Shown: in pieces, positions 1 through 64,000 of the stretch
Layout: every line of letters begins with the position of its first letter
Position numbering within the stretch: position 1 is the stretch's first letter
Source of the DNA: Dokdonella sp.
Lineage (GTDB): Bacteria; Pseudomonadota; Gammaproteobacteria; Xanthomonadales; Rhodanobacteraceae
Direction: 5' to 3'
DNA: 64,000 nucleotides
Assembly (NCBI RefSeq): GCF_051958935.1
Contig: NZ_JBQCFP010000197.1
Coordinates: 6,855 to 70,854 of the forward strand
Made by a program: the position numbers and the translations under genes
Notes under the pieces: generated by a model
The model's input: the letters and a program-made list of their open reading frames with translations, nothing else
Database searches by the model: none
What the model was told of the DNA's origin: nothing

Positions 1-2301
1 GATCGCGGCGAGCCAGGGTGGCACGAAGCCGAGCGCGGCGAGCGGGATCGCCAGGAGGTTGTAGGCGAGCGTCCAGCGCAGGTTGCGCCGGATGACCGCG
101 AGCATGCCGCGGGCGACCTCGCGTGCCTCGACCAGGCTGCCGAGATCGGTGCCGGTGAGGACGAGGCCGCTCGCGGCCTGCGCGAGCGCGGCGCCGTCGC
201 CGAGCGCGACGGCGACGTCGGCGCCGCCGAGCACCGGTCCGTCATTGACGCCGTCGCCGACCGCGGCGACCGCCTCGCCGCGCGCGCGTAGCCAGGCGAG
301 ATGCGCGAGTTTGTCCGCGGGCGTGGCGCGTGCCCGCCACTCGGCAACGCCGAGCGCGGCCGCGACCTGCCGCACGCGCCCGGCATGATCACCGCTGACG
401 ATCTCGCAGGCGATGCCCGCCGCGCGCAGCGCGTCGATCGCCGCGTGCGCGCCGGCGCGTACGCGTTCGGTGACCGGGAAGCGCGCGATTTCGCCGTCGT
501 CGTCGGCGAGCACGAGCGCATCGCCGTCGTCGCCCGCGGCGAGCGCGAAATCCGCGCGGCCGAGTCGCAGCGAGCGGCCGTCGAGCCGGCCGAGCACGCC
601 GCCGCCCGCCTCGCGCACATCGGCGATCGCGGGCCGGGTGATGCCGTGTGCGGCGTCGCGTAGCGCGCGCGCGAGCGGGTGCGTGCTCGCCTGCTCGAGC
701 GCCGCGGCCGCGGCGAGCGCCGCCTCGCGCGAGCCGCGGGTGACGCGCATGCGCGCGATGTCGATCGCGGGTTCGGTCAGCGTGCCCGTCTTGTCGAATA
801 CGATGCGGTCGACGCGGGCAAGCGCTTCGAGCGCATCCGCGTCGACGACCATGACGCCGCGCCCCGCGAGCACGCCGACCGCGCGCGTCAGCGCCGACGG
901 CGCGGCGAGCGCGAACGCGCAGGGACAGCTGATCACGAGCACCGCGATGGCGCTCGCGAACGCGCGCGCCGGATCGAAGATCATCCAGGCCAGCGCGACC
1001 AGCCCGGTCGCTGCGAGTACGCGCACGACGAAGCGCGCCGCCGCCGCATCGGCAAGGCGGGCGACGCGCGGTCGCGCCGCTGCGGCGCGTTCTACCATGC
1101 GCGCGAGCGTCGACAGCACGGTATCGGGTCCAACCCGCCGCACCTCGACGTCGACCGGGCCGTCGAGGGCGACACTGCCGGCGACGACCTCGTCGCCGGT
1201 CTCGCGCACGCAGGCGGCGGATTCGCCGGTGAGCAGCGATTCGTCGACGCGGCAGCGCGCGGTGCGTAGCACGCCATCGACGGGAATGGTCGCGCCGGCG
1301 CCGACGCGTACGATCTCGCCGGGTTCGAGCTCGTGCACGCCGACCGTCTCGCAGGTGCCGTCGACCGAGCGTTCGGCGGTCGCCGGCTGCAGGCGCACGA
1401 GCGCGTCGGCGACCTCGCCGGCGCGCTGGCGGGCGCGCAGTTCCACGTAGCGCCCGAGCAGCAGCAGGAACACGAACATGCTGACCGAGTCGAAATAGAC
1501 GTCGCCTTCGCCGAGCACGGCGGCGGCGACGCTGCCGGCGTAGATCGCGCCGATCGCGAGCGCGACCGGCGTGTCCATCGACAGGCGCCGCGCGCGCCAT
1601 TCGCGCAGCGCGCCGGCGAAGAACGGTCGCGCCGCATAGAGCACGACCGGCGTCGCGACGAGCATGCCCATCCAGCGCATGAAGGCATGCACGGTAGAAT
1701 CGATACCGTCGAAGGCGCCCGCGTACAGCGCGACCGCGTACATCATCGCCTGCATCGCGCCGAAGCCGGCGACGACGAGGCGCTTCATCGCTGCGCGCCG
1801 TTCGGCCGTGCGCAGCGCGTCGACGCGATCGCCCTCTAGCGGGTGCGGGCGATAGCCGAGCCGCGCGAGCGACGCGAGCAGCATGGACAGGCGCGCGCGA
1901 CGCGGATCGAAGACGATGCGCACGCGCTGCACCAGCGGCGACACCGTCGCCTCGAGCACGCCGTCGCGGCCGGCGAGGGCGCGCTCGATCAGCCAGGCGC
2001 AGGCCGAACAACGCATGCCCTCGACGAGCACGGTCGCCTCGGCGCGATCCGCGACGATGTCACGCACGTGCCGACGCGCGAGCCGAGGGCGGTCCCATTC
2101 GGCGAAATCGTCCGCGGGCGTCGCACGCTCGCCGACGCCCTCGCGCAAACGGTAGTAGTCGGCGAGCCCGAGCCCATCGATCCATTCCACCGCGGCGCGG
2201 CATCCGATGCAACAGACCGGTTTCGTATCCGTTCCGATCGAGGCGAGCAGCGGTGCGCCGTCGCCGATCGCCTCGCCGCAGTGGAAGCAGCGGTCGGCCA
2301 T
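1..2301 (-). CDS. ccoI: Copper/heavy-metal translocating P-type ATPase CcoI/FixI; C-terminus runs off the left window edge
   Basis: My own minus-strand translation from the ATG at 2301-2299 gives MADRCFHCGEAIGDG...VCCIGCRAAVEWIDGLGLADYYRLR and VEGMRCSACAWLIE (CxxC metal-binding domain). Further on it gives VISCPCAF (CPC) and IVFDKTGTLTEP (phosphorylation motif). The gene is absent from the ORF track because no stop codon lies inside the window. It is the last gene of the cco cluster. Confidence 0.85.
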   Translation of the reverse strand, partial: MADRCFHCGEAIGDGAPLLASIGTDTKPVCCIGCRAAVEWIDGLGLADYYRLREGVGERATPADDFAEWDRPRLARRHVRDIVADRAEATVLVEGMRCSACAWLIERALAGRDGVLEATVSPLVQRVRIVFDPRRARLSMLLASLARLGYRPHPLEGDRVDALRTAERRAAMKRLVVAGFGAMQAMMYAVALYAGAFDGIDSTVHAFMRWMGMLVATPVVLYAARPFFAGALREWRARRLSMDTPVALAIGAIYAGSVAAAVLGEGDVYFDSVSMFVFLLLLGRYVELRARQRAGEVADALVRLQPATAERSVDGTCETVGVHELEPGEIVRVGAGATIPVDGVLRTARCRVDESLLTGESAACVRETGDEVVAGSVALDGPVDVEVRRVGPDTVLSTLARMVERAAAARPRVARLADAAAARFVVRVLAATGLVALAWMIFDPARAFASAIAVLVISCPCAFALAAPSALTRAVGVLAGRGVMVVDADALEALARVDRIVFDKTGTLTEPAIDIARMRVTRGSREAALAAAAALEQASTHPLARALRDAAHGITRPAIADVREAGGGVLGRLDGRSLRLGRADFALAAGDDGDALVLADDDGEIARFPVTERVRAGAHAAIDALRAAGIACEIVSGDHAGRVRQVAAALGVAEWRARATPADKLAHLAWLRARGEAVAAVGDGVNDGPVLGGADVAVALGDGAALAQAASGLVLTGTDLGSLVEAREVARGMLAVIRRNLRWTLAYNLLAIPLAALGFVPPWLAAI

Positions 2302-2306
2302 CGCCT

Positions 2307-2534
2307 TCAGGGCCTCGCCGTCGCGGCCGTCGCAGGACGCGCGGGCGGCTGGTGGCTCGGACGCGGCGCGTCGTTCGGCACGACGACATGGGCGTCGGGG
2401 TGGCGAACCGCGGTGACGACGAGCGACAGGGAACCCACGACGGTCGCGCCGAGCAACACGAGCATGAGCCAGACCTCGCCGACGCGGTACCAGCGCATCG
2501 GCGTGGCGGAGGTGGATTCGGTCGTGCGATTCAT
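2307..2534 (-). CDS. Small single-TM protein with a FixH/CcoH-like N-terminus (short, 75 aa)
   Basis: It is the tail of track ORF 2307..4181: MNRTTESTSATPMRWYRVGEVWLMLVLLGATVVGSLSLVVTAV... It has high GC3. Its ATG overlaps the ccoG stop (ATGA). It sits between ccoG and ccoI, where fixH/ccoH normally lies. Confidence 0.6.
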   Translation of the reverse strand: MNRTTESTSATPMRWYRVGEVWLMLVLLGATVVGSLSLVVTAVRHPDAHVVVPNDAPRPSHQPPARPATAATARP

Positions 2535-3958
2535 GGGGCCTCCGGGGCGAAGAATTGCGCCTTCGCGCGGGCGAGCTCGCTGCCGTCGGCGGCGACGACG
2601 ACGATCGTCACCGGTTTGCGCCCGCGCACCGAGCCGCGATCGGCGCGCAGGGTCAGCGGCAGCGAGAACACTTCGCCCGCGTCGAGCGACACGCTCGCGC
2701 TGCCGATCGTGCGCAGCGGCAGCGTCGTGTCGGTGCGCAGGCTCAGTGCGACCGCGTGGTCGGACTTGTTGGCGAGCTTGACCGCGTAACTGTTCTCGAT
2801 CGCGCCCGCCGCGACGGTGCGGAACAGCGCATTGCGATCGTGCAGCACTTCGGCGATCAGCGGCGCGCGCGCGGCGACACCCCACGAGAACGCGGCGACC
2901 AGCGCGCACAGCACGCCCGCGTAAAGGAACACGCGCGGGCGCAGGATGTGGCGCGGCCTGCCGCCGAGTTCGTTCTCGGTCGTGTAGCGGATGAGGCCGC
3001 GCGCGAGGCCGACCTTGTCCATGACCGCGTCGCAGGCGTCGATGCATGCGGCGCACGCGATGCAGTCGATCTGCAGGCCGTCGCGGATGTCGATGCCGGT
3101 CGGGCAGACCTGCACGCAGGCGCGGCAGTCGATGCAATCGCCGAGCGCCTTCGCCGCCGGTACCGAGACCGCCGCGTCGACGCTGCGCAGCTGCGCGCGC
3201 GAGCGGTGCCCGCGCGGCTCGCCGCGCGCGACGTCGTAGCTGATCACGAGCGTGTCGCGGTCGAACATCGCGCTCTGGAAGCGCGCGTACGGGCACATGT
3301 ACTTGCACACCTGCTCCCGCAGCATGCCCGCGTTGCCCCAGGTCGCGAACGAATAGAACAGGATCCAGAAACTCTCCCAGCCGCCAAGGCGCAGCTGCAG
3401 GACCTCGGCACCGAGTTCGCGGATCGGCGTGAAGAAGCCGACGAAGGTGAAGCCGGTCCACAGCGCGAAAACGACCCAGGCGACGTGCTTGGCCGCCTTG
3501 CGCACGACCTTGGCGCGGCCCCACGGCTCCTTGTCGAGCCGCATGCGCGCGTTGCGGTCGCCCTCGATGCGCCGTTCGATCCAGAGGAACACCTCGGTCC
3601 ACACCGTCTGCGGGCAGGCGTAGCCGCACCAGAGCCGGCCCGCGAGTGCGGTGAAGAAGAACAGGCTCAGCGCCGCGATGATGAGCAGCAGGGTGAGCAG
3701 GTAGAAGTCCTGCGGCCAGAAGGTGAGGCCGAACACGTGGAATCGGCGCGCGGGCAGGTCGAACAGCACGAGCTGCTGCCCGCCGATGCTGATCCACGGG
3801 AATGCGTAGAACATGCCGAGCAGCCAGAACACCGCGGCGATGCGCAGGCGCTGGAAGCGACCGTCGATCTCGCGCGGGTAGACCTTCGGCTGCTTCGCGT
3901 AGAGCGCGCCGCCGCCGTCGACGACGCGCACGTCGATCTTGCGCGAGCCCGCGTTCAT
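2531..3958 (-). CDS. ccoG: Cytochrome c oxidase accessory protein CcoG/FixG (membrane 4Fe-4S ferredoxin)
   Basis: It starts at internal Met 168 of track ORF 2531..4459 (MNAGSRKIDVRV...). It has TM segments, CGYACPQ, CKYMCPY and two ferredoxin Cys clusters (CIDCRACVQVCPTG and CIACAACIDACD). Confidence 0.9.
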   Translation of the reverse strand: MNAGSRKIDVRVVDGGGALYAKQPKVYPREIDGRFQRLRIAAVFWLLGMFYAFPWISIGGQQLVLFDLPARRFHVFGLTFWPQDFYLLTLLLIIAALSLFFFTALAGRLWCGYACPQTVWTEVFLWIERRIEGDRNARMRLDKEPWGRAKVVRKAAKHVAWVVFALWTGFTFVGFFTPIRELGAEVLQLRLGGWESFWILFYSFATWGNAGMLREQVCKYMCPYARFQSAMFDRDTLVISYDVARGEPRGHRSRAQLRSVDAAVSVPAAKALGDCIDCRACVQVCPTGIDIRDGLQIDCIACAACIDACDAVMDKVGLARGLIRYTTENELGGRPRHILRPRVFLYAGVLCALVAAFSWGVAARAPLIAEVLHDRNALFRTVAAGAIENSYAVKLANKSDHAVALSLRTDTTLPLRTIGSASVSLDAGEVFSLPLTLRADRGSVRGRKPVTIVVVAADGSELARAKAQFFAPEAP

Positions 3959-4215
3959 CGCCGCGCTGCGCCTTGCGCGGGCGCGCGCAGCAGCAGCGCG
4001 GTGAACGTGCTCGCCGACGCGGTGCAGAGCCAGAACATGAAGAAGCCGACCGTGTAGCCGAGTTCGCGCGACAACGCGATGCGCGGCCAGGTGATCGTCG
4101 CGAGATCGAGCGGGTCGACGACGCCGAAAAACACCATCGTCGCGACGCCCGCGGCGAAAAACGACGGCCAGAGGATCGCACCGAACCAGTGGATGCTCGC
4201 GCCGCGCATCGTCAT
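3955..4215 (-). CDS. Small hydrophobic membrane protein (86 aa) inserted between ccoP and ccoG
   Basis: It is the tail of track ORF 3955..4971: MTMRGASIHWFGAILWPSFFAAGVATMVFFGVV...GYTVGFFMFWLCTASASTFTALLL. It has ATGA overlaps with both the ccoP stop and the ccoG start. I do not recognise the family. Confidence 0.55.
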   Translation of the reverse strand: MTMRGASIHWFGAILWPSFFAAGVATMVFFGVVDPLDLATITWPRIALSRELGYTVGFFMFWLCTASASTFTALLLRAPAQGAARR

Positions 4216-5147
4216 TGCGCTCCGCCCGCGGGCGCGGCGGCCGGAGCCGTCGCGTCGTGCGGGTTCTGCGACAGCAGCCAGGCGACCGCGAGGCGTGCGC
4301 GGTCCTCGCCGAGCACGGCGCCCCATGCGGGCATCGTGCCGCACCGCCCCTCGACGATCGCGTTGCGCACCGCGGCGACGTCGCCGCCGCCATGCAGCCA
4401 GATGTCGTCGGTGAGGTTCGGCGCGCCGAGCGCGTGGTTGCCCTTGCCGTCCTTGCCATGGCATGCGGCGCAGATCGTCTCGAAGCGCGGCTTGCCGACT
4501 TCGGCGAGGCGCGCGTCGTGCGGCCGGCCGGACAGGCCCATGACGTAGTTCGCGACCTGCTCGACGCCGCCGTCGGGCAAGGTCGCCGCGAGCGGCGGCA
4601 TGACGCCGTGGCGGCCGCGAAGCACGCTCGCGAGCATCGTGTCGCCGTCGCTGCCGTAGAGCGCGTCGTCGTCGACGAGGTTGGGGTAGCCGACCGCGCC
4701 GCGCGCGTCCGAACCGTGGCACGCGGCGCAGGTGTTGGCGAACACGTTGCGACCGATCTTCACCGCCTTCGGGTCCTGCGCGAGCTCGGCGAGCGGACGT
4801 CCGCGGAAGGTGGCGTAGAGCGCCTCGAGTTTCGCATTCGTGTCCTTGAGTTCGTCGGTGACGGCGCCGGTCGATGTCCAGCCGAGCCGGCCGGCGAAAT
4901 TGCCCATGCCCGGGTACAGCACGAGGTAGCCGATCGCGAAGATCACGGTCAACACGAACAGGCCGAACCACCAGCGCGGCAGCGGGTTGTTGAGTTCCTC
5001 GAGGTCGTCGTCCCAGACGTGGCCGGTGGTCGCGCGCGCGTCACCTTCGCCGGCCCGCCGGCGCGCGGTCGCGAACAGCAGCACGACGAGGCCGACGATG
5101 TTGACCACGACGATGGCGATGATGAACCAGCTCCAGAACGCACTCAT
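4212..5147 (-). CDS. ccoP: cbb3-type cytochrome c oxidase subunit III (diheme cytochrome c)
   Basis: It starts at internal Met 91 of track ORF 4212..5417 ([16 protein letters not shown]...). It has an N-terminal TM segment and two CxxCH heme motifs (CAACHG, twice). Confidence 0.92.
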   Translation of the reverse strand: MSAFWSWFIIAIVVVNIVGLVVLLFATARRRAGEGDARATTGHVWDDDLEELNNPLPRWWFGLFVLTVIFAIGYLVLYPGMGNFAGRLGWTSTGAVTDELKDTNAKLEALYATFRGRPLAELAQDPKAVKIGRNVFANTCAACHGSDARGAVGYPNLVDDDALYGSDGDTMLASVLRGRHGVMPPLAATLPDGGVEQVANYVMGLSGRPHDARLAEVGKPRFETICAACHGKDGKGNHALGAPNLTDDIWLHGGGDVAAVRNAIVEGRCGTMPAWGAVLGEDRARLAVAWLLSQNPHDATAPAAAPAGGAQ

Positions 5148-5299
5148 CGGCGATTCTCCGCATGCAGGGGGGCGGCCGCGTGCTCGAGCGCGAGCGCCGC
5201 GGCTTCGTCGAAGGCTTCGCGCCGGCGCGTGCTCCAGGCCCACGCGAACAGCGCGGGGAACAGCACGAGCATCAGGGCAATGAGGATTCCCGAGATCAT
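5144..5299 (-). CDS. ccoQ: cbb3-type oxidase small subunit CcoQ
   Basis: It is the 51-aa tail of track ORF 5144..5626 ([34 protein letters not shown]...). It has one TM segment, lies between ccoO and ccoP, and has ATGA overlaps on both sides. Confidence 0.8.
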
Positions 5300-5919
5300 T
5301 TCGCGGCCTCCGGTGCGGGTGCCTGCACGTTCGTGCCGAGCCCTTGCAGGTAGGCAACGAGCGCATCCATTTCGGTCTGGCCGGTGACGGTATCGCGCAC
5401 GCTCGCGAAGTCGGCATCCGTGTACGGCGTGCCGAGCAGCTTCAGCGCGTGCATCTTCTTGGTGACGAGATCCGGATCGACGAGCGCCTGCGACAGCCAC
5501 GGGTAGCCCGGCATGTTCGATTCGGGCACGACGTTGCGCGGGTTCTTGAGGTGCACGCGGTGCCAGTCGTCCGAATAGCGGCCGCCGACGCGCGCGAGAT
5601 CGGGTCCGGTGCGCTTCGAGCCCCACTGGAACGGGCGGTCGTACACCGACTCGCCCGCGGCCGAGTACGGCCCGTAGCGCAGCGTCTCGGACGCGAGCGT
5701 GCGGATCATCTGCGAATGGCAGCCGTAGCAGCCCTCGCGCACGTAGACGTCGCGGCCCGCGAGCCGCAGCGGTGAATAGGGCTTCACGCCCGGCGCCGGC
5801 TCGACCGCCTGCGCCTGGTACATCAGCGGCACGATCTCGGCGAGACCGCCGCTCAGGATCGCGACGAGGATGAGCACGGCCATGAGGCCGACGTTCTTTT
5901 CGATGAAGGCATGCAGCAT
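5296..5919 (-). CDS. ccoO: cbb3-type cytochrome c oxidase subunit II (monoheme)
   Basis: Full track ORF. It has an N-terminal TM segment, the CYGCHSQ heme motif and the conserved [16 protein letters not shown] segment. Confidence 0.95.
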
Positions 5920-5929
5920 GGCGGCGACC

Positions 5930-7354
5930 TCAGGCGTGGACCGGCAGGGGAACGGCGACGACCGGCACGGCCCGGCGCGGCAGGCACGTCTTCCACGCGT
6001 TCCAGCACATGATCAGCATGCCGCTGAGGAACAGCAGGCCGCCGAGCGCGCGCGTGACGTAGAACGGATAGGTCTGGCGCAGCGACTCGACGAACGTGTA
6101 GGTGAGCGTTCCGTCCGGGTTCGTGGCGCGCCACATGAGGCCCTGCATCACGCCCGCGATCCACATCGCGGCGATGTAGAGCACGACGCCGATCGTCGCG
6201 ACCCAGAAGTGCACGTCGACCGCGCGCGTCGAATGCATGCGTTCGGCGCCGAACAGCTTCGGCAGCATGCTGTACACCGCGCCGATCGTCACGAACGCGA
6301 CCCAGCCGAGCGCGCCGGAGTGCACGTGGCCGATGGTCCAGTCGGTATAGTGCGACAGCGAATTGACCGTCTTGATCGACATCATCGGCCCTTCGAAGGT
6401 CGACATGCCGTAGAACGACAGCGAGACGATCATGAACTTGAGGATCGGGTCGGTGCGCAGTTTGTGCCACGCGCCGGACAGCGTCATCATGCCGTTGATC
6501 ATGCCGCCCCAGCTCGGCGCGAGCAGGATCAGCGAGAACACCATGCCGAGCGACTGCGCCCAGTCCGGCAGCGCGGTGTAGTGCAGGTGGTGCGGGCCGG
6601 CCCACATGTAGACCGCGATCAGCGCCCAGAAATGCACGACCGACAGGCGGTACGAGTAGATCGGCCGCTGCGCCTGCTTGGGCACGTAGTAGTACATGAT
6701 CCCGAGGAAGCCCGCGGTCAGGAAGAAGCCGACCGCGTTGTGGCCGTACCACCACTGCACCATCGCGTCGACCGCGCCCGAATAGACCGGGTAGGAATCG
6801 GTCAGCGTCACCGGGATCGCGAGGCTGTTGACGATGTGCAGCACGGCCACGGTGAGGATGTATGCGCCGAAGAACCAGTTGGCGACGTAGATGTGCTTGA
6901 CCTTGCGCTTGACGATCGTGCCGAAGAACACGACCGCGTAGACGACCCAGACGACGGCGATGAGCACGTCGATCGGCCAGATCAGCTCGGCGTACTCCTT
7001 GCTCTGCGTGTAGCCGAGCGGCAGGGTGATCGCGGCAAGCACGATCACCGCCTGCCAGCCCCAGAATGTGAACGCGGCGAGGCGGTCGCCGAACAGGCGC
7101 GCCTGGCAGGTGCGTTGGACGACGTAATAGGACGTCGCGAACAGGCCGCAACCGCCGAACGCGAAGATCACCGCGTTCGTGTGCAGCGGCCGCAGGCGGC
7201 TGTAGGTGAGCCAGGGAATGTCGAAGTTGAGCGCTGGCCACGCCAGCTGCGCCGCGATCAGCAGGCCGACCGCCATGCCGACGACGCCCCAGACGATCGT
7301 CGCGATCGTGAACTGGCGCACGACCCTGTCGTTGTACGTTTCCACGTTCTGCAT
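5930..7354 (-). CDS. ccoN: cbb3-type cytochrome c oxidase subunit I
   Basis: Full track ORF of 474 aa. It is a polytopic heme-copper oxidase subunit I-like sequence ([14 protein letters not shown]..., [18 protein letters not shown]). Confidence 0.95.
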
Positions 7355-7410
7355 AGAAAACCCCTGGGCTTGATTGCGCGCGCAGTGTCGGCGGGCGACG
7401 CTTCGGACAC

Positions 7411-7424
7411 TTGATCGAAGTCAA
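7411..7424. promoter_or_regulatory. FNR/Anr-type box TTGATCGAAGTCAA upstream of ccoN
   Basis: It matches TTGAT-N4-ATCAA with one mismatch. The centre lies 63.5 nt upstream of the ccoN ATG. cbb3 oxidase operons are classic FNR/Anr targets. Confidence 0.65.
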
Positions 7425-7517
7425 ATCGGGGACCGGCCGCGCGCCGCTGCGGCATTTCGTCACGGCCGCCGTGTGCGCGCGCCAACGGCGCGTGCGTGCG
7501 AGGCGACGGCGGACCGG

Positions 7518-8084
7518 TCACAGTCTCAGCGAGTGGATCACCTGGCTCGCATCGAGCGGATCGGCACGCCGCGCGAAGCCGAGGTACGCAGCGAGCTCGC
7601 GCATCTGGGGATTGTCGGCCGCGTCGAGCGAAACCATCTCGTGGATGCCGCGCGCGCGGGCGACCGCGATCAGGTGGCGCATCAGCAGCGTGCCGAGGCC
7701 CTTGTGCTGCCATTCGTCGGCGACGGTGACCGCGCATTCGCACGACTTGCGGTCCGCGCCGAGGCTGAAGCGGCTGACGCCGATCAGGTGCTTCCCGCCT
7801 TCGCGCGCGATGAGCGCGGCGAAAGCGACCTCGCGGCGGAAGTCGAGCTGCGTCAGCTGGCGCACCAGCGCGTCGCTCGGCGAACCGATCAGGCCGAGGA
7901 AGCGCAGCCGCTTCGAACGCGCCGACAGATGTTCGATGAACTCGCGCTCGAGCGCCGCGTCGTCCGCGTGCAGAGGGCGGATCAGGACGCGCGTGCCGTC
8001 GAGCAACTCGTCGTGCCAGTGCTGCTGCTGTTCGTCGGTGCCTGCGGCCACGCTCGACGGTTCGATACCCGGTTGCGGTTGCAT
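7518..8084 (-). CDS. GNAT family N-acetyltransferase (resembles the C-terminal GNAT domain of Pat-type protein acetyltransferases)
   Basis: It starts at internal Met 53 of track ORF 7518..8240 (MQPQPGIEPSS...). The acetyl-CoA binding core is WQHKGLGTLLMRHLIAVARARG. Confidence 0.8.
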   Translation of the reverse strand: MQPQPGIEPSSVAAGTDEQQQHWHDELLDGTRVLIRPLHADDAALEREFIEHLSARSKRLRFLGLIGSPSDALVRQLTQLDFRREVAFAALIAREGGKHLIGVSRFSLGADRKSCECAVTVADEWQHKGLGTLLMRHLIAVARARGIHEMVSLDAADNPQMRELAAYLGFARRADPLDASQVIHSLRL

Positions 8085-8145
8085 GGGGCGTACTCCACTG
8101 CTGGGGGACACGCCTCGATCCTGCGCCAGCCGCACGCACTCGCAT

Positions 8146-8159
8146 TGATCTGGATCACG
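8146..8159. promoter_or_regulatory. FNR/Anr-type box TTGATCTGGATCAC
   Basis: It has one mismatch to TTGAT-N4-ATCAA. The centre lies 68.5 nt from the ATG of the GNAT gene. It sits in the divergent intergenic region. Confidence 0.55.
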
Positions 8160-8180
8160 CCGGAGGAGAAGGGCGCCCGA

Positions 8181-8194
8181 TTGATCCCCGTCAA
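8181..8194. promoter_or_regulatory. FNR/Anr-type box TTGATCCCCGTCAA
   Basis: It has the same TTGAT-N4-GTCAA form as the ccoN and adhP boxes. The centre lies 64.5 nt upstream of the ATG at 8252. Confidence 0.55.
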
Positions 8195-8251
8195 GCCGTC
8201 GCCGGGCGGGCGGCGCTAGGGTGGTATCCGTTGGCGGCAACGGAGGCGACC

Positions 8252-8548
8252 ATGCAGCACCCGATCACAGGACCTGCAGTGCCCGATGTCGCGGCGAGCG
8301 CCGCGGGCGGGGACTTGCTGCGCAACGTCGTGGGTGTCGATGCGGTCCTGCTCGAGATCGCCGCGCGCCGCTGGCGTCGCAATCTCGAGGTGTTCATGCG
8401 CCTGGCGACGTGCGGTTCGCCGCTCGCGTTCGCTCAGGTGTCGATCGAAGCCGCGACCGAGGCGATGCTGGATGGCTTCGCATTCACGCAGCGGCTGTGC
8501 GGCCTGTTCGACCCCGACGTCGCCGACAGCAGCCTTGCCGTGTCCTGA
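8252..8548 (+). CDS. Small hypothetical protein (98 aa), possibly phasin-like
   Basis: The track ORF 8231..8548 begins at a TTG. I prefer the ATG at 8252, which has a GGAGG 5 nt upstream. The frame has high GC3 and a non-junk composition (LLEIAARRWRRNLEVFMRLATCGSPLAFAQVSIEAATEAMLDGF). The family assignment is weak. Confidence 0.5.
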   Translation: MQHPITGPAVPDVAASAAGGDLLRNVVGVDAVLLEIAARRWRRNLEVFMRLATCGSPLAFAQVSIEAATEAMLDGFAFTQRLCGLFDPDVADSSLAVS

Positions 8549-8564
8549 TCCGACGGAGCCGAAC

Positions 8565-9389
8565 ATGCGCGACATCATGGTCCATACCGGGCGCCACGAC
8601 GCCTGGAACAGCGGCGTCGAATACGCCGCCGATCTCGCCGCGCGCCTCGACGGCAGGCTCACCGGCGTCTTCGTGCATCCCTCGCCGCTCTACATGATGC
8701 CGCCGTACGTATCCGGCGACGTCATCCAGGCGGTGTTCGAAACTGCGCGCGAGGCGGAGCAGGCCGCTTATGCGGCGCGCGACGCGTTCGCCGCCTGGGC
8801 GACGAAGATCGGCGTACGCCAGGCCTTCTGGCAGGTCGCCGAAGGCCCTGCGCCGGAGACGCTCGCGCACGTGGGCAACTGGCACGACCTGCTCGTGCTC
8901 GAGCGCAACGCCGGCATGCCCTGGGGCGCACCCACGGACCTGGGTGCGATCGTGCTCGCGTCGCGCATGCCGTGCATCGTCGCGCCGCCCGGCTGCCGCG
9001 AAGCCGCGCTCGGTCGCATCGCGATCGCCTGGAACGGTTCCGCCGAAGCCGTGCGTGCGCTGCACTGCGCGCTGCCACTGCTGCACCATGCGGCGACCGT
9101 CGTGCTGCTCGACGGCGCGCGCCGCGCGCCCGACACCGAAGCCGGCTGGCTGCCGCCGTTCGACGTGCAGGCGTACCTCGCGCGGCACGACATTCGCGTG
9201 ACGACGAAGCCGATCCTCGTCGCCGACGACGGCGCGGGCGAGGCGATCCTCGCCGCCGCCAGCGAGATCGGCGCGGACCTGCTCGTCATGGGGGCATACG
9301 GCCGTTCGCGCTTCAGCGAATGGGCGTTCGGCGGCGCCACCCGCACCATCCTGCACGAGGCGACCCTGCCCGTGCTCATGCGCAACTGA
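8565..9389 (+). CDS. Universal stress protein, tandem-domain UspA family
   Basis: It starts at the internal Met of track ORF 8286..9389 (MRDIMVHTGRHD...). The second domain ends with the typical ADLLVMGAYGRSRFSEWAFGGATRTILHEATLPVLMRN. Confidence 0.85.
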   Translation: MRDIMVHTGRHDAWNSGVEYAADLAARLDGRLTGVFVHPSPLYMMPPYVSGDVIQAVFETAREAEQAAYAARDAFAAWATKIGVRQAFWQVAEGPAPETLAHVGNWHDLLVLERNAGMPWGAPTDLGAIVLASRMPCIVAPPGCREAALGRIAIAWNGSAEAVRALHCALPLLHHAATVVLLDGARRAPDTEAGWLPPFDVQAYLARHDIRVTTKPILVADDGAGEAILAAASEIGADLLVMGAYGRSRFSEWAFGGATRTILHEATLPVLMRN

Positions 9390-9400
9390 GGGGGAGCGCC

Positions 9401-9589
9401 ATGGATCACCCGAACGCCGTCCTGCTGCTCATCGCCGCCCTCGTCGCCGTGCCCTCGCTCGTCGCGGGCACGATGTACTGGACGCATCGGCGCGGCGTCG
9501 GCATGGTCAAGGGCTGGGGCGGCGCGCTGTTCATCCTGCTCTGCTGGACCGCCGCGCTCGGGCTGATCCTCTACCGCACGGCGCACTGA
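9401..9589 (+). CDS. Small two-TM membrane protein (62 aa)
   Basis: The ATG at 9401 is preceded by GAGGGGGAG. The sequence is MDHPNAVLLLIAALVAVPSLVAGTMYW...GGALFILLCWTAALGLILY. It lies directly downstream of usp. Confidence 0.5.
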   Translation: MDHPNAVLLLIAALVAVPSLVAGTMYWTHRRGVGMVKGWGGALFILLCWTAALGLILYRTAH

Positions 9590-9620
9590 CGAGCGCACGC
9601 CTGCATCGGCGGCGCTCGTC
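9588..9620. terminator. Hairpin between the convergent small-membrane-protein gene and adhP
   Basis: GACGAGCGC (9588-9596) pairs with GCGCTCGTC (9612-9620), giving a 9-bp stem with a 15-nt loop. There is no U-run, so the call is weak. Confidence 0.3.
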
Positions 9621-9627
9621 GCGACAC

Positions 9628-10644
9628 TCAGCGCAGGTCGAACACGATGCGGCCGTCGACCCGGCCGGACTTGAGCTGCGAGAACACCGCGTTGACGTCT
9701 TCGAGCCGCGCCGAGTGCACGCGCGTGCGCACCTTGCCTTCGGCGGCGAACGCGAGCGCCTCGGCCAGGTCGCGGCGCGTGCCGACGATCGAGCCGCGCA
9801 GCGTGATGCGCTTGAGCACGACGTCGAATACCGGCGTCGGGAAGTGTCCGGGAGGCAGGCCGACGAGGCTGATCGTGCCGCGCCGGCGCACGACCGCGAG
9901 CGCCTGTTCGAACGCGGGCAGCGAGACGGCCGTGACGAGCACCCCGTGCGCGCCACCGGCGGTCGCCTGCAGCGTGCGGGCGACCGCGTCGGACGCGCTC
10001 GCGTCGAGCGCGAGGTCCGCGCCGCAGTCGAGCGCGAGGGACAGTTTGTCCGCGGCGACGTCGAGTGCGACTACGTGCAGGCCCATCGCCTTCGCATACT
10101 GGATCGCGACGTGGCCGAGTCCGCCCACGCCGTAGATCGCGAGCCACTCGCCCGGCCGCGCCTCGGTTTCGCGGATGCCCTTGTAGGTGGTGACGCCCGC
10201 GCAGAGGATCGGCGCGATCGACAGCGCATCGACGCCGGCTGGCAGCGGCGCGGCGTATGCGGCATTCGCGATCACGTACTCGGCGAACGCCCCGTTCACG
10301 CCGTAGCCCGTGTTGTGCTGCGCCTCGCACAGCGTCTCCCAGCCGGCGGTGCAGTGCTCGCAGCGTCCGCATGCGTCGTGGAGCCACGGTACGCCGGCGA
10401 GATCGCCTTCGCGCAGGTCCTTCACGCCGGGACCGAGGGCGGCGACGATGCCGACGCCTTCGTGACCGGGGATGAACGGCAGCGTCGGCTGCACCGGCCA
10501 ATCGCCGTCGGCCGCATGCAGGTCGGTATGGCAGACGCCGCTGGTCTGCACCTTGAGCAGCACTTCGCCTGGGCCGGGTACCGGCACCGGCAGGTCTTCG
10601 ATGAGGAGCGGACGACCGAACGCACGTACGACGGCAGCTTTCAT
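9628..10644 (-). CDS. adhP: Zinc-dependent alcohol dehydrogenase (AdhP-like)
   Basis: Full track ORF. It has GVCHTDLH, GHEGVGIV, the structural-zinc Cys cluster CGRCEHCTAGWETLC and the GVGGLGH Rossmann motif. Confidence 0.92.
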   Translation of the reverse strand: MKAAVVRAFGRPLLIEDLPVPVPGPGEVLLKVQTSGVCHTDLHAADGDWPVQPTLPFIPGHEGVGIVAALGPGVKDLREGDLAGVPWLHDACGRCEHCTAGWETLCEAQHNTGYGVNGAFAEYVIANAAYAAPLPAGVDALSIAPILCAGVTTYKGIRETEARPGEWLAIYGVGGLGHVAIQYAKAMGLHVVALDVAADKLSLALDCGADLALDASASDAVARTLQATAGGAHGVLVTAVSLPAFEQALAVVRRRGTISLVGLPPGHFPTPVFDVVLKRITLRGSIVGTRRDLAEALAFAAEGKVRTRVHSARLEDVNAVFSQLKSGRVDGRIVFDLR

Positions 10645-10701
10645 GGGCGACTCCGGCGCGGGGATGAAAGCCGCACCTTATCGCCTGCGATCGCCGCTGC
10701 C

Positions 10702-10715
10702 TTGATCGTCGTCAA
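10702..10715. promoter_or_regulatory. FNR/Anr-type box TTGATCGTCGTCAA upstream of adhP
   Basis: It has one mismatch to the consensus. The centre lies 64.5 nt upstream of the adhP ATG, the same spacing as at ccoN. Confidence 0.6.
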
Positions 10716-10768
10716 CCGCGCAGGGCGGTGATTGTCTCCCGATGCAGGCGGCGCGAGGCCTGCGCCGT

Positions 10769-13303
10769 CTACGCCGTTCCGGTGCGCCCGCCCGCGCGTG
10801 TCCGCACGGCGAGCGCGCAGGCGAGCAGGGCGAGCGGCAGCACGGCCGCGAGCGCGAGGATCCCCGGGGGCGGTACTTCGAAGCGGAAGAAGCGCGCGAG
10901 CGGCGGCAACGCGAGCGACGAGGCGAGCGCACTGCCCGCACCCGCGACGACGATCCAGAACGTGCGATTGCGGGCTCGCCACAATCCATTACCGCGGTTG
11001 AGCGCGATGAGTCCGACGTTGCCGGCGACGAGGGCGACGAAGGCCGCCGCGGCGATGCCCGCGTCGGTGCATCCGCTCGCACGCGCGATCGCGTAGGCGA
11101 TCGCGCACGCCGCGAACGCGAGCACGCCGTCGCCGATGCTGCCGGCGAGCAGGCGCAGGCCGAGCACGGCGCGGCGCGGGTCGCGTGGCGGGCGCTGCAT
11201 GACGTCGTCGGCCGCGGCTTCGCGCTCGAACACGAGCGCGCAGGCCGGGTCGATCACGAGTTCGAGGAATACGATGTGGATCGGCCACAGCACGAGCGGC
11301 CCGCCGCCGAGCAGCGGCAGCAGCGCCATGCCCATGATCGGCACGTGCACGGCGAGGATGTAGCGCATCGCGCGCACGATGTTGTCGTGGATCGTGCGGC
11401 CGCGGCGAATGCCGCGCACGATCGAGACGAAATCGTCGTCGAGCAGCACGAGCGCGGCGGCCTCGCGCGCGACGTCGGTACCCCGCTTGCCCATCGCGAT
11501 GCCGACGTCGGCGGCCTTGAGCGCAGGCGCGTCGTTGACGCCGTCGCCGGTCATCGCGACGACTTCGCCGCGCGCGCGCAGCGCCTCCACCAGGCGCAGC
11601 TTGTGCTGCGGCGTCACGCGCGCGAACACGCGCCGCCGCGCGATCGTGTCGGCGAGCTGCGTGTCGTCGCAGGCGGCGATCGCGGCGCCGCCGAGCGCGC
11701 CGTCGCCGACGTCGATGCCCGCCTGCCGCGCGATCGCCTCGGCGGTCTCGGCGAAATCGCCGGTCAGCATGATCACCTCGACGCCCGCCGCGCGCGCCTG
11801 CGCGACGGCGCCGGTGACGCCGTTGCGCAGCGGATCGGCGAATGCGACGAGGCCGGCTTCGACGAACGCGAGCTCGTCCTGCCGTTCGGGCAGCGGCAGC
11901 GACGCGGGATGTTCGAGTGCGCCCACCGCGATCACGCGCAGGCCCTGGCGCGCGAGCGCGGCGACATCGGCGAGCAGGCGCGCGCGCCGTTCCGGTGCAA
12001 GCCGGCACAGGTCCGCGACCGCCTCCGGCGCGCCGCTGCACGCGCCGTCGAGCCCGCCGGGCGCGCGCCATACCTGCGTTCGCGCGAACAGCGCCGGCGT
12101 CAGCGGGTACTCGCGCACGCGCGTGCGTTCGCGCGCGTCGGCGGGCGATGGCGCCGCTTCGACGATCGCACGCTCCATCGGGTCGGTCGGATCGACGCGG
12201 CAGGCCAGCGCGGCCCGCGCGAGCAGGTCGTCGAGCGGCGCGCCGATCGGCGCGCCGGAAGCGAGGTCCCAGGCCGATGCGCCGCAGCGCAGCGCGGCGA
12301 CGCGCATGCGGTTCTCGGTGAGCGTGCCGGTCTTGTCCACGCACAGCACGGTGATCGCGCCGAGCGTCTCGATCGCCGGCATGCGCCGCGTGAGCACGTG
12401 TTCGCGCGCGAGGCGCCATGCACCGAGCGCGAGGAACACGGTGAGCACGACCGGGAATTCCTCCGGCACGTTGGCGATCGCGAGCGTGATGCCCGCTAGC
12501 AGCGCGTCGATCCAGCCGCCGCGCAGCGCCACGTACAGGCCGGCGACCAGCGCGCACAGCGCGAGCCCGATCGCCGCGAACGCGATCACCGCGCGGTCGA
12601 TCTCCCGCTGCAGCGGGCTGCGCGGCGTCGCCGTGCGCACGAGCGATGCGCCGATGCGACCGGCTTGCGTGCGCGCACCGGTTGCGACGACTTCGGCCAG
12701 CGCATGCCCGTGCGCGACGAGCGTGCCCCAGTACACATGGTCGGCGCGGGTCGGCGCGGCGAGGGCATCGCTCGTGGTCGTGCCCACGTGCTTGGGTGCC
12801 GGCAGTGCCTCACCGGTCAGCAGCGACTCGTCGACACCGAGTTGCGTCGCGTCGAGGAGGCGCGCGTCGGCCGGGACCCGATCCCCCTCGTCGAGCGCGA
12901 GCACGTCGCCGACCACGAGCCGGCGCGCATCGATGCGCAGGCGCGCGCCGTCGCGCAGGACCGATGCCTGCGGCGCGGACAGGTCGCGCAGCGCATCGAG
13001 CGCCTTTTGGGACTTGTCCGCCTGGCGCAGCGTGATGCCGATGACGGCGGCGACGGACGCGGCCAGCACGAGCGCTTCGCCGATGTCGCCGAGCACGACG
13101 TACAGCGCCGCCGCCGTGCCGAGCAACAGGAACATCGGCTCGGCCAGCACCGCGAGCGTTCGCGCGAGGAGGCCGCGCCGCTCTCCGCGCGGCAGTTCGT
13201 TCGCTCCGTCGCGCGCGAGCCGTCGTTCGGCCTCGGTCGTGTCGAGCCCGTGCCGGGCGTGCCCGGCCGACGACGGCTCTGCGACGGTTGCGTCGTCGTT
13301 CAT
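10769..13303 (-). CDS. Cation-transporting P-type ATPase (type II, Ca2+/Mg2+-like)
   Basis: Full track ORF of 844 aa. It has the N-terminal GLDTTEAERRLARDGANELP, then CVDKTGTLTEN and MTGDGVNDAPALK. Confidence 0.9.
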   Translation of the reverse strand: MNDDATVAEPSSAGHARHGLDTTEAERRLARDGANELPRGERRGLLARTLAVLAEPMFLLLGTAAALYVVLGDIGEALVLAASVAAVIGITLRQADKSQKALDALRDLSAPQASVLRDGARLRIDARRLVVGDVLALDEGDRVPADARLLDATQLGVDESLLTGEALPAPKHVGTTTSDALAAPTRADHVYWGTLVAHGHALAEVVATGARTQAGRIGASLVRTATPRSPLQREIDRAVIAFAAIGLALCALVAGLYVALRGGWIDALLAGITLAIANVPEEFPVVLTVFLALGAWRLAREHVLTRRMPAIETLGAITVLCVDKTGTLTENRMRVAALRCGASAWDLASGAPIGAPLDDLLARAALACRVDPTDPMERAIVEAAPSPADARERTRVREYPLTPALFARTQVWRAPGGLDGACSGAPEAVADLCRLAPERRARLLADVAALARQGLRVIAVGALEHPASLPLPERQDELAFVEAGLVAFADPLRNGVTGAVAQARAAGVEVIMLTGDFAETAEAIARQAGIDVGDGALGGAAIAACDDTQLADTIARRRVFARVTPQHKLRLVEALRARGEVVAMTGDGVNDAPALKAADVGIAMGKRGTDVAREAAALVLLDDDFVSIVRGIRRGRTIHDNIVRAMRYILAVHVPIMGMALLPLLGGGPLVLWPIHIVFLELVIDPACALVFEREAAADDVMQRPPRDPRRAVLGLRLLAGSIGDGVLAFAACAIAYAIARASGCTDAGIAAAAFVALVAGNVGLIALNRGNGLWRARNRTFWIVVAGAGSALASSLALPPLARFFRFEVPPPGILALAAVLPLALLACALAVRTRAGGRTGTA

Positions 13304-13330
13304 TCGGTCCTGCGCCCGTCGCCGCGCGCG

Positions 13331-13882
13331 TCAGCGCCGCCGGCGGCGCGGCAGCATGCGCCGCAGCGCGTCGTCGCGCAGCAGCCAGTGATGGACGAGC
13401 GCGGCGCCGGCATGGCCGCCGACGAGCGCATAGCCCACGGAGGCGGCGCCTTCGTGCCACGCCTGCGCGCGTTGCGCGAGCGCCGGGTCGGGTGGCACGA
13501 GCGCGGGCAGCTCGAACGGGCCGAACGCGATGCGCGCGCCTTGCGCGCTCGCGAGCAGCCAGCCGAGCAGCGGCATCGCGACGAGGAACGCGTACAGCAG
13601 AACGCACAGCGCGAGCTCGAAGCGCTCGGGCAGCCGGGGCGGCGCCGGAACGATGGGCGGCCGCGGCCCCGCGCGCAGCGCGAGCCGCGCGAACACGGTC
13701 ACGAACGCGCAAAAGCCGGCAAATGCATGCGCGCAGGCCAGCCAGTCGCGTTGCGGGCTGCCTTGTGCGAACAGATCGCGCGACTCGGCTGTCGCATACG
13801 CGGCGACGACGAGCAGCACCATCGCCCAATGCATCGCGATCGATGGCGAGCTGTAGCGGTGCGGATCGTTCTGCCAGCGCAT
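13331..13882 (-). CDS. Cytochrome b561 family protein
   Basis: It is the 183-aa tail of track ORF 13331..14269 (MRWQNDPHRYSSPSIAMHWAMVLLVVAAY...). It has four TM segments with conserved His residues (HW..., AHAFAG, WHEGA, HHW). Confidence 0.8.
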   Translation of the reverse strand: MRWQNDPHRYSSPSIAMHWAMVLLVVAAYATAESRDLFAQGSPQRDWLACAHAFAGFCAFVTVFARLALRAGPRPPIVPAPPRLPERFELALCVLLYAFLVAMPLLGWLLASAQGARIAFGPFELPALVPPDPALAQRAQAWHEGAASVGYALVGGHAGAALVHHWLLRDDALRRMLPRRRRR

Positions 13883-13902
13883 GCGCTCCACCGGAACAGC
13901 CT

Positions 13903-14226
13903 TCACGAGCGTCCACCGACGAGACCGAACTCGATCGGCCATTGCGCATACGCGAGCGCGACGGGTTCGCTGGCGAGCGAATCGACGAGGCGCCGCGCAT
14001 CGTCCTGCGACAGCAGGAACTCGACGAGCATGGCCTGGCTCCCGGGCAGTTCGCCGAAGCGCGGTTCGTGCCGTCCGCCATGGCGGCCGAATCCGGCGAT
14101 CGCGCGGAACACCGAGGCGCCCGGCATGCCGATGCTGCGCGCATGCTGCAGCAGCCATTCGTGGGTCGGCCGGCCCGGCTCGGCCGGGTCCTCGCAGAAA
14201 TGGAATCGCAGGCATACGCCGCGCAT
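13903..14226 (-). CDS. DUF190 (PII-like fold) domain protein
   Basis: It is the 107-aa tail of track ORF 13903..14373 (MRGVCLRFHFCEDP...EWLLQHARSIGMPGASVFRAIAGFGRHG...), which is the typical DUF190 signature. Confidence 0.7.
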   Translation of the reverse strand: MRGVCLRFHFCEDPAEPGRPTHEWLLQHARSIGMPGASVFRAIAGFGRHGGRHEPRFGELPGSQAMLVEFLLSQDDARRLVDSLASEPVALAYAQWPIEFGLVGGRS

Positions 14227-14298
14227 TGCAGCGCTCCTCGGCGGGATTTCCGCTTCCGTGGGCATGCATGGATTGTCCGCGCCGCGCCGCGCGACGAG

Positions 14299-14312
14299 TT
14301 GACCCGGGTCAA
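14299..14312. promoter_or_regulatory. Perfect CRP/FNR-family palindrome TTGACCCGGGTCAA
   Basis: It is a 5-4-5 perfect inverted repeat. The centre lies 79.5 nt upstream of the DUF190 ATG. It is the TTGAC/GTCAA variant of the FNR half-sites. Confidence 0.45.
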
Positions 14313-14413
14313 GTCGGACCGGGGCGCGTGCGGCAGCGCGGGCTTCGCGGCCGCCGTGGGCGGTCGCCACCACCGGGAAACCGGCTTCCGGCTGGCGCGA
14401 AGGTGCAGGCAGA

Positions 14414-14490
14414 TGGCGCGCCCGAGAGGATTCGAACCTCCGACCACCGCCTTCGGAGGGCGGTACTCTATCCAGCTGAGCTACGGGCGC
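14414..14490 (-). tRNA. tRNA-Arg (anticodon CCG)
   Basis: The reverse complement is GCGCCCGTAGCTCAGCTGGATAGAGTACCGCCCTCCGAAGGCGGTGGTCGGAGGTTCGAATCCTCTCGGGCGCGCCA. It folds as a cloverleaf with a 7-bp acceptor stem, a GTTCGAATC T-loop, the anticodon loop CT-CCG-AA and an encoded CCA. Confidence 0.95.
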
Positions 14491-14599
14491 ATCGTTGTTT
14501 CACCGGCGATCGGGCCGCCGGCGGGGCGGCAGTATAGCCGACTGCCGGCGCGGTCCGGGCCGCCGCGCGCAGTGGGTCACGACACCGGCCGGCGGCGCC

Positions 14600-14629
14600 T
14601 TCCGTGCGCCGGGCCGCGCCCGCTATAAT
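14600..14629 (+). promoter_or_regulatory. Candidate sigma-70 promoter for the cytochrome c5 gene
   Basis: A perfect TATAAT lies at 14624-14629, which is conspicuous in this GC-rich DNA. A weak -35 (TTCCGT) lies 18 nt upstream. Confidence 0.4.
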
Positions 14630-14695
14630 CCCGGGACTTTTTGCACGCCGAACGGGCCCATGGCCCGGCGCATCGCGTCCTTTCGAGGTGGATCC

Positions 14696-15226
14696 GTGAC
14701 CAATCCCGTTCCCAAGACCGACATGGTCTTCCTCAAGCACTTCGCGCAGCTGATCGCGTTCCTCATGTTCGTCGCGGTGCTGCTCGTCGTGCTCGGCGCG
14801 TACATCTATTCCAAGCATCCGCCGGAAGAGAACCCGGACAAGGCGAAGGTCGTGGCCGAGCGCATCGCGCCGGTCGGCGGCGTCTACGCCGGCGACACCG
14901 GCCGTGCCGCGATGCAGGCTGCGCAGGACGCCGCGGCGAAGGCCGCCGCCTCGCAGGTCGCCTACGGCGGCACCACTGACGGCAAGACGATCTACGGCAA
15001 CCTCTGCCACAGCTGCCACGACACGGGCGCCGGCGGCGCGCCGAAGGTCAGCGACAAGGCGGCGTGGGCGCCGCGTGTCGCGCAGGGCCTGGACACGCTC
15101 GTCAAGCATGCGATCGACGGCTTCACCGGCTCGGCGGGCGTGATGCCTCCGCGCGGCGGCAACCCGGCGCTCAACGACGAGCAGGTCAAGGCCACCGTCG
15201 AGTGGATCGCCGGCCAGGTGAAGTAA
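14696..15226 (+). CDS. Membrane-anchored cytochrome c5 family protein
   Basis: It is the tail of track ORF 14495..15226. It has a TM anchor (LIAFLMFVAVLLVVLGAYIY), the CHSCH heme motif and MPPRGG. I prefer the GTG at 14696, which has GAGGTGG just upstream. An alternative ATG lies at 14660. Confidence 0.8.
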   Translation: MTNPVPKTDMVFLKHFAQLIAFLMFVAVLLVVLGAYIYSKHPPEENPDKAKVVAERIAPVGGVYAGDTGRAAMQAAQDAAAKAAASQVAYGGTTDGKTIYGNLCHSCHDTGAGGAPKVSDKAAWAPRVAQGLDTLVKHAIDGFTGSAGVMPPRGGNPALNDEQVKATVEWIAGQVK

Positions 15227-15419
15227 GACCCCTGCGTTCCCTGTAGGGCTGATCGAGCCGGTAGGGGCGGGTCGAGCCGCGCGGCGGCGAGTCCCGCCGC
15301 GGCGCGCCGCAAGGTTGCGGCAGTACGGGCAATGCACGTACTGCCCGCACAAGAGCATCGCGCCTTCCGGCGCTCGCACAGAGCGCCCCGCGCCCTGCGT
15401 CGCTCGGCGACGCGCACGC

Positions 15420-16013
15420 CTACGGGAAGCCCAGCCGCGCCCGCTCGCGCCCCGCATGCGCGAGCAGATCCGGAAAGAACTCGGCGAAGTCGCCTTCGAG
15501 CACGTCCGCGTGCGCCTCGATCACGGGCATCGCCCGCGCGAGCGGGTTCTCGCGCGACAGTCGCTGCGACAGTCCGCGGAACGCGTCGGCGATCATCGCG
15601 CGCTCTCGGTAGCGTTCGGGGAGGTCATTGCGGCCGAGGTACTCGACGAAGCGGCGCATGCGCGGCGGCACGTCGTCCGCGCGGCGTTCGAGCAGCGCAC
15701 GCACGTCGCACGAGTACGTCGCGAGCGGCATGGGCGCCCAGCGCGACCAGTCGCGCGCCAGCAGGTGGTCGAACCAGACGTCGAGCAGGATCCCGGCGTA
15801 ACGGCGGAACGGCGGCGCGAAGCGCGCCCGCGCCTCGACCACGCGGGGATGCGCGTCGGTATACGCATCGACGCTCCGATGCAGGGCGATGCCCGCGCGC
15901 ACCCCGGCATCGAGCGCGGGGTCGAGCGCGCCGCGCACGAAATCGCCGATGAGGCTGCCGAAGCGCACGTCGTCGTCGGCGCCCGCGAGCAGCGCGTGTG
16001 CGAGCAGGTTCAT
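15420..16013 (-). CDS. acpH: Acyl carrier protein phosphodiesterase
   Basis: It is the 197-aa tail of track ORF 15420..17156 (MNLLAHALLAG...FGSLIGDFVRG...HRSVDAYTDAHP), a typical AcpH N-terminus. Confidence 0.8.
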   Translation of the reverse strand: MNLLAHALLAGADDDVRFGSLIGDFVRGALDPALDAGVRAGIALHRSVDAYTDAHPRVVEARARFAPPFRRYAGILLDVWFDHLLARDWSRWAPMPLATYSCDVRALLERRADDVPPRMRRFVEYLGRNDLPERYRERAMIADAFRGLSQRLSRENPLARAMPVIEAHADVLEGDFAEFFPDLLAHAGRERARLGFP

Positions 16014-16054
16014 GCGCCGATCGTCGGCGCGCGCGCCGACTTCGTCAACGCGTC

Positions 16055-16279
16055 TCAGGGCAAGGCATCGCCGAGGAAGGCGAGGAGCGCGGCGTCGCCG
16101 ACGGCGCCGGGGTCGGTGAGGTCGAGGACCGCGAGCGCGGCGGGCACCAGCGGCCGCACGAAGCGGAAATAATCGAACTGCGCCTCGAGGTCCGGATCGG
16201 CCGGCTGTTGCTCGTCGAGCCACGCATGCTCGATACGCGTGCGGTTGTGCTCTGCATACGGATAGGTCGAAGCGATCGC
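16055..16279 (-). other. Coding-like in-frame extension (74 codons plus TGA) directly after the TAG stop of the 16280..17077 gene
   Basis: My own translation in the same frame gives AIASTYPYAEHNRTRIEHAWLDEQQPADPDLEAQFDYFRFVRPLVPAALAVLDLTDPGAVGDAALLAFLGDALP*. The frame has high GC3. There is no ATG/GTG/TTG start near its beginning. Confidence 0.5.
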
Positions 16280-17073
16280 CTAGTCGGTGTAGACGGTCAT
16301 GCCGACCTGCAGCGCGAGCGGAAAGTCGTCGCGACGGTAACGCCGGTGCACGAACCACGAAGCGCCGGGGTCGCGCACGAGGAGGCTCAGCGCAGGGCCG
16401 ATGCGCGCGACGCGCAGTTCCTCCTCGTCGGCCTGCGCCGGCGCGAGCTCGAGGGCCGACACGCTGTGCGTCTCGGGCGGGATCGCCGCGCGCGTGGTCT
16501 TCGCCTCGAGCTGGTAGCTGCCCGGCTGGTCGGCGGCGCCGAACGAGAGGAACACGTAGCGTTCCGCACCCGGCTGCCACCACGAGGAATCGCAGCATTC
16601 CACGTCCTCGTGCGGCGCGCGCACGAGGATGCCCGCGAGCGAGAACTCCGATCCCGCCGCGCCGCCATGCGTGCTGCCCGGCGCACCGCTGCCGCCCCGT
16701 GCGCGCGCGCGCACGCGCGCCGTCGCGACGAAGTCGCCGCTGACGAGCTGGAACGCGAGTTCGCCGACGTAGTCCTCGTACCACGTGCTCGTCCACGGCA
16801 CGAACGTGATCCAGCCCGCGAGCGACACATCGATGTCGAACTGCTCGAGCGGGTCGCGGCCCCAGTATTCCTCGCGCCAGAGGCGGCGCCAGTTGCCGAG
16901 CGTCGCGGACGCATCGAACTCGTCGGAGAACGGCACGATGTCGGCCGACTCGGGGCGCTCGAAGCCGTCGCGCAGCACGAGGTCGGGCAGCGGCAGCTCG
17001 CCCGCATGCGCGGTGCCGGCGGCGAGCACGATACCGAGCAGCGCGCAGGGCGGCAGGGCAATGCGTGGATGCG

Positions 17074-17077
<4 letters not shown>
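16280..17077 (-). CDS. Secreted protein with a concanavalin-A/LamG-like jelly-roll (DUF1349-like); it ends at a possibly non-genuine TAG
   Basis: Track ORF of 265 aa. The GTG start has a GGAGG 5 nt upstream and overlaps the kinase stop (GTGA). The signal peptide is ...LAAGTAHA, followed by LVLRDGFERPES. Confidence 0.7.
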
Positions 17078-19613
<2,536 letters not shown>

Positions 19614-19617
<4 letters not shown>

Positions 19618-20177
19618 GGCGCCATCCACTCGGCCATCCAGGCCTTCGCGCGCTTGAGTTCGCGCTGCACGGTGCGCAGCGAGAGGCCGGTGAGCTCGAC
19701 CAGCTCGTCGCTGTCGAGGCCGATGAACCAATGCTGCTCGATCAGGCGCAGCAGGCGCGGGTCGACACGCTCGAGCAGCGCGAGCGCCTCGTCGAGCGCG
19801 AGCAATGCCTCGTCAATGTTGCCGTCATGCCCATCCGCCGGTGCGAATTCCACCGGCACGCCGCCGCCGCCGCGCTTCGCGCTCGCGCGGGCGCGTGCAT
19901 GGTCGATCACGATCTGGCGCATCACGCGTGCCGACAGCGCGAGGAAGTGCTCGCGCGTGAGGCGCGCATCGGTACCGTTCGCGGCGACGCGCGCGTACGC
20001 CTCGTGCACGAGCACGGTCGTCGACAGCGTCGCACCGGGGATGCGGCGGAACAACTGGCGGTGCGCGATGCGCTTGAGCTCGGCGTATACCTCCGGCAGC
20101 AGCGCGCGCAGGTCGCGCGCGTCACCGTAGCCGGCTTGCGCGAGACGCTCGGCGAGTTCGGCGTCGCTCGTCCCCAT
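19614..20177 (-). CDS. ECF-type RNA polymerase sigma factor (TIGR02999/ECF43-like, kinase-associated class)
   Basis: It starts at internal Met 25 of track ORF 19614..20249 (MGTSDAELAERL...). It has LVHEAYARV in region 2, MRQIVIDHARARASAKRGGG, and the region 4 HTH LSLRTVQRELKRAKAWM. Its stop overlaps the kinase ATG (ATGA). Confidence 0.85.
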
Positions 20178-20257
20178 CGCTGGCCCCGCGCCCCGCCGCG
20201 GTACGGCGGGCACGCTGGCGATTGTGGCGCGGGCGGTCGCGCTGCGCACGCGCGGGC

Positions 20258-21565
20258 TCAGATGCGATCGAACGGGTCGAAGAAGATCAGGTCACCCTGC
20301 AGCTCGACCGCACCGATGTCGCACAGCGCCGCGCCGTTGCCATCGAAGTCGACCGGGCGGTCGTTCAGCGACTGGTCGTCGTCCTCGCAGCCGGTCGCGC
20401 TGAAGAGCGGATGGCCATGATCGATCGCGATGCTGGACGGTGCCGGCCAGATCGTCCGCGTCGGCCCGCCATGGTCGGCGAGCGGCGTGAGCTGCGGATC
20501 GACGCCGACGCGGTTGGTTGCGCCGCCGGACAGGCCACAGGAATCGTCCGAGTCGAGGTTGTAGCGGTTCGTGTCGGTGTCGACCACGGCGGCGATCGAG
20601 CAGTCGGCGAGCGCGTTGCGTGCGATCATCGTGTTGTGCAGCAGCACGCTGCCGTCGTCCATCGCGAGCCCCACTTCGCTGTTGCCGGCGAGCGTCGTGC
20701 TCGACAGCTCGAGGTCGCCGCCGTCGACGTGGATCGCGGTGCCCGTGTTGCCCGAAAGCGTCGAGTTGGCGATGCGCACCTCGCCGCTGCCGGCGCCGAG
20801 CGGCTCGCTGTCGATCGCGTTCGCGGTCGGCGTGAACGTGCCCGCCGGCGCGTCGATCGCGGTGATCGGCACGCCGCTGTTGTCGTGGAACACGCTGTAG
20901 GCGACGTCGAGATTGCCGCGGTTGCGGATCGCGCTGCCGGACGGGGTCGCGCTGCTGTCGCCGCGGAAGATGTTGCTGCGAAAGGTCGATGCGCTCATGC
21001 GCGTGTCGCTGCCGCTGTTGTAGAGGCCGCCGCCGAGTTCGGCGGTGTTGTTCCTGACCTGCATGAGGACGAGGTTGACGGTGCCCGCGCCGGAGCGCAC
21101 CAGCAGGCCGCCACCCGAGGTCGCCGCCGCGCTCGTCGCCACGCCGCCGACGATGTCGAAGCCGAGCAGGGTGACGTTGCCCGAGATCACGTCGAACACC
21201 CGGTCGATGCCGTGCGCATGGACGACCGGCCGCTCGCCCGAGGCGAAGAAGCGGATCGGGAGGTCGTCGTTGATGTCCAGGTCGCCGACCGCGGCGGTGT
21301 CGTCGCCCCGGCCCTCGCGATCGAGGTCGTAATGGAAGCCCGCGAGCAGGTCGACCGTATCGGCGCCGGCGAACGCGTTCGCCTCCATGATCGCCGCTCG
21401 AAGCGTGCATGGCACCGCGCCGGGCTGAGGGAACACATTGCAGAAGCCGTTGCCCGGGATGAGGTCGGGCAGGTCCGCTTCCTGGTTGGCGGTGAAAGTC
21501 GCGGCCTGCGCGGCCACGCAGGCGGTAAAGAGGGCGGCGGCGGCGATCGGCGGGTAGACGTGCAT
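20258..21565 (-). CDS. Secreted right-handed beta-helix protein (CSLREA-type N-terminus, choice-of-anchor-Q-like)
   Basis: It starts at internal Met 41 of track ORF 20258..21685 (MHVYPPIAAAALFTACVAAQA is the signal peptide). It has the CTLRAAIMEAN motif, repetitive N/G/S-rich beta-helix turns and a C-terminal CDIGAVE. Confidence 0.75.
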   Translation of the reverse strand: MHVYPPIAAAALFTACVAAQAATFTANQEADLPDLIPGNGFCNVFPQPGAVPCTLRAAIMEANAFAGADTVDLLAGFHYDLDREGRGDDTAAVGDLDINDDLPIRFFASGERPVVHAHGIDRVFDVISGNVTLLGFDIVGGVATSAAATSGGGLLVRSGAGTVNLVLMQVRNNTAELGGGLYNSGSDTRMSASTFRSNIFRGDSSATPSGSAIRNRGNLDVAYSVFHDNSGVPITAIDAPAGTFTPTANAIDSEPLGAGSGEVRIANSTLSGNTGTAIHVDGGDLELSSTTLAGNSEVGLAMDDGSVLLHNTMIARNALADCSIAAVVDTDTNRYNLDSDDSCGLSGGATNRVGVDPQLTPLADHGGPTRTIWPAPSSIAIDHGHPLFSATGCEDDDQSLNDRPVDFDGNGAALCDIGAVELQGDLIFFDPFDRI

Positions 21566-21639
21566 GGCGGATGCTCCTCGGTGGGCATCCGGTACTACGC
21601 AAATGGATGGCGCAAACGCCATCCACGTATCATTCGCGC

Positions 21640-22320
21640 ATGAACGACACCCCTGCCGCCGCTCCGGCGTTTCCTCCCGAATCATCCAGCCTGCTGCTGG
21701 CGGGCCCCGCCGGCGCGATCGAGCTCGCCTGCGCGCTGCCGATCGCGGCGCCGCCGCGGCGCGGGATCGCGATCATCGCGCACCCGCATCCGCTTCAGGG
21801 CGGCACGATGCACAACAAGGTGGTCACGATCACCGAGCGCGCGCTGCTCGAACTCGGCCTCGCGACCGTGCGCTTCAATTTCCGCGGCGTCGGGCGCAGC
21901 GAAGGCGTGCACGACGAAGGCCATGGCGAAACCGACGACCTGGTCGCGATCGCGCAGTGGCTGCGCGCGCAGCGCCCGGGCGATGCGCTCTGGCTCGCCG
22001 GCTTTTCGTTCGGCAGCTATGTCACCTTGCGCGCGGCGGCGCGGCTCGATGCCGCGCAGCTGGTCCTGATCGCGCCGCCGGTCGGGCGCTGGGATTTCTC
22101 GATGGTCGGCGAGGCGACCTGTCCGTGGCTGATCGTGCAGGGTGAGGACGACGAAGTCGTCGACGCGCGCGCGGTGTTCGCCTGGGCGCAAGGCCTGCAG
22201 CCGCCGCCGCAGCTCATCCGCATGCCGGAGACCGGCCATTTCTTCCACCGCCGCCTGATGGACTTGCGAGGCGCGCTGAAGAACGCGCTCGCCGCGAACC
22301 TGCCGCCCGCGCGCGCATGA
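21640..22320 (+). CDS. Alpha/beta hydrolase fold protein
   Basis: It starts at internal Met 24 of track ORF 21571..22320 (MNDTPAAAP...). It has HPHPLQGGTMHNKV and the nucleophile elbow GFSFG. Confidence 0.8.
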   Translation: MNDTPAAAPAFPPESSSLLLAGPAGAIELACALPIAAPPRRGIAIIAHPHPLQGGTMHNKVVTITERALLELGLATVRFNFRGVGRSEGVHDEGHGETDDLVAIAQWLRAQRPGDALWLAGFSFGSYVTLRAAARLDAAQLVLIAPPVGRWDFSMVGEATCPWLIVQGEDDEVVDARAVFAWAQGLQPPPQLIRMPETGHFFHRRLMDLRGALKNALAANLPPARA

Positions 22321-23426
22321 GCGCAGCCGCGACCGATGCCGGTGCCGACGCGCCGGGCGCGCGTTACCGCCGCGGCGTCGACGCGGGCGACTGGCAGGCC
22401 GATCCCGCGCAGCTCGCGGTGCTGCCGGCATTCGATCGCCTCGCCGGCGAGCTCGCGCGACCCGCCGGGCGCTCGCTCTGGCAGCGCCTGCGCGGCGAGC
22501 GGCCGCCGGCGCCGCGCGGCATCTACCTGTGGGGCCGCGTCGGCCGCGGCAAGACGTTCCTGACGGAACTGTTCTGCTCCGCGCTGCCGACCACGCGCAA
22601 GCGGCGCGTGCATTTCCATCGTTTCATGCAGGACGTGCACGCCGAACTGCGCACGCTCGAGGGCCGCAGCGATCCGCTGGTCGAGGTCGCCGCGCGCCTC
22701 GCTGCCGGGCTCGACGTGCTCGTGCTCGACGAGTTCTTCGTCGGCGACATCGGCGACGCGATGATCCTCGGCAATCTGCTGCGCGCATTGTTCGAGCGCG
22801 GCGTCGTGCTCGTCACCACCTCGAACACACCGCCGCAAGGGCTCTACAGGGACGGCCTGCAGCGCGAGCGATTCCTGCCCGCGATCGCCCTGCTCGAGCG
22901 GCAGTGCGAGGTGATCGAACTCGTCTCGCCGACCGACTGGCGGCTGCGCGCTCTCAAGCAGGCACCGGTCTACTACACGCCGCCCGGCGCGCCCGCCGAA
23001 CGCGCGCTGCAGTCGGCGTTCCAGCGCGTCGCGCGCGGCGAGGTGCGGCGCGACTTCGAACTCGTGCTCAACGACCGCGCGGTGCCGGTGCGCGCGGAAG
23101 CGGACGGCGCGATCTGGTTCGAGTTCGCCGTGTTGTGCGAGGGACCGCGCGGCGTTGCCGACTACATCGAGCTCGCGCGCGCCTACCACACGCTGCTCGT
23201 CTCCAATGTCCCGCAGTTCACGCCGCAGACCGACGATGCCGCACGCCGATTCATCGAGCTCGTCGACGAGGTGTACGATCGCGGCGTCAATCTCGTGTTG
23301 TCCGCGGCGGCGCCGATCGTCGACCTCTACGACGGCGAGCGCCTGCGCGCCGAGTTCGCGCGCACCGAGTCGCGCCTGATCGAGATGCAGAGCGAGGACT
23401 ACCTCGCGCGGGAGCACCAACCATGA
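22317..23426 (+). CDS. zapE: Cell division protein ZapE (AFG1-like ATPase)
   Basis: Full track ORF. It has the Walker A motif [10 protein letters not shown], the Walker B motif VLVLDEFFV, and TSNTPP. Confidence 0.9.
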
Positions 23427-24913
23427 CGACGTCGCCACGTTTGCGCGTCCTGCTCGTGGCAATCGCGATCGTGCTGTACGCGTGCCTGCTGCAGGGCGTG
23501 CGCCCGCTCTATTCGCCCGACGAAGGGCGCTACACCGATGTCGCACTGATGATGCTCGAGGACGGCGACTGGCTGCACCCGATGTTGCATCCGGAAGTGC
23601 CGCACTGGTCGAAGCCGCCGCTGACCTACTGGAGCATCGCCGCGAGCGTCGCCACGTTCGGCCACTCCGAGTTCGCCGCGCGCCTCCCCGGCGCGTTCGC
23701 CTTCGCAGCGACGATCCTGCTCCTCGGCCGCCTCGGCCGGCGTTTCGTGCCGGATCAGCCGTGGTTGCCGGCGCTCGTCTACGCGACGTTCGCATTCCCG
23801 CCGGCGGCATCCAACCTCGTCACCACCGACAGCCTGCTCGCGCTGTGGGAAACGCTTTGCGTCGTCGCATTCGTCGAGCTCTGGTGGGCCACGGATGCGC
23901 GCGCTGCACGCCGCGCACGGCTGCTGCTCGGCCTCGCGCTCGCGCTCGCGTTCCTCACCAAGGGGCCGCCCGGCCTGCTCGCGTTCGCCGCCTGCGTTGG
24001 GTTCGCGGCGTGGAGCGAAGGCACGCGCGGCGTCCGGCGCGCGTTCGGCTGGGACGCGTTGCTCGTGTTCCTCGTCGTCGGTGGCGGCTGGTATGCGATC
24101 GTCGCATGGCAGGAGCCGGGCGTGATGCGCTATTTCCTCGTCGAGGAAGTCGTCAACCGCGTCGCGAGCGACAGGATGCATCGCAACGCGGAATGGTACG
24201 GCGCGTTCAAGGTGTACCTGCCGACCCTGCTGCTCGGCACGCTGCCCTGGTTGCCGCTGCTGCTGCGCGCGGGGTGGCGGAGCCGCAGCGACCTGGTCGC
24301 GCGCCTCCGCGCCGACGAGGCATCCCGCCTGCTCGCATGCTGGCTGCTGCTTCCGCTCGCGGTGTTCATGCTCGCGCGCTCACGCCTGCCGTTGTACGTG
24401 CTGCCGCTGTTCGCGCCGCTCGCGCTCGTCGTCGCGCGCGAACTCGCGCCGTGGACGCCGCGAAGCCGGGTCGTCGTATTGCTCGGCGCGTGGTGCGTCG
24501 CGATGGTGGCCCTGCGCGCGCTGCCGGCGCGGCTCGATGTCGATGCGGACGACCGCGCACTCGCGCAGGCGATCGATCGCGAGCTGTCGCCGCGGCCGGC
24601 CGAAGTCGCGTTCGTCGTGGACGCACCGCGCTTCGGCCTGCGTTTCTACCTCGGCAGCGAAAACGCACGACTCGACCTGCCGGACGAGCCGCCGCAGGCG
24701 CAGGCCCAGGACCTGCCGAGCGAACTGCTGGAGCGCGAAGGTTGCCGTCTGCTGCTGGTGCGGCCCGCGCGCCGCGTCGAACTCGAGCGCGCGCTCGCCG
24801 CCTACGGCGTCACCTGGCGCCGCATCGCCGACGTGCGTGGTTACGCCGCATTGGCCGAGCTCGGCGACGACTGCGCGTGGCGCGCCGACGCGCGCGCTAT
24901 GCTGCCGCCATGA
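23423..24913 (+). CDS. Glycosyltransferase family 39 (ArnT/PMT-like undecaprenyl-phosphate-sugar transferase)
   Basis: It starts at the internal Met of track ORF 22529..24913 ([17 protein letters not shown]...). It has [12 protein letters not shown] near the N-terminus and is a polytopic membrane protein. It has ATGA overlaps with zapE and queF. Confidence 0.8.
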
Positions 24914-25734
24914 CCACTGCCGACACCCACGGACCGCTCGGCCGCAGCGTCGCTTACGCGAGCCGCTACGACCCCGGCCTGCTGTTTCCGATCGCGCGTT
25001 CGATCGGCCGCGCCGAGCTCGGCCTCGATGCATCACTGCCGTTCGTCGGCGTCGATGTCTGGAACGCGTACGAACTGTCCTGGCTCGACGCGCGCGGCAA
25101 GCCCGAAGTCGCGCTGGCCGAGTTCCGCGTGCCGGCGACGTCGCCCGCGATCATCGAATCGAAGTCGTTCAAGCTCTACCTCAACAGCTACAACCAGGAA
25201 CGGCTCGCTTCGATCGACGCACTGCGCGGGCACCTCGTGCATGATCTATCCGCCGCGGCGGGTGCGCCGGTCGAGGTGCTGCTGCTGCCGCCGTCGCGCT
25301 TCGCCTCGCTCGCGTTGCGCGAACTCGACGGCGAGTCGATCGATGCCGTCGCGATCGACGTCGATGACTACGGGCCGCCGAACGACGCCTACCTGCACGC
25401 GGGCGGCGCGCCGGTCGCCGAGTCGCTCGTGTCGAACCTCCTGAAGTCCAATTGCCCGGTCACCGGGCAACCCGACTGGGCGAGCGTGCAGATCCGCTAT
25501 CGCGGGCCGCGCATCGACCGCGAAGGGCTGCTGCGTTATCTCGTTTCCTTCCGCGAGCACGCGGGCTTCCACGAGCAGTGCGTCGAGCGCATCTTCGTCG
25601 ACATCAGCCGCCGTTGCGCACCCGACGCGCTCGAGGTCCATGCACGCTATACGCGCCGCGGTGGCCTCGACATCAATCCGTCGCGAGCGAGCAGCGGCGC
25701 CGACGTGGGCAATCCGCGTGGCGCGCGCCAGTAG
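24910..25734 (+). CDS. queF: NADPH-dependent 7-cyano-7-deazaguanine (preQ0) reductase, two-domain type
   Basis: It is the tail of track ORF 23482..25734 ([22 protein letters not shown]...). It has [23 protein letters not shown] and the FHEQC motifs. Confidence 0.92.
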
Positions 25735-25837
25735 CGCGCGATGCAATTCGTAACGTCGTCGCGTCACCGGTACTCATTCGCGGTTAAGCGCGATGGGGTG
25801 TAATGTGCGGGTCCTGCAACGGAGAGGAGAGCGGACG

Positions 25838-26149
25838 ATGGCCAACGAGCCGAAGAAGCCGGATTTTTCCAACGTGCAGGGCGGCAGCCAGTCGTCCGCG
25901 CCGCCGCCGGCACCGAAAGCGGACTTCAGCAACGTGCAATCCGGCGTGGAATCGACCGCGCCCACGGCGAAGTCCGGCGCGCAGACCTACACGGTCGTCA
26001 AGGGCGACAGCCTGTCGAAGATCGCCAAGCATTTCTACGGCAGCGCGAATCGCTGGAAGCGTATCTTCGAGGCGAATCGCGACCAGCTCGACGATCCGGA
26101 CCTGATCAAGCCCGGTCAGGTGCTCAAGATTCCCACCGACAACGATTGA
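25838..26149 (+). CDS. LysM peptidoglycan-binding domain protein
   Basis: It starts at internal Met 16 of track ORF 25793..26149, with GGAGAGGAG upstream. The C-terminal LysM domain is YTVVKGDSLSKIAKHFYG...LIKPGQVLKIP. The N-terminus carries a tandem DFSNVQ repeat. Confidence 0.85.
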   Translation: MANEPKKPDFSNVQGGSQSSAPPPAPKADFSNVQSGVESTAPTAKSGAQTYTVVKGDSLSKIAKHFYGSANRWKRIFEANRDQLDDPDLIKPGQVLKIPTDND

Positions 26150-26175
26150 ACGCCCGACATCCTGGAGGAACGACG

Positions 26176-26673
26176 ATGATCAAGCCACGCAGCCAGCTCA
26201 CCCTGATCGCCGCGATCGCCGGCGCGTTCGCGCTGTCCGCCTGCGGCAAGAAGGAAGAACCCGCTCCGGCCCCGGCACCGCCGCCGGCCGCTTCCACTCC
26301 GGCTCCGGCGCCCGCGCCGCCGCCGGTCGCCGAGCCCGCACCCGCACCGGTCGCGGTCGCTTCGGTCGACCTCGGTACCGCGGTCGGCCCGGACCAGAAG
26401 GTGACGACGCCGACGACGACGTTCTCGCCGAAGGACACGATCTACGCGGCCGTCTCCACGACGGGCACGGCGCCGAATGCGGTGCTCAACGCGAAGTGGA
26501 CGTTCCAGGATGGCCAGACCGTCAACGAGTCGAGCCAGACGATCGCACCGAACGGCCCGGCCGTGACGAGCTTCCATATCAGCAAGCCGGACGGTTGGCC
26601 GGCGGGCAACTACAAGGTCGAGATCTCGCTCAACGGCACGTCCGTCGCGACGAAGGACTTCTCGGTCAAGTAA
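26176..26673 (+). CDS. Lipoprotein of unknown function with a Pro/Ala-rich linker
   Basis: It starts at internal Met 11 of track ORF 26146..26673 (MIKPRSQLTLIAAIAGAFALSAC contains the lipobox). A PAPAP linker and a beta-rich domain follow. Confidence 0.8.
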   Translation: MIKPRSQLTLIAAIAGAFALSACGKKEEPAPAPAPPPAASTPAPAPAPPPVAEPAPAPVAVASVDLGTAVGPDQKVTTPTTTFSPKDTIYAAVSTTGTAPNAVLNAKWTFQDGQTVNESSQTIAPNGPAVTSFHISKPDGWPAGNYKVEISLNGTSVATKDFSVK

Positions 26674-26732
26674 GCGCAGGATGCGCTTATCCCGTGCAGC
26701 ACAGATGTGCGCTGGCACGGGAGCCAGAGTCG

Positions 26733-26769
26733 AAAAAGGGCGCGAGCCATCGCGCCCTTTTTCTTTTTC
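26733..26769 (+). terminator. Rho-independent terminator (A-tract upstream, so potentially bidirectional)
   Basis: AAGGGCGCGA (26736-26745), a GCCA loop and TCGCGCCCTT (26750-26759) are followed by TTTCTTTTTC. Confidence 0.85.
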
Positions 26770-26810
26770 ACCGGCAATGTCCGGTGCCCGTGCGTACGCG
26801 CAACATGTCG

Positions 26811-26837
26811 GCGTCATTCCCGCGAAGGCGGGTATCC
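26811..26837. repeat. Solitary REP-type hairpin GCGTCATTCCCGCGAAGGCGGGTATCC
   Basis: It belongs to the same family as the cluster at 30534-30824 (GTCAT-TCCCGCG-N3/4-GCGGGA core). Confidence 0.7.
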
Positions 26838-26961
26838 GTTTTCGCTGTGGAGGACGCGCAAGAGCACATGGAGTACCGCTTTCGCGGAATGTCAGGGTAG
26901 CCCGCCCGGGCGTATCAAGGCGCATCCGCGGCTTCGCGGCCGATCCAGCCTACTTGCAGCG

Positions 26962-27906
26962 TCAGCTGCCGAACTCATGCTCCGGCGAAGCAAAACCGAT
27001 CGTGACCGCGCCGGTGCCGACGTTGACCATGCCGGTCACGCTCATCGGCGCCTCGTACACCTCGACGCCGTGCTCGGCGCAGGTCTGCTTGAGCGACGCG
27101 TAGCCGGGCAGGGTGTCGAGTTCGTCGAGCTTGCCGCCGTAGCTCACGCATACCGTCGGCGTGAGCAGCCCCGCGCGCACGCGCCTGGCGATGTAGGCGA
27201 ACAGCGTCTCGGCGCCGTGGTCGAAACCACGCACCTTCGCCACCGGAGCAGTCGTGTTGCGGTAGCCGCGCAGCAGCGGCTTGATGTCGAGCGCGGTGCC
27301 GAGCGCGGCGCTGAACCAGCCGACGCTGCGATCGCCCTTTTTCTGCGCGCGGGCGCGCATGTAGTAGAGGTCGCGCACGATCATGTAGCCGAACGTGTTG
27401 TGCGCGATGTACTCGAGGCGCTCGCGCATCTGGCCCGGATTCATGCCGCTTTCGCGCAGGCGCACGGCTTCGACCGCGGTCACGCCGGTCGCGGCGAACA
27501 GGTTCTCCGAGTCGATCACGCGCATGAGGAACGGGCCGGGCACGCCGGCGTCGCGGCGGATCGGCCGGTAGTCGGTGAGGATCGCGAAGCTCGCCTTGCT
27601 CGCATTGGCGTGGATGCCGCTGCGTGAGGAAGCGATCGTGATGCAGAACACGCAGTCGTAGTCGACGACGAGGCGGCGCAGGAACAGGTCGCGGATCTCC
27701 TCGACGCCGAACGGCTCGGTCTCCGCCGCGTGCGCGCGCGTGCCGAGATCCTCGTCGAGGAAGCGCTGGCGCACCGCCGGGTCGCGATCGTCGACGAGGG
27801 TCGCCTCGTCGATGCGCGTGGTGATCGGTAGGATCGTGAAGCCGTGCCGGTGCAGGTAGTCGCCGGGCAGGTCGCAGGCCGAGTCCACCACGAAGCCGAT
27901 GCGCAT
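26962..27906 (-). CDS. DegV family (fatty-acid binding) protein
   Basis: Full track ORF. It begins MRIGFVVDSACDLP..., and its length and pattern are typical of DegV/DUF194. Confidence 0.8.
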   Translation of the reverse strand: MRIGFVVDSACDLPGDYLHRHGFTILPITTRIDEATLVDDRDPAVRQRFLDEDLGTRAHAAETEPFGVEEIRDLFLRRLVVDYDCVFCITIASSRSGIHANASKASFAILTDYRPIRRDAGVPGPFLMRVIDSENLFAATGVTAVEAVRLRESGMNPGQMRERLEYIAHNTFGYMIVRDLYYMRARAQKKGDRSVGWFSAALGTALDIKPLLRGYRNTTAPVAKVRGFDHGAETLFAYIARRVRAGLLTPTVCVSYGGKLDELDTLPGYASLKQTCAEHGVEVYEAPMSVTGMVNVGTGAVTIGFASPEHEFGS

Positions 27907-27987
27907 AGCAGGTCCTCCACGGCATTGCCGTGCGCCCTATCGCCGATCGACCGATCGGCGGCGCGCGGAGCCGCGCTCCAAACTTAG

Positions 27988-30474
<2,487 letters not shown>

Positions 30475-30533
30475 ACCACGCGCCCCGGAGCCATGGCTGC
30501 GCAGGGCGCCAGCACTGCCGTGCTGCAGCCCCT

Positions 30534-30824
30534 GCGCGACGTCATTGCCGCGCAAACGGGGCATCCCCTCCGGTCCGGCGAAACAGCAGAATGGATGCCC
30601 GCTTTCGCGGGCATGACGTCGCTGGGACGGTTCGACGCTGCCGCGCAACGAGCGGCGCGTGTCACGGCTCCCGCGTCATTCCGAATCCGCGTGGCGGCAA
30701 GGCATGCGTTCCGGCGGGCACCCGTGCTGCGGCCTCGCGCGACGTCATTCCCGCGCATGCGGGAACCGCCTTTTCGGTCCGCCGGGAAGGGCGAGACGCA
30801 TGCGCGCATTCGCGGGGCATGAGA
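30534..30824. repeat. Cluster of about five REP-type palindromic units in both orientations
   Basis: The units are CGCGACGTCATTGCCGCGCAAACGGGGCATCC (30534), its inverted relative GGATGCCCGCTTTCGCGGGCATGACGTCGC (30592), a partial CGCGTCATTCCGAATCCGCG (30671), CGCGACGTCATTCCCGCGCATGCGGGAACC (30737) and an inverted GCGCATTCGCGGGGCATGAGAC (30803). Confidence 0.75.
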
Positions 30825-30982
30825 CCGGACGAACATCCGAGCGCAGCAGGAGGGCAGGCGCCCATGCCGTGCATCGACGTTGCCCATGCCCGTCCTTCAC
30901 CGCGCAGGCTCGAGTCGCGCCGTCGGCGCGACGCGATGGGCAATCGTGCGCCGGACGATCGAGCGCGCGGGAATGCCCGCCG

Positions 30983-33418
30983 TCAGTCGAATCCGTTGCG
31001 GAACCCCACGTCGGGCAGCACGCCTCCGGGAACGGTGTAGCGCGCGATGACCCGGGCGCCGCTTTGCAGTTCGTAGGCGCCGTAAACGGCGCCGTCGTCG
31101 AGCATGCGCAACGCGTATGCACTCGCGTCGGTGCCCGCGTAAAAGCGCGCTCGGTCGGCCAATGTCTGCGGATCGAGCAGCAGCGGCCTGATGGTTTCCG
31201 CGGAAGCGAACTCGTCCATCAGGAAGCCGAGGGGCGCCGCCTGCTGGAAATAGCCGTAGGGGGCATCGTAGCGGATGACCTCGACGTGGCCCGTCGAGTC
31301 GATCAGGCGATAGATGAACTGGCCGGCGTCTTCGATCCTCGCAGTCGTGTCCAACAACCAACGCCCGTCGGACGTCGCGACGAGCTGCCACGGCTGCTCG
31401 TACGGGACGAGTTCGGCGAGGCCGATGTCATCGTCGGCCTGGCCATCGGCGTCGATGACGCGCATTCGCAAGCCATCGGGCGACGTCGCCGGCAACACGG
31501 CCGCGGTACGGCCTCCGGCATCCTGCGCGACCGCGATCGCGCTCGCATCGGGTTCCGGGAAGGTGTAACGCCATACCTGCGTGCCGTTCGCCGCAAGCCT
31601 CAGCAGCGTCAGATGCGTCGGGATACAACCCACCGTGCAGCCGCCGACGCCCTTCACCGCCACGAGCGTGTCGCCGTCGGGAAGGCGGCGCGCACTCTCG
31701 ATGACGTAGTTGCCGTCGGGAAGCGCGTGATCATGTATGCCCGTGTCGGAGCCGTCATCTCCTACGCGTTGCCATTTCAGCGGGGCAAACGCACCGGTGC
31801 GCAGGACGACAACGTCGCCGTCGCCGGGCAGCAGGCGGAACGGGTCGAAGTCCGACCCGGCGGCGCCCGATGCCACCTCGAAAGCAAGGTCGCCGTTCGC
31901 ATCGAAGCGTTGGATGTGCGTGCTGCCGCCCGGCAGCGTGAGCGACGGACGATCCCATCGAACCGCCCACGCCCCGCCATCGGCGGCGAGTACGGCGGAC
32001 GGCCACAGGCTTGCATCGGTGTAGTCGGCACACCAGGTGCACGCGTGCACGCGCCAGCGCAGATCGCCGTTCGGCGAGTACAGGGCCAGATGCGCATACG
32101 TGTCGACGAGAACGCCCGTATCCGTGCGCGCATCGAGTCCGGCCACCGAGGCCGGCACTTCGACGCCCCGGCAGGGCCGATCGAACCACGTCGCTTGGCC
32201 GGTGTCGTCGAGGTGTGCGACGCGCGGGTAGATCGCGCACGGATCGTCGGATGCAGCGGTGTCGCGCACGAGCAGCGATACCACGCCGTCGTCGTCGCGG
32301 CGTGCGCGGCTCGCATCGCCATTCGCCGCAGCGAGCGGCACGCTCCAGCGGCCGGTGCCGTTCGCATCGATGGCGATCGCTTCGATGCCGGCGACGCTTT
32401 TGCGGATCGCCACGACACCCTCGTCGAGCGCGACGAAGTCGCCGCCCGGCACCGACCACAGCGTCGATCCGGTCGCGGGATCGATGCGACGGACGATCGC
32501 GTCGTTGTCATAGCCGGCGAGCGCGTAGACGGCGCCACCACCGTCATGACCGACCTGGCGGTATTCGGTCACATCGGCGGCCGACCAGTACAGCAGGTGG
32601 CCGAGCGCGTCGTAACGCGCGTAGAAACCCAGGTTGCCGAAATTGCCGACCACGCGAACGCCGCCCGTACCTGGTACGTCGATGTCGGCCAGCTCCGCGG
32701 CGCCGCAGCCATGGCATGTAGACACGTCGGAAGACAGGAGCAGGCCACCGAAATCCAGTCGTGTGAGCGTCGCGGTCCCGTCGAGCCAACCGCCGCCGGA
32801 GCTGGCCACCCAGATCGCCTCGTCGGCAACGGCAAGATCGCCGCGGACGAAGGCGCTCGTCGCCGTTGGATCGGCCCAGGTCCAGCTGACCGAGCCATCG
32901 GCTTCGACGCGCGTCACCCGGTACCCTTGCATCGCGACGACCGAATCGTCGTCGAGCAGCGCCAGGCGCAGGCAGCTGCCTTGCACCAGGCAGCTCGATG
33001 CGGTCGGCAGCGAGAGCTTCCAGGAACGTTGCAGATCGGCGTCGAAGCGCATGACGACGGCCTCGCCCTGCGATCCGCCCGCGAGGACGTAGAACCCCGC
33101 GTCGTGGGCGGCGCGCACGGCCACCTCGGGAGTCTCCTGCGAAAGGGCGTCCTCGAGCCGTGTATCCAGTACGTGGCCGTCCGCTGCATACCGGCGCAGC
33201 ACGATCCGGCCCGGCGCTGCGGTGACGGCCACTTCACCACCGTCGGCGAGGCGCAGCGCGACCGGATCGCCGGATCCCGGCAGTCCATCGTACGCAAGCG
33301 CCTGTTCGGACAACGTCGTCGTCCACAGCGGCTGCAGCAGCGGCACGTCGCCCGCATGCAACGGGCCCGCAGCGAGCAGCAGCGCGACCCCTGCGGTCGA
33401 CACGCGTGCCATGCGCAT
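30983..33418 (-). CDS. Large secreted PQQ/BamB-like beta-propeller repeat protein, Cys-pair rich
   Basis: Full track ORF of 811 aa. The signal peptide is MRMARVSTAGVALLLAAGPLHA. Recurrent D/N-x-x-G-x-x-x-W strands occur (DPATGSTLWSV, DANGTGRWSV, AANGTQVWRY, SPNGDLRWRV). The C-terminus is VGFRNGFD. Confidence 0.75.
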   Translation of the reverse strand: MRMARVSTAGVALLLAAGPLHAGDVPLLQPLWTTTLSEQALAYDGLPGSGDPVALRLADGGEVAVTAAPGRIVLRRYAADGHVLDTRLEDALSQETPEVAVRAAHDAGFYVLAGGSQGEAVVMRFDADLQRSWKLSLPTASSCLVQGSCLRLALLDDDSVVAMQGYRVTRVEADGSVSWTWADPTATSAFVRGDLAVADEAIWVASSGGGWLDGTATLTRLDFGGLLLSSDVSTCHGCGAAELADIDVPGTGGVRVVGNFGNLGFYARYDALGHLLYWSAADVTEYRQVGHDGGGAVYALAGYDNDAIVRRIDPATGSTLWSVPGGDFVALDEGVVAIRKSVAGIEAIAIDANGTGRWSVPLAAANGDASRARRDDDGVVSLLVRDTAASDDPCAIYPRVAHLDDTGQATWFDRPCRGVEVPASVAGLDARTDTGVLVDTYAHLALYSPNGDLRWRVHACTWCADYTDASLWPSAVLAADGGAWAVRWDRPSLTLPGGSTHIQRFDANGDLAFEVASGAAGSDFDPFRLLPGDGDVVVLRTGAFAPLKWQRVGDDGSDTGIHDHALPDGNYVIESARRLPDGDTLVAVKGVGGCTVGCIPTHLTLLRLAANGTQVWRYTFPEPDASAIAVAQDAGGRTAAVLPATSPDGLRMRVIDADGQADDDIGLAELVPYEQPWQLVATSDGRWLLDTTARIEDAGQFIYRLIDSTGHVEVIRYDAPYGYFQQAAPLGFLMDEFASAETIRPLLLDPQTLADRARFYAGTDASAYALRMLDDGAVYGAYELQSGARVIARYTVPGGVLPDVGFRNGFD

Positions 33419-33558
33419 GGAGGCCTCCTTAATTCCGTCGAGCGTGCCACGAGAATATCAGGAGGCCAGCGCTTCCACGCCACCGTCACGCCGCCCGAGG
33501 GCGGCCTCGTATCCGATTCCACATCGATACCATGGGCCCGGAGCGGCTGCAGCGCGGA

Positions 33559-36285
33559 TCAGGATCCGTGGTCGTGCGCGAGCCCGAGCAGCGTCTCGTT
33601 CGCTTTCGCGGCCACCGTGTCGGCGGCGCCAGCCGCGCCGAGCCCCTCCACCGCCGTCCGCAGCAGCGGCTCGGCGGCGGCACGATCGCCGCGCCGGGCG
33701 AGCGCGAGGCCACGCAGCGCGTCGAGGCGGAATTTCCACCATCCGTCCGCCGCGCCAGCCTCCAGTGCCTTTGCGTCGAGCGTGCCGAGGCCTCGCATCG
33801 CGTCGTCGACGCGTCCGAGTTCGATCTCGGCCGCGGCGAGCCAGAACGCGGCAACCTGGCTTTGTGGATTGTCCGCGCCGAGTTGCGCGGCGAGCTTGGC
33901 CGCGGCCTCGCGCAACTTCGGCTCGGCGTCGCGCGTATCGCCCGACTCGTACAGGGCCTGGCCCCAGTTCGCGAGCGTGACCGCGGTGACGTTGTGCCCC
34001 GGGCCGAACAGCTTCCGAAATCCCTCGTGCACGCGCCGTGCGTAGTCGAGCGCGTGCGGCCAGTCTCGTCGCTTCATCGCGACGTCGAACAGGTCGCTCA
34101 GCACCATGAGATTGCGCGTGTGATCTTCGCCGAGGCGCTCGACGATCGTCTTCTGCGCCGCGAGCAGTCGTTCCTCGGCCTTCGCCGGATCGCCGCCCTG
34201 CGTCCAGGTGCGGGCGATCGCGGCCTGCGCGAAGGCGATCACGAGGGCGTTGTCGTCCGGGCGCGAACGCGCTTCGGCGATGAGGTCCTCGCCTTCCGCA
34301 CGTGCCTCGTCGAGATGGCCGGTCTGGGTGAGGGCCCCGATGAGGTCCATGCGCATCGAGTCGCGCAAGGTGAAATTGCCGGGGTCGGTAGCGCGCAGCA
34401 GCGGGATCGCGGTGCGGTACTCCGGTAGCGCCCTGGCGTAGTCGCCGCGGTTCATCGCGTCGAGGCCCCACGCCGACGCGCGCAGGAAGCGCAGGCGGGG
34501 ATCGGTCGAATCGCCGATCAGGCGATCGAGTGCGTGCAGGTGCTCGAGGGACTCGTCGAACTTGCCCGTGCGCGTGAGCAGGCGCGCGAGCAGGGTGCGC
34601 GCCTCGAGTGCATCGCGGCTCGCCTCGCCTTCCTCGCGCACGTACAGCGCGAGCGCGCGCCGTGCCTCGTCTTCGGCTTCGGGCAGCCGATCGATCATGT
34701 TGAGCAGCATCGCAAGGCTCGTGCGGATCGACGCTTCGGCGAGCGGCTGCGCGGCGAAGCGCGTCGCGATGCGCGCGCGCGCGCCGAGCAGCACGTCCTT
34801 GAGCGACGCATCGCCACCCTTTGACAGCACGAGCGGATTGGATCGCCCGATGAGGTCCTCGTTGAGGAAGCGATTGATCGCGTTCGCGCGCCCGAGCTCG
34901 CGCCGCGCGTCGTCGCGCGCACGCGTGGCCGCGATCCACAGGCCGAGCGCAAGGGCGAGACCGGCGATGAGCGCACCGACGAGCGCGATCACGTACGGCC
35001 GGCGCGCGCGGCTGCGTGCGACGGCCTCGCGCGCTTCGCGCGCACGCTGCTCGGACAGTGCGCCGGCCGCGCGCGCCTCGCGCCGCGCTTCGAGGCTGCG
35101 CAGGCGTGCGGCGAGTGTGGCCGCGCTCGCGAGGCGTCTTTGCGGCTCGCCGTCCGTCGCCAGGCGGATGTCTTCGCGCAGCAGCTCGTCGTCGACGTCG
35201 CGCTCCCAGCCGGACGCCATCGGCCGGGCGAGGTCGCCGGCGACGAGCTGGTACAGCATGACGCCGAGCGCATAGACGTCGCTGCGCACGGTCGGTGCCT
35301 GCCCGGCGAACAGCTCGGGCGCGACGTAGAGCGCGGTGCCCGCGGTCGAGTCGGTCGCGACATCGCGCGCGGTCGCGGGCCCGAGCCGCGTGATGCCGAG
35401 TTCGGCGAGGCGCTCGGGGTCGACGAGATGGCCGCTGCCGAAGTCGGTCAGGCGAACGTGCGGCGTGCCGCCGCGACCATCGACGAGCACGTTCGCGGGC
35501 TTCAGGTCCTTGTGGAGCACGCCGACGCCGTGGGCAGCCGCGACCGCATCGACGATCTGCAGGAACAGCGCGAGGCGCGCCTCGGTGCCGGTCGCGGCAA
35601 GCGACGCACCCGCCCACTCGAGCAGGTTGTCGCCACCGTATTCGCATTCGAGGAAGAACGGCGGCTGTTCGAAGTTCCAGTCGATGATGTCGACGAAGTG
35701 GCCGCCCTCGTCGAGGCTCTCGCGCAGCACGCGGGCGAGCGTCGCCTCGCGCTTGAGCGCGCGCAGGCGCTCGCCGTCGGCGCCGAACTTGTAGACGCGC
35801 AGCACGTGCGTCTTCGCCTGTTCGGCGAGCCAGACCTCGCTGCCGCGATTCACGCCGAGCGCGCGCCGCAGGGTGAAATTCGGTCGCCCGGGGACGGGCC
35901 GGCCGGCTGCGAGTTCGAGCCGGCTGTCGATGCGCCGGCCGACCGCGACGCGCGCGACCTCGCCGTCGAGGCGGTAGCCGACGCGTGCCTGCGTCACCAG
36001 GCGCTCCGCGTTCGCCTCGCCGAGCGCGCGCCGGAGCTTGGCGATCGCATTGGGCAGCACCTTGTCGACGGTCACGCGACCGGCCCACACCTCGCGCAGC
36101 AGTTCTTCCTTGGTCACCACCTCGCCCGCATGGCGCAGCAGGTAGGCGAGCACGTCAAGCGCGCGTCGCTCGACCTCGACCGGCAGGTCGGCCACGCGCA
36201 GTTCGAAGCGCGCCTCGTCGAACTCGGCGCTGCCGAAACGATAGCGGTAAGCATGCGGCTCGCGCAGGTCGGAAGCGTCGGTCAT
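33559..36285 (-). CDS. Fusion protein: OmpR/CadC-type winged-helix DNA-binding domain, Hanks Ser/Thr kinase, TM segment and TPR repeats
   Basis: Full track ORF of 908 aa. The wHTH domain is YRFGSAEFDEARFELRV...ELLREVWAGR...RVGYRL. The kinase has HKDLKPANVLV, DFGSG and VAPE. The TM segment is YVIALVGALIAGLALALGLWIAA. An ANAINRFLNEDL juxtamembrane motif and TPR-like repeats follow. Confidence 0.9.
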   Translation of the reverse strand: MTDASDLREPHAYRYRFGSAEFDEARFELRVADLPVEVERRALDVLAYLLRHAGEVVTKEELLREVWAGRVTVDKVLPNAIAKLRRALGEANAERLVTQARVGYRLDGEVARVAVGRRIDSRLELAAGRPVPGRPNFTLRRALGVNRGSEVWLAEQAKTHVLRVYKFGADGERLRALKREATLARVLRESLDEGGHFVDIIDWNFEQPPFFLECEYGGDNLLEWAGASLAATGTEARLALFLQIVDAVAAAHGVGVLHKDLKPANVLVDGRGGTPHVRLTDFGSGHLVDPERLAELGITRLGPATARDVATDSTAGTALYVAPELFAGQAPTVRSDVYALGVMLYQLVAGDLARPMASGWERDVDDELLREDIRLATDGEPQRRLASAATLAARLRSLEARREARAAGALSEQRAREAREAVARSRARRPYVIALVGALIAGLALALGLWIAATRARDDARRELGRANAINRFLNEDLIGRSNPLVLSKGGDASLKDVLLGARARIATRFAAQPLAEASIRTSLAMLLNMIDRLPEAEDEARRALALYVREEGEASRDALEARTLLARLLTRTGKFDESLEHLHALDRLIGDSTDPRLRFLRASAWGLDAMNRGDYARALPEYRTAIPLLRATDPGNFTLRDSMRMDLIGALTQTGHLDEARAEGEDLIAEARSRPDDNALVIAFAQAAIARTWTQGGDPAKAEERLLAAQKTIVERLGEDHTRNLMVLSDLFDVAMKRRDWPHALDYARRVHEGFRKLFGPGHNVTAVTLANWGQALYESGDTRDAEPKLREAAAKLAAQLGADNPQSQVAAFWLAAAEIELGRVDDAMRGLGTLDAKALEAGAADGWWKFRLDALRGLALARRGDRAAAEPLLRTAVEGLGAAGAADTVAAKANETLLGLAHDHGS

Positions 36286-36345
36286 GTGGAAATTTCGAAG
36301 CGGGGCATCTGTTTGCGCAAGGGTGGCGCAGCCGTGCGAGGGCCG

Positions 36346-36363
36346 CGTTACCCAATCGTTACC
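36346..36363. promoter_or_regulatory. Direct repeat CGTTACC-N4-CGTTACC (11-bp period), a candidate winged-helix operator
   Basis: The exact sequence is CGTTACCCAATCGTTACC. It lies in the divergent region between the wHTH-kinase gene (start 36285) and the secreted-protein gene (start 36524). Confidence 0.4.
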
Positions 36364-36523
36364 GCGGCGATGACGAAACGGGCCGCCTGCACGCGACCCC
36401 CTACGCTAGCATGATCCACGCGCGCACTACGCGCCTCCTCGTACCACTAAATGAACCGGCTGCCCTGCATCCGGCGAGGTGGCTGTGCGCGTCCGCAAAA
36501 CCCCTGAGCCGAGGAATGGAACC

Positions 36524-38173
36524 ATGTCGATCAAACCATCCGCCGTCGCCGCCGCCGTCGCGTGCGCCCTCGTCCATGCTTCACCCGCCGCTGCACAGGC
36601 CGTGGCGTGGCGCGCGGTAGCCGGGCAATCCGGCAGCGTCGCCGTCGCGAACCTGCCCCCGGGCGTGGACCGCTCGTACTCGGACGTCTCGATCGGCAGC
36701 GCCGGTGCGGGGATGGTCGGGATGCGCGTGAGTTCGCCGAGCGCGAGCAGCGGCTACTGGGCGCGGCGCAACGGCGTGCTCTCACGCTACGTGCAGGCGG
36801 GCGTCACCGGCCCGCTCGGCCCCGGACGTGGCGCCGGCGAAACCCAGCACGTGTTCCTCTCATACCAGGGCGGCTGGAGCGAAGCAGGCCCCGATGGGCA
36901 GCGCGTGTTCGCCGCGCGTGCGGGCGACCCCGCGCTCGGCGACGCACAGGCGAGCTGGGGTCTGTGGCGATGGGACGGGACGAAGAACGTCGAGATCGCG
37001 CGCGTGCTCACCGACGGCGCGCTCGGCCCCGGCCTCGGCGCGGGATGGCGCTTCCAGAACTCGCCCGAGTTCGCGGGCGCGCGCATGGTTGGCGGCGGGC
37101 GCGCGCTGCTCGTTGGCACGGTGACGACGCCGTCCACTGCGACGCGCGACGTGGTCGTACTGCATGACCCGGGCACGGGCAACGTACCGTGCGCGCTCGA
37201 GGACTCGACCGATCCCACATTGGCGCCGGGCCTCGTCGCCGGCGACTCGTTCCCTGCCGACTGGAACGGTTCGCTCAGCGTATTCGCGGTAAGCGCCGAG
37301 GGCGCCATCTACGCGCGCCTGCAGACGAGCAATTCGCGCGGTGGCATCTGGCAGCTGTGCGACGGCGCGCCGCGCGCACTCGTCGCCGACGACGACACCG
37401 GCGCGCTCGGGCCGGAACTCGGCGTCGAGACCGCGTACTTCTCCTCCGTCTACGGGCCACCCAAGCCGGCCGACGCCGGTCGCGTGTTCTTCGTCGCGAC
37501 GGGACGCGTCGCCGTGGGCGGCGCGAGCTTCGGGGGCCTGTTCCACCACGATGCGAACGGCAACTGGCCGCTCGCGCTCAATGGCGACACCGGTGCGTAT
37601 TCGCCGCACTGGCTCGACGCGACCTTCACCTCCGTCGACGAGTCCACGCTGACCGCAGCGGGCGAATGGGCCGCGTTCGAGGCCACCCTGCATACCGGCG
37701 ACGGTGCCTCGCCGGTGGGCCTGTTCCGCGTGCGGCCGGGCGAGGCACCCGAGCCCGTCGCAATCATCGGTGCCGACGTACCGTATGCGCCCGAGCCCAA
37801 TCGCATCTGGTCCAGCCTGCGCGCGAGCGCGGTGCTGGCGAACGGCGACATCGTGCTGGAAGCCTACACGAACCCGGACAATGAATACGCGCTGTGGCTC
37901 CTCAAGCGCGGCGAAGCGCCGCGCCGCGTGTTGCGCGCCGGCGATGTCGCATGGGTACCGACCGCGGCGGGCAACGTACAGGCGGCCATCACGAGCTTCA
38001 CCCCGGCGGGAGGCGCGGGCGTGGCGCAATACGACCGCGGTGGCGATTCGTGGATCGGCGCGGACGGCACGATCCTCGTCTCGGCGTCAGTCAATGGCTA
38101 CGGCTCGGTGCTGCTGATGGCGACGCCGTCGAATCCGATCGATCTGATCTTCCGCAACGGGTACGACGGCTAG
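36524..38173 (+). CDS. Secreted repeat protein (resembles the choice-of-anchor NxxGxxAF / DUF7453-type tandem repeat family)
   Basis: It starts at internal Met 16 of track ORF 36479..38173 (MSIKPSAVAAAVACALVHASPAAAQA is the signal peptide). Recurrent [DNA]-x-G-x-hydrophobic-hydrophobic-x-A strands occur (ANGDIVLEAY, ADGTILVSAS, AEGAIYARL). The C-terminus is DLIFRNGYDG. Confidence 0.7.
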   Translation: MSIKPSAVAAAVACALVHASPAAAQAVAWRAVAGQSGSVAVANLPPGVDRSYSDVSIGSAGAGMVGMRVSSPSASSGYWARRNGVLSRYVQAGVTGPLGPGRGAGETQHVFLSYQGGWSEAGPDGQRVFAARAGDPALGDAQASWGLWRWDGTKNVEIARVLTDGALGPGLGAGWRFQNSPEFAGARMVGGGRALLVGTVTTPSTATRDVVVLHDPGTGNVPCALEDSTDPTLAPGLVAGDSFPADWNGSLSVFAVSAEGAIYARLQTSNSRGGIWQLCDGAPRALVADDDTGALGPELGVETAYFSSVYGPPKPADAGRVFFVATGRVAVGGASFGGLFHHDANGNWPLALNGDTGAYSPHWLDATFTSVDESTLTAAGEWAAFEATLHTGDGASPVGLFRVRPGEAPEPVAIIGADVPYAPEPNRIWSSLRASAVLANGDIVLEAYTNPDNEYALWLLKRGEAPRRVLRAGDVAWVPTAAGNVQAAITSFTPAGGAGVAQYDRGGDSWIGADGTILVSASVNGYGSVLLMATPSNPIDLIFRNGYDG

Positions 38174-38225
38174 GCGTCGTCGTCGATCAGGGTCGCCGCA
38201 TCGCGGGCGGCCGCCTCGTCATTTT

Positions 38226-38253
38226 GCGGCGGCGCAGGTGCCTGCGCCGCCGC
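38226..38253. terminator. Perfect 13-bp GC hairpin between convergent genes
   Basis: GCGGCGGCGCAGG, a TG loop and CCTGCGCCGCCGC form the hairpin. The T-run lies on the 5' side only (CATTTT), so this is not a canonical intrinsic terminator in either direction. Confidence 0.35.
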
Positions 38254-38264
38254 TGTCAGCGGTG

Positions 38265-38432
38265 CTAGACGCCCGGACCGCGGCGACCCATGACCAACGA
38301 CACGACGAACAGGACGAGGAACACGAGGAACAGGATCTTCGCGATCGACGCCGCGGTGCCGGCAATGACGCCGAAGCCGAGCACGCCTGCGATGAGCGCG
38401 ATCACCAGAAAAACGATGGCGTAGTGGAGCAT
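38265..38432 (-). CDS. DUF1328 / UPF0391 small membrane protein
   Basis: It is the 55-aa tail of track ORF 38265..38546 ([47 protein letters not shown]...). AAGGAGAA lies upstream. Confidence 0.85.
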
Positions 38433-38633
38433 GCGATTCTCCTTGCAGTGGATTCCGTGCGATCGCTGCTGCAAGCGCAGGCGCGCATCGCAGGTCCAAG
38501 GTGGCGCGATGCGGGTGAATGCGTAGTGACCCGTGCGGCGCACCATTCAGCGCGCGGATGGCCGTGGCTGCAGGGAGCGCTGTGTTACCCTCGCGCCCCC
38601 GAGAAATCGCGTACCACCGACCCGAGGAACGCC

Positions 38634-39593
38634 ATGAAAAAGCTCGCCTGCCTGCTTCCGCTCGCACTCGCCCTCGCCGCCTGCGGCGCGAACGAATCGT
38701 CCGCGCCGGTTGCGACGGCGCCGCATCCGGCCATGCCGGCCAAGACGCCCGCACCTGCACCCGCCGACCAGCCGGCGCAGCCGACGCCGCCGCAGAGCGC
38801 GAACGAGCTGCTCGGCGCGAAGCTCGACGGCATCCTCGCCGGTGACTGGCGCTCGGCCGCGAACAAGGCACGCGACCAGTACCGCCATCCGAAGCAGACG
38901 CTCGAGTTCTTCGGCCTCAAGGCGGGCGACACGGTGATCGAAATCACGCCGGGCGGCGGCTGGTACACCGAGATCCTCGCGCCGCTCATGAAGGGCAACG
39001 GCACCTACATCGCGGCCGTGGCCAAGCCGACGCGTCCGGACGGCGAGGCGGCGACCGACAAGGCCAAGCTCGAGCAGCGTTTCGCCGCCGACGCCGAGCG
39101 TTATGGCGAGGCGAAGACGGTCGAGTTCGACGGCAAGGCGCCGGTGTTCGGCGAGCCGAATTCGGCCGACGTCGTCGTCACGTTCCGCAACGTGCACAAC
39201 TGGGCCGTCGGCGGCACCGCCGAGGCGAAGTTCAAGGCGTTCTTCGACGTGCTCAAGCCGGGCGGCGTGCTCGGCGTGACCGACCATCGCGCGGCGCCGG
39301 ACGCGGATTTCGAGAAGATCAAGAATTCCGGCTACCTGCCGCAGGAGATGGTCGTGAAGTTCGCGACCGATGCGGGCTTCAGGCTGGTCCAGACGAGCGA
39401 GATCAACGCCAATCCGAAGGACACCAAGGATTACGAGAAGGGCGTGTGGACGCTGCCGCCGACGCTCGAACTCGGTGACAAGGACAAGGACAAGTACCTC
39501 GCGATCGGCGAGTCGGACCGCATGACGCTGAAGTTCGTCAAGCCGGGCCCGGACACGATCTTCCGCCAGCCGGACCAGGCGCAGAAGCACTGA
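38634..39593 (+). CDS. Lipoprotein with a class I SAM-dependent methyltransferase-like fold
   Basis: It starts at the internal Met of track ORF 38238..39593 ([18 protein letters not shown] contains the lipobox). A Pro-rich linker and then the motif I-like [17 protein letters not shown] follow. Confidence 0.8.
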
Positions 39594-39642
39594 CGCGATA
39601 CCGGCGCGTTCGCCGCGTGCGAACGCGTCGCCCGCGGCGCGC

Positions 39643-40185
39643 ATGCTCGTCCTGCTCAACAAGCCGTACGGCGTGCTGTGCCAGTTCACCGATCGCAGCG
39701 TGCCGCCGCGGCGCACGCTGGCCGAGTTCGTCGACGTGCCGGACGTCTATCCGGCCGGGCGCCTCGATCACGACAGCGAAGGCCTGCTGCTCCTCACCGA
39801 CGACGGCGCGCTCGCGCATCGCCTGACCAATCCGCGGCACAAGCAACCCAAGACGTATCTCGTGCAGGTCGAGGGCACGCCGACACCGGCCGCCCTCGAC
39901 GCCTTGCGGCGCGGCGTCGTGCTCGCCGACGGCCCGACCCTGCCGGCCGAGGTCGACGCACTCGATGCGCCGCCCGCCTGGCTGTGGCCGCGCGACCCGC
40001 CCGTGCGCTACCGCAAGAGCGTGCCCGATGCCTGGCTCCTGCTGACGGTCCGCGAAGGCCGCAACCGCCAGGTGCGGCGCATGACCGCCGCGGTCGCCTT
40101 GCCGACGTTGCGCCTCGTGCGCACGCGCATCGGGCCGTATGGACTGGATGGGCTCGCGCCTGGCGGCGTACGCGTGGTGCGCTGA
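39643..40185 (+). CDS. rluE: rRNA large-subunit pseudouridine synthase E (RsuA/RluE family)
   Basis: Full track ORF. It has [14 protein letters not shown], the catalytic [17 protein letters not shown], and GRNRQVRRM. Confidence 0.88.
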
Positions 40186-40444
40186 GGCGGCCGGTACAAC
40201 GGCGCATCTCCCACCCTGTGGGCGACCGCCGCACCGCGATACAATGGAGCGCGACGGTCGCGCACAGGGTGCGCTCCTACGCGGCGTATCGTGTGCCGCG
40301 CTTTTCGGCAGCGGCGCAAGCGGCGATGCTCTTGACCTCGCCTGCGCTGCGCACGGGCACGTGTCGCCGATCGGCCGCGCCACCCTTGTGAACGCATGGC
40401 CGCCGACACGGCACGCGGTTCCGCTGCTTCTACGAGGAAAGCAC

Positions 40445-41188
40445 ATGTCCTTCAAGGACCACTTCTCCGGCCACGCCGGCGCTTACCACGAGGCGCGGCC
40501 GACGTATCCCGAAGCGCTGTTCGACTGGCTCGCCGCGCAGGCGCCGTCGCGCGATCTGGTTTGGGACGCGGGGTGCGGCAACGGCCAGGCGAGCGTCGCG
40601 CTCGCACGCCGCTTCGTTCGCGTGCATGCGACCGACCCGAGCGCGGCGCAGATCGCCAACGCGGAAGCGCGGCCGAACATCGACTATCGCGTCGAGCCCG
40701 CCGAAGCGTGTTCGCTCGCCGACGCCAGCGCGAGTGTCGCCACCGTCGCGCAGGCATTGCACTGGTTCGACCATGCGCGCTACTACGCCGAGGTGCGGCG
40801 CGTGCTCGCGCCGGGCGGGCTGGTGGCGGCATGGAGCTACGCCGACTGCACCGTGTCGCCCGCCGTCGACGCGGCGAAGGACCGGCTCTACGTCGATCTC
40901 ACCGGCCCGTACTGGCCACCGGAGCGGCGCTACATCGACGAGGGTTACCGCACCGTGCCGTTCCCGTTCGAGGAGATCGCGGTGCCGGATTTCGACATGC
41001 ATGTCGAGTGGACGCTCGCGCAGTTCCTCGCCTACCTGCGTTCATGGTCGGCGACGCAGCGTTACCTCGCCGCGAACGGCGAGGACCCGGTCGCGCTGGT
41101 CGAGGACGAGATCGCGCGCGGCTGGGGCGATGCGGGCCAGGCGCGGCGCGTGCGCTGGGATTTCCACCTGCGTGCCGGGCGCGTCTGA
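40445..41188 (+). CDS. Class I SAM-dependent methyltransferase
   Basis: It starts at the internal Met of track ORF 40139..41188 (MSFKDHFSGHAGAYHEARPTYP...). Motif I is VWDAGCGNGQAS. Confidence 0.85.
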   Translation: MSFKDHFSGHAGAYHEARPTYPEALFDWLAAQAPSRDLVWDAGCGNGQASVALARRFVRVHATDPSAAQIANAEARPNIDYRVEPAEACSLADASASVATVAQALHWFDHARYYAEVRRVLAPGGLVAAWSYADCTVSPAVDAAKDRLYVDLTGPYWPPERRYIDEGYRTVPFPFEEIAVPDFDMHVEWTLAQFLAYLRSWSATQRYLAANGEDPVALVEDEIARGWGDAGQARRVRWDFHLRAGRV

Positions 41189-41298
41189 CGCCTCCGATCG
41201 GCTCCATCGAGCGCGCGCGAAGTGGAGCGTGGCAGCGGCCCGCACGTGACTAGACTCGTCGGCGATGCGGGTCGCGCATCGCCACGACGAGGTATCCC

Positions 41299-41907
41299 AT
41301 GCGTCGCCATCGGTTCCTTCGCAGTGCATCGGTCGCGACCGTCGCATGCCCCGCGAGCTTCGCCGCATGCGCATCGACATTGCCCGATCCGCCCGGCTAC
41401 ACGACCCTGCGCACCGGCGGCGCGCACGACTTCGAGTACTTCGCGGGTGGCTGGCGCACGACGCAGCACCGGCTCAAGGCGCGCGGCGTCGGCAGCAGCG
41501 AATGGGACACGTTCCCGGCCACCTTGTGCATGACGCCGTATCTCGACGGACGCGTCACCGCGGACGAGATCCGCTTCCCGACCAAGGGCTGGGCCGGCTT
41601 CACCTTGCGCAGCTACGACCTCGCGAAGAAGCAGTGGTCGATCTGGTGGATCAACAGCACCAGCGGCCGCCTCGAAACACCGGTCGTCGGCGGCTTCGAC
41701 GGCGCGCGCGGCGAGTTCTACGGCGAGGACGCCGACGACCGCCGGCCGGTCAAGGTGCGCTATCGCTGGGACAAGGTCGACCAGGACCACGCGCGCTGGG
41801 AGCAGGCGTTCTCCTACGACGGTCGCGTCTGGGAAACGAACTGGACCGCGGACTTCGTGCGCGCCGACGTCGCGAGTGCGTGTCGTGGCGGCCGGCCGCG
41901 CGACTGA
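41299..41907 (+). CDS. Hypothetical lipoprotein (DUF1579-like?)
   Basis: Full track ORF. The lipobox-like sequence is PASFAACAS. The Trp-rich domain has a plausible composition (WSIWWINSTSGRLETP...WEQAFSYDGRVWETNW). Confidence 0.6.
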   Translation: MRRHRFLRSASVATVACPASFAACASTLPDPPGYTTLRTGGAHDFEYFAGGWRTTQHRLKARGVGSSEWDTFPATLCMTPYLDGRVTADEIRFPTKGWAGFTLRSYDLAKKQWSIWWINSTSGRLETPVVGGFDGARGEFYGEDADDRRPVKVRYRWDKVDQDHARWEQAFSYDGRVWETNWTADFVRADVASACRGGRPRD

Positions 41908-41934
41908 CGCAACCGCCCTCGGATCGTCGGGCGG

Positions 41935-42636
41935 CTACAGCCGCATCCAGTCGATGCCGAGCGCGCGCAGGCCGGCGTCGCCGCGCGCACCGAGCGCGAG
42001 CGCGCGCGAATCACGCCGCTGCCGCAACCAGCCGCGTTCGAAGAGTTGCTGAGCGAGCCGGTTGCCGAGTGGTCCCGCGAGATGGAACCGCCGTTCGGTC
42101 CAGTCGACGCAGCTCTGCCCGGCGAGCGCGAGCCCGTCGTCACCCGGTTCGAACAACCCCGCCTCGCGCAGCCATTGCGCACCGCGCGGGGTAAGCCGGA
42201 TCGCGTCGTCGCCGAGTTCGAGCGCATCGCGCTCGCGCAGCCGTTCGAACAGCGCGACGCCGAGCCGGCCGGCGAGGTGGCGATAGCACGTGCGTGCACG
42301 GCGCAGCGGTGTTTCGGCGGGCGCCGACGTTGCCGGGACCGGTGCGCGCGCGCCGGCGAGCACGAGCGTTTCGACGAGGTGCGCGACATCCTCGCCGGCG
42401 AGGCGGAAGTATCGGTGACGCCCCTGCGCATGCACCGCGAGCAGGCCACCCGTGACGAGCCGTTGCAGGTGCGCGCTCGCGGTCGCCGGCGCGACGCCGG
42501 CGAGTGCCGCGAGCTCGCCCGCCGGGCGCGCGCTGCCGTCGATGAGCGCGAGCAGGATGCCGGCACGCGCGGGCTCGGCGAGCAGCGCGCCGATCTCGGC
42601 GAGGCGATGGCGGCTGGTCGGTGCGGCAGCGCTCAT
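41935..42636 (-). CDS. ArsR/SmtB family winged-helix transcriptional regulator with a C-terminal extension
   Basis: Full track ORF. The HTH region is LAEPARAGILLALIDGSARPAGELAALAGVAPATASAHLQRLVTGGLL. It is divergent from the EamA transporter gene. Confidence 0.85.
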   Translation of the reverse strand: MSAAAPTSRHRLAEIGALLAEPARAGILLALIDGSARPAGELAALAGVAPATASAHLQRLVTGGLLAVHAQGRHRYFRLAGEDVAHLVETLVLAGARAPVPATSAPAETPLRRARTCYRHLAGRLGVALFERLRERDALELGDDAIRLTPRGAQWLREAGLFEPGDDGLALAGQSCVDWTERRFHLAGPLGNRLAQQLFERGWLRQRRDSRALALGARGDAGLRALGIDWMRL

Positions 42637-42827
42637 GCGAGGCAGCGTAGCCGATCGGCGCGCGCGTCGTTTAGGCCGTCGCCGAAGCGTCGCGCGCGGC
42701 GCGCGGGCATGCTGCGACCGGTCCCATGCGATCCGCGCGAACTGGTCCGCTGCGGGGGCTGGAATTGACCGAAACTGGCCACATGCCAGGACACCCCGCC
42801 GCCCTGCGATCGCCGGAGTACCGTGCC

Positions 42828-43724
42828 ATGAACGACACGCTTGCCGCGGCCGCCGCGCCGCGCACCGACTGGTTCACCCCGCTCGAGCTCGTCGCGCTCG
42901 GCGCGATCTGGGGTGGCTCGTTCCTGTTCATGCGCGTCGCGGCGCCTGAGTTCGGCCCGTTCGCGCTGGTCGAGGTGCGCATCGTGCTCGGCGCACTGAT
43001 CCTGCTGCCGTTCCTCTGGCGCGCGCGGGCGTTGCTCGATGCGAAGCGCATCGCGCAGTTCGCGATCGTCGGCGCACTCAATTCCGCGGTTCCGTTTTCG
43101 CTGTTCGCCTGGGGCGCCGAACGCGCGCCCGCCGGGGTCGGTGCGATCGCCAACAGCCTCACCGTGCTCTTCACCGCACTCGTCGCGCTGCTCGTCTACG
43201 GTGAACGCGTGAGCCTGCGCCGCGCGCTCGCGATGATCGTCGGCTTCGTCGGCGTGGTCGTGCTCATGAGCGGCAAGGTCGCGGGCTCGGACGTGTTTTC
43301 GGCCGCACTCGCCGGCACTGCGGCCTCCGCATGCTACGGCTTCGCGGCGAACTTCACCAAGCGCTGGTTCGCCGGCGTGCCGCCGCTCGCGGCGGTCGCC
43401 GGTACGCTCGGTTGCGCGGCGATCCTGCTCCTGCCGTTCGCGCTCGCGAGCTGGCCCGCGCACTCGCCGTCGAACGCATCGTGGGGCAGCGCGATCATGC
43501 TCGGCGTGCTCTGCACCGGGATCGCCTACGCGTTCTTCTTCCGCCTGATCCAGCGCGTCGGCGCCGCGCGCGCGACCACGTGCACGTATCTCGTGCCGCT
43601 GTTCGGCGTGTTCTGGGGCTGGCTGCTGCTTGCCGAAACGCCGACCGCGACGATGCTGATCGCGGGCACGATGATCCTCGGCAGCGTGATCGCGAGCCAG
43701 CGCGAGGCGCAAGGGCGGCGCTGA
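42828..43724 (+). CDS. DMT superfamily (EamA) transporter
   Basis: It starts at internal Met 35 of track ORF 42726..43724. It has ten predicted TM segments and a duplicated EamA pattern. Confidence 0.8.
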   Translation: MNDTLAAAAAPRTDWFTPLELVALGAIWGGSFLFMRVAAPEFGPFALVEVRIVLGALILLPFLWRARALLDAKRIAQFAIVGALNSAVPFSLFAWGAERAPAGVGAIANSLTVLFTALVALLVYGERVSLRRALAMIVGFVGVVVLMSGKVAGSDVFSAALAGTAASACYGFAANFTKRWFAGVPPLAAVAGTLGCAAILLLPFALASWPAHSPSNASWGSAIMLGVLCTGIAYAFFFRLIQRVGAARATTCTYLVPLFGVFWGWLLLAETPTATMLIAGTMILGSVIASQREAQGRR

Positions 43725-44032
43725 GGCGCCGCTTGAGTGCGTCGTTCTTCTTCTTGAAGAGCAGGGCGCGGTCTCATTCGCGAAGACCGAGCCGCGTCCC
43801 TGCGTGTTCGTCCCGCATCCCTGCGGGCCGGGCGCGAAGGATCGCAACCGCAAGCTGATGATGGGACTCGCCGCCGCGCGGCTGCGTCCCACCCTCTTCG
43901 ACCAAGCCCTTCCGTCGAACCCGGTGGGACTCACGGTCGCGCCTCGCCGCATCCTGCGCGCTTGCGCGCCGCTGCGCCCCATCCTACGAGAACGACGAGG
44001 CGCGCGGGTGACAAAACGAACCGACCCGATAC

Positions 44033-46567
44033 TCACGTCCCGCGCGGCTTCGCGCGATGCGTCGGCACCGCGGTCCAAGGATCGTCCGGCCATGGATGCT
44101 TCGGATAACGGCCCTTGAGCTCCTTCTTCACCTCCGGATACGTGCGCTCCCAGAAGCTGCGCAGGTCCTGCGTGACCTGCACCGGTTTGCCGCCCGGCGA
44201 GAGCAGGTGCAGGGTCAACGGCACGCGGCCGCCGCCGATGCGCGGCGTGTCGGCGAGGCCGAACAGTTCCTGCAGCTTCACCGCGAGCACCGGTGCCGCG
44301 CCGTCGGCGTAAGCGATGCGGCGTTCCATCCCGCTCGGCACGCGCAGTGCGACCGGCGCCTGTTCGTCGAGCGCGCGACGCTGCGTGAAATCGATGCGCG
44401 CGGCGAGCGCTTCGGAAAGTTCCGCCGCCTGCAGCGCGTCGAGCCGGCGCTTGCCGGCGAGATACGGCGCGAGCCATTCCTCGAGCGAGGCGAGCAGGGC
44501 CGCGTCGGAGAAATCCGGCAGGCCGAGTTCGGGACACCAGCCGCGCAGTGCGTTCACGCGCAGGCGCAGCTCGCGCGCGTGTTCGCTCCAGGGCAGCGCG
44601 TCGAGACCGAGTTCGCGCACCGCGGCGAGCAATGCAGGCACGGCGTCCTCGGGTCGCGCGGGCACGCTGCGGCGCTCGAGCACGATCGCGTCGAAGTGGC
44701 GCTGCTCGAACGCGTCGACCGCGCGCGTGTCGCGGTTCCATCGCACGCTGCGTTCGCGCACGAGGCGATCGGCGAAATCACGCTCGAGCAGTGCCGGATC
44801 GAACGGCGCGGCGGCGTAGACGAGGCTGTCGCGGTCCTCCTGCCGCAGGTCGACGACGACGAGCCAAGGTTCGCCGTACAACGCGCTGTCGTCGGCGAGG
44901 CGCGCGCCGCGGCCGTTGGCGAGCGTGTAGCGGCGCGGATTGGCGGGGTCCTGTTTGGCGATGCGATCGGGGAATGCGTGCACGAGCACGTCGCCGACGG
45001 CGGTCGTGGATGCGACGGCATCGCGGTTGAGGTCGATGCCACGATCGCGTGGATCGCCGCTGCGACGACGCCAGGCGTCGGCGGCTTGAGCGACGCTCGC
45101 GAGTGCACCGGCATCGGCCCCGCCGGCGCGCGCGGCATCGCGATCGCGCCCGCGCCACGCCTGCAGTGCGGCGACACGCGCGCGGAAATCGTCGTTGCGC
45201 GCGGCGTCACCGCGCAGCGGATTGCGCGCTTCGACCAGCGCGACGACGTCGCAGGCGAGCGCGGCGTGGGTCGGGTCCGCGCGCAACACCGCGGCGGCGA
45301 GGCGCGGCGTCGCACCGAAATCGAGCATGCGCCGGCCGAGCGGCGCGAGGCGGCCTTCGGCATCGAGCGCGCCGAGCCGGCGCAGCAGATCTCGCGCCTG
45401 CGCGAGCGCGCCTGCGGGCGGTGCATCCAGCCAGTGCAACGCGTCGCTGCCCCAGGCGGCGAGTTCGAGCGCGAGCTGCGACAGCTCGACCTGCGCGATC
45501 TCGGGCGTGCGCTCGGCCTCGAGCCGGCGGCTCTGCGGCCACAGCCGGTATGCATGCCCCGGGCCGAGGCGCCCGGCGCGACCGGCGCGCTGGTCTGCCG
45601 ATGCCTGCGAGACCGCTGCGGTGTCCAGCCGGGTGAAACCGCTGTTCGGGTCGAACCGTGGCTCGCGCGCGAGGCCGAGATCGACCACCGCGCGCACGCC
45701 GGGCAGGGTCAGGCTCGATTCCGCGACATTCGTCGCGAGCACGACGCGGCGGCGCCCCGTGGCCGCGCCGGCGAGCGCGGCGTGCTGCTCGGCGAGCGCG
45801 AGGTCGCCGTGCAGCGGCACCCGCTCGACGTCGCCCGGGAGATCGGCAAGGCTCGCGCGCACGCGCTCGATCTCGCGCTTGCCCGGCAGGAACACGAGCA
45901 CGTCACCGTCGCTGTCGGCGAGTGCCGATTCGATCGCCCGGCGCACACCGAACGGCCAGCCGCGTTCGGGCCATGCCTCGCCGCTGCGCGCGGGTGGATG
46001 CACGATGCGCACCGGATGACTACGCCCTTCGCTCGCGAGGCGTGGCGCATCGAACCAGCGCGCGACGCGCTCGCCGTCGAGCGTCGCCGACATGATCACG
46101 AGGCGCAGGTCCGGGCGCAGGTTCGCCTGCACGTCCAGCGCGAGCGCGGCGCCGAGGTCGCCGTGCAGGTGGCGCTCGTGGAACTCGTCGAACAGGATCG
46201 CGCCGACGCCGGTGAGCTCCGGGTCGTCCTGGATCATGCGAGTGAGGATGCCCTCGGTGACGACCTCGATGCGCGTCGCCGCCGACACGCGGCTTTCGAA
46301 ACGGATGCGATAGCCGACGCGTTCGCCGACGCGCTGTCCGGCCTGTGCGGCCATGAACTCGGCCGCCGCGCGCGCGGCGATGCGGCGCGGCTCGAGCAAC
46401 AGCACCTTGCGGCCACCGAGCCAGTCCGCGTCGAGCAGCGCCGGCGGCACGCGCGTGGTCTTGCCTGCACCGGGCGGTGCCTCGAGCACGAGGCGCGTGC
46501 GTGCCGCGAGCGTCGCGAGCAGCTCGGGCAGGACCGCGTCGATCGGTTGCGGCGAAGCAGGGGGCAT
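44033..46567 (-). CDS. hrpB: ATP-dependent RNA helicase HrpB (DEAH box)
   Basis: It starts at internal Met 157 of track ORF 44033..47035 (MPPASPQPIDAVLPELL...). It has APPGAGKTTRVP, DEFHER, SATL, TNVAESSLT and QRAGRAGR, plus the HrpB C-terminal domain. Confidence 0.93.
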   Translation of the reverse strand: MPPASPQPIDAVLPELLATLAARTRLVLEAPPGAGKTTRVPPALLDADWLGGRKVLLLEPRRIAARAAAEFMAAQAGQRVGERVGYRIRFESRVSAATRIEVVTEGILTRMIQDDPELTGVGAILFDEFHERHLHGDLGAALALDVQANLRPDLRLVIMSATLDGERVARWFDAPRLASEGRSHPVRIVHPPARSGEAWPERGWPFGVRRAIESALADSDGDVLVFLPGKREIERVRASLADLPGDVERVPLHGDLALAEQHAALAGAATGRRRVVLATNVAESSLTLPGVRAVVDLGLAREPRFDPNSGFTRLDTAAVSQASADQRAGRAGRLGPGHAYRLWPQSRRLEAERTPEIAQVELSQLALELAAWGSDALHWLDAPPAGALAQARDLLRRLGALDAEGRLAPLGRRMLDFGATPRLAAAVLRADPTHAALACDVVALVEARNPLRGDAARNDDFRARVAALQAWRGRDRDAARAGGADAGALASVAQAADAWRRRSGDPRDRGIDLNRDAVASTTAVGDVLVHAFPDRIAKQDPANPRRYTLANGRGARLADDSALYGEPWLVVVDLRQEDRDSLVYAAAPFDPALLERDFADRLVRERSVRWNRDTRAVDAFEQRHFDAIVLERRSVPARPEDAVPALLAAVRELGLDALPWSEHARELRLRVNALRGWCPELGLPDFSDAALLASLEEWLAPYLAGKRRLDALQAAELSEALAARIDFTQRRALDEQAPVALRVPSGMERRIAYADGAAPVLAVKLQELFGLADTPRIGGGRVPLTLHLLSPGGKPVQVTQDLRSFWERTYPEVKKELKGRYPKHPWPDDPWTAVPTHRAKPRGT

Positions 46568-46613
46568 GGTGGCCGTGATGCACGCGCTGGGCGCGCATTG
46601 TAGGCGGCAGCGC

Positions 46614-46649
46614 AAAGAAAACGGCGCGGCCGTCTCCGGCCGCGCCGTT
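46614..46649 (-). terminator. Rho-independent terminator of the 46669..47859 gene
   Basis: The minus-strand RNA reads AACGGCGCGGCC-GGAGAC-GGCCGCGCCGTT followed by TTTCTTTG. The stem is 12 bp and perfect. Confidence 0.75.
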
Positions 46650-46668
46650 GCAGGAACCCCGAGTGGGC

Positions 46669-47859
46669 TTACTCGCAGGTCATGCCGTTGGGCGTGAACA
46701 GGCGCTCGTAGGTGGTGACGCCGCTGATCGTCGGGATCGGGTTCGGCAGGTTCGCGTTCGGCGTGAACGTGACGTCGAGGTGGTTGCAGTCGGCGACTTC
46801 GAATTTCGCCTTGCCATACGGCAGCTGTTCGAGGCCGTTGCCGAGATAGTTGACGTTGACGTTGATGCTGGTCTGGCCGACCGCGAAAGGCGCGTTGCCG
46901 ACGAGCCAGAGCGGATCGCCGTTGAGGTCTTCGGTCAGCAGGTCGAATACGAGCTGGCGCACCGTCGAGCCGTTCGACTGCGGCTGTTCGGTCATCTGCA
47001 CGAGCAGGCCTTCGTTGAACTCGGTGTTGATCCACTGCGCGGCTGAGTAGCCGTCGAGCGGCAGCGGCGCGAACGCATCCGGGTAGGTGCCCTGCGCGGG
47101 CAGGTAGGCCGGCACGTTGAATTCGACGATGTCGCCGTTGCTGCCGGTGTACGGATTGATCTGCAGCTTGTACGCGTAGCTGTAGAAGTGCTGGTAGTCG
47201 GCATCGAAGTTGTAGTTCTCGAGCACGAACGTGGTGCTCGAGAACACCGGCGTGTCGAACAGGAAGTCGGACATGTACGTGTTCGGCTCGGTCGCCGAGC
47301 GCACGTAGCTCTCCGGATCGTCGTACGCGGTGTTGCCCTGTTGGATGCGCAGCGACGGGTAGGTCGGGAAGTAGTCGGTATGGCCTTCATTGGCGCTGTC
47401 GCGGTCGATGCGCAGCAACGTCATCGAGTTGTAGCCGCCGTCGGTGTTGTACGGCGTCTCCGAGCCCGAGCTGCTGCAGGCGATGCGCCACAGCGTCATC
47501 GTCACGGTTTCCGGATTGAGCACCTGGCCGGCCGAATTGCGCGTGTACAGCCTGACGCGTGCCGTCTGGGTCGGGCCGCTCGCCTTGTTCGGCAGCGGCC
47601 ATGCGGCGCAGCTCGGCGGATAGGCGCGGAACTCGTTCGCCAGCGGGGTCCCCGGGTAGATGTCGTTGCCCATCGCCTTGGCGCGCTTGGCGGCATTCGC
47701 CTTCGCCTCGTTGGCGGCGGAGTCCAGCGCGGCGCGGATCTGGGTCGCCGCCGCGTCGTGGGCGGCGCGGACGTCGTCCGGCGTCGCAGTGGCTGCGAGC
47801 GCGGGCAGGGTGGCGACGCCTGCGGCCAGGGTGAGCATCAGGCGGAGCGTGCTTTTCAT
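46669..47859 (-). CDS. Secreted protein of unknown function, paralog A
   Basis: It starts at the internal Met of track ORF 46669..48117 (MKSTLRLMLTLAAGVATLPALA is the signal peptide). It resembles the 48830..50011 product along its whole length. The C-terminus is NHLDVTFTPNANLPNPIPTI...RLFTPNGMTCE. Confidence 0.75.
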   Translation of the reverse strand: MKSTLRLMLTLAAGVATLPALAATATPDDVRAAHDAAATQIRAALDSAANEAKANAAKRAKAMGNDIYPGTPLANEFRAYPPSCAAWPLPNKASGPTQTARVRLYTRNSAGQVLNPETVTMTLWRIACSSSGSETPYNTDGGYNSMTLLRIDRDSANEGHTDYFPTYPSLRIQQGNTAYDDPESYVRSATEPNTYMSDFLFDTPVFSSTTFVLENYNFDADYQHFYSYAYKLQINPYTGSNGDIVEFNVPAYLPAQGTYPDAFAPLPLDGYSAAQWINTEFNEGLLVQMTEQPQSNGSTVRQLVFDLLTEDLNGDPLWLVGNAPFAVGQTSINVNVNYLGNGLEQLPYGKAKFEVADCNHLDVTFTPNANLPNPIPTISGVTTYERLFTPNGMTCE

Positions 47860-47992
47860 GGTGGTTCCCCAAGTTGGACCGCGCGAGCTTCCCCGGGCGG
47901 CAATGAATTCGCGGTGAACCGCACCGGATGCGAGCCCGGCGCAGAGTGCGCATAATCGCGCGTTTGCATCGCCGGATGAAGAGCCACCCGAC

Positions 47993-48793
47993 ATGAAGGA
48001 CGCCGCCCTCGCGCTGATCGACATCGGCGCGAACCTCACGCACGAGTCGTTCCGCCCCGATTTCGACGCCGTGCTGGAACGCGCACGCGCGCATGGCGTT
48101 GACCAGGTCGTCGTCACGGGCGCCAGCGCCGGCAGCAGCCGCGCCGCGCACGCGCTCGCGCAGGCGCATCCGGGGTTCCTGCACGCGACCGCGGGCGTGC
48201 ACCCGCACCACGCGCACGAGTACGACGATGCAACGGACGAACTGCTGCGCCAACTCGTCGCAACCCCGGAAGTGAAGGCGGTCGGCGAGACCGGCCTCGA
48301 CTACTACCGCAACTATTCGCCGCACGCGGCTCAGGTCGCTGCGTTCGAGCGCCAGCTCGCGATCGCCCTCGACTGCGGCAAGCCGCTGTTCCTGCACCAG
48401 CGCGACGCGCACGCGGATTTCCTCGCGTGCCTGGATGCCGTGCGCGGCCGCATCGCTCGGGCGGTGGTGCACTGCTTCACCGGCGAGCGCGCCGAACTCG
48501 TCGATTACCTCGACCGCGACTGCTACATCGGCATCACCGGCTGGATCTGCGACGAGCGGCGCGGCCAGCACCTGCGTGAACTCGTGCGCCTGGTGCCGGC
48601 CGACCGCCTCATGATCGAGACCGACGCGCCCTACCTGCTGCCGCGCGACCTGCATCCCAAGCCGTCGCACCGGCGCAACGAGCCGATGTACCTCGCGCAC
48701 GTGTGCGCCGCGGTCGCGGCCGCGCGCGGCGAGACGATCGAGCAGACCGCGGCGTCGACGCGCGCGAATTCGCGCGCATTCTTCACGCTGTAG
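47993..48793 (+). CDS. tatD: TatD family metal-dependent deoxyribonuclease/exonuclease
   Basis: Full track ORF. It has IDIGANLTHESF, GETGLDYYR, LFLHQRDA, VVHCFTG and IETDAPYLLP. Confidence 0.92.
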   Translation: MKDAALALIDIGANLTHESFRPDFDAVLERARAHGVDQVVVTGASAGSSRAAHALAQAHPGFLHATAGVHPHHAHEYDDATDELLRQLVATPEVKAVGETGLDYYRNYSPHAAQVAAFERQLAIALDCGKPLFLHQRDAHADFLACLDAVRGRIARAVVHCFTGERAELVDYLDRDCYIGITGWICDERRGQHLRELVRLVPADRLMIETDAPYLLPRDLHPKPSHRRNEPMYLAHVCAAVAAARGETIEQTAASTRANSRAFFTL

Positions 48794-48829
48794 GCGACGC
48801 GGCGCGGACGCCGCATCGCCGTCCCACGC

Positions 48830-50011
48830 CTACTCGCAGGTCATGCCATTCGGCGTGAACAGGCGGTCGTAGGCGATCGGGCCCTCGATGGTCGGGATGG
48901 GCGCGGGCAGGTCCGCGTCCGGCGTGAAGGTGACGTCGAGGTGATTGCAGTCGCGTACCTCGAATTTCACCGTGCCGTAAGGCAACGGGGCGAGGCCGTT
49001 GCCGAGGTAGTTCGCGTCGACCTCGAGGCTGGTCTGGCCCACGGCGAAGCTCTTGTTGCCGACGAGCCAGAGCGGGTTGCCGTCCAGGTCCTCGGTGAGC
49101 AGGTCGAACACGTGCTGGCGCGTCGGCGCGCCGGTCGGCTGCGCCTGCTCGGTGACCTGCACGAGCAGGCCTTCATTGCGTTCCGCATTGATCCACTGTG
49201 CCGCGGCATACCCGTCGAGCGGGCGCGGCGAAGCGACCGTCGTGGCCGCCACGTAGGCGGGCACGGCGATGTCGACGGCCTGCACCGATCCCGGCACGTT
49301 CGGATCGACGCGCAGGGTAAAGGCGTCACCGTAGGAGAAGAAGCCCGCATCCGGATCGGCGAAGTTCTCCAGCACGAAGGTCGTGCTGTCGACGATCGCA
49401 TTGTCGTAGTTGGCGCCCTCGCGCACCGTGTTCGGTTCGCTCGCGACGCGCGGGTAGCTCTTCGGATTGCGCAGCGTGACGTTGCCGGCGGTGATCGTGA
49501 AATCGATCGAGCCCTGCTTCACCTGCACGATCGGGAACGTCGGGTAGATGTCGTCGTGCCCTTCGTTGGCCGACGAGCGATCCACGCGCATGAACGTGAT
49601 GGAATTCGGATTGCCTTGCGGGTTGTAGCGCGTGGCGACGCCGCTGTTGCTGCACGGCAGGCGCCACACGGTCACGGTGACGTTCTCGAGGTAGCCGTGG
49701 TTGAGATCGGCGGGCTTGCGCGCCCAGAACGGCATGTTGATCGAATAGACGGGGCCGGAGGGCTTGTCCGGCAGCGGATCGGCGGCGCAGCTCGGCGGAT
49801 ACGCGCGATAGGTGTTCGCGCTCGGCGTGCCCGGCGCGGTGTGGTTGCCTTCGGTCTTGGCGATCGTGCGGTGGCCCACGGCGCGCGGCGCGGCGGCTGC
49901 GCGCGCGGCCACGATGTCGGCGGACAGCGGCTGGTCGATGGTCGCGGCGGACGCCGGGGCCACGGCGAAGCCCGCGAACAGCGCGAGCGGAGCGAGGATC
50001 GTATTGTTCAT
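48830..50011 (-). CDS. Secreted protein of unknown function, paralog B
   Basis: It starts at internal Met 31 of track ORF 48830..50101 (MNNTILAPLALFAGFAVAPASA is the signal peptide). It shares with paralog A the blocks RAYPPSCAA, DRSSANEGH, STTFVLEN, PLDGYAAAQWIN, FDLLTEDLDGNPLWLVGN and NHLDVTFTP...RLFTPNGMTCE. Confidence 0.75.
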   Translation of the reverse strand: MNNTILAPLALFAGFAVAPASAATIDQPLSADIVAARAAAAPRAVGHRTIAKTEGNHTAPGTPSANTYRAYPPSCAADPLPDKPSGPVYSINMPFWARKPADLNHGYLENVTVTVWRLPCSNSGVATRYNPQGNPNSITFMRVDRSSANEGHDDIYPTFPIVQVKQGSIDFTITAGNVTLRNPKSYPRVASEPNTVREGANYDNAIVDSTTFVLENFADPDAGFFSYGDAFTLRVDPNVPGSVQAVDIAVPAYVAATTVASPRPLDGYAAAQWINAERNEGLLVQVTEQAQPTGAPTRQHVFDLLTEDLDGNPLWLVGNKSFAVGQTSLEVDANYLGNGLAPLPYGTVKFEVRDCNHLDVTFTPDADLPAPIPTIEGPIAYDRLFTPNGMTCE

Positions 50012-50173
50012 TCTGTCTCCCAGGGATATGCGGATCGCAGGCGATCGGCGGCGGCGCATCTTCGCACGCCTGCCCGCCCGGGTCGCCGCATCTGCGCGCA
50101 CGTGCAGGGTGCACGCGGCGAAAGGGAGACGGCCCGGCGCGCGCGAGCGTCGCAGCGCGCCGGCCCACGTGCA

Positions 50174-50872
50174 TCAGGCGCTGTCGACGAGCACGACCTC
50201 GGCGTCGGCGAGTGCGGTCACGTTGAACGCGTCCTGGTCGCGGATCGCCGCGCCGTCGCGCGCATCGATGCGCACGCCGTCGATCTCGACGCTGCCGGCC
50301 GCGGGGACGAGGTAGGCGTGCCGCCCCGCGCCGAGTTCGTAGCGCACCGACTCGCCGGCCTTGAGCGTCGCACCGAGCACGCGCGCGTCGGTGCGGATCG
50401 GCAATGCATCGTCGTCGCCGGCGATGCCGCTGGCGAGCGTGACGAAGCGGCCGGACCGGTCGCCCTTCGGGAACGGCCGCGCGCCCCACGACGGCTCGCC
50501 CCCACGGCGCGTCGGCAGGATCCAGATCTGGAAGATGCGCGTCGTTTCGTTCTCGAGGTTGTACTCCGCATGCTGGATGCCGCTGCCCGCGCTCATGACC
50601 TGCACGTCGCCCGCCACGGTGCGGCCCTGGTTGCCGAGGCTGTCGCGATGCGTGATCGCGCCGTCGCGCACGTAGGTGATGATCTCCATGTCCGCGTGCG
50701 GATGCGGCGGGAATCCCGTCTGCGCGGCGATCTCGTCATCGTTCCATACGCGCAGGTTGCCCCACGCCATGCGCGAGGGGTCGTGGTAGCCGGCGAACGA
50801 GAAGTGATGCTTCGCCTTGAGCCAGCCGTGGTCGGCCCCGCCGAGCTGGTTGAACGGTCTGCGTTCGATCAT
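50174..50872 (-). CDS. Pirin family protein (quercetin 2,3-dioxygenase-like bicupin)
   Basis: It starts at internal Met 42 of track ORF 50174..50995 (MIERRPFNQLGGADHGWLKAKHHFSFAGY...). It has GFPPHPHADMEIITYV. Confidence 0.9.
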   Translation of the reverse strand: MIERRPFNQLGGADHGWLKAKHHFSFAGYHDPSRMAWGNLRVWNDDEIAAQTGFPPHPHADMEIITYVRDGAITHRDSLGNQGRTVAGDVQVMSAGSGIQHAEYNLENETTRIFQIWILPTRRGGEPSWGARPFPKGDRSGRFVTLASGIAGDDDALPIRTDARVLGATLKAGESVRYELGAGRHAYLVPAAGSVEIDGVRIDARDGAAIRDQDAFNVTALADAEVVLVDSA

Positions 50873-51087
50873 CTTGCATCTCCGTCGTGCCCGCGTCGGG
50901 CACTGCTGGCGAAAAAGGTAGGGTCGGCGGGGCGGGCGCACCAGTCGGCGCGACCGCGACGCAGTGTTCGCGTGGACGCACGCCGGCCAGGGCAATTCCG
51001 CGGGAGCAGCGGCAGCCGCGATGCCCTTCGGCCCTCGCAGGGCGGCACGCTCGCAGCGCGTGCCGCCGCCGGGCGCGCCGATGCCCG

Positions 51088-51860
51088 TCAGCTACGCAAC
51101 CCGACGCCCCGCCGAAGCAACGTCAACGCAATCGCCGCGAGCACGACCGCGAACGCGAGCATGACTGCGTAGGCCGTCCACATCGGGATGTCGCTGATGC
51201 CGAGCAGGCCGTAGCGGAACGCGTTGACCATGTAGAGGATCGGGTTCGCATGGCTGATCTCGCGCCACGGCGAGCCGAGCTGGTTGACGGAATAGAACAC
51301 GCCGCCGAGATAGGTGAGCGGCGTGAGCACGAAGGTCGGCACCAGCGCGATGTCGTCGAACTTCTTCGCGTAGACCGCATTGACGAAGCCGGCGAGCGAG
51401 AACACGACCGCGGTGAGCAGCACGGTCGAGAGCGTGATCCACGGGTGGTAGAGGTGGATGCGCGTGAAGAACAGCGAGATCGCGAGCACGATCAGCGCGA
51501 CCATCAGCCCGCGCAGCACCGCGCCGGTGACGTAACCGGCGAGCACGACCCAGCTCGGCATCGGCGAAGCGAGCATCTCCTCGACGTAGCGGCCGAACTT
51601 CGAGCCGAAGAACGAGGACGAGATGTTGCCGTAACTGTTGGTGATCACCGCCATCATGATGAGCCCGGGCACGATGTAGTCGATGTACTGGATGCCTTCG
51701 GCGACTTCGCCGATGCGGCTGCCCACCATGCGCCCGAAGATGACGAAGTAGAGCGTCATCGTGATCGCCGACGGCAGCAGCGTCTGCATCCAGATGCGCA
51801 GGATGCGCACGACCTCGCGGCGGGTGATCGTGCCGAACGCGACGAAATTCGGGTTCGCGC

Positions 51861-51864
<4 letters not shown>
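51088..51864 (-). CDS. yadH: ABC-2 type transporter permease (YadH-like)
   Basis: Full track ORF. It has RILRIWMQTLLPSAITMTLYFVIFG and six TM segments. It has an ATGA overlap with the ATPase gene. Confidence 0.88.
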
Positions 51865-52808
<944 letters not shown>

Positions 52809-52894
52809 GGAGCCTTGGAGGGAGCCGGGACGGGGTCGTTCGGCGGCTGCTGGTAGTATAGCGGGCCGTTTTGCGCGTCCTACGTTCGGTCTCG

Positions 52895-53638
52895 ATGGAA
52901 CATTTCAAGCTCCGCCTCGCTGCGAGTCACATGCTCGCCCCCACCGTCCGCCACCTCGCGTTCGAGCGCGAGGACGGTGCGGCGTTCGCCTTCGTGCCAG
53001 GCCAGTTCCTGCAGATCCACTTCCACTACGCCGACGGCAAGCCGACCAAGCGCAGCTATTCGGTGGCGACCATCGGCGACGGCAAGGGGCCGGTACAGCG
53101 CATCGAGATCGCCGTTTCCTACGTCGAGGGCGGCGCGGCGACCGAATTGCTGTCGACGCTCGACGAGGGCGGCACGATCGAGGCGAGCGGCCCGTACGGA
53201 CGCTTCTGCCTCATGGACGGCGACACCAACGCACGCTACCTGCTCGTCGCGACCGGCACCGGCGTCACGCCGTACCGCGCGATGCTGCCGCAGATCCGCA
53301 CGCTCACGCGGTCGCGCGGCTGCACGTTCGCGCTCGTCTACGGCGCGCGCAACGAAAGCGAGCTGCTCTACGGCGAGGAGTTCGAGGCGTTCGCGCGCGA
53401 GGTGCCCGGCTTCACCTTCCATCCCTGCCTCAGTCGCACGCCGCGTGCGGTGCCGCGTCCGCACGACCGTCATGGCCGCGCGCAGGTCGCGCTCGGCGAA
53501 CTCGGCCCGAATGCGGCGACCGACATCGCTTACCTCTGCGGCAACCCGAACATGGTCGACGAGGCGTTCGCGATGCTCAAGGAAGCGGGCCTGCCGGTGC
53601 CGCACATCCGCCGCGAGAAATACGTCTCCTCGCGCTGA
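52895..53638 (+). CDS. Ferredoxin-NADP+ reductase family flavoprotein (FAD/NAD-binding)
   Basis: I start it at Met 9 (MEHFKLRL...) of track ORF 52871..53638. It has RSYSVA (FAD binding), GPYGRF, VATGTGVTPYRAM and YLCGNPNMV. Confidence 0.8.
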   Translation: MEHFKLRLAASHMLAPTVRHLAFEREDGAAFAFVPGQFLQIHFHYADGKPTKRSYSVATIGDGKGPVQRIEIAVSYVEGGAATELLSTLDEGGTIEASGPYGRFCLMDGDTNARYLLVATGTGVTPYRAMLPQIRTLTRSRGCTFALVYGARNESELLYGEEFEAFAREVPGFTFHPCLSRTPRAVPRPHDRHGRAQVALGELGPNAATDIAYLCGNPNMVDEAFAMLKEAGLPVPHIRREKYVSSR

Positions 53639-53641
53639 GCC

Positions 53642-54631
53642 TCAGTAGGTCACGGTCACCGTGATCTTGTCGCTGTAGGCGCCCGCCGGCATCGGCGCCT
53701 GCGGCGCGACGCGGCCGTACACGGAGAGCACCTGCGCGAGACCGGTGCCGCTGCCGGCCAGCGTGTCGGTATTGAGCGTCGTGCCCCAACGCTGGTTGCG
53801 CGCGCTGTTGCGATAGAGCTCGTAGGCGACGCGGCTCGTGCCGCCGGCCATGCGGCGCGTCGTGCCGAGTGCATTCTGGCCGTTGTCGAGGCCGACCTGC
53901 CACGCGGTGTTGCGCGTGCAGGTCATCGTGATCGCCGATTGCTGGTCGATGTTCGCCGCGAAGTTGCTCGGCACCGAGCCGAAGTTCATGTCGCTCGCAG
54001 TGCCGATCTGGCAAAGGGAGGCGACGGTGGCCCGCGCCTGGAAGTCGAAGTTGTCGCTGCCGTCGCCCGTGCACGTCGCCGGATATGCTGGCGGCCCGAG
54101 GATGCTCTCGCTCGCGTTGTAGGTCATCTGCGCGGCATTGCCGCTGAACAGGCTCGAGTACGCGCCGGCGGCAAGGCTGGTCTGTCCGGCCGGCACGCGC
54201 CCGTAGAGGGTGAGGCTGCCGTTCTGCGTGGTGGTGCCGAGGAACGTGCTCAACTGCATGTGCGTGGTCACCGCGGGAAGGCCGGGCGCGGTGGACGAGC
54301 CCCAGACGAGGTTGCGCGCCGAATCGCTGTAGATCTGGAAGTTCATCGACTCGGTGCCCGCCTTCATCGTGCGCGGCGTGTAGCCCGTGCCGCCCGAGCC
54401 GGGTCCGATGTTGAAGCACAGGGTCACCGACGAGCCGCTCAGGAAGCCGGTGAAGGAACACCGGTAGTTGAGCGTCGCCGTCGTGTCGACGAGCGCGCCG
54501 GTCGGGTCGACGTTGCCGAACACGAGGTCGGACACCGAGGTGATGCTGCAACTCGTCGCCGCCGACGCGCCCTGCGCGGCGGCGAGGAGCAAGAGCAGCG
54601 CGGCGATGCGCGTGCGGATGCGGATCATCAT
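53642..54631 (-). CDS. Two-domain spore-coat-U (SCPU) pilus subunit, probable tip/adhesin subunit (CsuE-like position)
   Basis: Full track ORF with a signal peptide ending ...AAAQGASA. Two SCPU-like halves each contain F/MNFG and Y(R/S)...W motifs. The C-terminus is DKITVTVTY. It has an ATGA overlap with the usher stop. Confidence 0.8.
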   Translation of the reverse strand: MMIRIRTRIAALLLLLAAAQGASAATSCSITSVSDLVFGNVDPTGALVDTTATLNYRCSFTGFLSGSSVTLCFNIGPGSGGTGYTPRTMKAGTESMNFQIYSDSARNLVWGSSTAPGLPAVTTHMQLSTFLGTTTQNGSLTLYGRVPAGQTSLAAGAYSSLFSGNAAQMTYNASESILGPPAYPATCTGDGSDNFDFQARATVASLCQIGTASDMNFGSVPSNFAANIDQQSAITMTCTRNTAWQVGLDNGQNALGTTRRMAGGTSRVAYELYRNSARNQRWGTTLNTDTLAGSGTGLAQVLSVYGRVAPQAPMPAGAYSDKITVTVTY

Positions 54632-57018
54632 GGCTTCTCCTCGACGCAGCGCAGCGGGCCGAGCTGCGTGATCGCGTCGTTCGAGTCGGGCACGTCGATG
54701 CGCACGACGCAGGCGCCGGCCGGGCCGTCCACGCGTGCGCGCTGGCTCCGTTCGAGCCCTTCCAGGTAGACGACGCCGTCGAACCCGACGAGCGCCGCGT
54801 CGCCCTCGCGGCCTTCGATGCGCACGCGGCTGCCGAGCGCGAGCGGCGCGCCCTTCGCGTCGACGAGCGCGACCTGCGCGGCGCGCGACTGCTTCATGCC
54901 GAAGCGCACGAAAGTGCCGGCGCGATCGGCCGGCGTCGCGTCGGCGCTGACGCGTTCGACCTGCATGTTCGCGGGCAGCTGCATCGGGTCGATCGACAGG
55001 CGGTTGTGCTGGTACGCGTTGAGCCGCGCGACGAGCAGCAGGCCGTCGTCGTCGGTCTGGCCGATGGTACGGTTCTCGAGCTGCACCGGCACGCCGGCGA
55101 CGCCGTCGGTGGAGACCACCGCGAACGCATCGTCGATCGCGCGCGAGGCGAACACGTGGCCGCCGATGAGGGCGAACGCACCGCTCGCGCCGCCGTAGCC
55201 GTAGTGGCTGTCGCCGAGCGCGCTGACGCCGATGCTCGCCGCGCCGCGGTTGCCGAGCCAGCTCGCTTCCGCGGCGCCGCCATGGCTGCCGCCGTCGCCG
55301 CCCTCGCCCAGCAGGCGCCAGCCGAAGCCGCCGTCGCCGGGCACCGGCTGGCTCGCCTGCACGGCGACGCCGTCCGAATCCTGCCGGTGCTGCAGGCTCG
55401 CGCTCACGCTGCGCCGGCTCGCGAGGCTCCAGGTCACGCTGGCGAACACGCTGCGGTCGCGCGCGCGTTCGAGGTTGTGGTTGATGCCGATGTTGAGCGA
55501 CAGGGCCCCGCCGAACGTGTCGGACCAGAACATGCCGGCATAGCGTGCCGTCGGTTCGCCCGTGTACGCCTGGCGCAGGTAGTTGACGCCGAGCGAGCCC
55601 GCGTGGGCCGTGGCGACGCTGAACGTGGCGCGGTCGGTCGCGCGCGGCGGTGCCGGTCCATAGGCCGAAGCGGCGTCGCGATAGCCCTTCTGCGCGCGCG
55701 CGCTGTCGAACGAGAACGCGAACCGGCGGTCGGCCCAGCTGTAGCCGAGCGTGACCTGGCCCGCGCCGTCGCCGTGCGCATCGCTGCGCGCGACCGAGGC
55801 GCTCACCACGCCGCCACGGCTGCCGAGCAGCCAGACGCCGCCGACGCCGCCGAGCGCGAGGCCCGGCGCATGTTCGCCGTGCGCTTCGAGCGTGAAGCGG
55901 TCGCTGACGCCGTAGCGGAGGCTGCCGATGCCGAGCAGGTCGCTGCCGTAGTCGAACGAGGTGATGCCGTAGTTGCGCCGCACGTAGCCGACATCGACCG
56001 ACCAGTCGGCGAGGCCGCGGGCGAGGAGCTGCCGGCTCGCGTAGAGCGAGAGGTCGACCGTGCTCGCGCGGCCGAGCGCATCGGTGACGACGAGCTGCGC
56101 GCTACCGGCGCCGTTGATCACCGGCACCGTGTTGAGCTGGAACGGCCCGGGCGCGACCTGGCCGCTGTACTGGCGCACGCCGTCGACGTAGAGGTCGACC
56201 GCTGACGGCAGCGTCGCCGAGCCGAAGAAGGCCGGCAGCGGCGTCGTCACGCGGTACGGCTGCAGGCCGAAATCGGTGCCGATCGAAATGCCGCCGATGC
56301 GCGTCGCGCGCGTCCAGTCGAGCGCGTCGGTGACGGTGTCGCCGATGCGCAGGCGCAGCATCGAAGCGGGGAAGGCGAGCTGCCAGCTCGTATCGAGCCG
56401 CGCCGAGTCGCCGCGCCAGCCGCCGCCGTCCACGCGCGCGCCGCGCGTGATCGCGGTCGTCTCGAACACGCCGGCGCGATCGGCGAATGCGCGCAGGTCC
56501 GTGGTCGCGGCGACCGATCGCGTGCCGTCGCCGGCTGTCGCGTACAGGTCGTAGTCGAGCACCGCGCCCGGCGAACTGGTCGCGTGCGGTGCGTCGAAAG
56601 CCTGGGCATTGAGCGTCTGCGTCGCGAGCGAGAGGCGGCCGAGCGGCGCGGTGAGCGCGATGCGCTGGCGCTCGGCGTCGAACTCGACGACGACGTCGCC
56701 GAGCGAGGCGAGCGGCAACGGATCCGCCGCAGCGGGGTCGATCGCGAAGCCGAGCGCGCGCAGGGTGGACGCACGCACCCACAGCGCGCCGTCGCGCTGG
56801 TCGAAATGCGCGAGCCGTCCCGTCGCGACGCGATTGAGGGTGACGTCGAGGTAGAGGCTCGTGCCGCGCACCCACGCCTCGTCGTCGGCGATGAGGCCGC
56901 TGTCCGTCGTTTGCGCGTGTCCATGCGGCGCGCCCAGGGCGAACGCCGCGGCTGTGACGCAGCGGGCCAGCGCACTACGGGCGCTGATCGATCGTCGCCA
57001 CAACGCGTTCGACCGCAT
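54628..57018 (-). CDS. Fimbrial outer-membrane usher protein
   Basis: Full track ORF of 796 aa with a signal peptide. Its composition is beta-barrel-like. It lies between the chaperone and tip genes. Confidence 0.85.
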   Translation of the reverse strand: MRSNALWRRSISARSALARCVTAAAFALGAPHGHAQTTDSGLIADDEAWVRGTSLYLDVTLNRVATGRLAHFDQRDGALWVRASTLRALGFAIDPAAADPLPLASLGDVVVEFDAERQRIALTAPLGRLSLATQTLNAQAFDAPHATSSPGAVLDYDLYATAGDGTRSVAATTDLRAFADRAGVFETTAITRGARVDGGGWRGDSARLDTSWQLAFPASMLRLRIGDTVTDALDWTRATRIGGISIGTDFGLQPYRVTTPLPAFFGSATLPSAVDLYVDGVRQYSGQVAPGPFQLNTVPVINGAGSAQLVVTDALGRASTVDLSLYASRQLLARGLADWSVDVGYVRRNYGITSFDYGSDLLGIGSLRYGVSDRFTLEAHGEHAPGLALGGVGGVWLLGSRGGVVSASVARSDAHGDGAGQVTLGYSWADRRFAFSFDSARAQKGYRDAASAYGPAPPRATDRATFSVATAHAGSLGVNYLRQAYTGEPTARYAGMFWSDTFGGALSLNIGINHNLERARDRSVFASVTWSLASRRSVSASLQHRQDSDGVAVQASQPVPGDGGFGWRLLGEGGDGGSHGGAAEASWLGNRGAASIGVSALGDSHYGYGGASGAFALIGGHVFASRAIDDAFAVVSTDGVAGVPVQLENRTIGQTDDDGLLLVARLNAYQHNRLSIDPMQLPANMQVERVSADATPADRAGTFVRFGMKQSRAAQVALVDAKGAPLALGSRVRIEGREGDAALVGFDGVVYLEGLERSQRARVDGPAGACVVRIDVPDSNDAITQLGPLRCVEEKP

Positions 57019-57742
57019 CGCCGTTGATCCTCGATTGCAAGTGCGCGTCGCGCGTGCCGGCCGGGATCTTCACCGCCCAGCGCATCGTGCTTCCTGGCAG
57101 CACGTAGCCGAGCAGGCCCGGCACGAGTTCATCGCGCTGGCCGTGCGATTCGAGCGCGAGGTTGCCGAGCTGGGCGTGCGTGCCGCCGTCGTTGCGCACT
57201 TCCAGTGCGGTTTCGCCGTCGCGTTCGACGAGCGTGCCGTGGAGGTCGGGGCCCGTCTGGCCTTCGGCCGTGACGAACACCGGAATCGAGTAGCGCAGCA
57301 CGAACTTGAGCTGCGTGCCGGCGGCCGCAGGTGGCGGCGTTGCCGCGTCAGCGACCGGTTCGTCCACCGGCAGCTCGTCGACGATGATGCGGTAGGCCGC
57401 TTCGGCGCGCGTTGGCGGCAGGCCGACTCGGATCACGCGTACGAGCTGGCGCGCACCGGGTGCGAGCTCCAGCATCGGTGGGCTGATCGCGAGCGCGCGC
57501 GACGGCTCGAGGTGTTCCTCGCCGCCGCGTTGCGTCCATTCGTACACGCGCGCCTGTGCGTGCAGGGCCTCGGCGCTCGTGTTGGTGAGCCACAGGCCGT
57601 CGGCGTTCTGCGCGGGGCCCAGGCTCAGCGTCGTCGGTGCGACCTGCAGTCCGGTCGCCCCGGCCGCGCCGGCGAGCGCGAGCGAAAGCAGCGAAGACGC
57701 CAGCAGCGTCGTGCCATGGTTCATTCGCCCGCGCATCGGCAT
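56975..57742 (-). CDS. Periplasmic pilus chaperone (PapD-like, Csu/archaic type)
   Basis: Full track ORF with a signal peptide. It has GLQVAPTTLSL...RVYEW and the IIVDELP motifs. It overlaps the usher start by 44 nt. An alternative start lies at 57724. Confidence 0.8.
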   Translation of the reverse strand: MPMRGRMNHGTTLLASSLLSLALAGAAGATGLQVAPTTLSLGPAQNADGLWLTNTSAEALHAQARVYEWTQRGGEEHLEPSRALAISPPMLELAPGARQLVRVIRVGLPPTRAEAAYRIIVDELPVDEPVADAATPPPAAAGTQLKFVLRYSIPVFVTAEGQTGPDLHGTLVERDGETALEVRNDGGTHAQLGNLALESHGQRDELVPGLLGYVLPGSTMRWAVKIPAGTRDAHLQSRINGDAVERVVATIDQRP

Positions 57743-57746
57743 CGCC

Positions 57747-58250
57747 TCAGTACGTGACCGTCGCGGTCACGACGTCGGTATAGCTCAGCGCCGGGAAATT
57801 CGCACTCGGCACGCGGCCGAAGACCGGCACGTTCTGCGTCGCGCCCGTGCCGCTGCCGGAATAGACGTTGCCGCCGGCGCCCGTCGTGCTGCCCCAGACG
57901 TCCGCCGCGGTGCGGGTCGTGGCGCGATAGAGCTGGTACGGCACGAGGTTGGTGCCGTTCTTCATCTTGCGCGTGTTGACGTCGGCGCCGTTCTGGCCGT
58001 TGTCGAGCGCGATGGTGTAGGCGGTCTGCGGCGTGCAGTTGATGTTGAGGGAGCCCTGCGCGTCGGTATTGACCGCGGTGGAGGCCACGGTACCGAAGTT
58101 GACGTCGGTCGCCGCGGTCGTGTGGATGTCGCAGGTGCTGGTGATCGTGAGCTTGACGTTGAACGTGGTGCTGTCGGTCGCGGCGAACGCGGAACCGGCG
58201 AAGCAGGTCGCGAGCGCGAGAGTGAGGATGCGAACCTTGTTGGAAAACAT
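57747..58250 (-). CDS. SCPU-domain major pilin (CsuA/B-like)
   Basis: It starts at internal Met 18 of track ORF 57747..58301 (MFSNKVRILTLALATCFAGSAFA is the signal peptide). It has VNFGTV, NGQN and YQLY, and the C-terminus is DVVTATVTY. Confidence 0.85.
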   Translation of the reverse strand: MFSNKVRILTLALATCFAGSAFAATDSTTFNVKLTITSTCDIHTTAATDVNFGTVASTAVNTDAQGSLNINCTPQTAYTIALDNGQNGADVNTRKMKNGTNLVPYQLYRATTRTAADVWGSTTGAGGNVYSGSGTGATQNVPVFGRVPSANFPALSYTDVVTATVTY

Positions 58251-58355
58251 GACCGTGTACCCCTTCAGAATGGATGTCCAGTCGCGGACGGAGACCCGCA
58301 TCGAGCGAAATCGACCCGTTCAGGAATCGTCGACAAGCGCAGGCGCAGGGGTCTA

Positions 58356-58372
58356 AGCAAGGGGTGTGCCAA
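58356..58372 (-). promoter_or_regulatory. Sigma-54 (-24/-12) promoter upstream of the pilin gene
   Basis: The minus strand reads TTGGCACACCCCTTGCTT, an exact TGGCAC-N5-TTGC. The -12 element lies about 107 nt upstream of the pilin ATG. Confidence 0.6.
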
Positions 58373-58494
58373 TTGAGAACCACGTCACATTTCGGCAGAG
58401 CATGACAATAAGTGGATCTACGTAGGCGCGCGTCGTCGCATTCGCGCCTTCGCCCGCGAAATTTGCGCGAGTGCGGCAATGAGCGCGGGCGGGC

Positions 58495-58514
58495 CTGTCA
58501 AGGACATTTGACAG
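58495..58514. promoter_or_regulatory. Palindrome CTGTCAA-N6-TTGACAG; a third TTGACAG half-site lies at 58552-58558
   Basis: This is an exact 7-6-7 inverted repeat. It lies 55-75 nt upstream of the membrane-protein/XRE operon and about 125-140 nt upstream of the sigma-54 promoter on the other strand. Confidence 0.4.
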
Positions 58515-58567
58515 ATCGGCGGTCGAAGGCGCAGCATTCTGTAAAGCGAACTTGACAGGTCGACGCG

Positions 58568-58966
58568 ATGTTCCGCGACTACTTCTGCGCTGGCACCACG
58601 CCGCGCTACTGGCGACTCACCGCGGTGCTGATGCTGCTGTACCTCGGCGGCATCGCGGTCGCATTCAGGTTCGGCCCGGGCTTCACCTCGCCCTTCGCGC
58701 GCGCCACCGCGGCGCTCGCGCCGGTGCCACCCGTACTCGGCTTCGTGCTGCTCGAGTTCCGCCGCATCCGTGCGACCGACGAGCTGCGCCAGCGGATCGA
58801 ACTCGAAGCGGCGACCTCGGCGCTCGCCCTCGGCGTACCGCTGCTGCTCGCGCTCGGCCTGCTCGACGGCGCGGGCGTGCTCGCCGTGCGCATGATCCTC
58901 GCCTCGCCGCTGCTGATCGGCATCTACCTGCTCGCGCAGCTGTGGGCGCACCGGCGCTACCGATGA
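58568..58966 (+). CDS. Four-TM membrane protein of unknown function
   Basis: Full track ORF. Its hydrophobic segments are interrupted by RRIRATDELRQRIELEA. Its stop overlaps the HTH gene ATG (ATGA). Confidence 0.65.
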   Translation: MFRDYFCAGTTPRYWRLTAVLMLLYLGGIAVAFRFGPGFTSPFARATAALAPVPPVLGFVLLEFRRIRATDELRQRIELEAATSALALGVPLLLALGLLDGAGVLAVRMILASPLLIGIYLLAQLWAHRRYR

Positions 58967-59157
58967 ACAACCAGGTACGCGCGCTGCGCGAGGCGAAGGG
59001 CTGGTCGCAGGGCGAACTCGCCGAGCAGCTCGCGGTCTCGCGCCAGACCGTCAACGCGATCGAGACCGGCAAGTACGACCCGAGCCTGCCGCTCGCCTTC
59101 CGCATCGCGCGGCTGTTCCGCAAGCCGATCGAAGCGATCTTCCATCCGGAGGCATGA
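58963..59157 (+). CDS. Small XRE-family helix-turn-helix transcriptional regulator (YozG-like, 64 aa)
   Basis: It is the tail of track ORF 58552..59157: MNNQVRALREAKGWSQGELAEQLAVSRQTVNAIETGKYDPSLPLAFRIARLF. Confidence 0.88.
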   Translation: MNNQVRALREAKGWSQGELAEQLAVSRQTVNAIETGKYDPSLPLAFRIARLFRKPIEAIFHPEA

Positions 59158-60701
59158 GAACGATGGACTCCCGCAAGGCCCTCAAGGCAGCCGCGATCGT
59201 GGTCGCGCTCGCCGCGCTCGCCGGCAAGGTGCTCTGGCGCGCGGACGAACGTGCCGCGGCGCCCGGCGCCGACCTCGTGCAGACGCCGGGCGAGCGCGGC
59301 TTCACGCTCGGCTCGCTCGCATTCGCACCGTGCGAACTCGACACCGGCCAGACCGCGGCGACGACCTCGGCCTGGTGCGCGCCGTTCCAGGTGCCCGAGG
59401 ACTGGCAGCATCCGGACGGTCGCCGCATCGACCTCAAGCTCGCGCTCGTGCGCGGCAGTGCGGCGCTCGCCGAGCGTGACCTCGTCGTGCTGCTCGCGGG
59501 GGGACCGGGCCAGGCCGCGACCGAGGCATGGCCGCGCGCGCGCGCGGGCTTCGCGCCGCTCCTCGAGCATCGCAACGTGCTGCTGCTCGACCAGCGCGGC
59601 ACGGGCGGCTCGAACGCGCTCGACTGCAAGCGGGGCGACGACGCCGAGGTCGAGCAGCCGTTCGACCTCGAGCGCGTGCGCGCGCAGACGCGCGCCTGCC
59701 TCGATACGGTGTCGGCCCACGCCAACCCGCGCTTCTACACGACCGGCGACGCGCTGCGGGACCTCGAAGCCGTGCGCGCCGCGCTCGGCGGCCCCGAGTT
59801 CGATCTCGTCGGCGTGTCCTACGGTACGCGCGTCGCACAGCAGTACGCGTCGCGCTATCCGCAAGGTGTGCGCAGCGTCGTTCTCGACAGCGCGGTGCCC
59901 AACGAGCATGTGCTCGGCACCGAATTCGCGCGCAACCTCGATGTCGCGCTGCAGGCGCAGTTCGCCGCCTGCAGCGCCACCCCCGCCTGTGCCAAGGCGT
60001 ACGGCGATCCGTGGGCGAACCTGCTGCGCCTGCGCGAACGCCTGCGCGCGGCGCCGGTCGACGTCGCCTATCGCGACCCGTTCGATCACGCGCAGCGCAC
60101 GATGCGGCTGGGGCCGACGGCGCTGGCCGGGCTCGTGCGCATGTACGCCTACCTACCCGAGACGAGCGCGCTGCTGCCGCTCGGCATCGCGCGCGCGCTG
60201 GATGGCGACTACGCCTCGCTCGCCGGGCAGATCCGCATGCTCGGCCGCGACCTCGAAAGCCTCGCCGACAACGCGATGCAGCTCTCGGTGATCTGCAGCG
60301 AGGACGCCGATCTGCTGCCGGCGCACAACGACGACGCGGCGACCCTGCTCGGCAGCGAATTCGTCGAGACGTTGCGCGCGCAATGCGCGATCTGGCCGCA
60401 CGGCACGCGCGCCGAGGACTTCCATGCGCCGTTCACGAGCGACAAGCCGGTGCTTCTGCTCGCCGGGGAATTCGACCCGGTGACGCCGCCGCGCTACGCC
60501 GAGCAGATCTCGAAAACCCTGCCGAACGGGCGCGTGCTCGTCGCGAAAGGACAGGGCCACAGCGTAATGGCGCGCGGCTGCCTGCCCAAGCTCGTCGCGC
60601 GCTTCGTCGACACGCTCGACGCGGCCGCGCTCGACGCCGGCTGCATCGCCGACTTTGCCGCGCAGCCTGCCTTCATCGACTTCAACGGAGCCGCGCCATG
60701 A
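59154..60701 (+). CDS. Exported alpha/beta hydrolase (tripeptidyl-aminopeptidase/TAP-like)
   Basis: Full track ORF with an N-terminal TM/signal segment. It has LLAGGPGQA, LLDQRGTGGS and the nucleophile elbow GVSYGT, plus a TAP-like C-terminal domain (GEFDPVTPP). Confidence 0.8.
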   Translation: MRTMDSRKALKAAAIVVALAALAGKVLWRADERAAAPGADLVQTPGERGFTLGSLAFAPCELDTGQTAATTSAWCAPFQVPEDWQHPDGRRIDLKLALVRGSAALAERDLVVLLAGGPGQAATEAWPRARAGFAPLLEHRNVLLLDQRGTGGSNALDCKRGDDAEVEQPFDLERVRAQTRACLDTVSAHANPRFYTTGDALRDLEAVRAALGGPEFDLVGVSYGTRVAQQYASRYPQGVRSVVLDSAVPNEHVLGTEFARNLDVALQAQFAACSATPACAKAYGDPWANLLRLRERLRAAPVDVAYRDPFDHAQRTMRLGPTALAGLVRMYAYLPETSALLPLGIARALDGDYASLAGQIRMLGRDLESLADNAMQLSVICSEDADLLPAHNDDAATLLGSEFVETLRAQCAIWPHGTRAEDFHAPFTSDKPVLLLAGEFDPVTPPRYAEQISKTLPNGRVLVAKGQGHSVMARGCLPKLVARFVDTLDAAALDAGCIADFAAQPAFIDFNGAAP

Positions 60702-61432
60702 TCGAGGCACGCGACCTGCACAAGGCATTCGGCGCCGTCGCCGCGGTGGACGGCGTCTCGTTCGTCGCACGCGACGGCGAGATCACCGGGCTGCTCGGTC
60801 CCAACGGCGCCGGCAAGACCACCACGCTGCGCATGCTCTACACGCTCATGCGGCCCGATCGCGGCGAGGTGCGCGTCGACGGCATCGACGCGGCCGCCGA
60901 CGCCGCGGCGGTACGCCGTCGGCTCGGCGTGCTGCCCGACGCGCGCGGCCTCTACAAGCGCCTCACCGCGTACGAGAACATCGAGTACTTCGCGCGCCTG
61001 CAGGGCATCGACGCGGTGACGCGCCGCCGCCGCATCGACGCGCTGGTCGCCGCGCTCGACATGCGCGACATCGCCGATCGCCGTACCGAAGGATTCTCCC
61101 AGGGCCAGCGCGTGAAGACCGCGATCGCGCGCGCGCTCGTGCACGACCCGCGCAACGTGATCCTCGACGAGCCGACCAACGGCCTCGACGTGATGGCGAC
61201 GCGCGCGATGCGCACGTTCATGCTGCGCCTCAGGCAGGAAGGACGCTGCGTGCTGTTTTCCAGCCACATCATGCAGGAGGTCGGCGCGCTGTGCGATCGC
61301 ATCGTCGTGATCGCGCGCGGACGCGTCGTCGCGGACGCCGCACCGGAAGCGCTGCGCGAGCAGACGGGCGCAGCGACGCTCGAGGACGCGTTCGTGGCGA
61401 TCATCGGTTCGGAAGAAGGCCTTGCCGCATGA
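60698..61432 (+). CDS. natA: ABC transporter ATP-binding protein (NatA-like)
   Basis: It is the tail of track ORF 59528..61432 (MIEARDLHKAFG...). It has GPNGAGKTT, FSQGQRVK and ILDEPTNGLD. Confidence 0.85.
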   Translation: MIEARDLHKAFGAVAAVDGVSFVARDGEITGLLGPNGAGKTTTLRMLYTLMRPDRGEVRVDGIDAAADAAAVRRRLGVLPDARGLYKRLTAYENIEYFARLQGIDAVTRRRRIDALVAALDMRDIADRRTEGFSQGQRVKTAIARALVHDPRNVILDEPTNGLDVMATRAMRTFMLRLRQEGRCVLFSSHIMQEVGALCDRIVVIARGRVVADAAPEALREQTGAATLEDAFVAIIGSEEGLAA

Positions 61433-62604
61433 GAGCCGCGCTGACCGTGTTCTGGAAGGAAGTGCGCGAGAACCTGCGCGACCGCCGCACCGTGCTCAAC
61501 ACGCTGCTGACCGGACCGTTGCTCGCGCCGCTGATGTTCGTGCTGATCATCAATGCGGCGGTCACGCGCGAACTCGACAAGGCGGACAAGCCGCTGCCCG
61601 TGCCGGTCGCCGGCGCCGCCAATGCGCCCAACCTCGTCGCCGCGCTGCGCCGCGCGGGCGTCCAGATCAAGGATGCGCCGGCCGACGCCGAGCGCGCGGT
61701 GCGCGAGCAGGACGTCGACCTCGTGCTGCGCATCCCGGCCGACTACGCGCAGGCCTGGGCGAAGGGCGACCCGGCCCAGGTCGAGCTCGTCTACGACCAG
61801 TCGCAGCGCGACGCGCAGGGATCGGTCGCGCGCCTGCACGCGTTGCTCGATGCGTACGCGCAGCAGACCGGCGCGCTGCGGCTCGTCGCGCGCGGCGTGT
61901 CGCCGAACGTGACACGTCCGCTCGTCGTCGCCGACCGCGACCAATCGACCGCGCAGGCGCGCAGCGGCACGCTGTTCGGAATGCTGCCGTACTTCTTCAT
62001 CCTCGGCGTGTTCATCGGCGGCATGGCGCTCGCGATCGACACGACCGCGGGCGAGCGCGAGCGGCAGTCGCTCGAACCACTGCTCGTCAATCCGGTCGGC
62101 CGCGGCGCCATCCTCGCCGGCAAGCTCGGCGCCACCGCCGCGTTCGCGTTCACCAGCCTCGTGCTCAGCATCGTCGCGTTCTCGATCGCGGGGCGCTTCC
62201 TGCCGACCGCCAAGCTCGGCATGAGCGTCGAGCTCGGTGCGTCGTTCGCCTTCGCGACGCTGTTGGTGATGCTGCCGCTGGTCGTCCTGCTGGCGAGCCT
62301 GCAGACGCTCGCGGCCGCATTCGCCAAGAGCTTCCGCGAAGCACAGACCTACCTGTCGCTGCTGATGTTCGTGCCGGTGATCCCGACGCTGCTGCTGTCG
62401 CTGTTCCCGCTCAAGACGCAGACCTGGATGTACGCGGTACCGCTGATGGGCCAGCAGGTGTCGATCATCCGTCTGCTGCGCGGCGACTCGATCGCGCCGT
62501 ACCAGCTTGCCCTGTGTTTCGGCGCGACCGCCTTCGCGGCGCTGCTCGCCTGCCTCATGACGGCGTGGGTGTATCGGAGTGAGCGGTTGGCGATTTCGGG
62601 CTGA
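61429..62604 (+). CDS. natB: ABC-2 family permease (NatB-like)
   Basis: It is the tail of track ORF 60655..62604 (MRAALTVFWKEVRENLRDRRTVLNTLL...). It has a large extracytoplasmic loop followed by five TM segments. Confidence 0.8.
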   Translation: MRAALTVFWKEVRENLRDRRTVLNTLLTGPLLAPLMFVLIINAAVTRELDKADKPLPVPVAGAANAPNLVAALRRAGVQIKDAPADAERAVREQDVDLVLRIPADYAQAWAKGDPAQVELVYDQSQRDAQGSVARLHALLDAYAQQTGALRLVARGVSPNVTRPLVVADRDQSTAQARSGTLFGMLPYFFILGVFIGGMALAIDTTAGERERQSLEPLLVNPVGRGAILAGKLGATAAFAFTSLVLSIVAFSIAGRFLPTAKLGMSVELGASFAFATLLVMLPLVVLLASLQTLAAAFAKSFREAQTYLSLLMFVPVIPTLLLSLFPLKTQTWMYAVPLMGQQVSIIRLLRGDSIAPYQLALCFGATAFAALLACLMTAWVYRSERLAISG

Positions 62605-62605
62605 A

Positions 62606-62803
62606 GGCTGAGGGCCCGCAGCTGAAATGCGGCGTCACGTGGGGCGACTGTGGTCGTCTCGCGCATCCGTTCGCGCTGATCGCGGCCCGCGAAGCGGGCG
62701 AAGTCGAAGCGCCTTCGCGATGGCCCTTCGACTCCGGCCTGCGGCCTGCGCTCAGGGCGAACGGCGAACGAATGCCGATGACCGCGGCTCTCAGCCCTCA
62801 GCC
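62606..62803. repeat. About 200-bp GC-rich intergenic element bounded by a 10-bp inverted repeat (GGCTGAGGGC / GCCCTCAGCC)
   Basis: The inverted repeats lie at 62606-62615 and 62794-62803. The interior has no credible ORF. It contains the stretch CCCTTCGACTCCGGCCTGCGGCCTGCGCTCAGGGCGAACGGCG, which resembles the FDxLRANG-type REP/MITE sequences common in GC-rich proteobacteria. Confidence 0.3.
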
Positions 62804-62913
62804 GCCCTCACCGCTAATCCATAAGCCCCAAATCTCCGCCCCTGCTGCACCGCAGCGCACCGGGCGCTATCCTACGAGGTTGCGGGCGCCATTCGCCCGC
62901 GGGAGCGGCACGC

Positions 62914-63816
62914 GTGATCAAGTGGATCGTCCTGGTGGTGTTTCTCGCCTGCGCGGCGTACGTGCATTTCCGCGGGCGCGTGCGACTGCGCATGACGCGC
63001 CAGATCACCGACCACTCCACGTTCATGGCGCCGCTCAACGTGCTGCTTTATGCGTGCTCGGGCGTGCCGAATGGGCGCTACGTCGGCGTCGAGCGCTTCC
63101 CCGAGCTCGAGCCGTTGCGCGAGCGCTGGCAGGAGATCCGCGCCGAAGCGCTCGCCCTGCGCGAGGCGCAGCAGATCAAGTCGTCCGACCGGCACAACGA
63201 CGTCGGTTTCAATTCGTTCTTCCGCCGCGGCTGGAAGCGCTTCTATCTCAAGTGGTACGACGATGCGCATCCATCCGCGCGCGAACTGTGCCCGCGCACG
63301 ACCGAACTGCTCCGCTCGATTCCGAGCGTGAAGGCCGCGATGTTCGCCGAGCTGCCGCCCGGCGGCGAGCTGCGCAGGCACCGCGATCCGTACGCCGGCT
63401 CGCTGCGCTACCACCTCGGCCTCGTGACGCCGGGCGACGACCGCTGCTACATCGAAGTCGACGGCGAGCGCTACAGCTGGCGCGACGGTGAAGCGGTGAT
63501 GTTCGACGAGACCTACATCCACCGCGCCGAGAACGGCACGGATGCGAACCGCATCATCCTGTTCTGCGACATCGAGCGGCCGATGCGCTGGCGCTGGGCG
63601 GCCGCGCTCAACCGTTTCGTCGCGCGCCACTTCGTCGCCGCGGCGAGTTCGCCCAACACCGACGCCGACCGCACCGGCGGCCTCAACCGCGCGTTCGGCT
63701 ATTTCTACAAGCTGCGCCAGCCGGCCAAGCGCCTGCGCGAGTGGAACAAGCACGTCTACTACGTCGTCAAGTTCGGCGTGATCGGTGCGCTGCTGTACCT
63801 GATCTTCCTGCACTGA
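62914..63816 (+). CDS. lpxO: Lipid A hydroxylase LpxO (aspartyl/asparaginyl beta-hydroxylase family, Fe2+/2-oxoglutarate dependent)
   Basis: Full track ORF with a GTG start. It has an N-terminal TM segment, then HRDPYAGSLRYHLGL and EAVMFDETYIH, and a C-terminal TM segment. Confidence 0.88.
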   Translation: MIKWIVLVVFLACAAYVHFRGRVRLRMTRQITDHSTFMAPLNVLLYACSGVPNGRYVGVERFPELEPLRERWQEIRAEALALREAQQIKSSDRHNDVGFNSFFRRGWKRFYLKWYDDAHPSARELCPRTTELLRSIPSVKAAMFAELPPGGELRRHRDPYAGSLRYHLGLVTPGDDRCYIEVDGERYSWRDGEAVMFDETYIHRAENGTDANRIILFCDIERPMRWRWAAALNRFVARHFVAAASSPNTDADRTGGLNRAFGYFYKLRQPAKRLREWNKHVYYVVKFGVIGALLYLIFLH

Positions 63817-64000
63817 AGCCGACGCGTGCCGGCGCGCCCGCGCCGGCGGCCGCGACGCGGCTGCGAGGATCCCTGCGACCCGAGGCACGGCCGCCACGTC
63901 GACGACGGCTGTCAGTCGAACCCCCGCGATTGCGTAAAGACCCGAAACGGACCTTCGGAGAACTTGCATGTCGCGCCATTCCCTTCTGTCACTGGTGCTG

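Follow-up and report, generated by a model that had tools for sequence, protein, structure and literature searches.

The window (the whole 64,000-nucleotide stretch of Dokdonella sp. DNA that was analysed) contains two loci, A and B, in which a gene for a kinase with TPR repeats is flanked by genes for exported proteins. Third-position GC backs all seven genes of both loci and, together with Pfam/NCBIfam matches and structural models, confirmed that the genes and domains originally predicted from the sequence are real. Locus A comprises the following features.

30983..33418, minus strand: exported 811-aa PQQ/BamB-like propeller protein ending in VGFRNGFD (PQQ_2 match)
33559..36285, minus strand: fused regulator of 908 aa (Pfam/NCBIfam matches, AlphaFold2 model, 48-sequence alignment)
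33571..34836, minus strand: TPR-like alpha-solenoid of the regulator, aa 484-905, about 22 helices, predicted periplasmic (TPR_12, TPR_10, TPR_19; model)
34921..35001, minus strand: membrane helix of the regulator, about aa 429-455 (sequence YVIALVGALIAGLALALGLWIAAT; long helix from residue 429 in the model)
35098..35886, minus strand: Hanks-type kinase domain of the regulator, aa 134-396, non-RD (HKD) (Pkinase, E 5e-21)
35944..36249, minus strand: CadC/OmpR-type winged helix-turn-helix (wHTH) of the regulator, aa 13-114 (Trans_reg_C, E 8e-14; model)
36346..36387, minus strand (the kinase strand): putative operator array, two perfect GGTAACG units (36346-36363) and two degenerate units with 11-bp phasing
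36407..36412, plus strand: -10-like hexamer TAGCAT facing the 549-aa gene, with constant spacing to the operator array
36524..38173, plus strand: exported 549-aa multi-bladed beta-propeller, predicted regulatory target (signal peptide, model, synteny)

The 908-aa regulator matches Trans_reg_C (residues 35-106), Pkinase (196-353) and TPR_12/TPR_10/TPR_19 (518-840), with a hydrophobic stretch at about 431-454 and RSRARRP directly before YVIALVGALIAGLALALGLWIAAT. Its AlphaFold2 model (mean pLDDT 85, the solenoid mostly >90) is composed of the wHTH (13-114), the kinase (134-396), a membrane helix from residue 429 and an alpha-solenoid (484-905). The modelled wHTH consists of a 4-strand sheet, three helices and a wing, and CadC was its best named match. 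Because the protein has a single membrane helix and its wHTH and kinase are necessarily cytoplasmic, the solenoid would lie in the periplasm. Conserved threonines of the wHTH, considered as phospho-acceptors, corresponded to ordinary structural threonines of OmpR-family domains and none could be named.

The C-lobe of the kinase aligns with PDK1, PknA and PknB, while the N-lobe is divergent, the Pfam Pkinase match beginning only at profile position 59, and the glycine-rich loop is degenerate (LGVNRGSEV). These traits, the non-RD motif and the lack of a detectable phosphatase gene near locus A (an FHA gene was likewise not found in this neighbourhood) would suit a domain serving as a structural or dimerisation spacer in a plain ToxR/CadC-type receptor, a class that signals without phosphorylation (PMC5430869). 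We regard this reading as improbable: K166, E180, H258-K259-D260, N265, D281-F282-G283, T317 and A322-P323-E324, which include the catalytic residues and the GT/APE segment, are invariant in an alignment of 48 homologues reaching down to 53% identity, and this invariance argues for selection on catalysis.

The regulator belongs to a large family of uniform proteins of ~900 aa distributed among Gamma-, Beta- and Alphaproteobacteria; its orthologue in Dokdonella fugitiva, a relative that can be cultured, is 88% identical. Trans_reg_C and Pkinase were both present in all 120 of the 120 best homologue clusters, and GTDB species genomes yielded 153 genomic matches. With the cytoplasmic half as query, 1,867 representatives at 50% identity were retrieved at E<=1e-30; the best 150 of these were mostly full-length (about 900 aa), with alignments spanning roughly residues 10-430. 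We found no published description of this wHTH-kinase-membrane helix-TPR family; the proposal of an undescribed module is not borne out for locus B, described below. The wiring of a fused regulator with an exported partner is conserved across many proteobacteria.

The partner in Dokdonella, the divergently transcribed 549-aa gene (ORF 36479-38173 on the plus strand, with the ATG at 36524 as the likely start), encodes a protein with a signal peptide and a conserved mature N-terminus. Its structural model is all-beta and multi-bladed (pLDDT 89.9), with a disordered C-terminal tail ending in DLIFRNGYDG (tail pLDDT 38). Comparison with PDB structures returned only generic propeller matches (TM at most 0.34), and the protein, earlier labelled an NxxGxxAF-like repeat protein, had no match in Pfam, DUF7453 being matched by only one of 41 homologues; it belongs to a family without a name, represented by 130 homologue clusters, all of about 540 aa. 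In Xanthomonadales, about 38 distinct loci have the gene (35-84% identity) in divergent orientation beside the wHTH-kinase gene, whereas IDH, DegV and other flanks are retained only in the closest Dokdonella. A reciprocal look-up starting from propeller homologues recovered the kinase gene in two of three cases; the homologue of Tahibacter amnicola lacks both the kinase neighbour and the operator.

The intergenic region between the two genes carries the only occurrence of GGTAAC-N5-GGTAAC within the window. Across 79 loci (1.40 Mb), 73 of 80 near-perfect sites (at least 11/12 matches) fell in the 600 nt preceding the kinase gene, all oriented along the kinase strand. A four-unit consensus was derived from 53 distinct loci, and the two promoter-proximal units of the window's own array are degenerate. 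The strong repeat pair has a TAGnnT hexamer at a distance of exactly 48-49 nt in 34 of the 53 loci (background 0.006 per 17-nt window). In homologues at 40-47% identity, CTAAC[CG] repeats with unchanged 11-bp phasing accompany an altered recognition helix (K75N, P78A; ERRA to QRKP), while the helix is invariant inside the GGTAAC-operator group; the half-site thus co-varies with the recognition helix.

The constant placement of the sites upstream of the kinase gene and in its orientation, in many loci only 18-60 nt from its ATG, indicates that the operator could repress or activate the regulator's own gene, besides or instead of the divergent gene. That autoregulation is the sole function of the repeats, with the divergent exported gene just sharing the intergenic region, seems rather improbable, even though the kinase gene of Dokdonella sp. 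BIN16 retains a module despite the propeller gene being elsewhere. The element kept at a fixed distance from the array is TAGnnT, which faces the divergent gene, whereas the 53-locus comparison found nothing conserved in the kinase-side flank and the spacing between operator and kinase ATG ranges over 18-171 nt. The module also accompanies the propeller gene once it is separated from the kinase gene, as in three rearranged genomes (L021, L096 and L097): in BIN16 (L096) and L097 the propeller gene retains the module with no kinase gene nearby, that of BIN16 being on a separate scaffold, and in Tahibacter soli the module lies downstream of the kinase gene, before the propeller-like gene. In Rudaea a second module precedes a second exported-protein gene. 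The placement of the sites, the tracking of the propeller gene by the module and the co-variation of half-site and helix make the regulator-target link well supported in silico. The original prediction had tied the DNA-binding output to transcription of the neighbouring genes; a conserved operator/promoter module supports this for the propeller gene. No operator was found upstream of the PQQ-like gene.

We consider it reasonably probable that locus A pairs a transmembrane one-component regulator with the gene it controls, operating as follows. A CadC/OmpR-type wHTH and an active Hanks kinase would reside in the cytoplasm, linked by one membrane-crossing helix to a TPR-like solenoid of ~420 aa in the periplasm. 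Multiple winged helices would sit head-to-tail on two to four GGTAACG units at 11-bp spacing. Since the array ends ~20 nt upstream of TAGCAT, roughly positions -35 to -80 of the divergent promoter would be covered, the start site being placed from the sequence. The bound regulator would then activate, rather than repress, the 549-aa propeller gene, much as PhoB acts on pho-box promoters and CadC and ToxR on the promoters they control, and the operator may additionally feed back on the regulator's own gene. The solenoid would read a periplasmic signal that alters kinase dimerisation and autophosphorylation, and the state of the kinase may set either the oligomerisation of the wHTH on DNA or its contact with RNA polymerase. 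Within a subgroup of Dokdonella, the 811-aa PQQ-like protein would partner the propeller protein in an accessory role.

OmpR/PhoB-family regulators bind head-to-tail to direct repeats of ~11-bp period that overlap the -35 of activated promoters, as in the pho boxes. The locus A regulator shares the winged-helix DNA-binding domain of these response regulators but has neither a receiver domain nor a His-Asp phosphorelay, and its wHTH is N-terminal and membrane-tethered. Ser/Thr kinases also control Trans_reg_C-type DNA-binding proteins in PknH-EmbR and AfsK-AfsR, actinobacterial systems of two proteins each whose regulators bear FHA or NB-ARC/TPR modules; at locus A, by contrast, a single membrane protein unites these elements, and does so in Proteobacteria. 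A related layout is that of the ToxR-like activators CadC, ToxR, TcpP and PsaE (described in part in PMC5430869), which likewise unite in one polypeptide an N-terminal cytoplasmic OmpR-type wHTH, one membrane helix and, at the C-terminus, a periplasmic sensor, and which bind repeats near the target promoter. The locus A protein differs from them in having a Hanks kinase of ~290 aa plus a juxtamembrane helix between wHTH and membrane, and in having a TPR solenoid as sensor instead of a CadC/ToxR periplasmic domain.

The 811-aa protein has a PQQ_2/BamB-like match at residues 306-456 (E 2.3e-8) that exceeds the Pfam cutoff, and only 27 homologue clusters. Its gene lies downstream of the kinase gene in 5-6 loci, and no terminator was found in the 140-nt spacer. 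In L096 and L097, where no kinase gene is nearby, it is convergent with the 549-aa homologue. The gene is a narrow, variable accessory that goes with the propeller gene in a subgroup of Dokdonella.

Locus B comprises the following features, all on the minus strand.

16280..17077, minus strand: exported 265-aa protein, with LVLRDGFERPE directly after the signal peptide
17074..19617 (ORF also given to 19731), minus strand: PknS-like receptor kinase (Pkinase, E 1.4e-28; TPR_12, E 4e-25)
19614..20249, minus strand: ECF43-like ECF sigma factor (PF07638/TIGR02999; TIGR02999 at 156.5 bits vs a cutoff of 126)
20258..21565 (ORF also given to 21685), minus strand: exported beta-helix/choice-of-anchor Q protein (Pfam and NCBIfam matches)
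21596..21620, minus strand: conserved ECF-like promoter motif G[GT]CGTTT-N16-TGCGTA preceding the beta-helix gene (alignment of 8 upstream regions)

The sigma factor has TT in region 2.2 (LSTTVLVHEAY), and its stop and the kinase start overlap in the sequence ATGA; the kinase has an N-terminal extension of about 85 aa, a Hanks kinase domain, a membrane helix and a periplasmic TPR domain. The beta-helix protein carries a CSLREA-like CTLRAA motif and ends in DLIFFDPFDRI, and its gene is conserved at the head of the operon: in seven further loci (L003, L005, L084-L087 and L089) the beta-helix gene is likewise followed by those for sigma factor and kinase. The 265-aa gene, whose GTGA start overlaps the stop of the kinase gene, is a narrow, variable accessory; its product, earlier labelled a jelly-roll protein, matched no family and no PDB sequence, and homologues were confined to the closest relatives, L084 and L091. 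Transmembrane Hanks kinases with periplasmic TPRs are known to act through Ser/Thr phosphorylation on transcription in PknS-EcfK of Xanthomonas citri, a pair of an ECF43 sigma factor and a Hanks kinase in which PknS consists of kinase, membrane helix and periplasmic TPR, and in PknT-EcfP of Vibrio parahaemolyticus (PMC13147305). Locus B matches this composition down to the N-terminal extension of its kinase and the TT in sigma region 2.2, and is an operon of this already-known kind; it differs in that its operon carries an exported beta-helix protein and does not lie in a type VI secretion cluster. It would do by separate parts the job proposed for locus A, the PknS-like kinase phosphorylating the ECF43-like sigma factor, which would drive the operon headed by the beta-helix gene, probably from the promoter motif preceding it. 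Unlike such pairs, which use a separate sigma factor, locus A has a fused wHTH output. The kinases of the two loci are only distant relatives: they align over no more than 83 catalytic-core residues, at 45% identity, with no detectable similarity between their TPR domains. They are analogous proteins and not close paralogues.

The synteny anticipated by the original prediction was found for the 549-aa propeller and beta-helix genes but not for the PQQ-like and 265-aa genes, and overall the prediction was partly supported. Purely coincidental neighbours with no functional module, to which the confinement of the latter two genes to close relatives would correspond, are very improbable, given the cross-genus synteny maintained while other flanks change and the co-variation of the operator module with the recognition helix; for the 549-aa and beta-helix genes, what the synteny and operator data show already contradicts it.

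Sec-type signal peptides, judged by eye, are present on all four flanking proteins of both loci, in line with what had been proposed; a shared terminal motif had been proposed as well. In the six-frame translation of the window, F.[DN]G[FY][DE] occurs only twice, at the extreme C-termini of both locus A flanking proteins, and a relaxed form is found at a terminus of the mature protein only in the four flanking genes among about 51 supported ORFs; it is retained in homologues of the propeller and beta-helix proteins. Binding of free C-terminal peptides by TPR domains is familiar from Hop (EEVD) and PEX5 (SKL), and the propeller tail, being disordered in the model, would be accessible. The feedback originally proposed would have the solenoid report the abundance, folding or export of its exported neighbours and adjust their transcription, which it might do by binding them, e.g. 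by a free [ILV]F-x-[DN]-[GP]-[FY]-[DE] tail; we consider this unlikely. In the fetched loci, about 1.5% of the other ORFs carry the motif as well, so that it looks like a general lineage tag, and the TPR domains of the two loci are not detectably alike. The partners of orthologous kinases in Burkholderiales, Rudaea, Delftia and others are unrelated exported proteins devoid of the motif. Such feedback would be compatible with the transmembrane one-component regulator proposed for locus A, adding to it instead of excluding it.

Because the window has a G+C content of about 70%, genes were called by third-position GC. Gene calling, Pfam and NCBIfam searches and a motif scan confirmed the genes, domains and shared terminal motif that the original prediction had described for two loci, A and B, the first of which is organized as follows:

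30983-33418, minus strand: PQQ-like protein (811 aa) with a Sec-type signal peptide, a PQQ_2/BamB-like match at residues 306-456 (E 2.3e-8) and the C-terminus VGFRNGFD
33559-36285, minus strand: fused regulator (908 aa; the kinase gene), matching Trans_reg_C, Pkinase and several TPR families
36347-36363: candidate operator GTTACCcaatcGTTACC, within the 238-nt kinase/propeller intergenic region and the sole such site in the window
36479-38173, plus strand: propeller ORF, with a likely start at ATG 36524 giving 549 aa, a signal peptide and the C-terminus LIFRNGYDG

The 908-aa protein matches Trans_reg_C at residues 35-106, with CadC as the best named match for its winged helix, and Pkinase with an E-value of 5e-21, its kinase C-lobe being alignable to those of PDK1, PknA and PknB. 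A single hydrophobic helix, at about 429-455, precedes some 420 aa of C-terminal domain. In the AlphaFold2 model, whose mean pLDDT is 85, residues 13-114 form an OmpR-type winged helix and 134-396 the kinase, its activation loop disordered; then come a juxtamembrane helix, the membrane helix, which starts at residue 429, and a solenoid of about 22 helices (484-905, pLDDT >90). The kinase retains the Hanks catalytic signature (β3 Lys, αC Glu, H-x-D-x-x-x-x-N, DFG and APE), and K166, E180, H258-K259-D260, N265, D281-F282-G283, T317 and A322-P323-E324 are invariant in an alignment of 48 homologues; the glycine-rich loop is degenerate. The catalytic loop reads HKD and not HRD in all 48 (aa 258-260; window 35506-35514), marking a non-RD kinase, and the activation loop holds an insertion of about 14 residues. 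The N-terminal OmpR-type winged helix, single membrane helix and C-terminal, predicted periplasmic sensor domain reproduce the layout of ToxR-like regulators. In the latter, however, the linker from winged helix to membrane is short and the signal reaches the DNA-binding domain without chemical modification, whereas here the stretch from winged helix to membrane helix is occupied by an entire kinase domain whose catalytic residues are conserved. On its sequence features, locus A combines a ToxR/CadC-type receptor with a Hanks receptor kinase.

The locus A kinase is 88% identical to a Dokdonella fugitiva protein and 55% to its Delftia acidovorans orthologue. Among the 120 best clusters of homologues of the 908-aa protein, nearly every one is of about 900 aa, and all have Trans_reg_C and Pkinase. 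Complete genomes with a family member include Tahibacter sp. UC22_41 (CP170554) and Rubrivivax sp. RP6-9 (CP187368). A scan of one genome per GTDB species returned 153 matches, from which 79 distinct loci were kept. Carriers were found in Xanthomonadales/Lysobacterales (Dokdonella, Tahibacter, Rudaea, Chiayiivirga, Aquimonas, Stenotrophomonas, Luteimonas and others), in Burkholderiales (Delftia, Roseateles, Rubrivivax, Mitsuaria, Piscinibacter and Comamonas) and in Steroidobacteraceae, Panacagrimonas, Parahaliea and the alphaproteobacterium Iodidimonas. A search with the cytoplasmic half through 1.84 billion representatives (50% identity) retrieved 1,867 proteins at E<=1e-30, and some of these may be kinases not belonging to the regulator family; the best 150 were mostly of about 900 aa, with an aligned span from about residue 10 to about 430. 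The family is large and spans three proteobacterial classes, and literature searches yielded no paper on a winged-helix/Hanks-kinase fusion. Assignment to the anti-phage defence kinases (PD-T4-6, MADS, BREX PglW) was rejected, as PADLOC/NCBIfam matches covered the kinase domain only and fell far below equivalog cutoffs; the neighbours gave no such matches.

Conserved synteny, proposed as a check on the prediction, was found for the 549-aa gene, a homologue of which (35-84% identity) lies directly upstream of and divergent from the kinase gene in about 38 distinct Xanthomonadales loci, and for the beta-helix gene of locus B (7 loci), but the PQQ-like and 265-aa genes accompany the kinases in few loci. 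Other flanks of locus A, including IDH and DegV, are retained only in the closest Dokdonella. All 549-aa homologues of the syntenic loci have signal peptides, and they close with variants of one tail (IFRNGYDG, IFKNGFDA, IFRNDFE, VFRNGFE, LFSDGFE). In a reverse look-up from propeller genes, two of three adjoined a kinase gene, the exception being that of Tahibacter amnicola. This orphan homologue lacks the operator; an upstream 31-nt palindrome, CGAAACATATG...CATATGTTTCG (L093, 5830-5870), stands there instead and hints at another regulator in that genome. With 130 clusters, all of about 540 aa and every one annotated "hypothetical", the propeller family is narrow, and the protein from the window is identical to that of a Dokdonella sp. 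MAG. Its model (pLDDT 89.9) shows a multi-bladed, all-beta propeller whose tail is disordered. The label "NxxGxxAF-like" given to it originally was not confirmed, since it matched no Pfam or NCBIfam family even at E<=1 and DUF7453 (PF24251) was detected in only one of 41 homologues. No sequence relative was found in the PDB, where structural comparison gave generic propellers only (TM at most 0.34), and literature searches retrieved no paper on the propeller family and nothing relevant on DUF7453.

Evidence for a regulatory link between the two divergent genes came from the region separating them. Both strands of the 79 loci (1.40 Mb) contained 80 operator-like sites with at least 11/12 matches; 73 of them fell within 600 nt upstream of a kinase gene, every one of the 73 on the kinase strand. 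Alignment of 53 distinct loci on the site gave the consensus cATGCTAGg, about 17-21 nt, then GTcGGCACG-N4-GgcAACG-N4-GGTAACG-N4-GGTAACG; there was no conservation toward the kinase ATG, 18 to 171 nt from the site. Taken in the reading direction of the divergent gene, the first consensus element becomes TAGCAT, and TAGnnT stands exactly 48-49 nt from a strong repeat pair in 34 of the 53 loci (background 0.006). Given this fixed distance, the repeats would span about -35 to -80 of a promoter facing the divergent gene. Repeats at such promoter positions are the layout of PhoB-type activation, and the two to four GGTAACG units at 11-bp phasing, ending about 20 nt upstream of TAGnnT, have the form of a predicted OmpR/PhoB-type site. 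Winged helices of this type recognise direct repeats with a period of about 10-11 bp, close to or over the -35 of their target promoter. A sigma-54 promoter reading of GGCACG-N4-GGCAACG was discarded by inspection because GG and GC stand one base too close together and there is no TTGC, and a consensus sigma-70 promoter scan of 30700-38400 gave 0 matches.

The operator and -10-like element, taken as one module, also go with the predicted target gene where the gene order differs. In Tahibacter soli the module is located downstream of the kinase gene, before a propeller-like gene, and in Dokdonella sp. BIN16 (L096) and a second locus (L097) it is retained by an unlinked propeller gene, the BIN16 kinase gene being on a separate scaffold (L016). 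A further complete copy of operator plus TAGCAT, the second in Rudaea sp. 3F27F6 (L019, 8200-8270), faces a gene for a 635-aa Big_3_5 protein with a sorting-signal-like tail (6340-8247); more than one exported protein can therefore belong to the regulon. Elsewhere the kinase is paired with another divergently encoded exported protein that has no detectable homology to the 549-aa propeller, namely a CsgG-like/PG-binding lipoprotein in Rudaea, Big_3_5 proteins with sorting-signal-like tails in Delftia and Comamonas (with an IPTL-CTERM match in Delftia) and lipoproteins with InlB B-repeats in Burkholderiales, where the same module is present despite the different partner gene. Homology of the Burkholderiales lipoproteins to the propeller was rejected (hhalign probability 0.5%). 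These lipoproteins (640-710 aa; L042, L045, L048, L049, L050 and L068) combine the InlB B-repeats with a beta-rich region and share the extreme C-terminus RNSLWA.[LV]RR. Regulator homologues at 40-47% identity have CTAAC[CG] repeats with unchanged phasing, and their recognition helix differs (TVDKVLPNA to TV[DE]NVxANA; ERRA to QRKP). This co-variation of repeats and recognition helix points to the fused winged helix as the putative binding protein.

The best reading of locus A is that of a one-component regulator set in the membrane, with the divergent exported-protein gene as its predicted target. The winged helix would activate the divergent gene, and through the Hanks kinase a signal at the periplasmic TPRs would be passed on to DNA binding. 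The proposed regulator-target link is well supported in silico; we infer the role of phosphorylation and the nature of the periplasmic signal. To our knowledge, routes from Hanks kinases to transcription are established in few cases, and there the regulator or sigma factor on which the kinase acts is a separate protein; here sensor, kinase and DNA-binding output are united in a single membrane protein. With operator, promoter and target gene all predicted, a few constructs could serve to test every step between the periplasmic signal and transcription.

The PQQ-like protein has just 27 homologue clusters, and in five or six loci its gene comes after that of the kinase. In L096 and L097 its homologue is convergent with the propeller homologue and the kinase gene is absent nearby, so we consider it an accessory tied to the propeller gene. 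In these Dokdonella-like genomes the convergent pair (L096, 7001-11360; L097, 2809-7200) is beside aceK and an isocitrate dehydrogenase gene, and in the window the PQQ-like and propeller genes stand on either side of the kinase gene, with a gene for a monomeric isocitrate dehydrogenase as neighbour. An operator before the PQQ-like gene was rejected, the only candidate being GGTATCG-N4-GGAATCG in the wrong orientation and with three mismatches; equally loose matches numbered 22 in the window against about 10 expected. No terminator or structured RNA was detected between the kinase and PQQ-like genes (fold z = -1.7).

Locus B (16280-21565, minus strand) consists of four co-oriented genes:

First: beta-helix/choice-of-anchor Q protein, with the C-terminus DLIFFDPFDRI
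Second: ECF sigma factor (PF07638, E 3.9e-38; TIGR02999, 156.5 bits against a cutoff of 126.15)
Third: kinase, membrane-helix and TPR protein
Fourth: exported 265-aa protein, with LVLRDGFERPE right after the signal peptide

Stop and start codons overlap twice, as ATGA from sigma factor to kinase and as GTGA from kinase to the next gene. Co-occurrence with a kinase is the hallmark of ECF43 sigma factors (PMC13147305; PMC7826278), in whose region 2.2 uncharged residues and a conserved Thr (QTTA) replace DxxD (PMC13147305). In Xanthomonas citri, the ECF43 member EcfK is phosphorylated by PknS, which has an N-terminal extension, a kinase domain, a membrane helix and periplasmic TPRs (PMC13147305). 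Read directly and compared with the published consensus, region 2.2 of the locus B sigma factor has LSTTVLVHEAY where ECF43 members have QTTA. Locus B shares with the ECF43/kinase pairs the kinase-associated sigma clade, the adjoining Hanks kinase and the Thr in region 2.2, features that place it in the known ECF43 sigma/kinase kind, like PknS-EcfK. The claim of an undescribed system was retained for locus A, for whose fusion no paper was found, but not for locus B, already explained by PknS-EcfK (PMC13147305). The two kinases have only 83 alignable residues; the loci are analogous and not duplicates. A metagenome scan for locus B gave 9 loci only. Sigma-then-kinase order was retained in 8 further loci, beta-helix, sigma and kinase order in seven (L003, L005, L084-L087, L089; kinase identity 37-87%) and the 265-aa gene in L084 and L091 only; its product had no Pfam, NCBIfam or PDB sequence match, so that these searches neither backed nor contradicted the original label "jelly-roll". 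An ECF-like promoter motif, G[GT]CGTTT-N16-TGCGTA, is conserved upstream of the beta-helix gene (8 loci; window 21596-21620) and is a candidate recognition sequence of the ECF43-like sigma factor. On the metagenome contig L091, which is related to locus B, a further 927-aa protein that begins with a winged-helix-like sequence is encoded at 3502-6285, within a few kb of the kinase operon; the window showed no counterpart.

The tail [ILV]F-x-[DN]-[GP]-[FY]-[DE] closes large exported Xanthomonadales proteins, with one case just past the signal peptide. Its sites are:

30986-31003, 38150-38167, 20258-20290 and 16960-16990: tail motif sites in the window
L017 15561-18440, L026 20599-22623, L035 6340-8118, L039 2985-7991 and L054 2192-7006: tail motif ORFs in other loci

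In a six-frame translation of the window, the strict form F.[DN]G[FY][DE] occurred just twice, at the two locus A C-termini, and the relaxed motif lay at a terminus only in the four flanking genes, of about 51 supported ORFs, which bears out the original observation. Beta-helix homologues end in D[VL][ILV]F[FH][DE]P[FW][DE]R[LI]. Unlike PEP-CTERM-type signals, the tail is not followed by a membrane helix; searches turned up neither a curated family model nor a paper on it, including a literature search for DGFE-type terminal motifs, and, like the propeller target, it is uncharacterised. The TPR array may sense its exported neighbours, as first suggested; against this, orthologous kinases pair with unrelated, tail-less partners, and of about 844 ORFs in the loci retrieved, 12 others have the tail (about 1.5%). 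It seems improbable that the tail is a recognition tag on large exported Xanthomonadales proteins and that the periplasmic TPR solenoids of both kinases are receptors for such tails when free, monitoring export or assembly of tagged proteins and adjusting transcription, via the fused winged helix (A) or a phosphorylated ECF sigma factor (B). Such an arrangement would resemble DegS, which senses C-termini of unassembled outer-membrane proteins. Unconnected to either locus, the window also contains a chaperone-usher pilus gene cluster at 51000-57100, with the usher at 54628-57018 on the minus strand.

What the first reader, a model, noticed from the sequence alone, without database searches (positions are those of the whole stretch)
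33559..36285. Membrane-tethered one-component regulator: OmpR/CadC-type winged helix fused to a Hanks kinase, a TM segment and an extracytoplasmic TPR array
A single 908-aa ORF contains four parts in order. First comes a ToxR/CadC-like DNA-binding domain (aa 12-105). Second comes a complete Hanks kinase (roughly aa 135-400). Third comes one TM helix at about aa 437-460. Fourth comes about 440 aa of TPR-like repeats. The juxtamembrane motif (ANAINRFLNEDL) and the TPR part resemble the ECF-linked kinase at 17074..19617 (AINRALRDYL). This protein therefore looks like the same sensor-kinase chassis with the DNA-binding output fused in cis instead of supplied by a separate sigma factor. Whether the kinase autophosphorylates the wHTH domain to control DNA binding is unknown to me.
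Basis: partly seen in the sequence, partly recalled or inferred. Interest (0 to 1): 0.65.

Follow-up and report, generated by a model that had tools for sequence, protein, structure and literature searches.

The report
Membrane transcription factor with built-in kinase
A single 908-residue membrane protein of a soil Dokdonella joins a DNA-binding domain, a eukaryote-type protein kinase and an outside sensor. It belongs to a large uncharacterised family that always sits beside its own conserved DNA site, so the whole signalling route can now be tested directly.

Summary
The ORF 33559..36285 lies on the minus strand and encodes 908 aa. In order it has an OmpR/PhoB-type winged helix (aa 11-117), a Hanks kinase (134-396), one TM helix (431-453) and a TPR superhelix (484-907). 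It is not an assembly artefact: hundreds of about 900-aa homologues are colinear, and independent metagenome contigs tile it without indels.

New here is a cis-element that travels with the gene. It consists of 11-bp-phased direct repeats (window 36346..36389, two perfect GGTAACG). A fixed distance away lies a TAnnnT -10-like hexamer (36407..36412, + strand) that points at the divergent gene 36524..38173, a secreted beta-propeller. Subfamilies use GTAACG, CTAACG or TTCAAG repeats, and the repeat type changes together with recognition-helix residues.

The best model is a ToxR/CadC-like membrane-bound activator that binds head-to-tail like PhoB at the -35 of the outward promoter. An embedded, probably active non-RD kinase couples the periplasmic TPR signal to DNA binding. 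The signal, the phosphorylation step and the sign of regulation are inferred, not shown.

The closest relatives of the chassis are the ECF43-linked kinases PknS/PknT. I found no paper on this family. I rate it a new variant of a known kind, of moderately high interest.

The parts
33559..36285 (-). Gene for the 908-aa wHTH-kinase-TM-TPR regulator (stop codon included)
   Evidence: ORF list and translation. GC3 0.88. Colinear homologues. Independent contigs carry no indels.
35935..36255 (-). OmpR/PhoB-type winged helix-turn-helix, aa 11-117. Recognition helix is TVDKVLPNAIAKLRRAL, wing is TQARVGYRL.
   Evidence: Pfam Trans_reg_C 8e-14. AF2 shows beta-sheet, three helices and a wing. Nearly invariant in 30 homologues.
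35887..35934 (-). Short linker, aa 118-133, with the conserved VPGR..NF motif
   Evidence: Alignment A1. pLDDT dips at 118-121.
35098..35886 (-). Hanks-type Ser/Thr kinase domain, aa 134-396. It is non-RD (HKD), has a degenerate Gly loop and a family-specific activation-segment insert with conserved LGI(T/S).
   Evidence: Pfam Pkinase 5e-21. PDB profile and Foldseek hits to PknB, PknA, StkP and PknS. Catalytic residues are conserved in A1 and in 58-74 of 76 family members, depending on the motif.
34996..35097 (-). Charged cytoplasmic helix, aa 397-430, ending in RSRARRP (the positive-inside flank)
   Evidence: AF2 helix 398-424. Flank charges.
34927..34995 (-). Single transmembrane helix, aa 431-453 (YVIALVGALIAGLALALGLWIAA)
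   Evidence: The only Kyte-Doolittle peak, 2.49. Part of the continuous AF2 helix 430-479.
34837..34926 (-). Periplasmic stalk and juxtamembrane motif, aa 454-483 (ELxRAxAINRFLNEDLIGRSNP)
   Evidence: Conserved in A1. AxxRF[LV] is present in 53 of 76 family members. Weak match to AINRALRDYLVG of the ECF-linked kinase.
33565..34836 (-). Periplasmic TPR superhelix, aa 484-907 (about 20 helices)
   Evidence: TPR_12, TPR_10 and TPR_19 hits. AF2 pLDDT above 90. Profile similarity to the TPR region of the ECF-linked kinase.
36346..36389 (-). Predicted operator: four 11-bp-phased direct repeats read on the minus strand. Unit 1 is caGGCGGCCCG, unit 2 tttcGTCATCG, unit 3 ccgcGGTAACG and unit 4 attgGGTAACG. 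The two perfect GGTAACG lie at 36357..36363 and 36346..36352.
   Evidence: GGTAACG occurs in 40 of 40 non-identical orthologous intergenic regions, always phased and in the same orientation. It is the only tandem site in the window. It is also present in Burkholderiales, Rudaea, Stenotrophomonas and Luteimonas loci. It co-varies with the recognition helix.
36407..36412 (+). TAGCAT, a -10-like hexamer (TAnnnT) of the predicted outward promoter. It lies 23-24 nt from the CACG-like end of unit 1, so the array abuts or overlaps the -35 position.
   Evidence: Position-specific across loci: 33 arrays at one offset and 8 more at +1, of 80 detected array anchors, against a mean of 0.7 at other offsets (alignments). 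No canonical -35/-10 promoter is found in the region.
36524..38173 (+). Predicted target: a divergent gene for a 549-aa secreted beta-propeller-like protein with a signal peptide, no Pfam or NCBIfam family, and a C-terminal IFxxGF(E/D) motif
   Evidence: Homologous gene in divergent position in 43 loci. 130 homologues, none with an informative name. AF2 pLDDT 88.6, pTM 0.87, all-beta. Only generic propeller matches in the PDB, TM 0.2-0.33.

Best explanation
This is a transmembrane transcription regulator of the ToxR/CadC type with a Hanks Ser/Thr kinase domain inserted between the DNA-binding domain and the membrane.

Shown:
- The N-terminal OmpR/PhoB-type winged helix and the kinase are on one side of a single TM helix. 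A 420-residue TPR superhelix is on the other side.
- Next to the gene lies a conserved module of three to four 11-bp-phased direct repeats. A -10-like TAnnnT hexamer at fixed spacing faces away from the regulator gene.
- The repeat sequence changes together with recognition-helix residues across subfamilies.

Inferred:
- Several protomers bind the repeats head-to-tail, as PhoB/OmpR-family domains do. They stand in for the missing -35 element of the outward promoter. In this genome that switches on the gene for a secreted beta-propeller protein. In other genomes the target is another envelope or surface protein.
- The periplasmic TPR domain binds a protein or peptide ligand and controls oligomerisation.
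- The kinase domains, brought together, autophosphorylate in trans. A conserved GI(T/S) in the activation-segment insert is a candidate site. This stabilises or licenses the DNA-binding oligomer.

My sub-confidences are: wHTH binds the repeats, 0.85; it regulates the outward gene, 0.7 (activation rather than repression, 0.6); the kinase is catalytically active, 0.7; phosphorylation gates DNA binding, 0.35.
For: Architecture and fold.

Topology: a single hydrophobic segment and a positively charged N-side flank. The same topology is described for PknS.

Real, conserved gene. There are 136 species-level genome hits in Lysobacterales, Nevskiales, Burkholderiales and some Alphaproteobacteria. 1,860 50%-cluster representatives score E<=1e-30.

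Operator:
- GGTAACG is in 40 of 40 orthologous intergenic regions, as 11-bp-phased direct repeats in one orientation.
- It occurs once in the 64-kb window as a tandem.
- It is also found upstream of the gene in distant genera whose divergent genes are unrelated.

The array follows the target, not only the regulator. In L022 and L063 it lies downstream of the regulator gene, in front of the beta-propeller-like gene. In Rudaea a second copy precedes a Big_3_5 gene.

Fixed-offset TAnnnT on the outward strand.

Specificity covariation:
- K75/N79 goes with GTAACG in 48 of 53 loci.
- H or N at 75 with T79 and a V99 wing goes with TTCAAG in 11 of 12.
- N or Q at 75 with N79 goes with CTAACG in 5 of 6.

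Kinase competence: the beta-3 Lys is found in 74 of 76 full-length members, HxD-KPxN in 71 and APE in 73. The stricter patterns for the alpha-C Glu (64) and DFGSG (58) match fewer.
Against: - No experiment exists. I found no RNA or ChIP data for this organism.
- The Gly-rich loop lacks the second glycine in every member, and Pfam does not align the N-lobe. ATP binding or catalysis could therefore be impaired.
- The two distal repeats are degenerate in this window (GGCCCG, GTCATCG).
- Only about half of the detected arrays show a TAnnnT at the exact offset.
- The array is nearly always upstream of the regulator gene too, so autoregulation cannot be separated from outward regulation by sequence alone.
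- The covariation counts are not phylogenetically independent.
- The relative placement of the domains in the AF2 model is uncertain (pTM 0.52).
Confidence: 0.6

Rival explanations
1. Bifunctional protein with two independent outputs. The wHTH regulates the neighbouring gene constitutively, or by oligomerisation alone. The kinase signals to other, unlinked substrates, and phosphorylation does not act on DNA binding.
For: Hanks kinases are usually pleiotropic (review). No Ser or Thr in the wHTH or linker stands out beyond those typical of OmpR-family domains. HKD (non-RD) kinases often do not depend on activation-loop phosphorylation.
Against: The kinase is physically inserted between the DNA-binding and membrane parts in every member, and the wHTH-kinase linker is short and conserved. 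No FHA protein or PP2C phosphatase was seen among the Pfam assignments of called neighbouring genes in the five loci looked up. In this window only part of the ORFs were scanned.
Confidence: 0.2
2. The kinase domain is a pseudokinase or nucleotide-binding scaffold. It serves only as a dimerisation and spacer module between the wHTH and the membrane.
For: The Gly-rich loop is degenerate in all members. Pfam matches only profile positions 59-196. The N-lobe is divergent.
Against: The beta-3 Lys, HxD-KPxN, APE and the Ser/Thr-specific GT are kept in about 70 or more of 76 members across subfamilies that are only 43-45% identical overall. That pattern indicates selection for catalysis.
Confidence: 0.12
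3. The repeat array is not this protein's operator. It is bound by another factor, or it is an ECF-type -35 element (GGTAAC resembles AAC-containing ECF -35 boxes) driving the regulator gene.
For: The array is oriented towards, and lies upstream of, the regulator gene in most loci. ECF43-type sigma/kinase pairs exist in the same genomes.
Against: There are three to four copies with strict 11-bp phasing, the signature of OmpR/PhoB-family sites. Nothing is conserved downstream of the last unit where a -10 for the regulator gene would lie. The repeat sequence co-varies with the recognition helix of this very protein. The array moves with the target gene in L022, L063 and the second Rudaea site.
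Confidence: 0.06

Closest known systems
ToxR / CadC / TcpP-type transmembrane transcription regulators (membrane-integrated one-component systems)
   Same: N-terminal cytoplasmic OmpR-family wHTH, a single TM helix, a periplasmic sensor, no receiver domain, and a target gene next door. The 2023 census of such regulators lists Trans_reg_C among the commonest DNA-binding domains (PMC10269533).
   Different: A complete Hanks kinase domain of about 260 aa replaces the short cytoplasmic linker, and the periplasmic domain is a TPR superhelix. It is not a CadC orthologue (NF007540: 43.5 bits against a cut-off of 400). In the census, Pkinase occurs in only 27 regulators (0.054%) and is not discussed.
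PknS-EcfK (Xanthomonas citri) and PknT-EcfP (Vibrio parahaemolyticus): ECF43 sigma factors activated by a transmembrane Hanks kinase
   Same: The same order of parts: an N-terminal extension, the kinase, a TM helix and periplasmic TPRs. The window's own PknS-like kinase (17074..19731) shares a colinear TPR region of about 280 aa with this family. The PknS kinase structure 9eed is among the best structural and sequence matches. The PknS architecture is described in PMC13147305.
   Different: The transcriptional output is fused in cis as a wHTH instead of being a separate sigma factor that gets phosphorylated. No ECF sigma gene is adjacent to this gene. The kinase is HKD, not HRD.
PhoB/OmpR response regulators at pho-box-type promoters
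   Same: The same DNA-binding fold. The predicted site is a set of direct repeats with 11-bp periodicity placed where the -35 element would be, upstream of a -10-like hexamer. The comparison with pho boxes rests on my own knowledge of PhoB.
   Different: There is no receiver domain or Asp phosphorylation. The protein is membrane-anchored. There are four units rather than two. PhoB equivalog models score far below their cut-offs.
EmbR/PknH and AfsR/AfsK: OmpR-family wHTH regulators phosphorylated by Hanks kinases
   Same: A Hanks kinase paired with a Trans_reg_C-type DNA-binding protein. AfsR/AfsK and EmbR are discussed in PMC1262709.
   Different: There the kinase and the regulator are separate proteins, and the regulators carry BTAD and FHA or NB-ARC domains. 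Here the two are one polypeptide, and no BTAD or FHA domain is present.
Bacteroides hybrid two-component systems and Vibrio cholerae ChiS (DNA-binding membrane sensor kinases)
   Same: The whole pathway from periplasmic sensor through a kinase to a DNA-binding domain sits in one membrane protein (PMC10269533; ChiS preprint 10.1101/2020.01.10.902320, listed).
   Different: Those use histidine kinase and receiver chemistry and AraC-type or other HTH domains. This protein uses a Ser/Thr kinase and an OmpR-type wHTH. No HisKA, HATPase_c or Response_reg hit was found.

Membership tests
OmpR/PhoB-type winged-helix DNA-binding domain (Pfam Trans_reg_C) | Profile match above the curated threshold | tested here: met
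   PF00486: 51.9 bits against a cut-off of 26.2, aa 35-106.
OmpR/PhoB-type winged-helix DNA-binding domain (Pfam Trans_reg_C) | Fold: N-terminal beta-sheet, three helices and a C-terminal beta-hairpin wing | tested here: met
   The AF2 elements E11-36, H40-51, H59-67, H76-93 and E96-106 have pLDDT of about 80-86.
OmpR/PhoB-type winged-helix DNA-binding domain (Pfam Trans_reg_C) | Binds tandem direct repeats spaced about one helical turn apart | tested here: inconclusive
   A conserved 11-bp-phased repeat array lies beside the gene and co-varies with the recognition helix. Binding itself was not measured.
ToxR/CadC-like transmembrane transcription regulators | Cytoplasmic N-terminal DNA-binding domain, one TM helix, periplasmic C-terminal sensor, and no receiver domain | tested here: met
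   No Response_reg hit.
ToxR/CadC-like transmembrane transcription regulators | Orthology to CadC, ToxR or HilA-type proteins | tested here: not met
   CadC NF007540 scores 43.5 against 400. HilA/EilA NF009037 scores 27.1 against 589. Only the wHTH matches.
ToxR/CadC-like transmembrane transcription regulators | Regulates transcription while anchored in the membrane | not testable with these tools
   This needs localisation and reporter experiments.
Hanks-type (eukaryote-like) Ser/Thr protein kinases | Profile match above threshold and a bilobal kinase fold | tested here: met
   PF00069: 75.7 bits against 31.7. Foldseek to PknB, PknA, PknI and PknS gives probability 1.0 and TM 0.6-0.7 on the target.
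Hanks-type (eukaryote-like) Ser/Thr protein kinases | Catalytic residues: beta-3 Lys, alpha-C Glu, catalytic-loop Asp and Asn, DFG, APE, and the GT of the P+1 loop | tested here: met
   K166, E180, D260, N265, D281-F-G, A322-P-E and G316-T are invariant in A1. They are present in 58-74 of 76 family members, depending on the pattern.
Hanks-type (eukaryote-like) Ser/Thr protein kinases | Gly-rich loop GxGxxG | tested here: not met
   The loop is LGVNRGSEVWLA. The second Gly is absent in all 30 aligned members.
Hanks-type (eukaryote-like) Ser/Thr protein kinases | RD kinase (Arg before the catalytic Asp) | tested here: not met
   HKD in 69 of 71 members in which the motif was found, HRD in 2. This is a non-RD subclass.
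Hanks-type (eukaryote-like) Ser/Thr protein kinases | Phosphotransfer activity | not testable with these tools
   This needs an in-vitro kinase assay.
ECF43-linked transmembrane kinases (PknS/PknT type) | Kinase, TM helix and periplasmic TPR (or other) sensor | tested here: met
   The TPR profile hits the window's PknS-like kinase at 50 bits, against -2.5 bits for the control.
ECF43-linked transmembrane kinases (PknS/PknT type) | Adjacent ECF43 sigma factor gene as the substrate | tested here: not met
   The neighbours are a beta-propeller gene, a PQQ_2-like gene and IDH. No sigma gene lies next to the gene in L001 or L004-L006. The ECF sigma at 19614..20249 has its own kinase.
PASTA kinases (Stk1/PknB family) | Equivalog score and extracellular PASTA repeats | tested here: not met
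   NF033483 scores 76 bits against a cut-off of 450, and there is no PASTA hit.
Hybrid two-component systems | HisKA, HATPase_c and receiver domains fused to an HTH | tested here: not met
   None of these domains was found.

The most novel reading that the evidence does not exclude
The family is the first example of a complete Ser/Thr-kinase signalling pathway in one polypeptide. Periplasmic TPR ligand binding drives trans-autophosphorylation of an embedded non-RD Hanks kinase. That phosphorylation gates the head-to-tail assembly of the fused wHTH domains on 11-bp repeats at a membrane-recruited promoter. A simple, readable recognition code links helix residues to the repeat sequence: residue 75, K against N/Q, selects G against C at the first base, and residue 79, N against T, selects TAACG against TTCAAG. 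The regulated secreted or surface protein may itself be the ligand of the TPR sensor, which would close a feedback loop.
Probability: 0.3. Interest if true: 0.78.

Novelty: new variant of a known kind. Interest (0 to 1): 0.62.

Why it matters
How bacterial Hanks kinases reach specific promoters is usually indirect and hard to map, because their substrates are many and unlinked. How membrane-anchored transcription factors find and activate their targets is also an open question.

This family puts sensor, kinase and DNA-binding domain in one chain. It comes with a predicted operator, a predicted target promoter and a natural set of specificity variants. Binding, phosphorylation and output can therefore be tested with a handful of constructs.

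The family is also large. 1,860 50%-identity clusters score E<=1e-30, and it is present in cultivable Delftia, Stenotrophomonas, Luteimonas, Tahibacter and Dokdonella. It is annotated only generically. Its targets are envelope and surface proteins, which points to a role in controlling the cell surface of soil and rhizosphere bacteria.

The modular wHTH-and-repeat code could also be useful as an orthogonal membrane-sensor part for synthetic biology.

Tried and rejected
- BLASTP against the ECF-linked kinase showed only kinase-core similarity. I replaced it with a profile test that had a control.
- The consensus sigma-70 promoter and terminator scan of 33380..36600 found nothing. This is expected for an activator-dependent promoter, so it argues neither way.
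- The downstream 811-aa PQQ_2-like gene (30983..33418) and the 451-aa gene after the beta-propeller were considered as conserved partners. I rejected them because they are conserved only in Dokdonella-like loci.
- NCBIfam and Pfam give no family for the beta-propeller target. Foldseek against the PDB gives only generic propeller matches with TM 0.2-0.33, so no function is assigned.
- My own GC3-based ORF calling failed in several lower-GC loci. The divergent genes of those loci therefore remain unidentified.
- Eight literature searches found no paper on this architecture. Only a count of 27 Pkinase-containing transmembrane regulators appears, in a supplementary table.
- No RNA runs were found for this organism. 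The runs that hold the sequence are listed as DNA or of unknown kind, so transcription starts could not be checked.
- The mis-assembly or frameshift hypothesis is rejected.
- The ECF -35 reading of GGTAAC is rejected as unlikely.
Full report
**Observation**

The 908-codon ORF is real, but it lies on the minus strand (33559..36285, ATG at 36285). The window has 70.5% G+C and the ORF has GC3 0.88, as expected of a true gene.

Pfam places three kinds of domain, all above their gathering scores:
- Trans_reg_C at aa 35-106 (8e-14).
- Pkinase at aa 196-353 (5e-21). Only profile positions 59-196 are matched.
- TPR_12, TPR_10 and TPR_19 between aa 518 and 840.

NCBIfam gives only sub-threshold matches to PknB, PknD, CadC and PhoB models, so the protein is an orthologue of none of them.

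An AlphaFold2 model built on 30 homologues has mean pLDDT 83. It shows:
- a winged helix at aa 11-117;
- a bilobal kinase at 134-396 with a disordered activation loop (301-325);
- a charged helix at 398-424;
- one continuous helix at 430-479 that contains the only hydrophobic segment (431-453);
- a TPR superhelix at 484-907 with pLDDT above 90.

Foldseek against the PDB returns PknB, PknA, PknI, Stk1 and Xanthomonas PknS kinase domains first.

**Is it a true fusion?**

Three lines of evidence say yes.
- The protein database holds more than 120 full-length homologues of about 900 aa with the same Pfam set. They come from Dokdonella (88% identity to D. fugitiva), Tahibacter, Rudaea, Chiayiivirga and many metagenomes.
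- A scan of one genome per species found 136 matches. They fall in Lysobacterales, Nevskiales, Burkholderiales (Delftia, Roseateles, Rubrivivax, Mitsuaria, Comamonas) and a few Alphaproteobacteria.
- An exhaustive search with aa 1-420 found 1,860 50%-identity cluster representatives at E<=1e-30. All 150 listed are colinear over wHTH plus kinase.

In addition, contigs of four runs from four studies (rhizosphere, soil and unlabelled metagenomes) tile the ORF across both domain junctions. They differ by substitutions only, with no indel inside the ORF.

**Kinase competence**

In the 30-sequence alignment the following are invariant: the beta-3 lysine (RVYK166F), the alpha-C glutamate (E180), the catalytic loop H-K-D-L-K-P-A-N (258-265), DFG (281-283), the GT of the P+1 loop (316-317) and APE (322-324). 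Across 76 full-length members taken from genomes they are found in 58-74 members, depending on the pattern.

Two features depart from the canon.
- The Gly-rich loop is LGxxxGSEVWLA, without the second glycine, in all members.
- The kinase is non-RD (HKD).

There is also a family-specific insert of about 14 residues in the activation segment, with a conserved LGI(T/S).

I read this as a probably active, atypical Hanks kinase. A pseudokinase would not be expected to keep every catalytic side chain across subfamilies that are only 43-45% identical.

**Surroundings and the conserved DNA element**

The gene downstream on the same strand (30983..33418, 811 aa, PQQ_2-like) is conserved only in close relatives.

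The divergent upstream gene is a different matter. It most likely starts at Met16, giving 36524..38173, and encodes a 549-aa protein with a signal peptide. A homologue occupies the same divergent position in 43 of the fetched loci.

Every one of the 40 non-identical intergenic regions contains GGTAACG. Anchoring on it reveals an array of four 11-bp-phased direct repeats, always on the strand of the regulator gene:
- gt.GGCACG
- ..cG.cAACG
- .cgCGGTAACG
- .aT.GGTAACG

In the window the two perfect units are 36357..36363 and 36346..36352. The two distal units are degenerate (GTCATCG, GGCCCG). This is the only tandem site in the 64 kb.

Background frequency of the heptamer in about 0.8 Mb of fetched loci is 0.18 per kb, arrays included.

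The same array lies upstream of the regulator gene in Rudaea, Burkholderiales, Stenotrophomonas and Luteimonas loci, where the divergent genes are unrelated. Those genes encode:
- a Big_3_5 protein with an IPTL-CTERM;
- Flg_new_2 repeat proteins;
- a CsgG/PG_binding lipoprotein;
- an autotransporter.

**Which promoter does it serve?**

Nothing is conserved downstream of the last unit, on the regulator side.

On the other side, a hexamer reading TAGCAT on the outward strand sits 23-24 nt from the CACG end of unit 1. Variants are TAGTAT, TAGACT, TAACAT and TAGGAT, so the general form is TAnnnT. Of 80 detected array anchors, 33 carry such a hexamer at one offset and 8 more at +1. The mean at any other offset is 0.7. 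In the window it is 36407..36412 on the + strand.

With a 17-nt spacer, the -35 position falls on unit 1. No canonical -35 exists there. From my own knowledge of the PhoB regulon, this is the layout of pho-box promoters.

Three loci break the usual linkage in an informative way.
- In Tahibacter soli (L022) and in L063, the array lies downstream of the regulator gene, directly in front of the beta-propeller-like gene and in the same relative orientation.
- In Rudaea a second array precedes a Big_3_5 gene.

The array therefore follows the outward target.

**Covariation**

A more distant subfamily (43-45% identity; Luteimonas, Thermomonas, Pseudoxanthomonas) has no GGTAACG. At the same place, orientation and phasing it has GTCCTCACG-nn-ACCTTCAAG-nn-ACCTTCAAG. 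A third group has CTAACG-N5-CTAACG.

The recognition helix and wing differ accordingly:

| Repeat type | Recognition helix | Wing |
|---|---|---|
| GTAACG | TVDKVLPNA | TQAR |
| TTCAAG | TVDHVLATA | TVPR |
| CTAACG | TV(D/E)NVLANA | TQ(A/P)R |

Over the non-duplicate full-length loci the pairing is as follows:

| Helix residues | Repeat | Loci |
|---|---|---|
| KxN | GTAACG | 48 of 53 |
| (H/N)xT | TTCAAG | 11 of 12 |
| (N/Q)xN | CTAACG | 5 of 6 |

These counts are not phylogenetically independent. Even so, they argue strongly that this wHTH, and not another factor, reads the repeats.

**The target**

The 549-aa protein has no Pfam or NCBIfam family. It has only 130 homologues, none with an informative name. 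It folds confidently (pLDDT 88.6, pTM 0.87) as an all-beta propeller-like structure with a disordered C-terminal IFxxGF(E/D) tail. The PDB offers only generic propeller matches.

In other genomes the outward genes encode OmpA-domain, CsgG-like, RCC1-repeat, MORN/ankyrin, autotransporter or Ig-like proteins. The common theme is envelope or surface proteins.

**Relation to the ECF-linked kinase**

The pair 19614..20249 (Sigma70_ECF, PF07638) and 17074..19731 (Pkinase, TM helix, TPR_12) is of the PknS/EcfK (ECF43) type. In that system a transmembrane kinase with periplasmic TPRs phosphorylates its sigma factor (PMC13147305).

BLASTP sees only the kinase core in common. A profile of this family's TPR region, however, aligns colinearly over about 280 residues with that kinase, at 50 bits. 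An unrelated TPR_12-GGDEF protein scores -2.5 bits. The juxtamembrane AINRxL match is weak (E 0.018).

**Mechanism**

The parts, the topology, the operator module and the covariation are shown.

The following are inferred.
- Protomers assemble head-to-tail on the repeats at the -35 of the outward promoter and activate it from the membrane.
- The TPR domain senses a periplasmic protein or peptide.
- Ligand-controlled proximity triggers trans-autophosphorylation, which licenses DNA binding.

Three rivals remain, in descending order of likelihood: independent kinase output, a pseudokinase scaffold, and an operator that belongs to another factor.

**Novelty**

Transmembrane wHTH regulators, Hanks receptor kinases with TPR sensors, and wHTH regulators phosphorylated by Hanks kinases (EmbR, AfsR) are each known. 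The fusion is only counted: 27 Pkinase-containing transmembrane regulators appear in a supplementary table. It is named generically in databases. Eight full-text searches found no paper on it.

I rate it a new variant of a known kind, with interest 0.62. The operator, the target promoter and the recognition code found here make it directly testable.

Noticed in passing
window 17074..20249 (minus strand): An ECF sigma factor (Sigma70_ECF PF07638, 19614..20249) is followed by a Pkinase-TM-TPR_12 kinase (17074..19731 as listed; the true start is probably near 19617). This is a PknS/EcfK-like (ECF43) pair. A similar pair lies about 3.6 kb downstream of the regulator homologue in Rudaea (L003 13342..16730).
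   Followed up: partly
L007 (Dokdonella fugitiva RH2WT43) 2110..3986: The regulator is 88% identical to the window's. The divergent beta-propeller is only 50% identical, and the array is degenerate (one GGTAACG, then GTCCACG). The target and the operator turn over much faster than the regulator.
   Followed up: partly
window 36479..36523: The listed GTG start at 36479 of the divergent gene is probably wrong. Homologues start at Met16 (36524), and one metagenome contig has a 2-nt deletion at 36500 that would break the longer frame.
   Followed up: partly
window 30983..33418 (minus) and 38238..39593 (plus): Two further genes flank the module. One encodes an 811-aa PQQ_2/BamB-like repeat protein 140 bp downstream of the regulator. 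The other encodes a 451-aa protein after the beta-propeller gene, with no family. Both are conserved only in Dokdonella-like loci, and their function is unknown.
   Followed up: partly
window 36524..38173, C-terminus; alignment A3: The secreted beta-propeller ends in a conserved, disordered D.IF..GF(E/D) tail. This could be a sorting signal or the peptide recognised by the regulator's periplasmic TPR domain. No known C-terminal sorting-signal model matched.
   Followed up: no
L019 and L031 (Rudaea sp. 3F27F6), L027 and L085 (a Dokdonella MAG), L062 and L077 (Panacagrimonas MAG): Several genomes carry two paralogues of the regulator. Where arrays were found, the paralogues belong to different repeat-specificity classes (for example GTAACG at L027 and TTCAAG at L085). 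This suggests insulated parallel circuits.
   Followed up: partly
window 51088..58301 (minus strand): A chaperone-usher fimbrial cluster, with the usher carrying PapC_C at 54628..57018. Elsewhere in the window are a monomeric isocitrate dehydrogenase (28012..30474), DegV (26962..27906), a P-type ATPase (10769..13303) and a FixG-like ferredoxin (2531..4459). This is ordinary chromosomal context.
   Followed up: no
window 44057..46603 (+), 46669..48117 (-), 48830..50101 (-): Three large ORFs with high GC3 and no Pfam family. They were not examined further.
   Followed up: no
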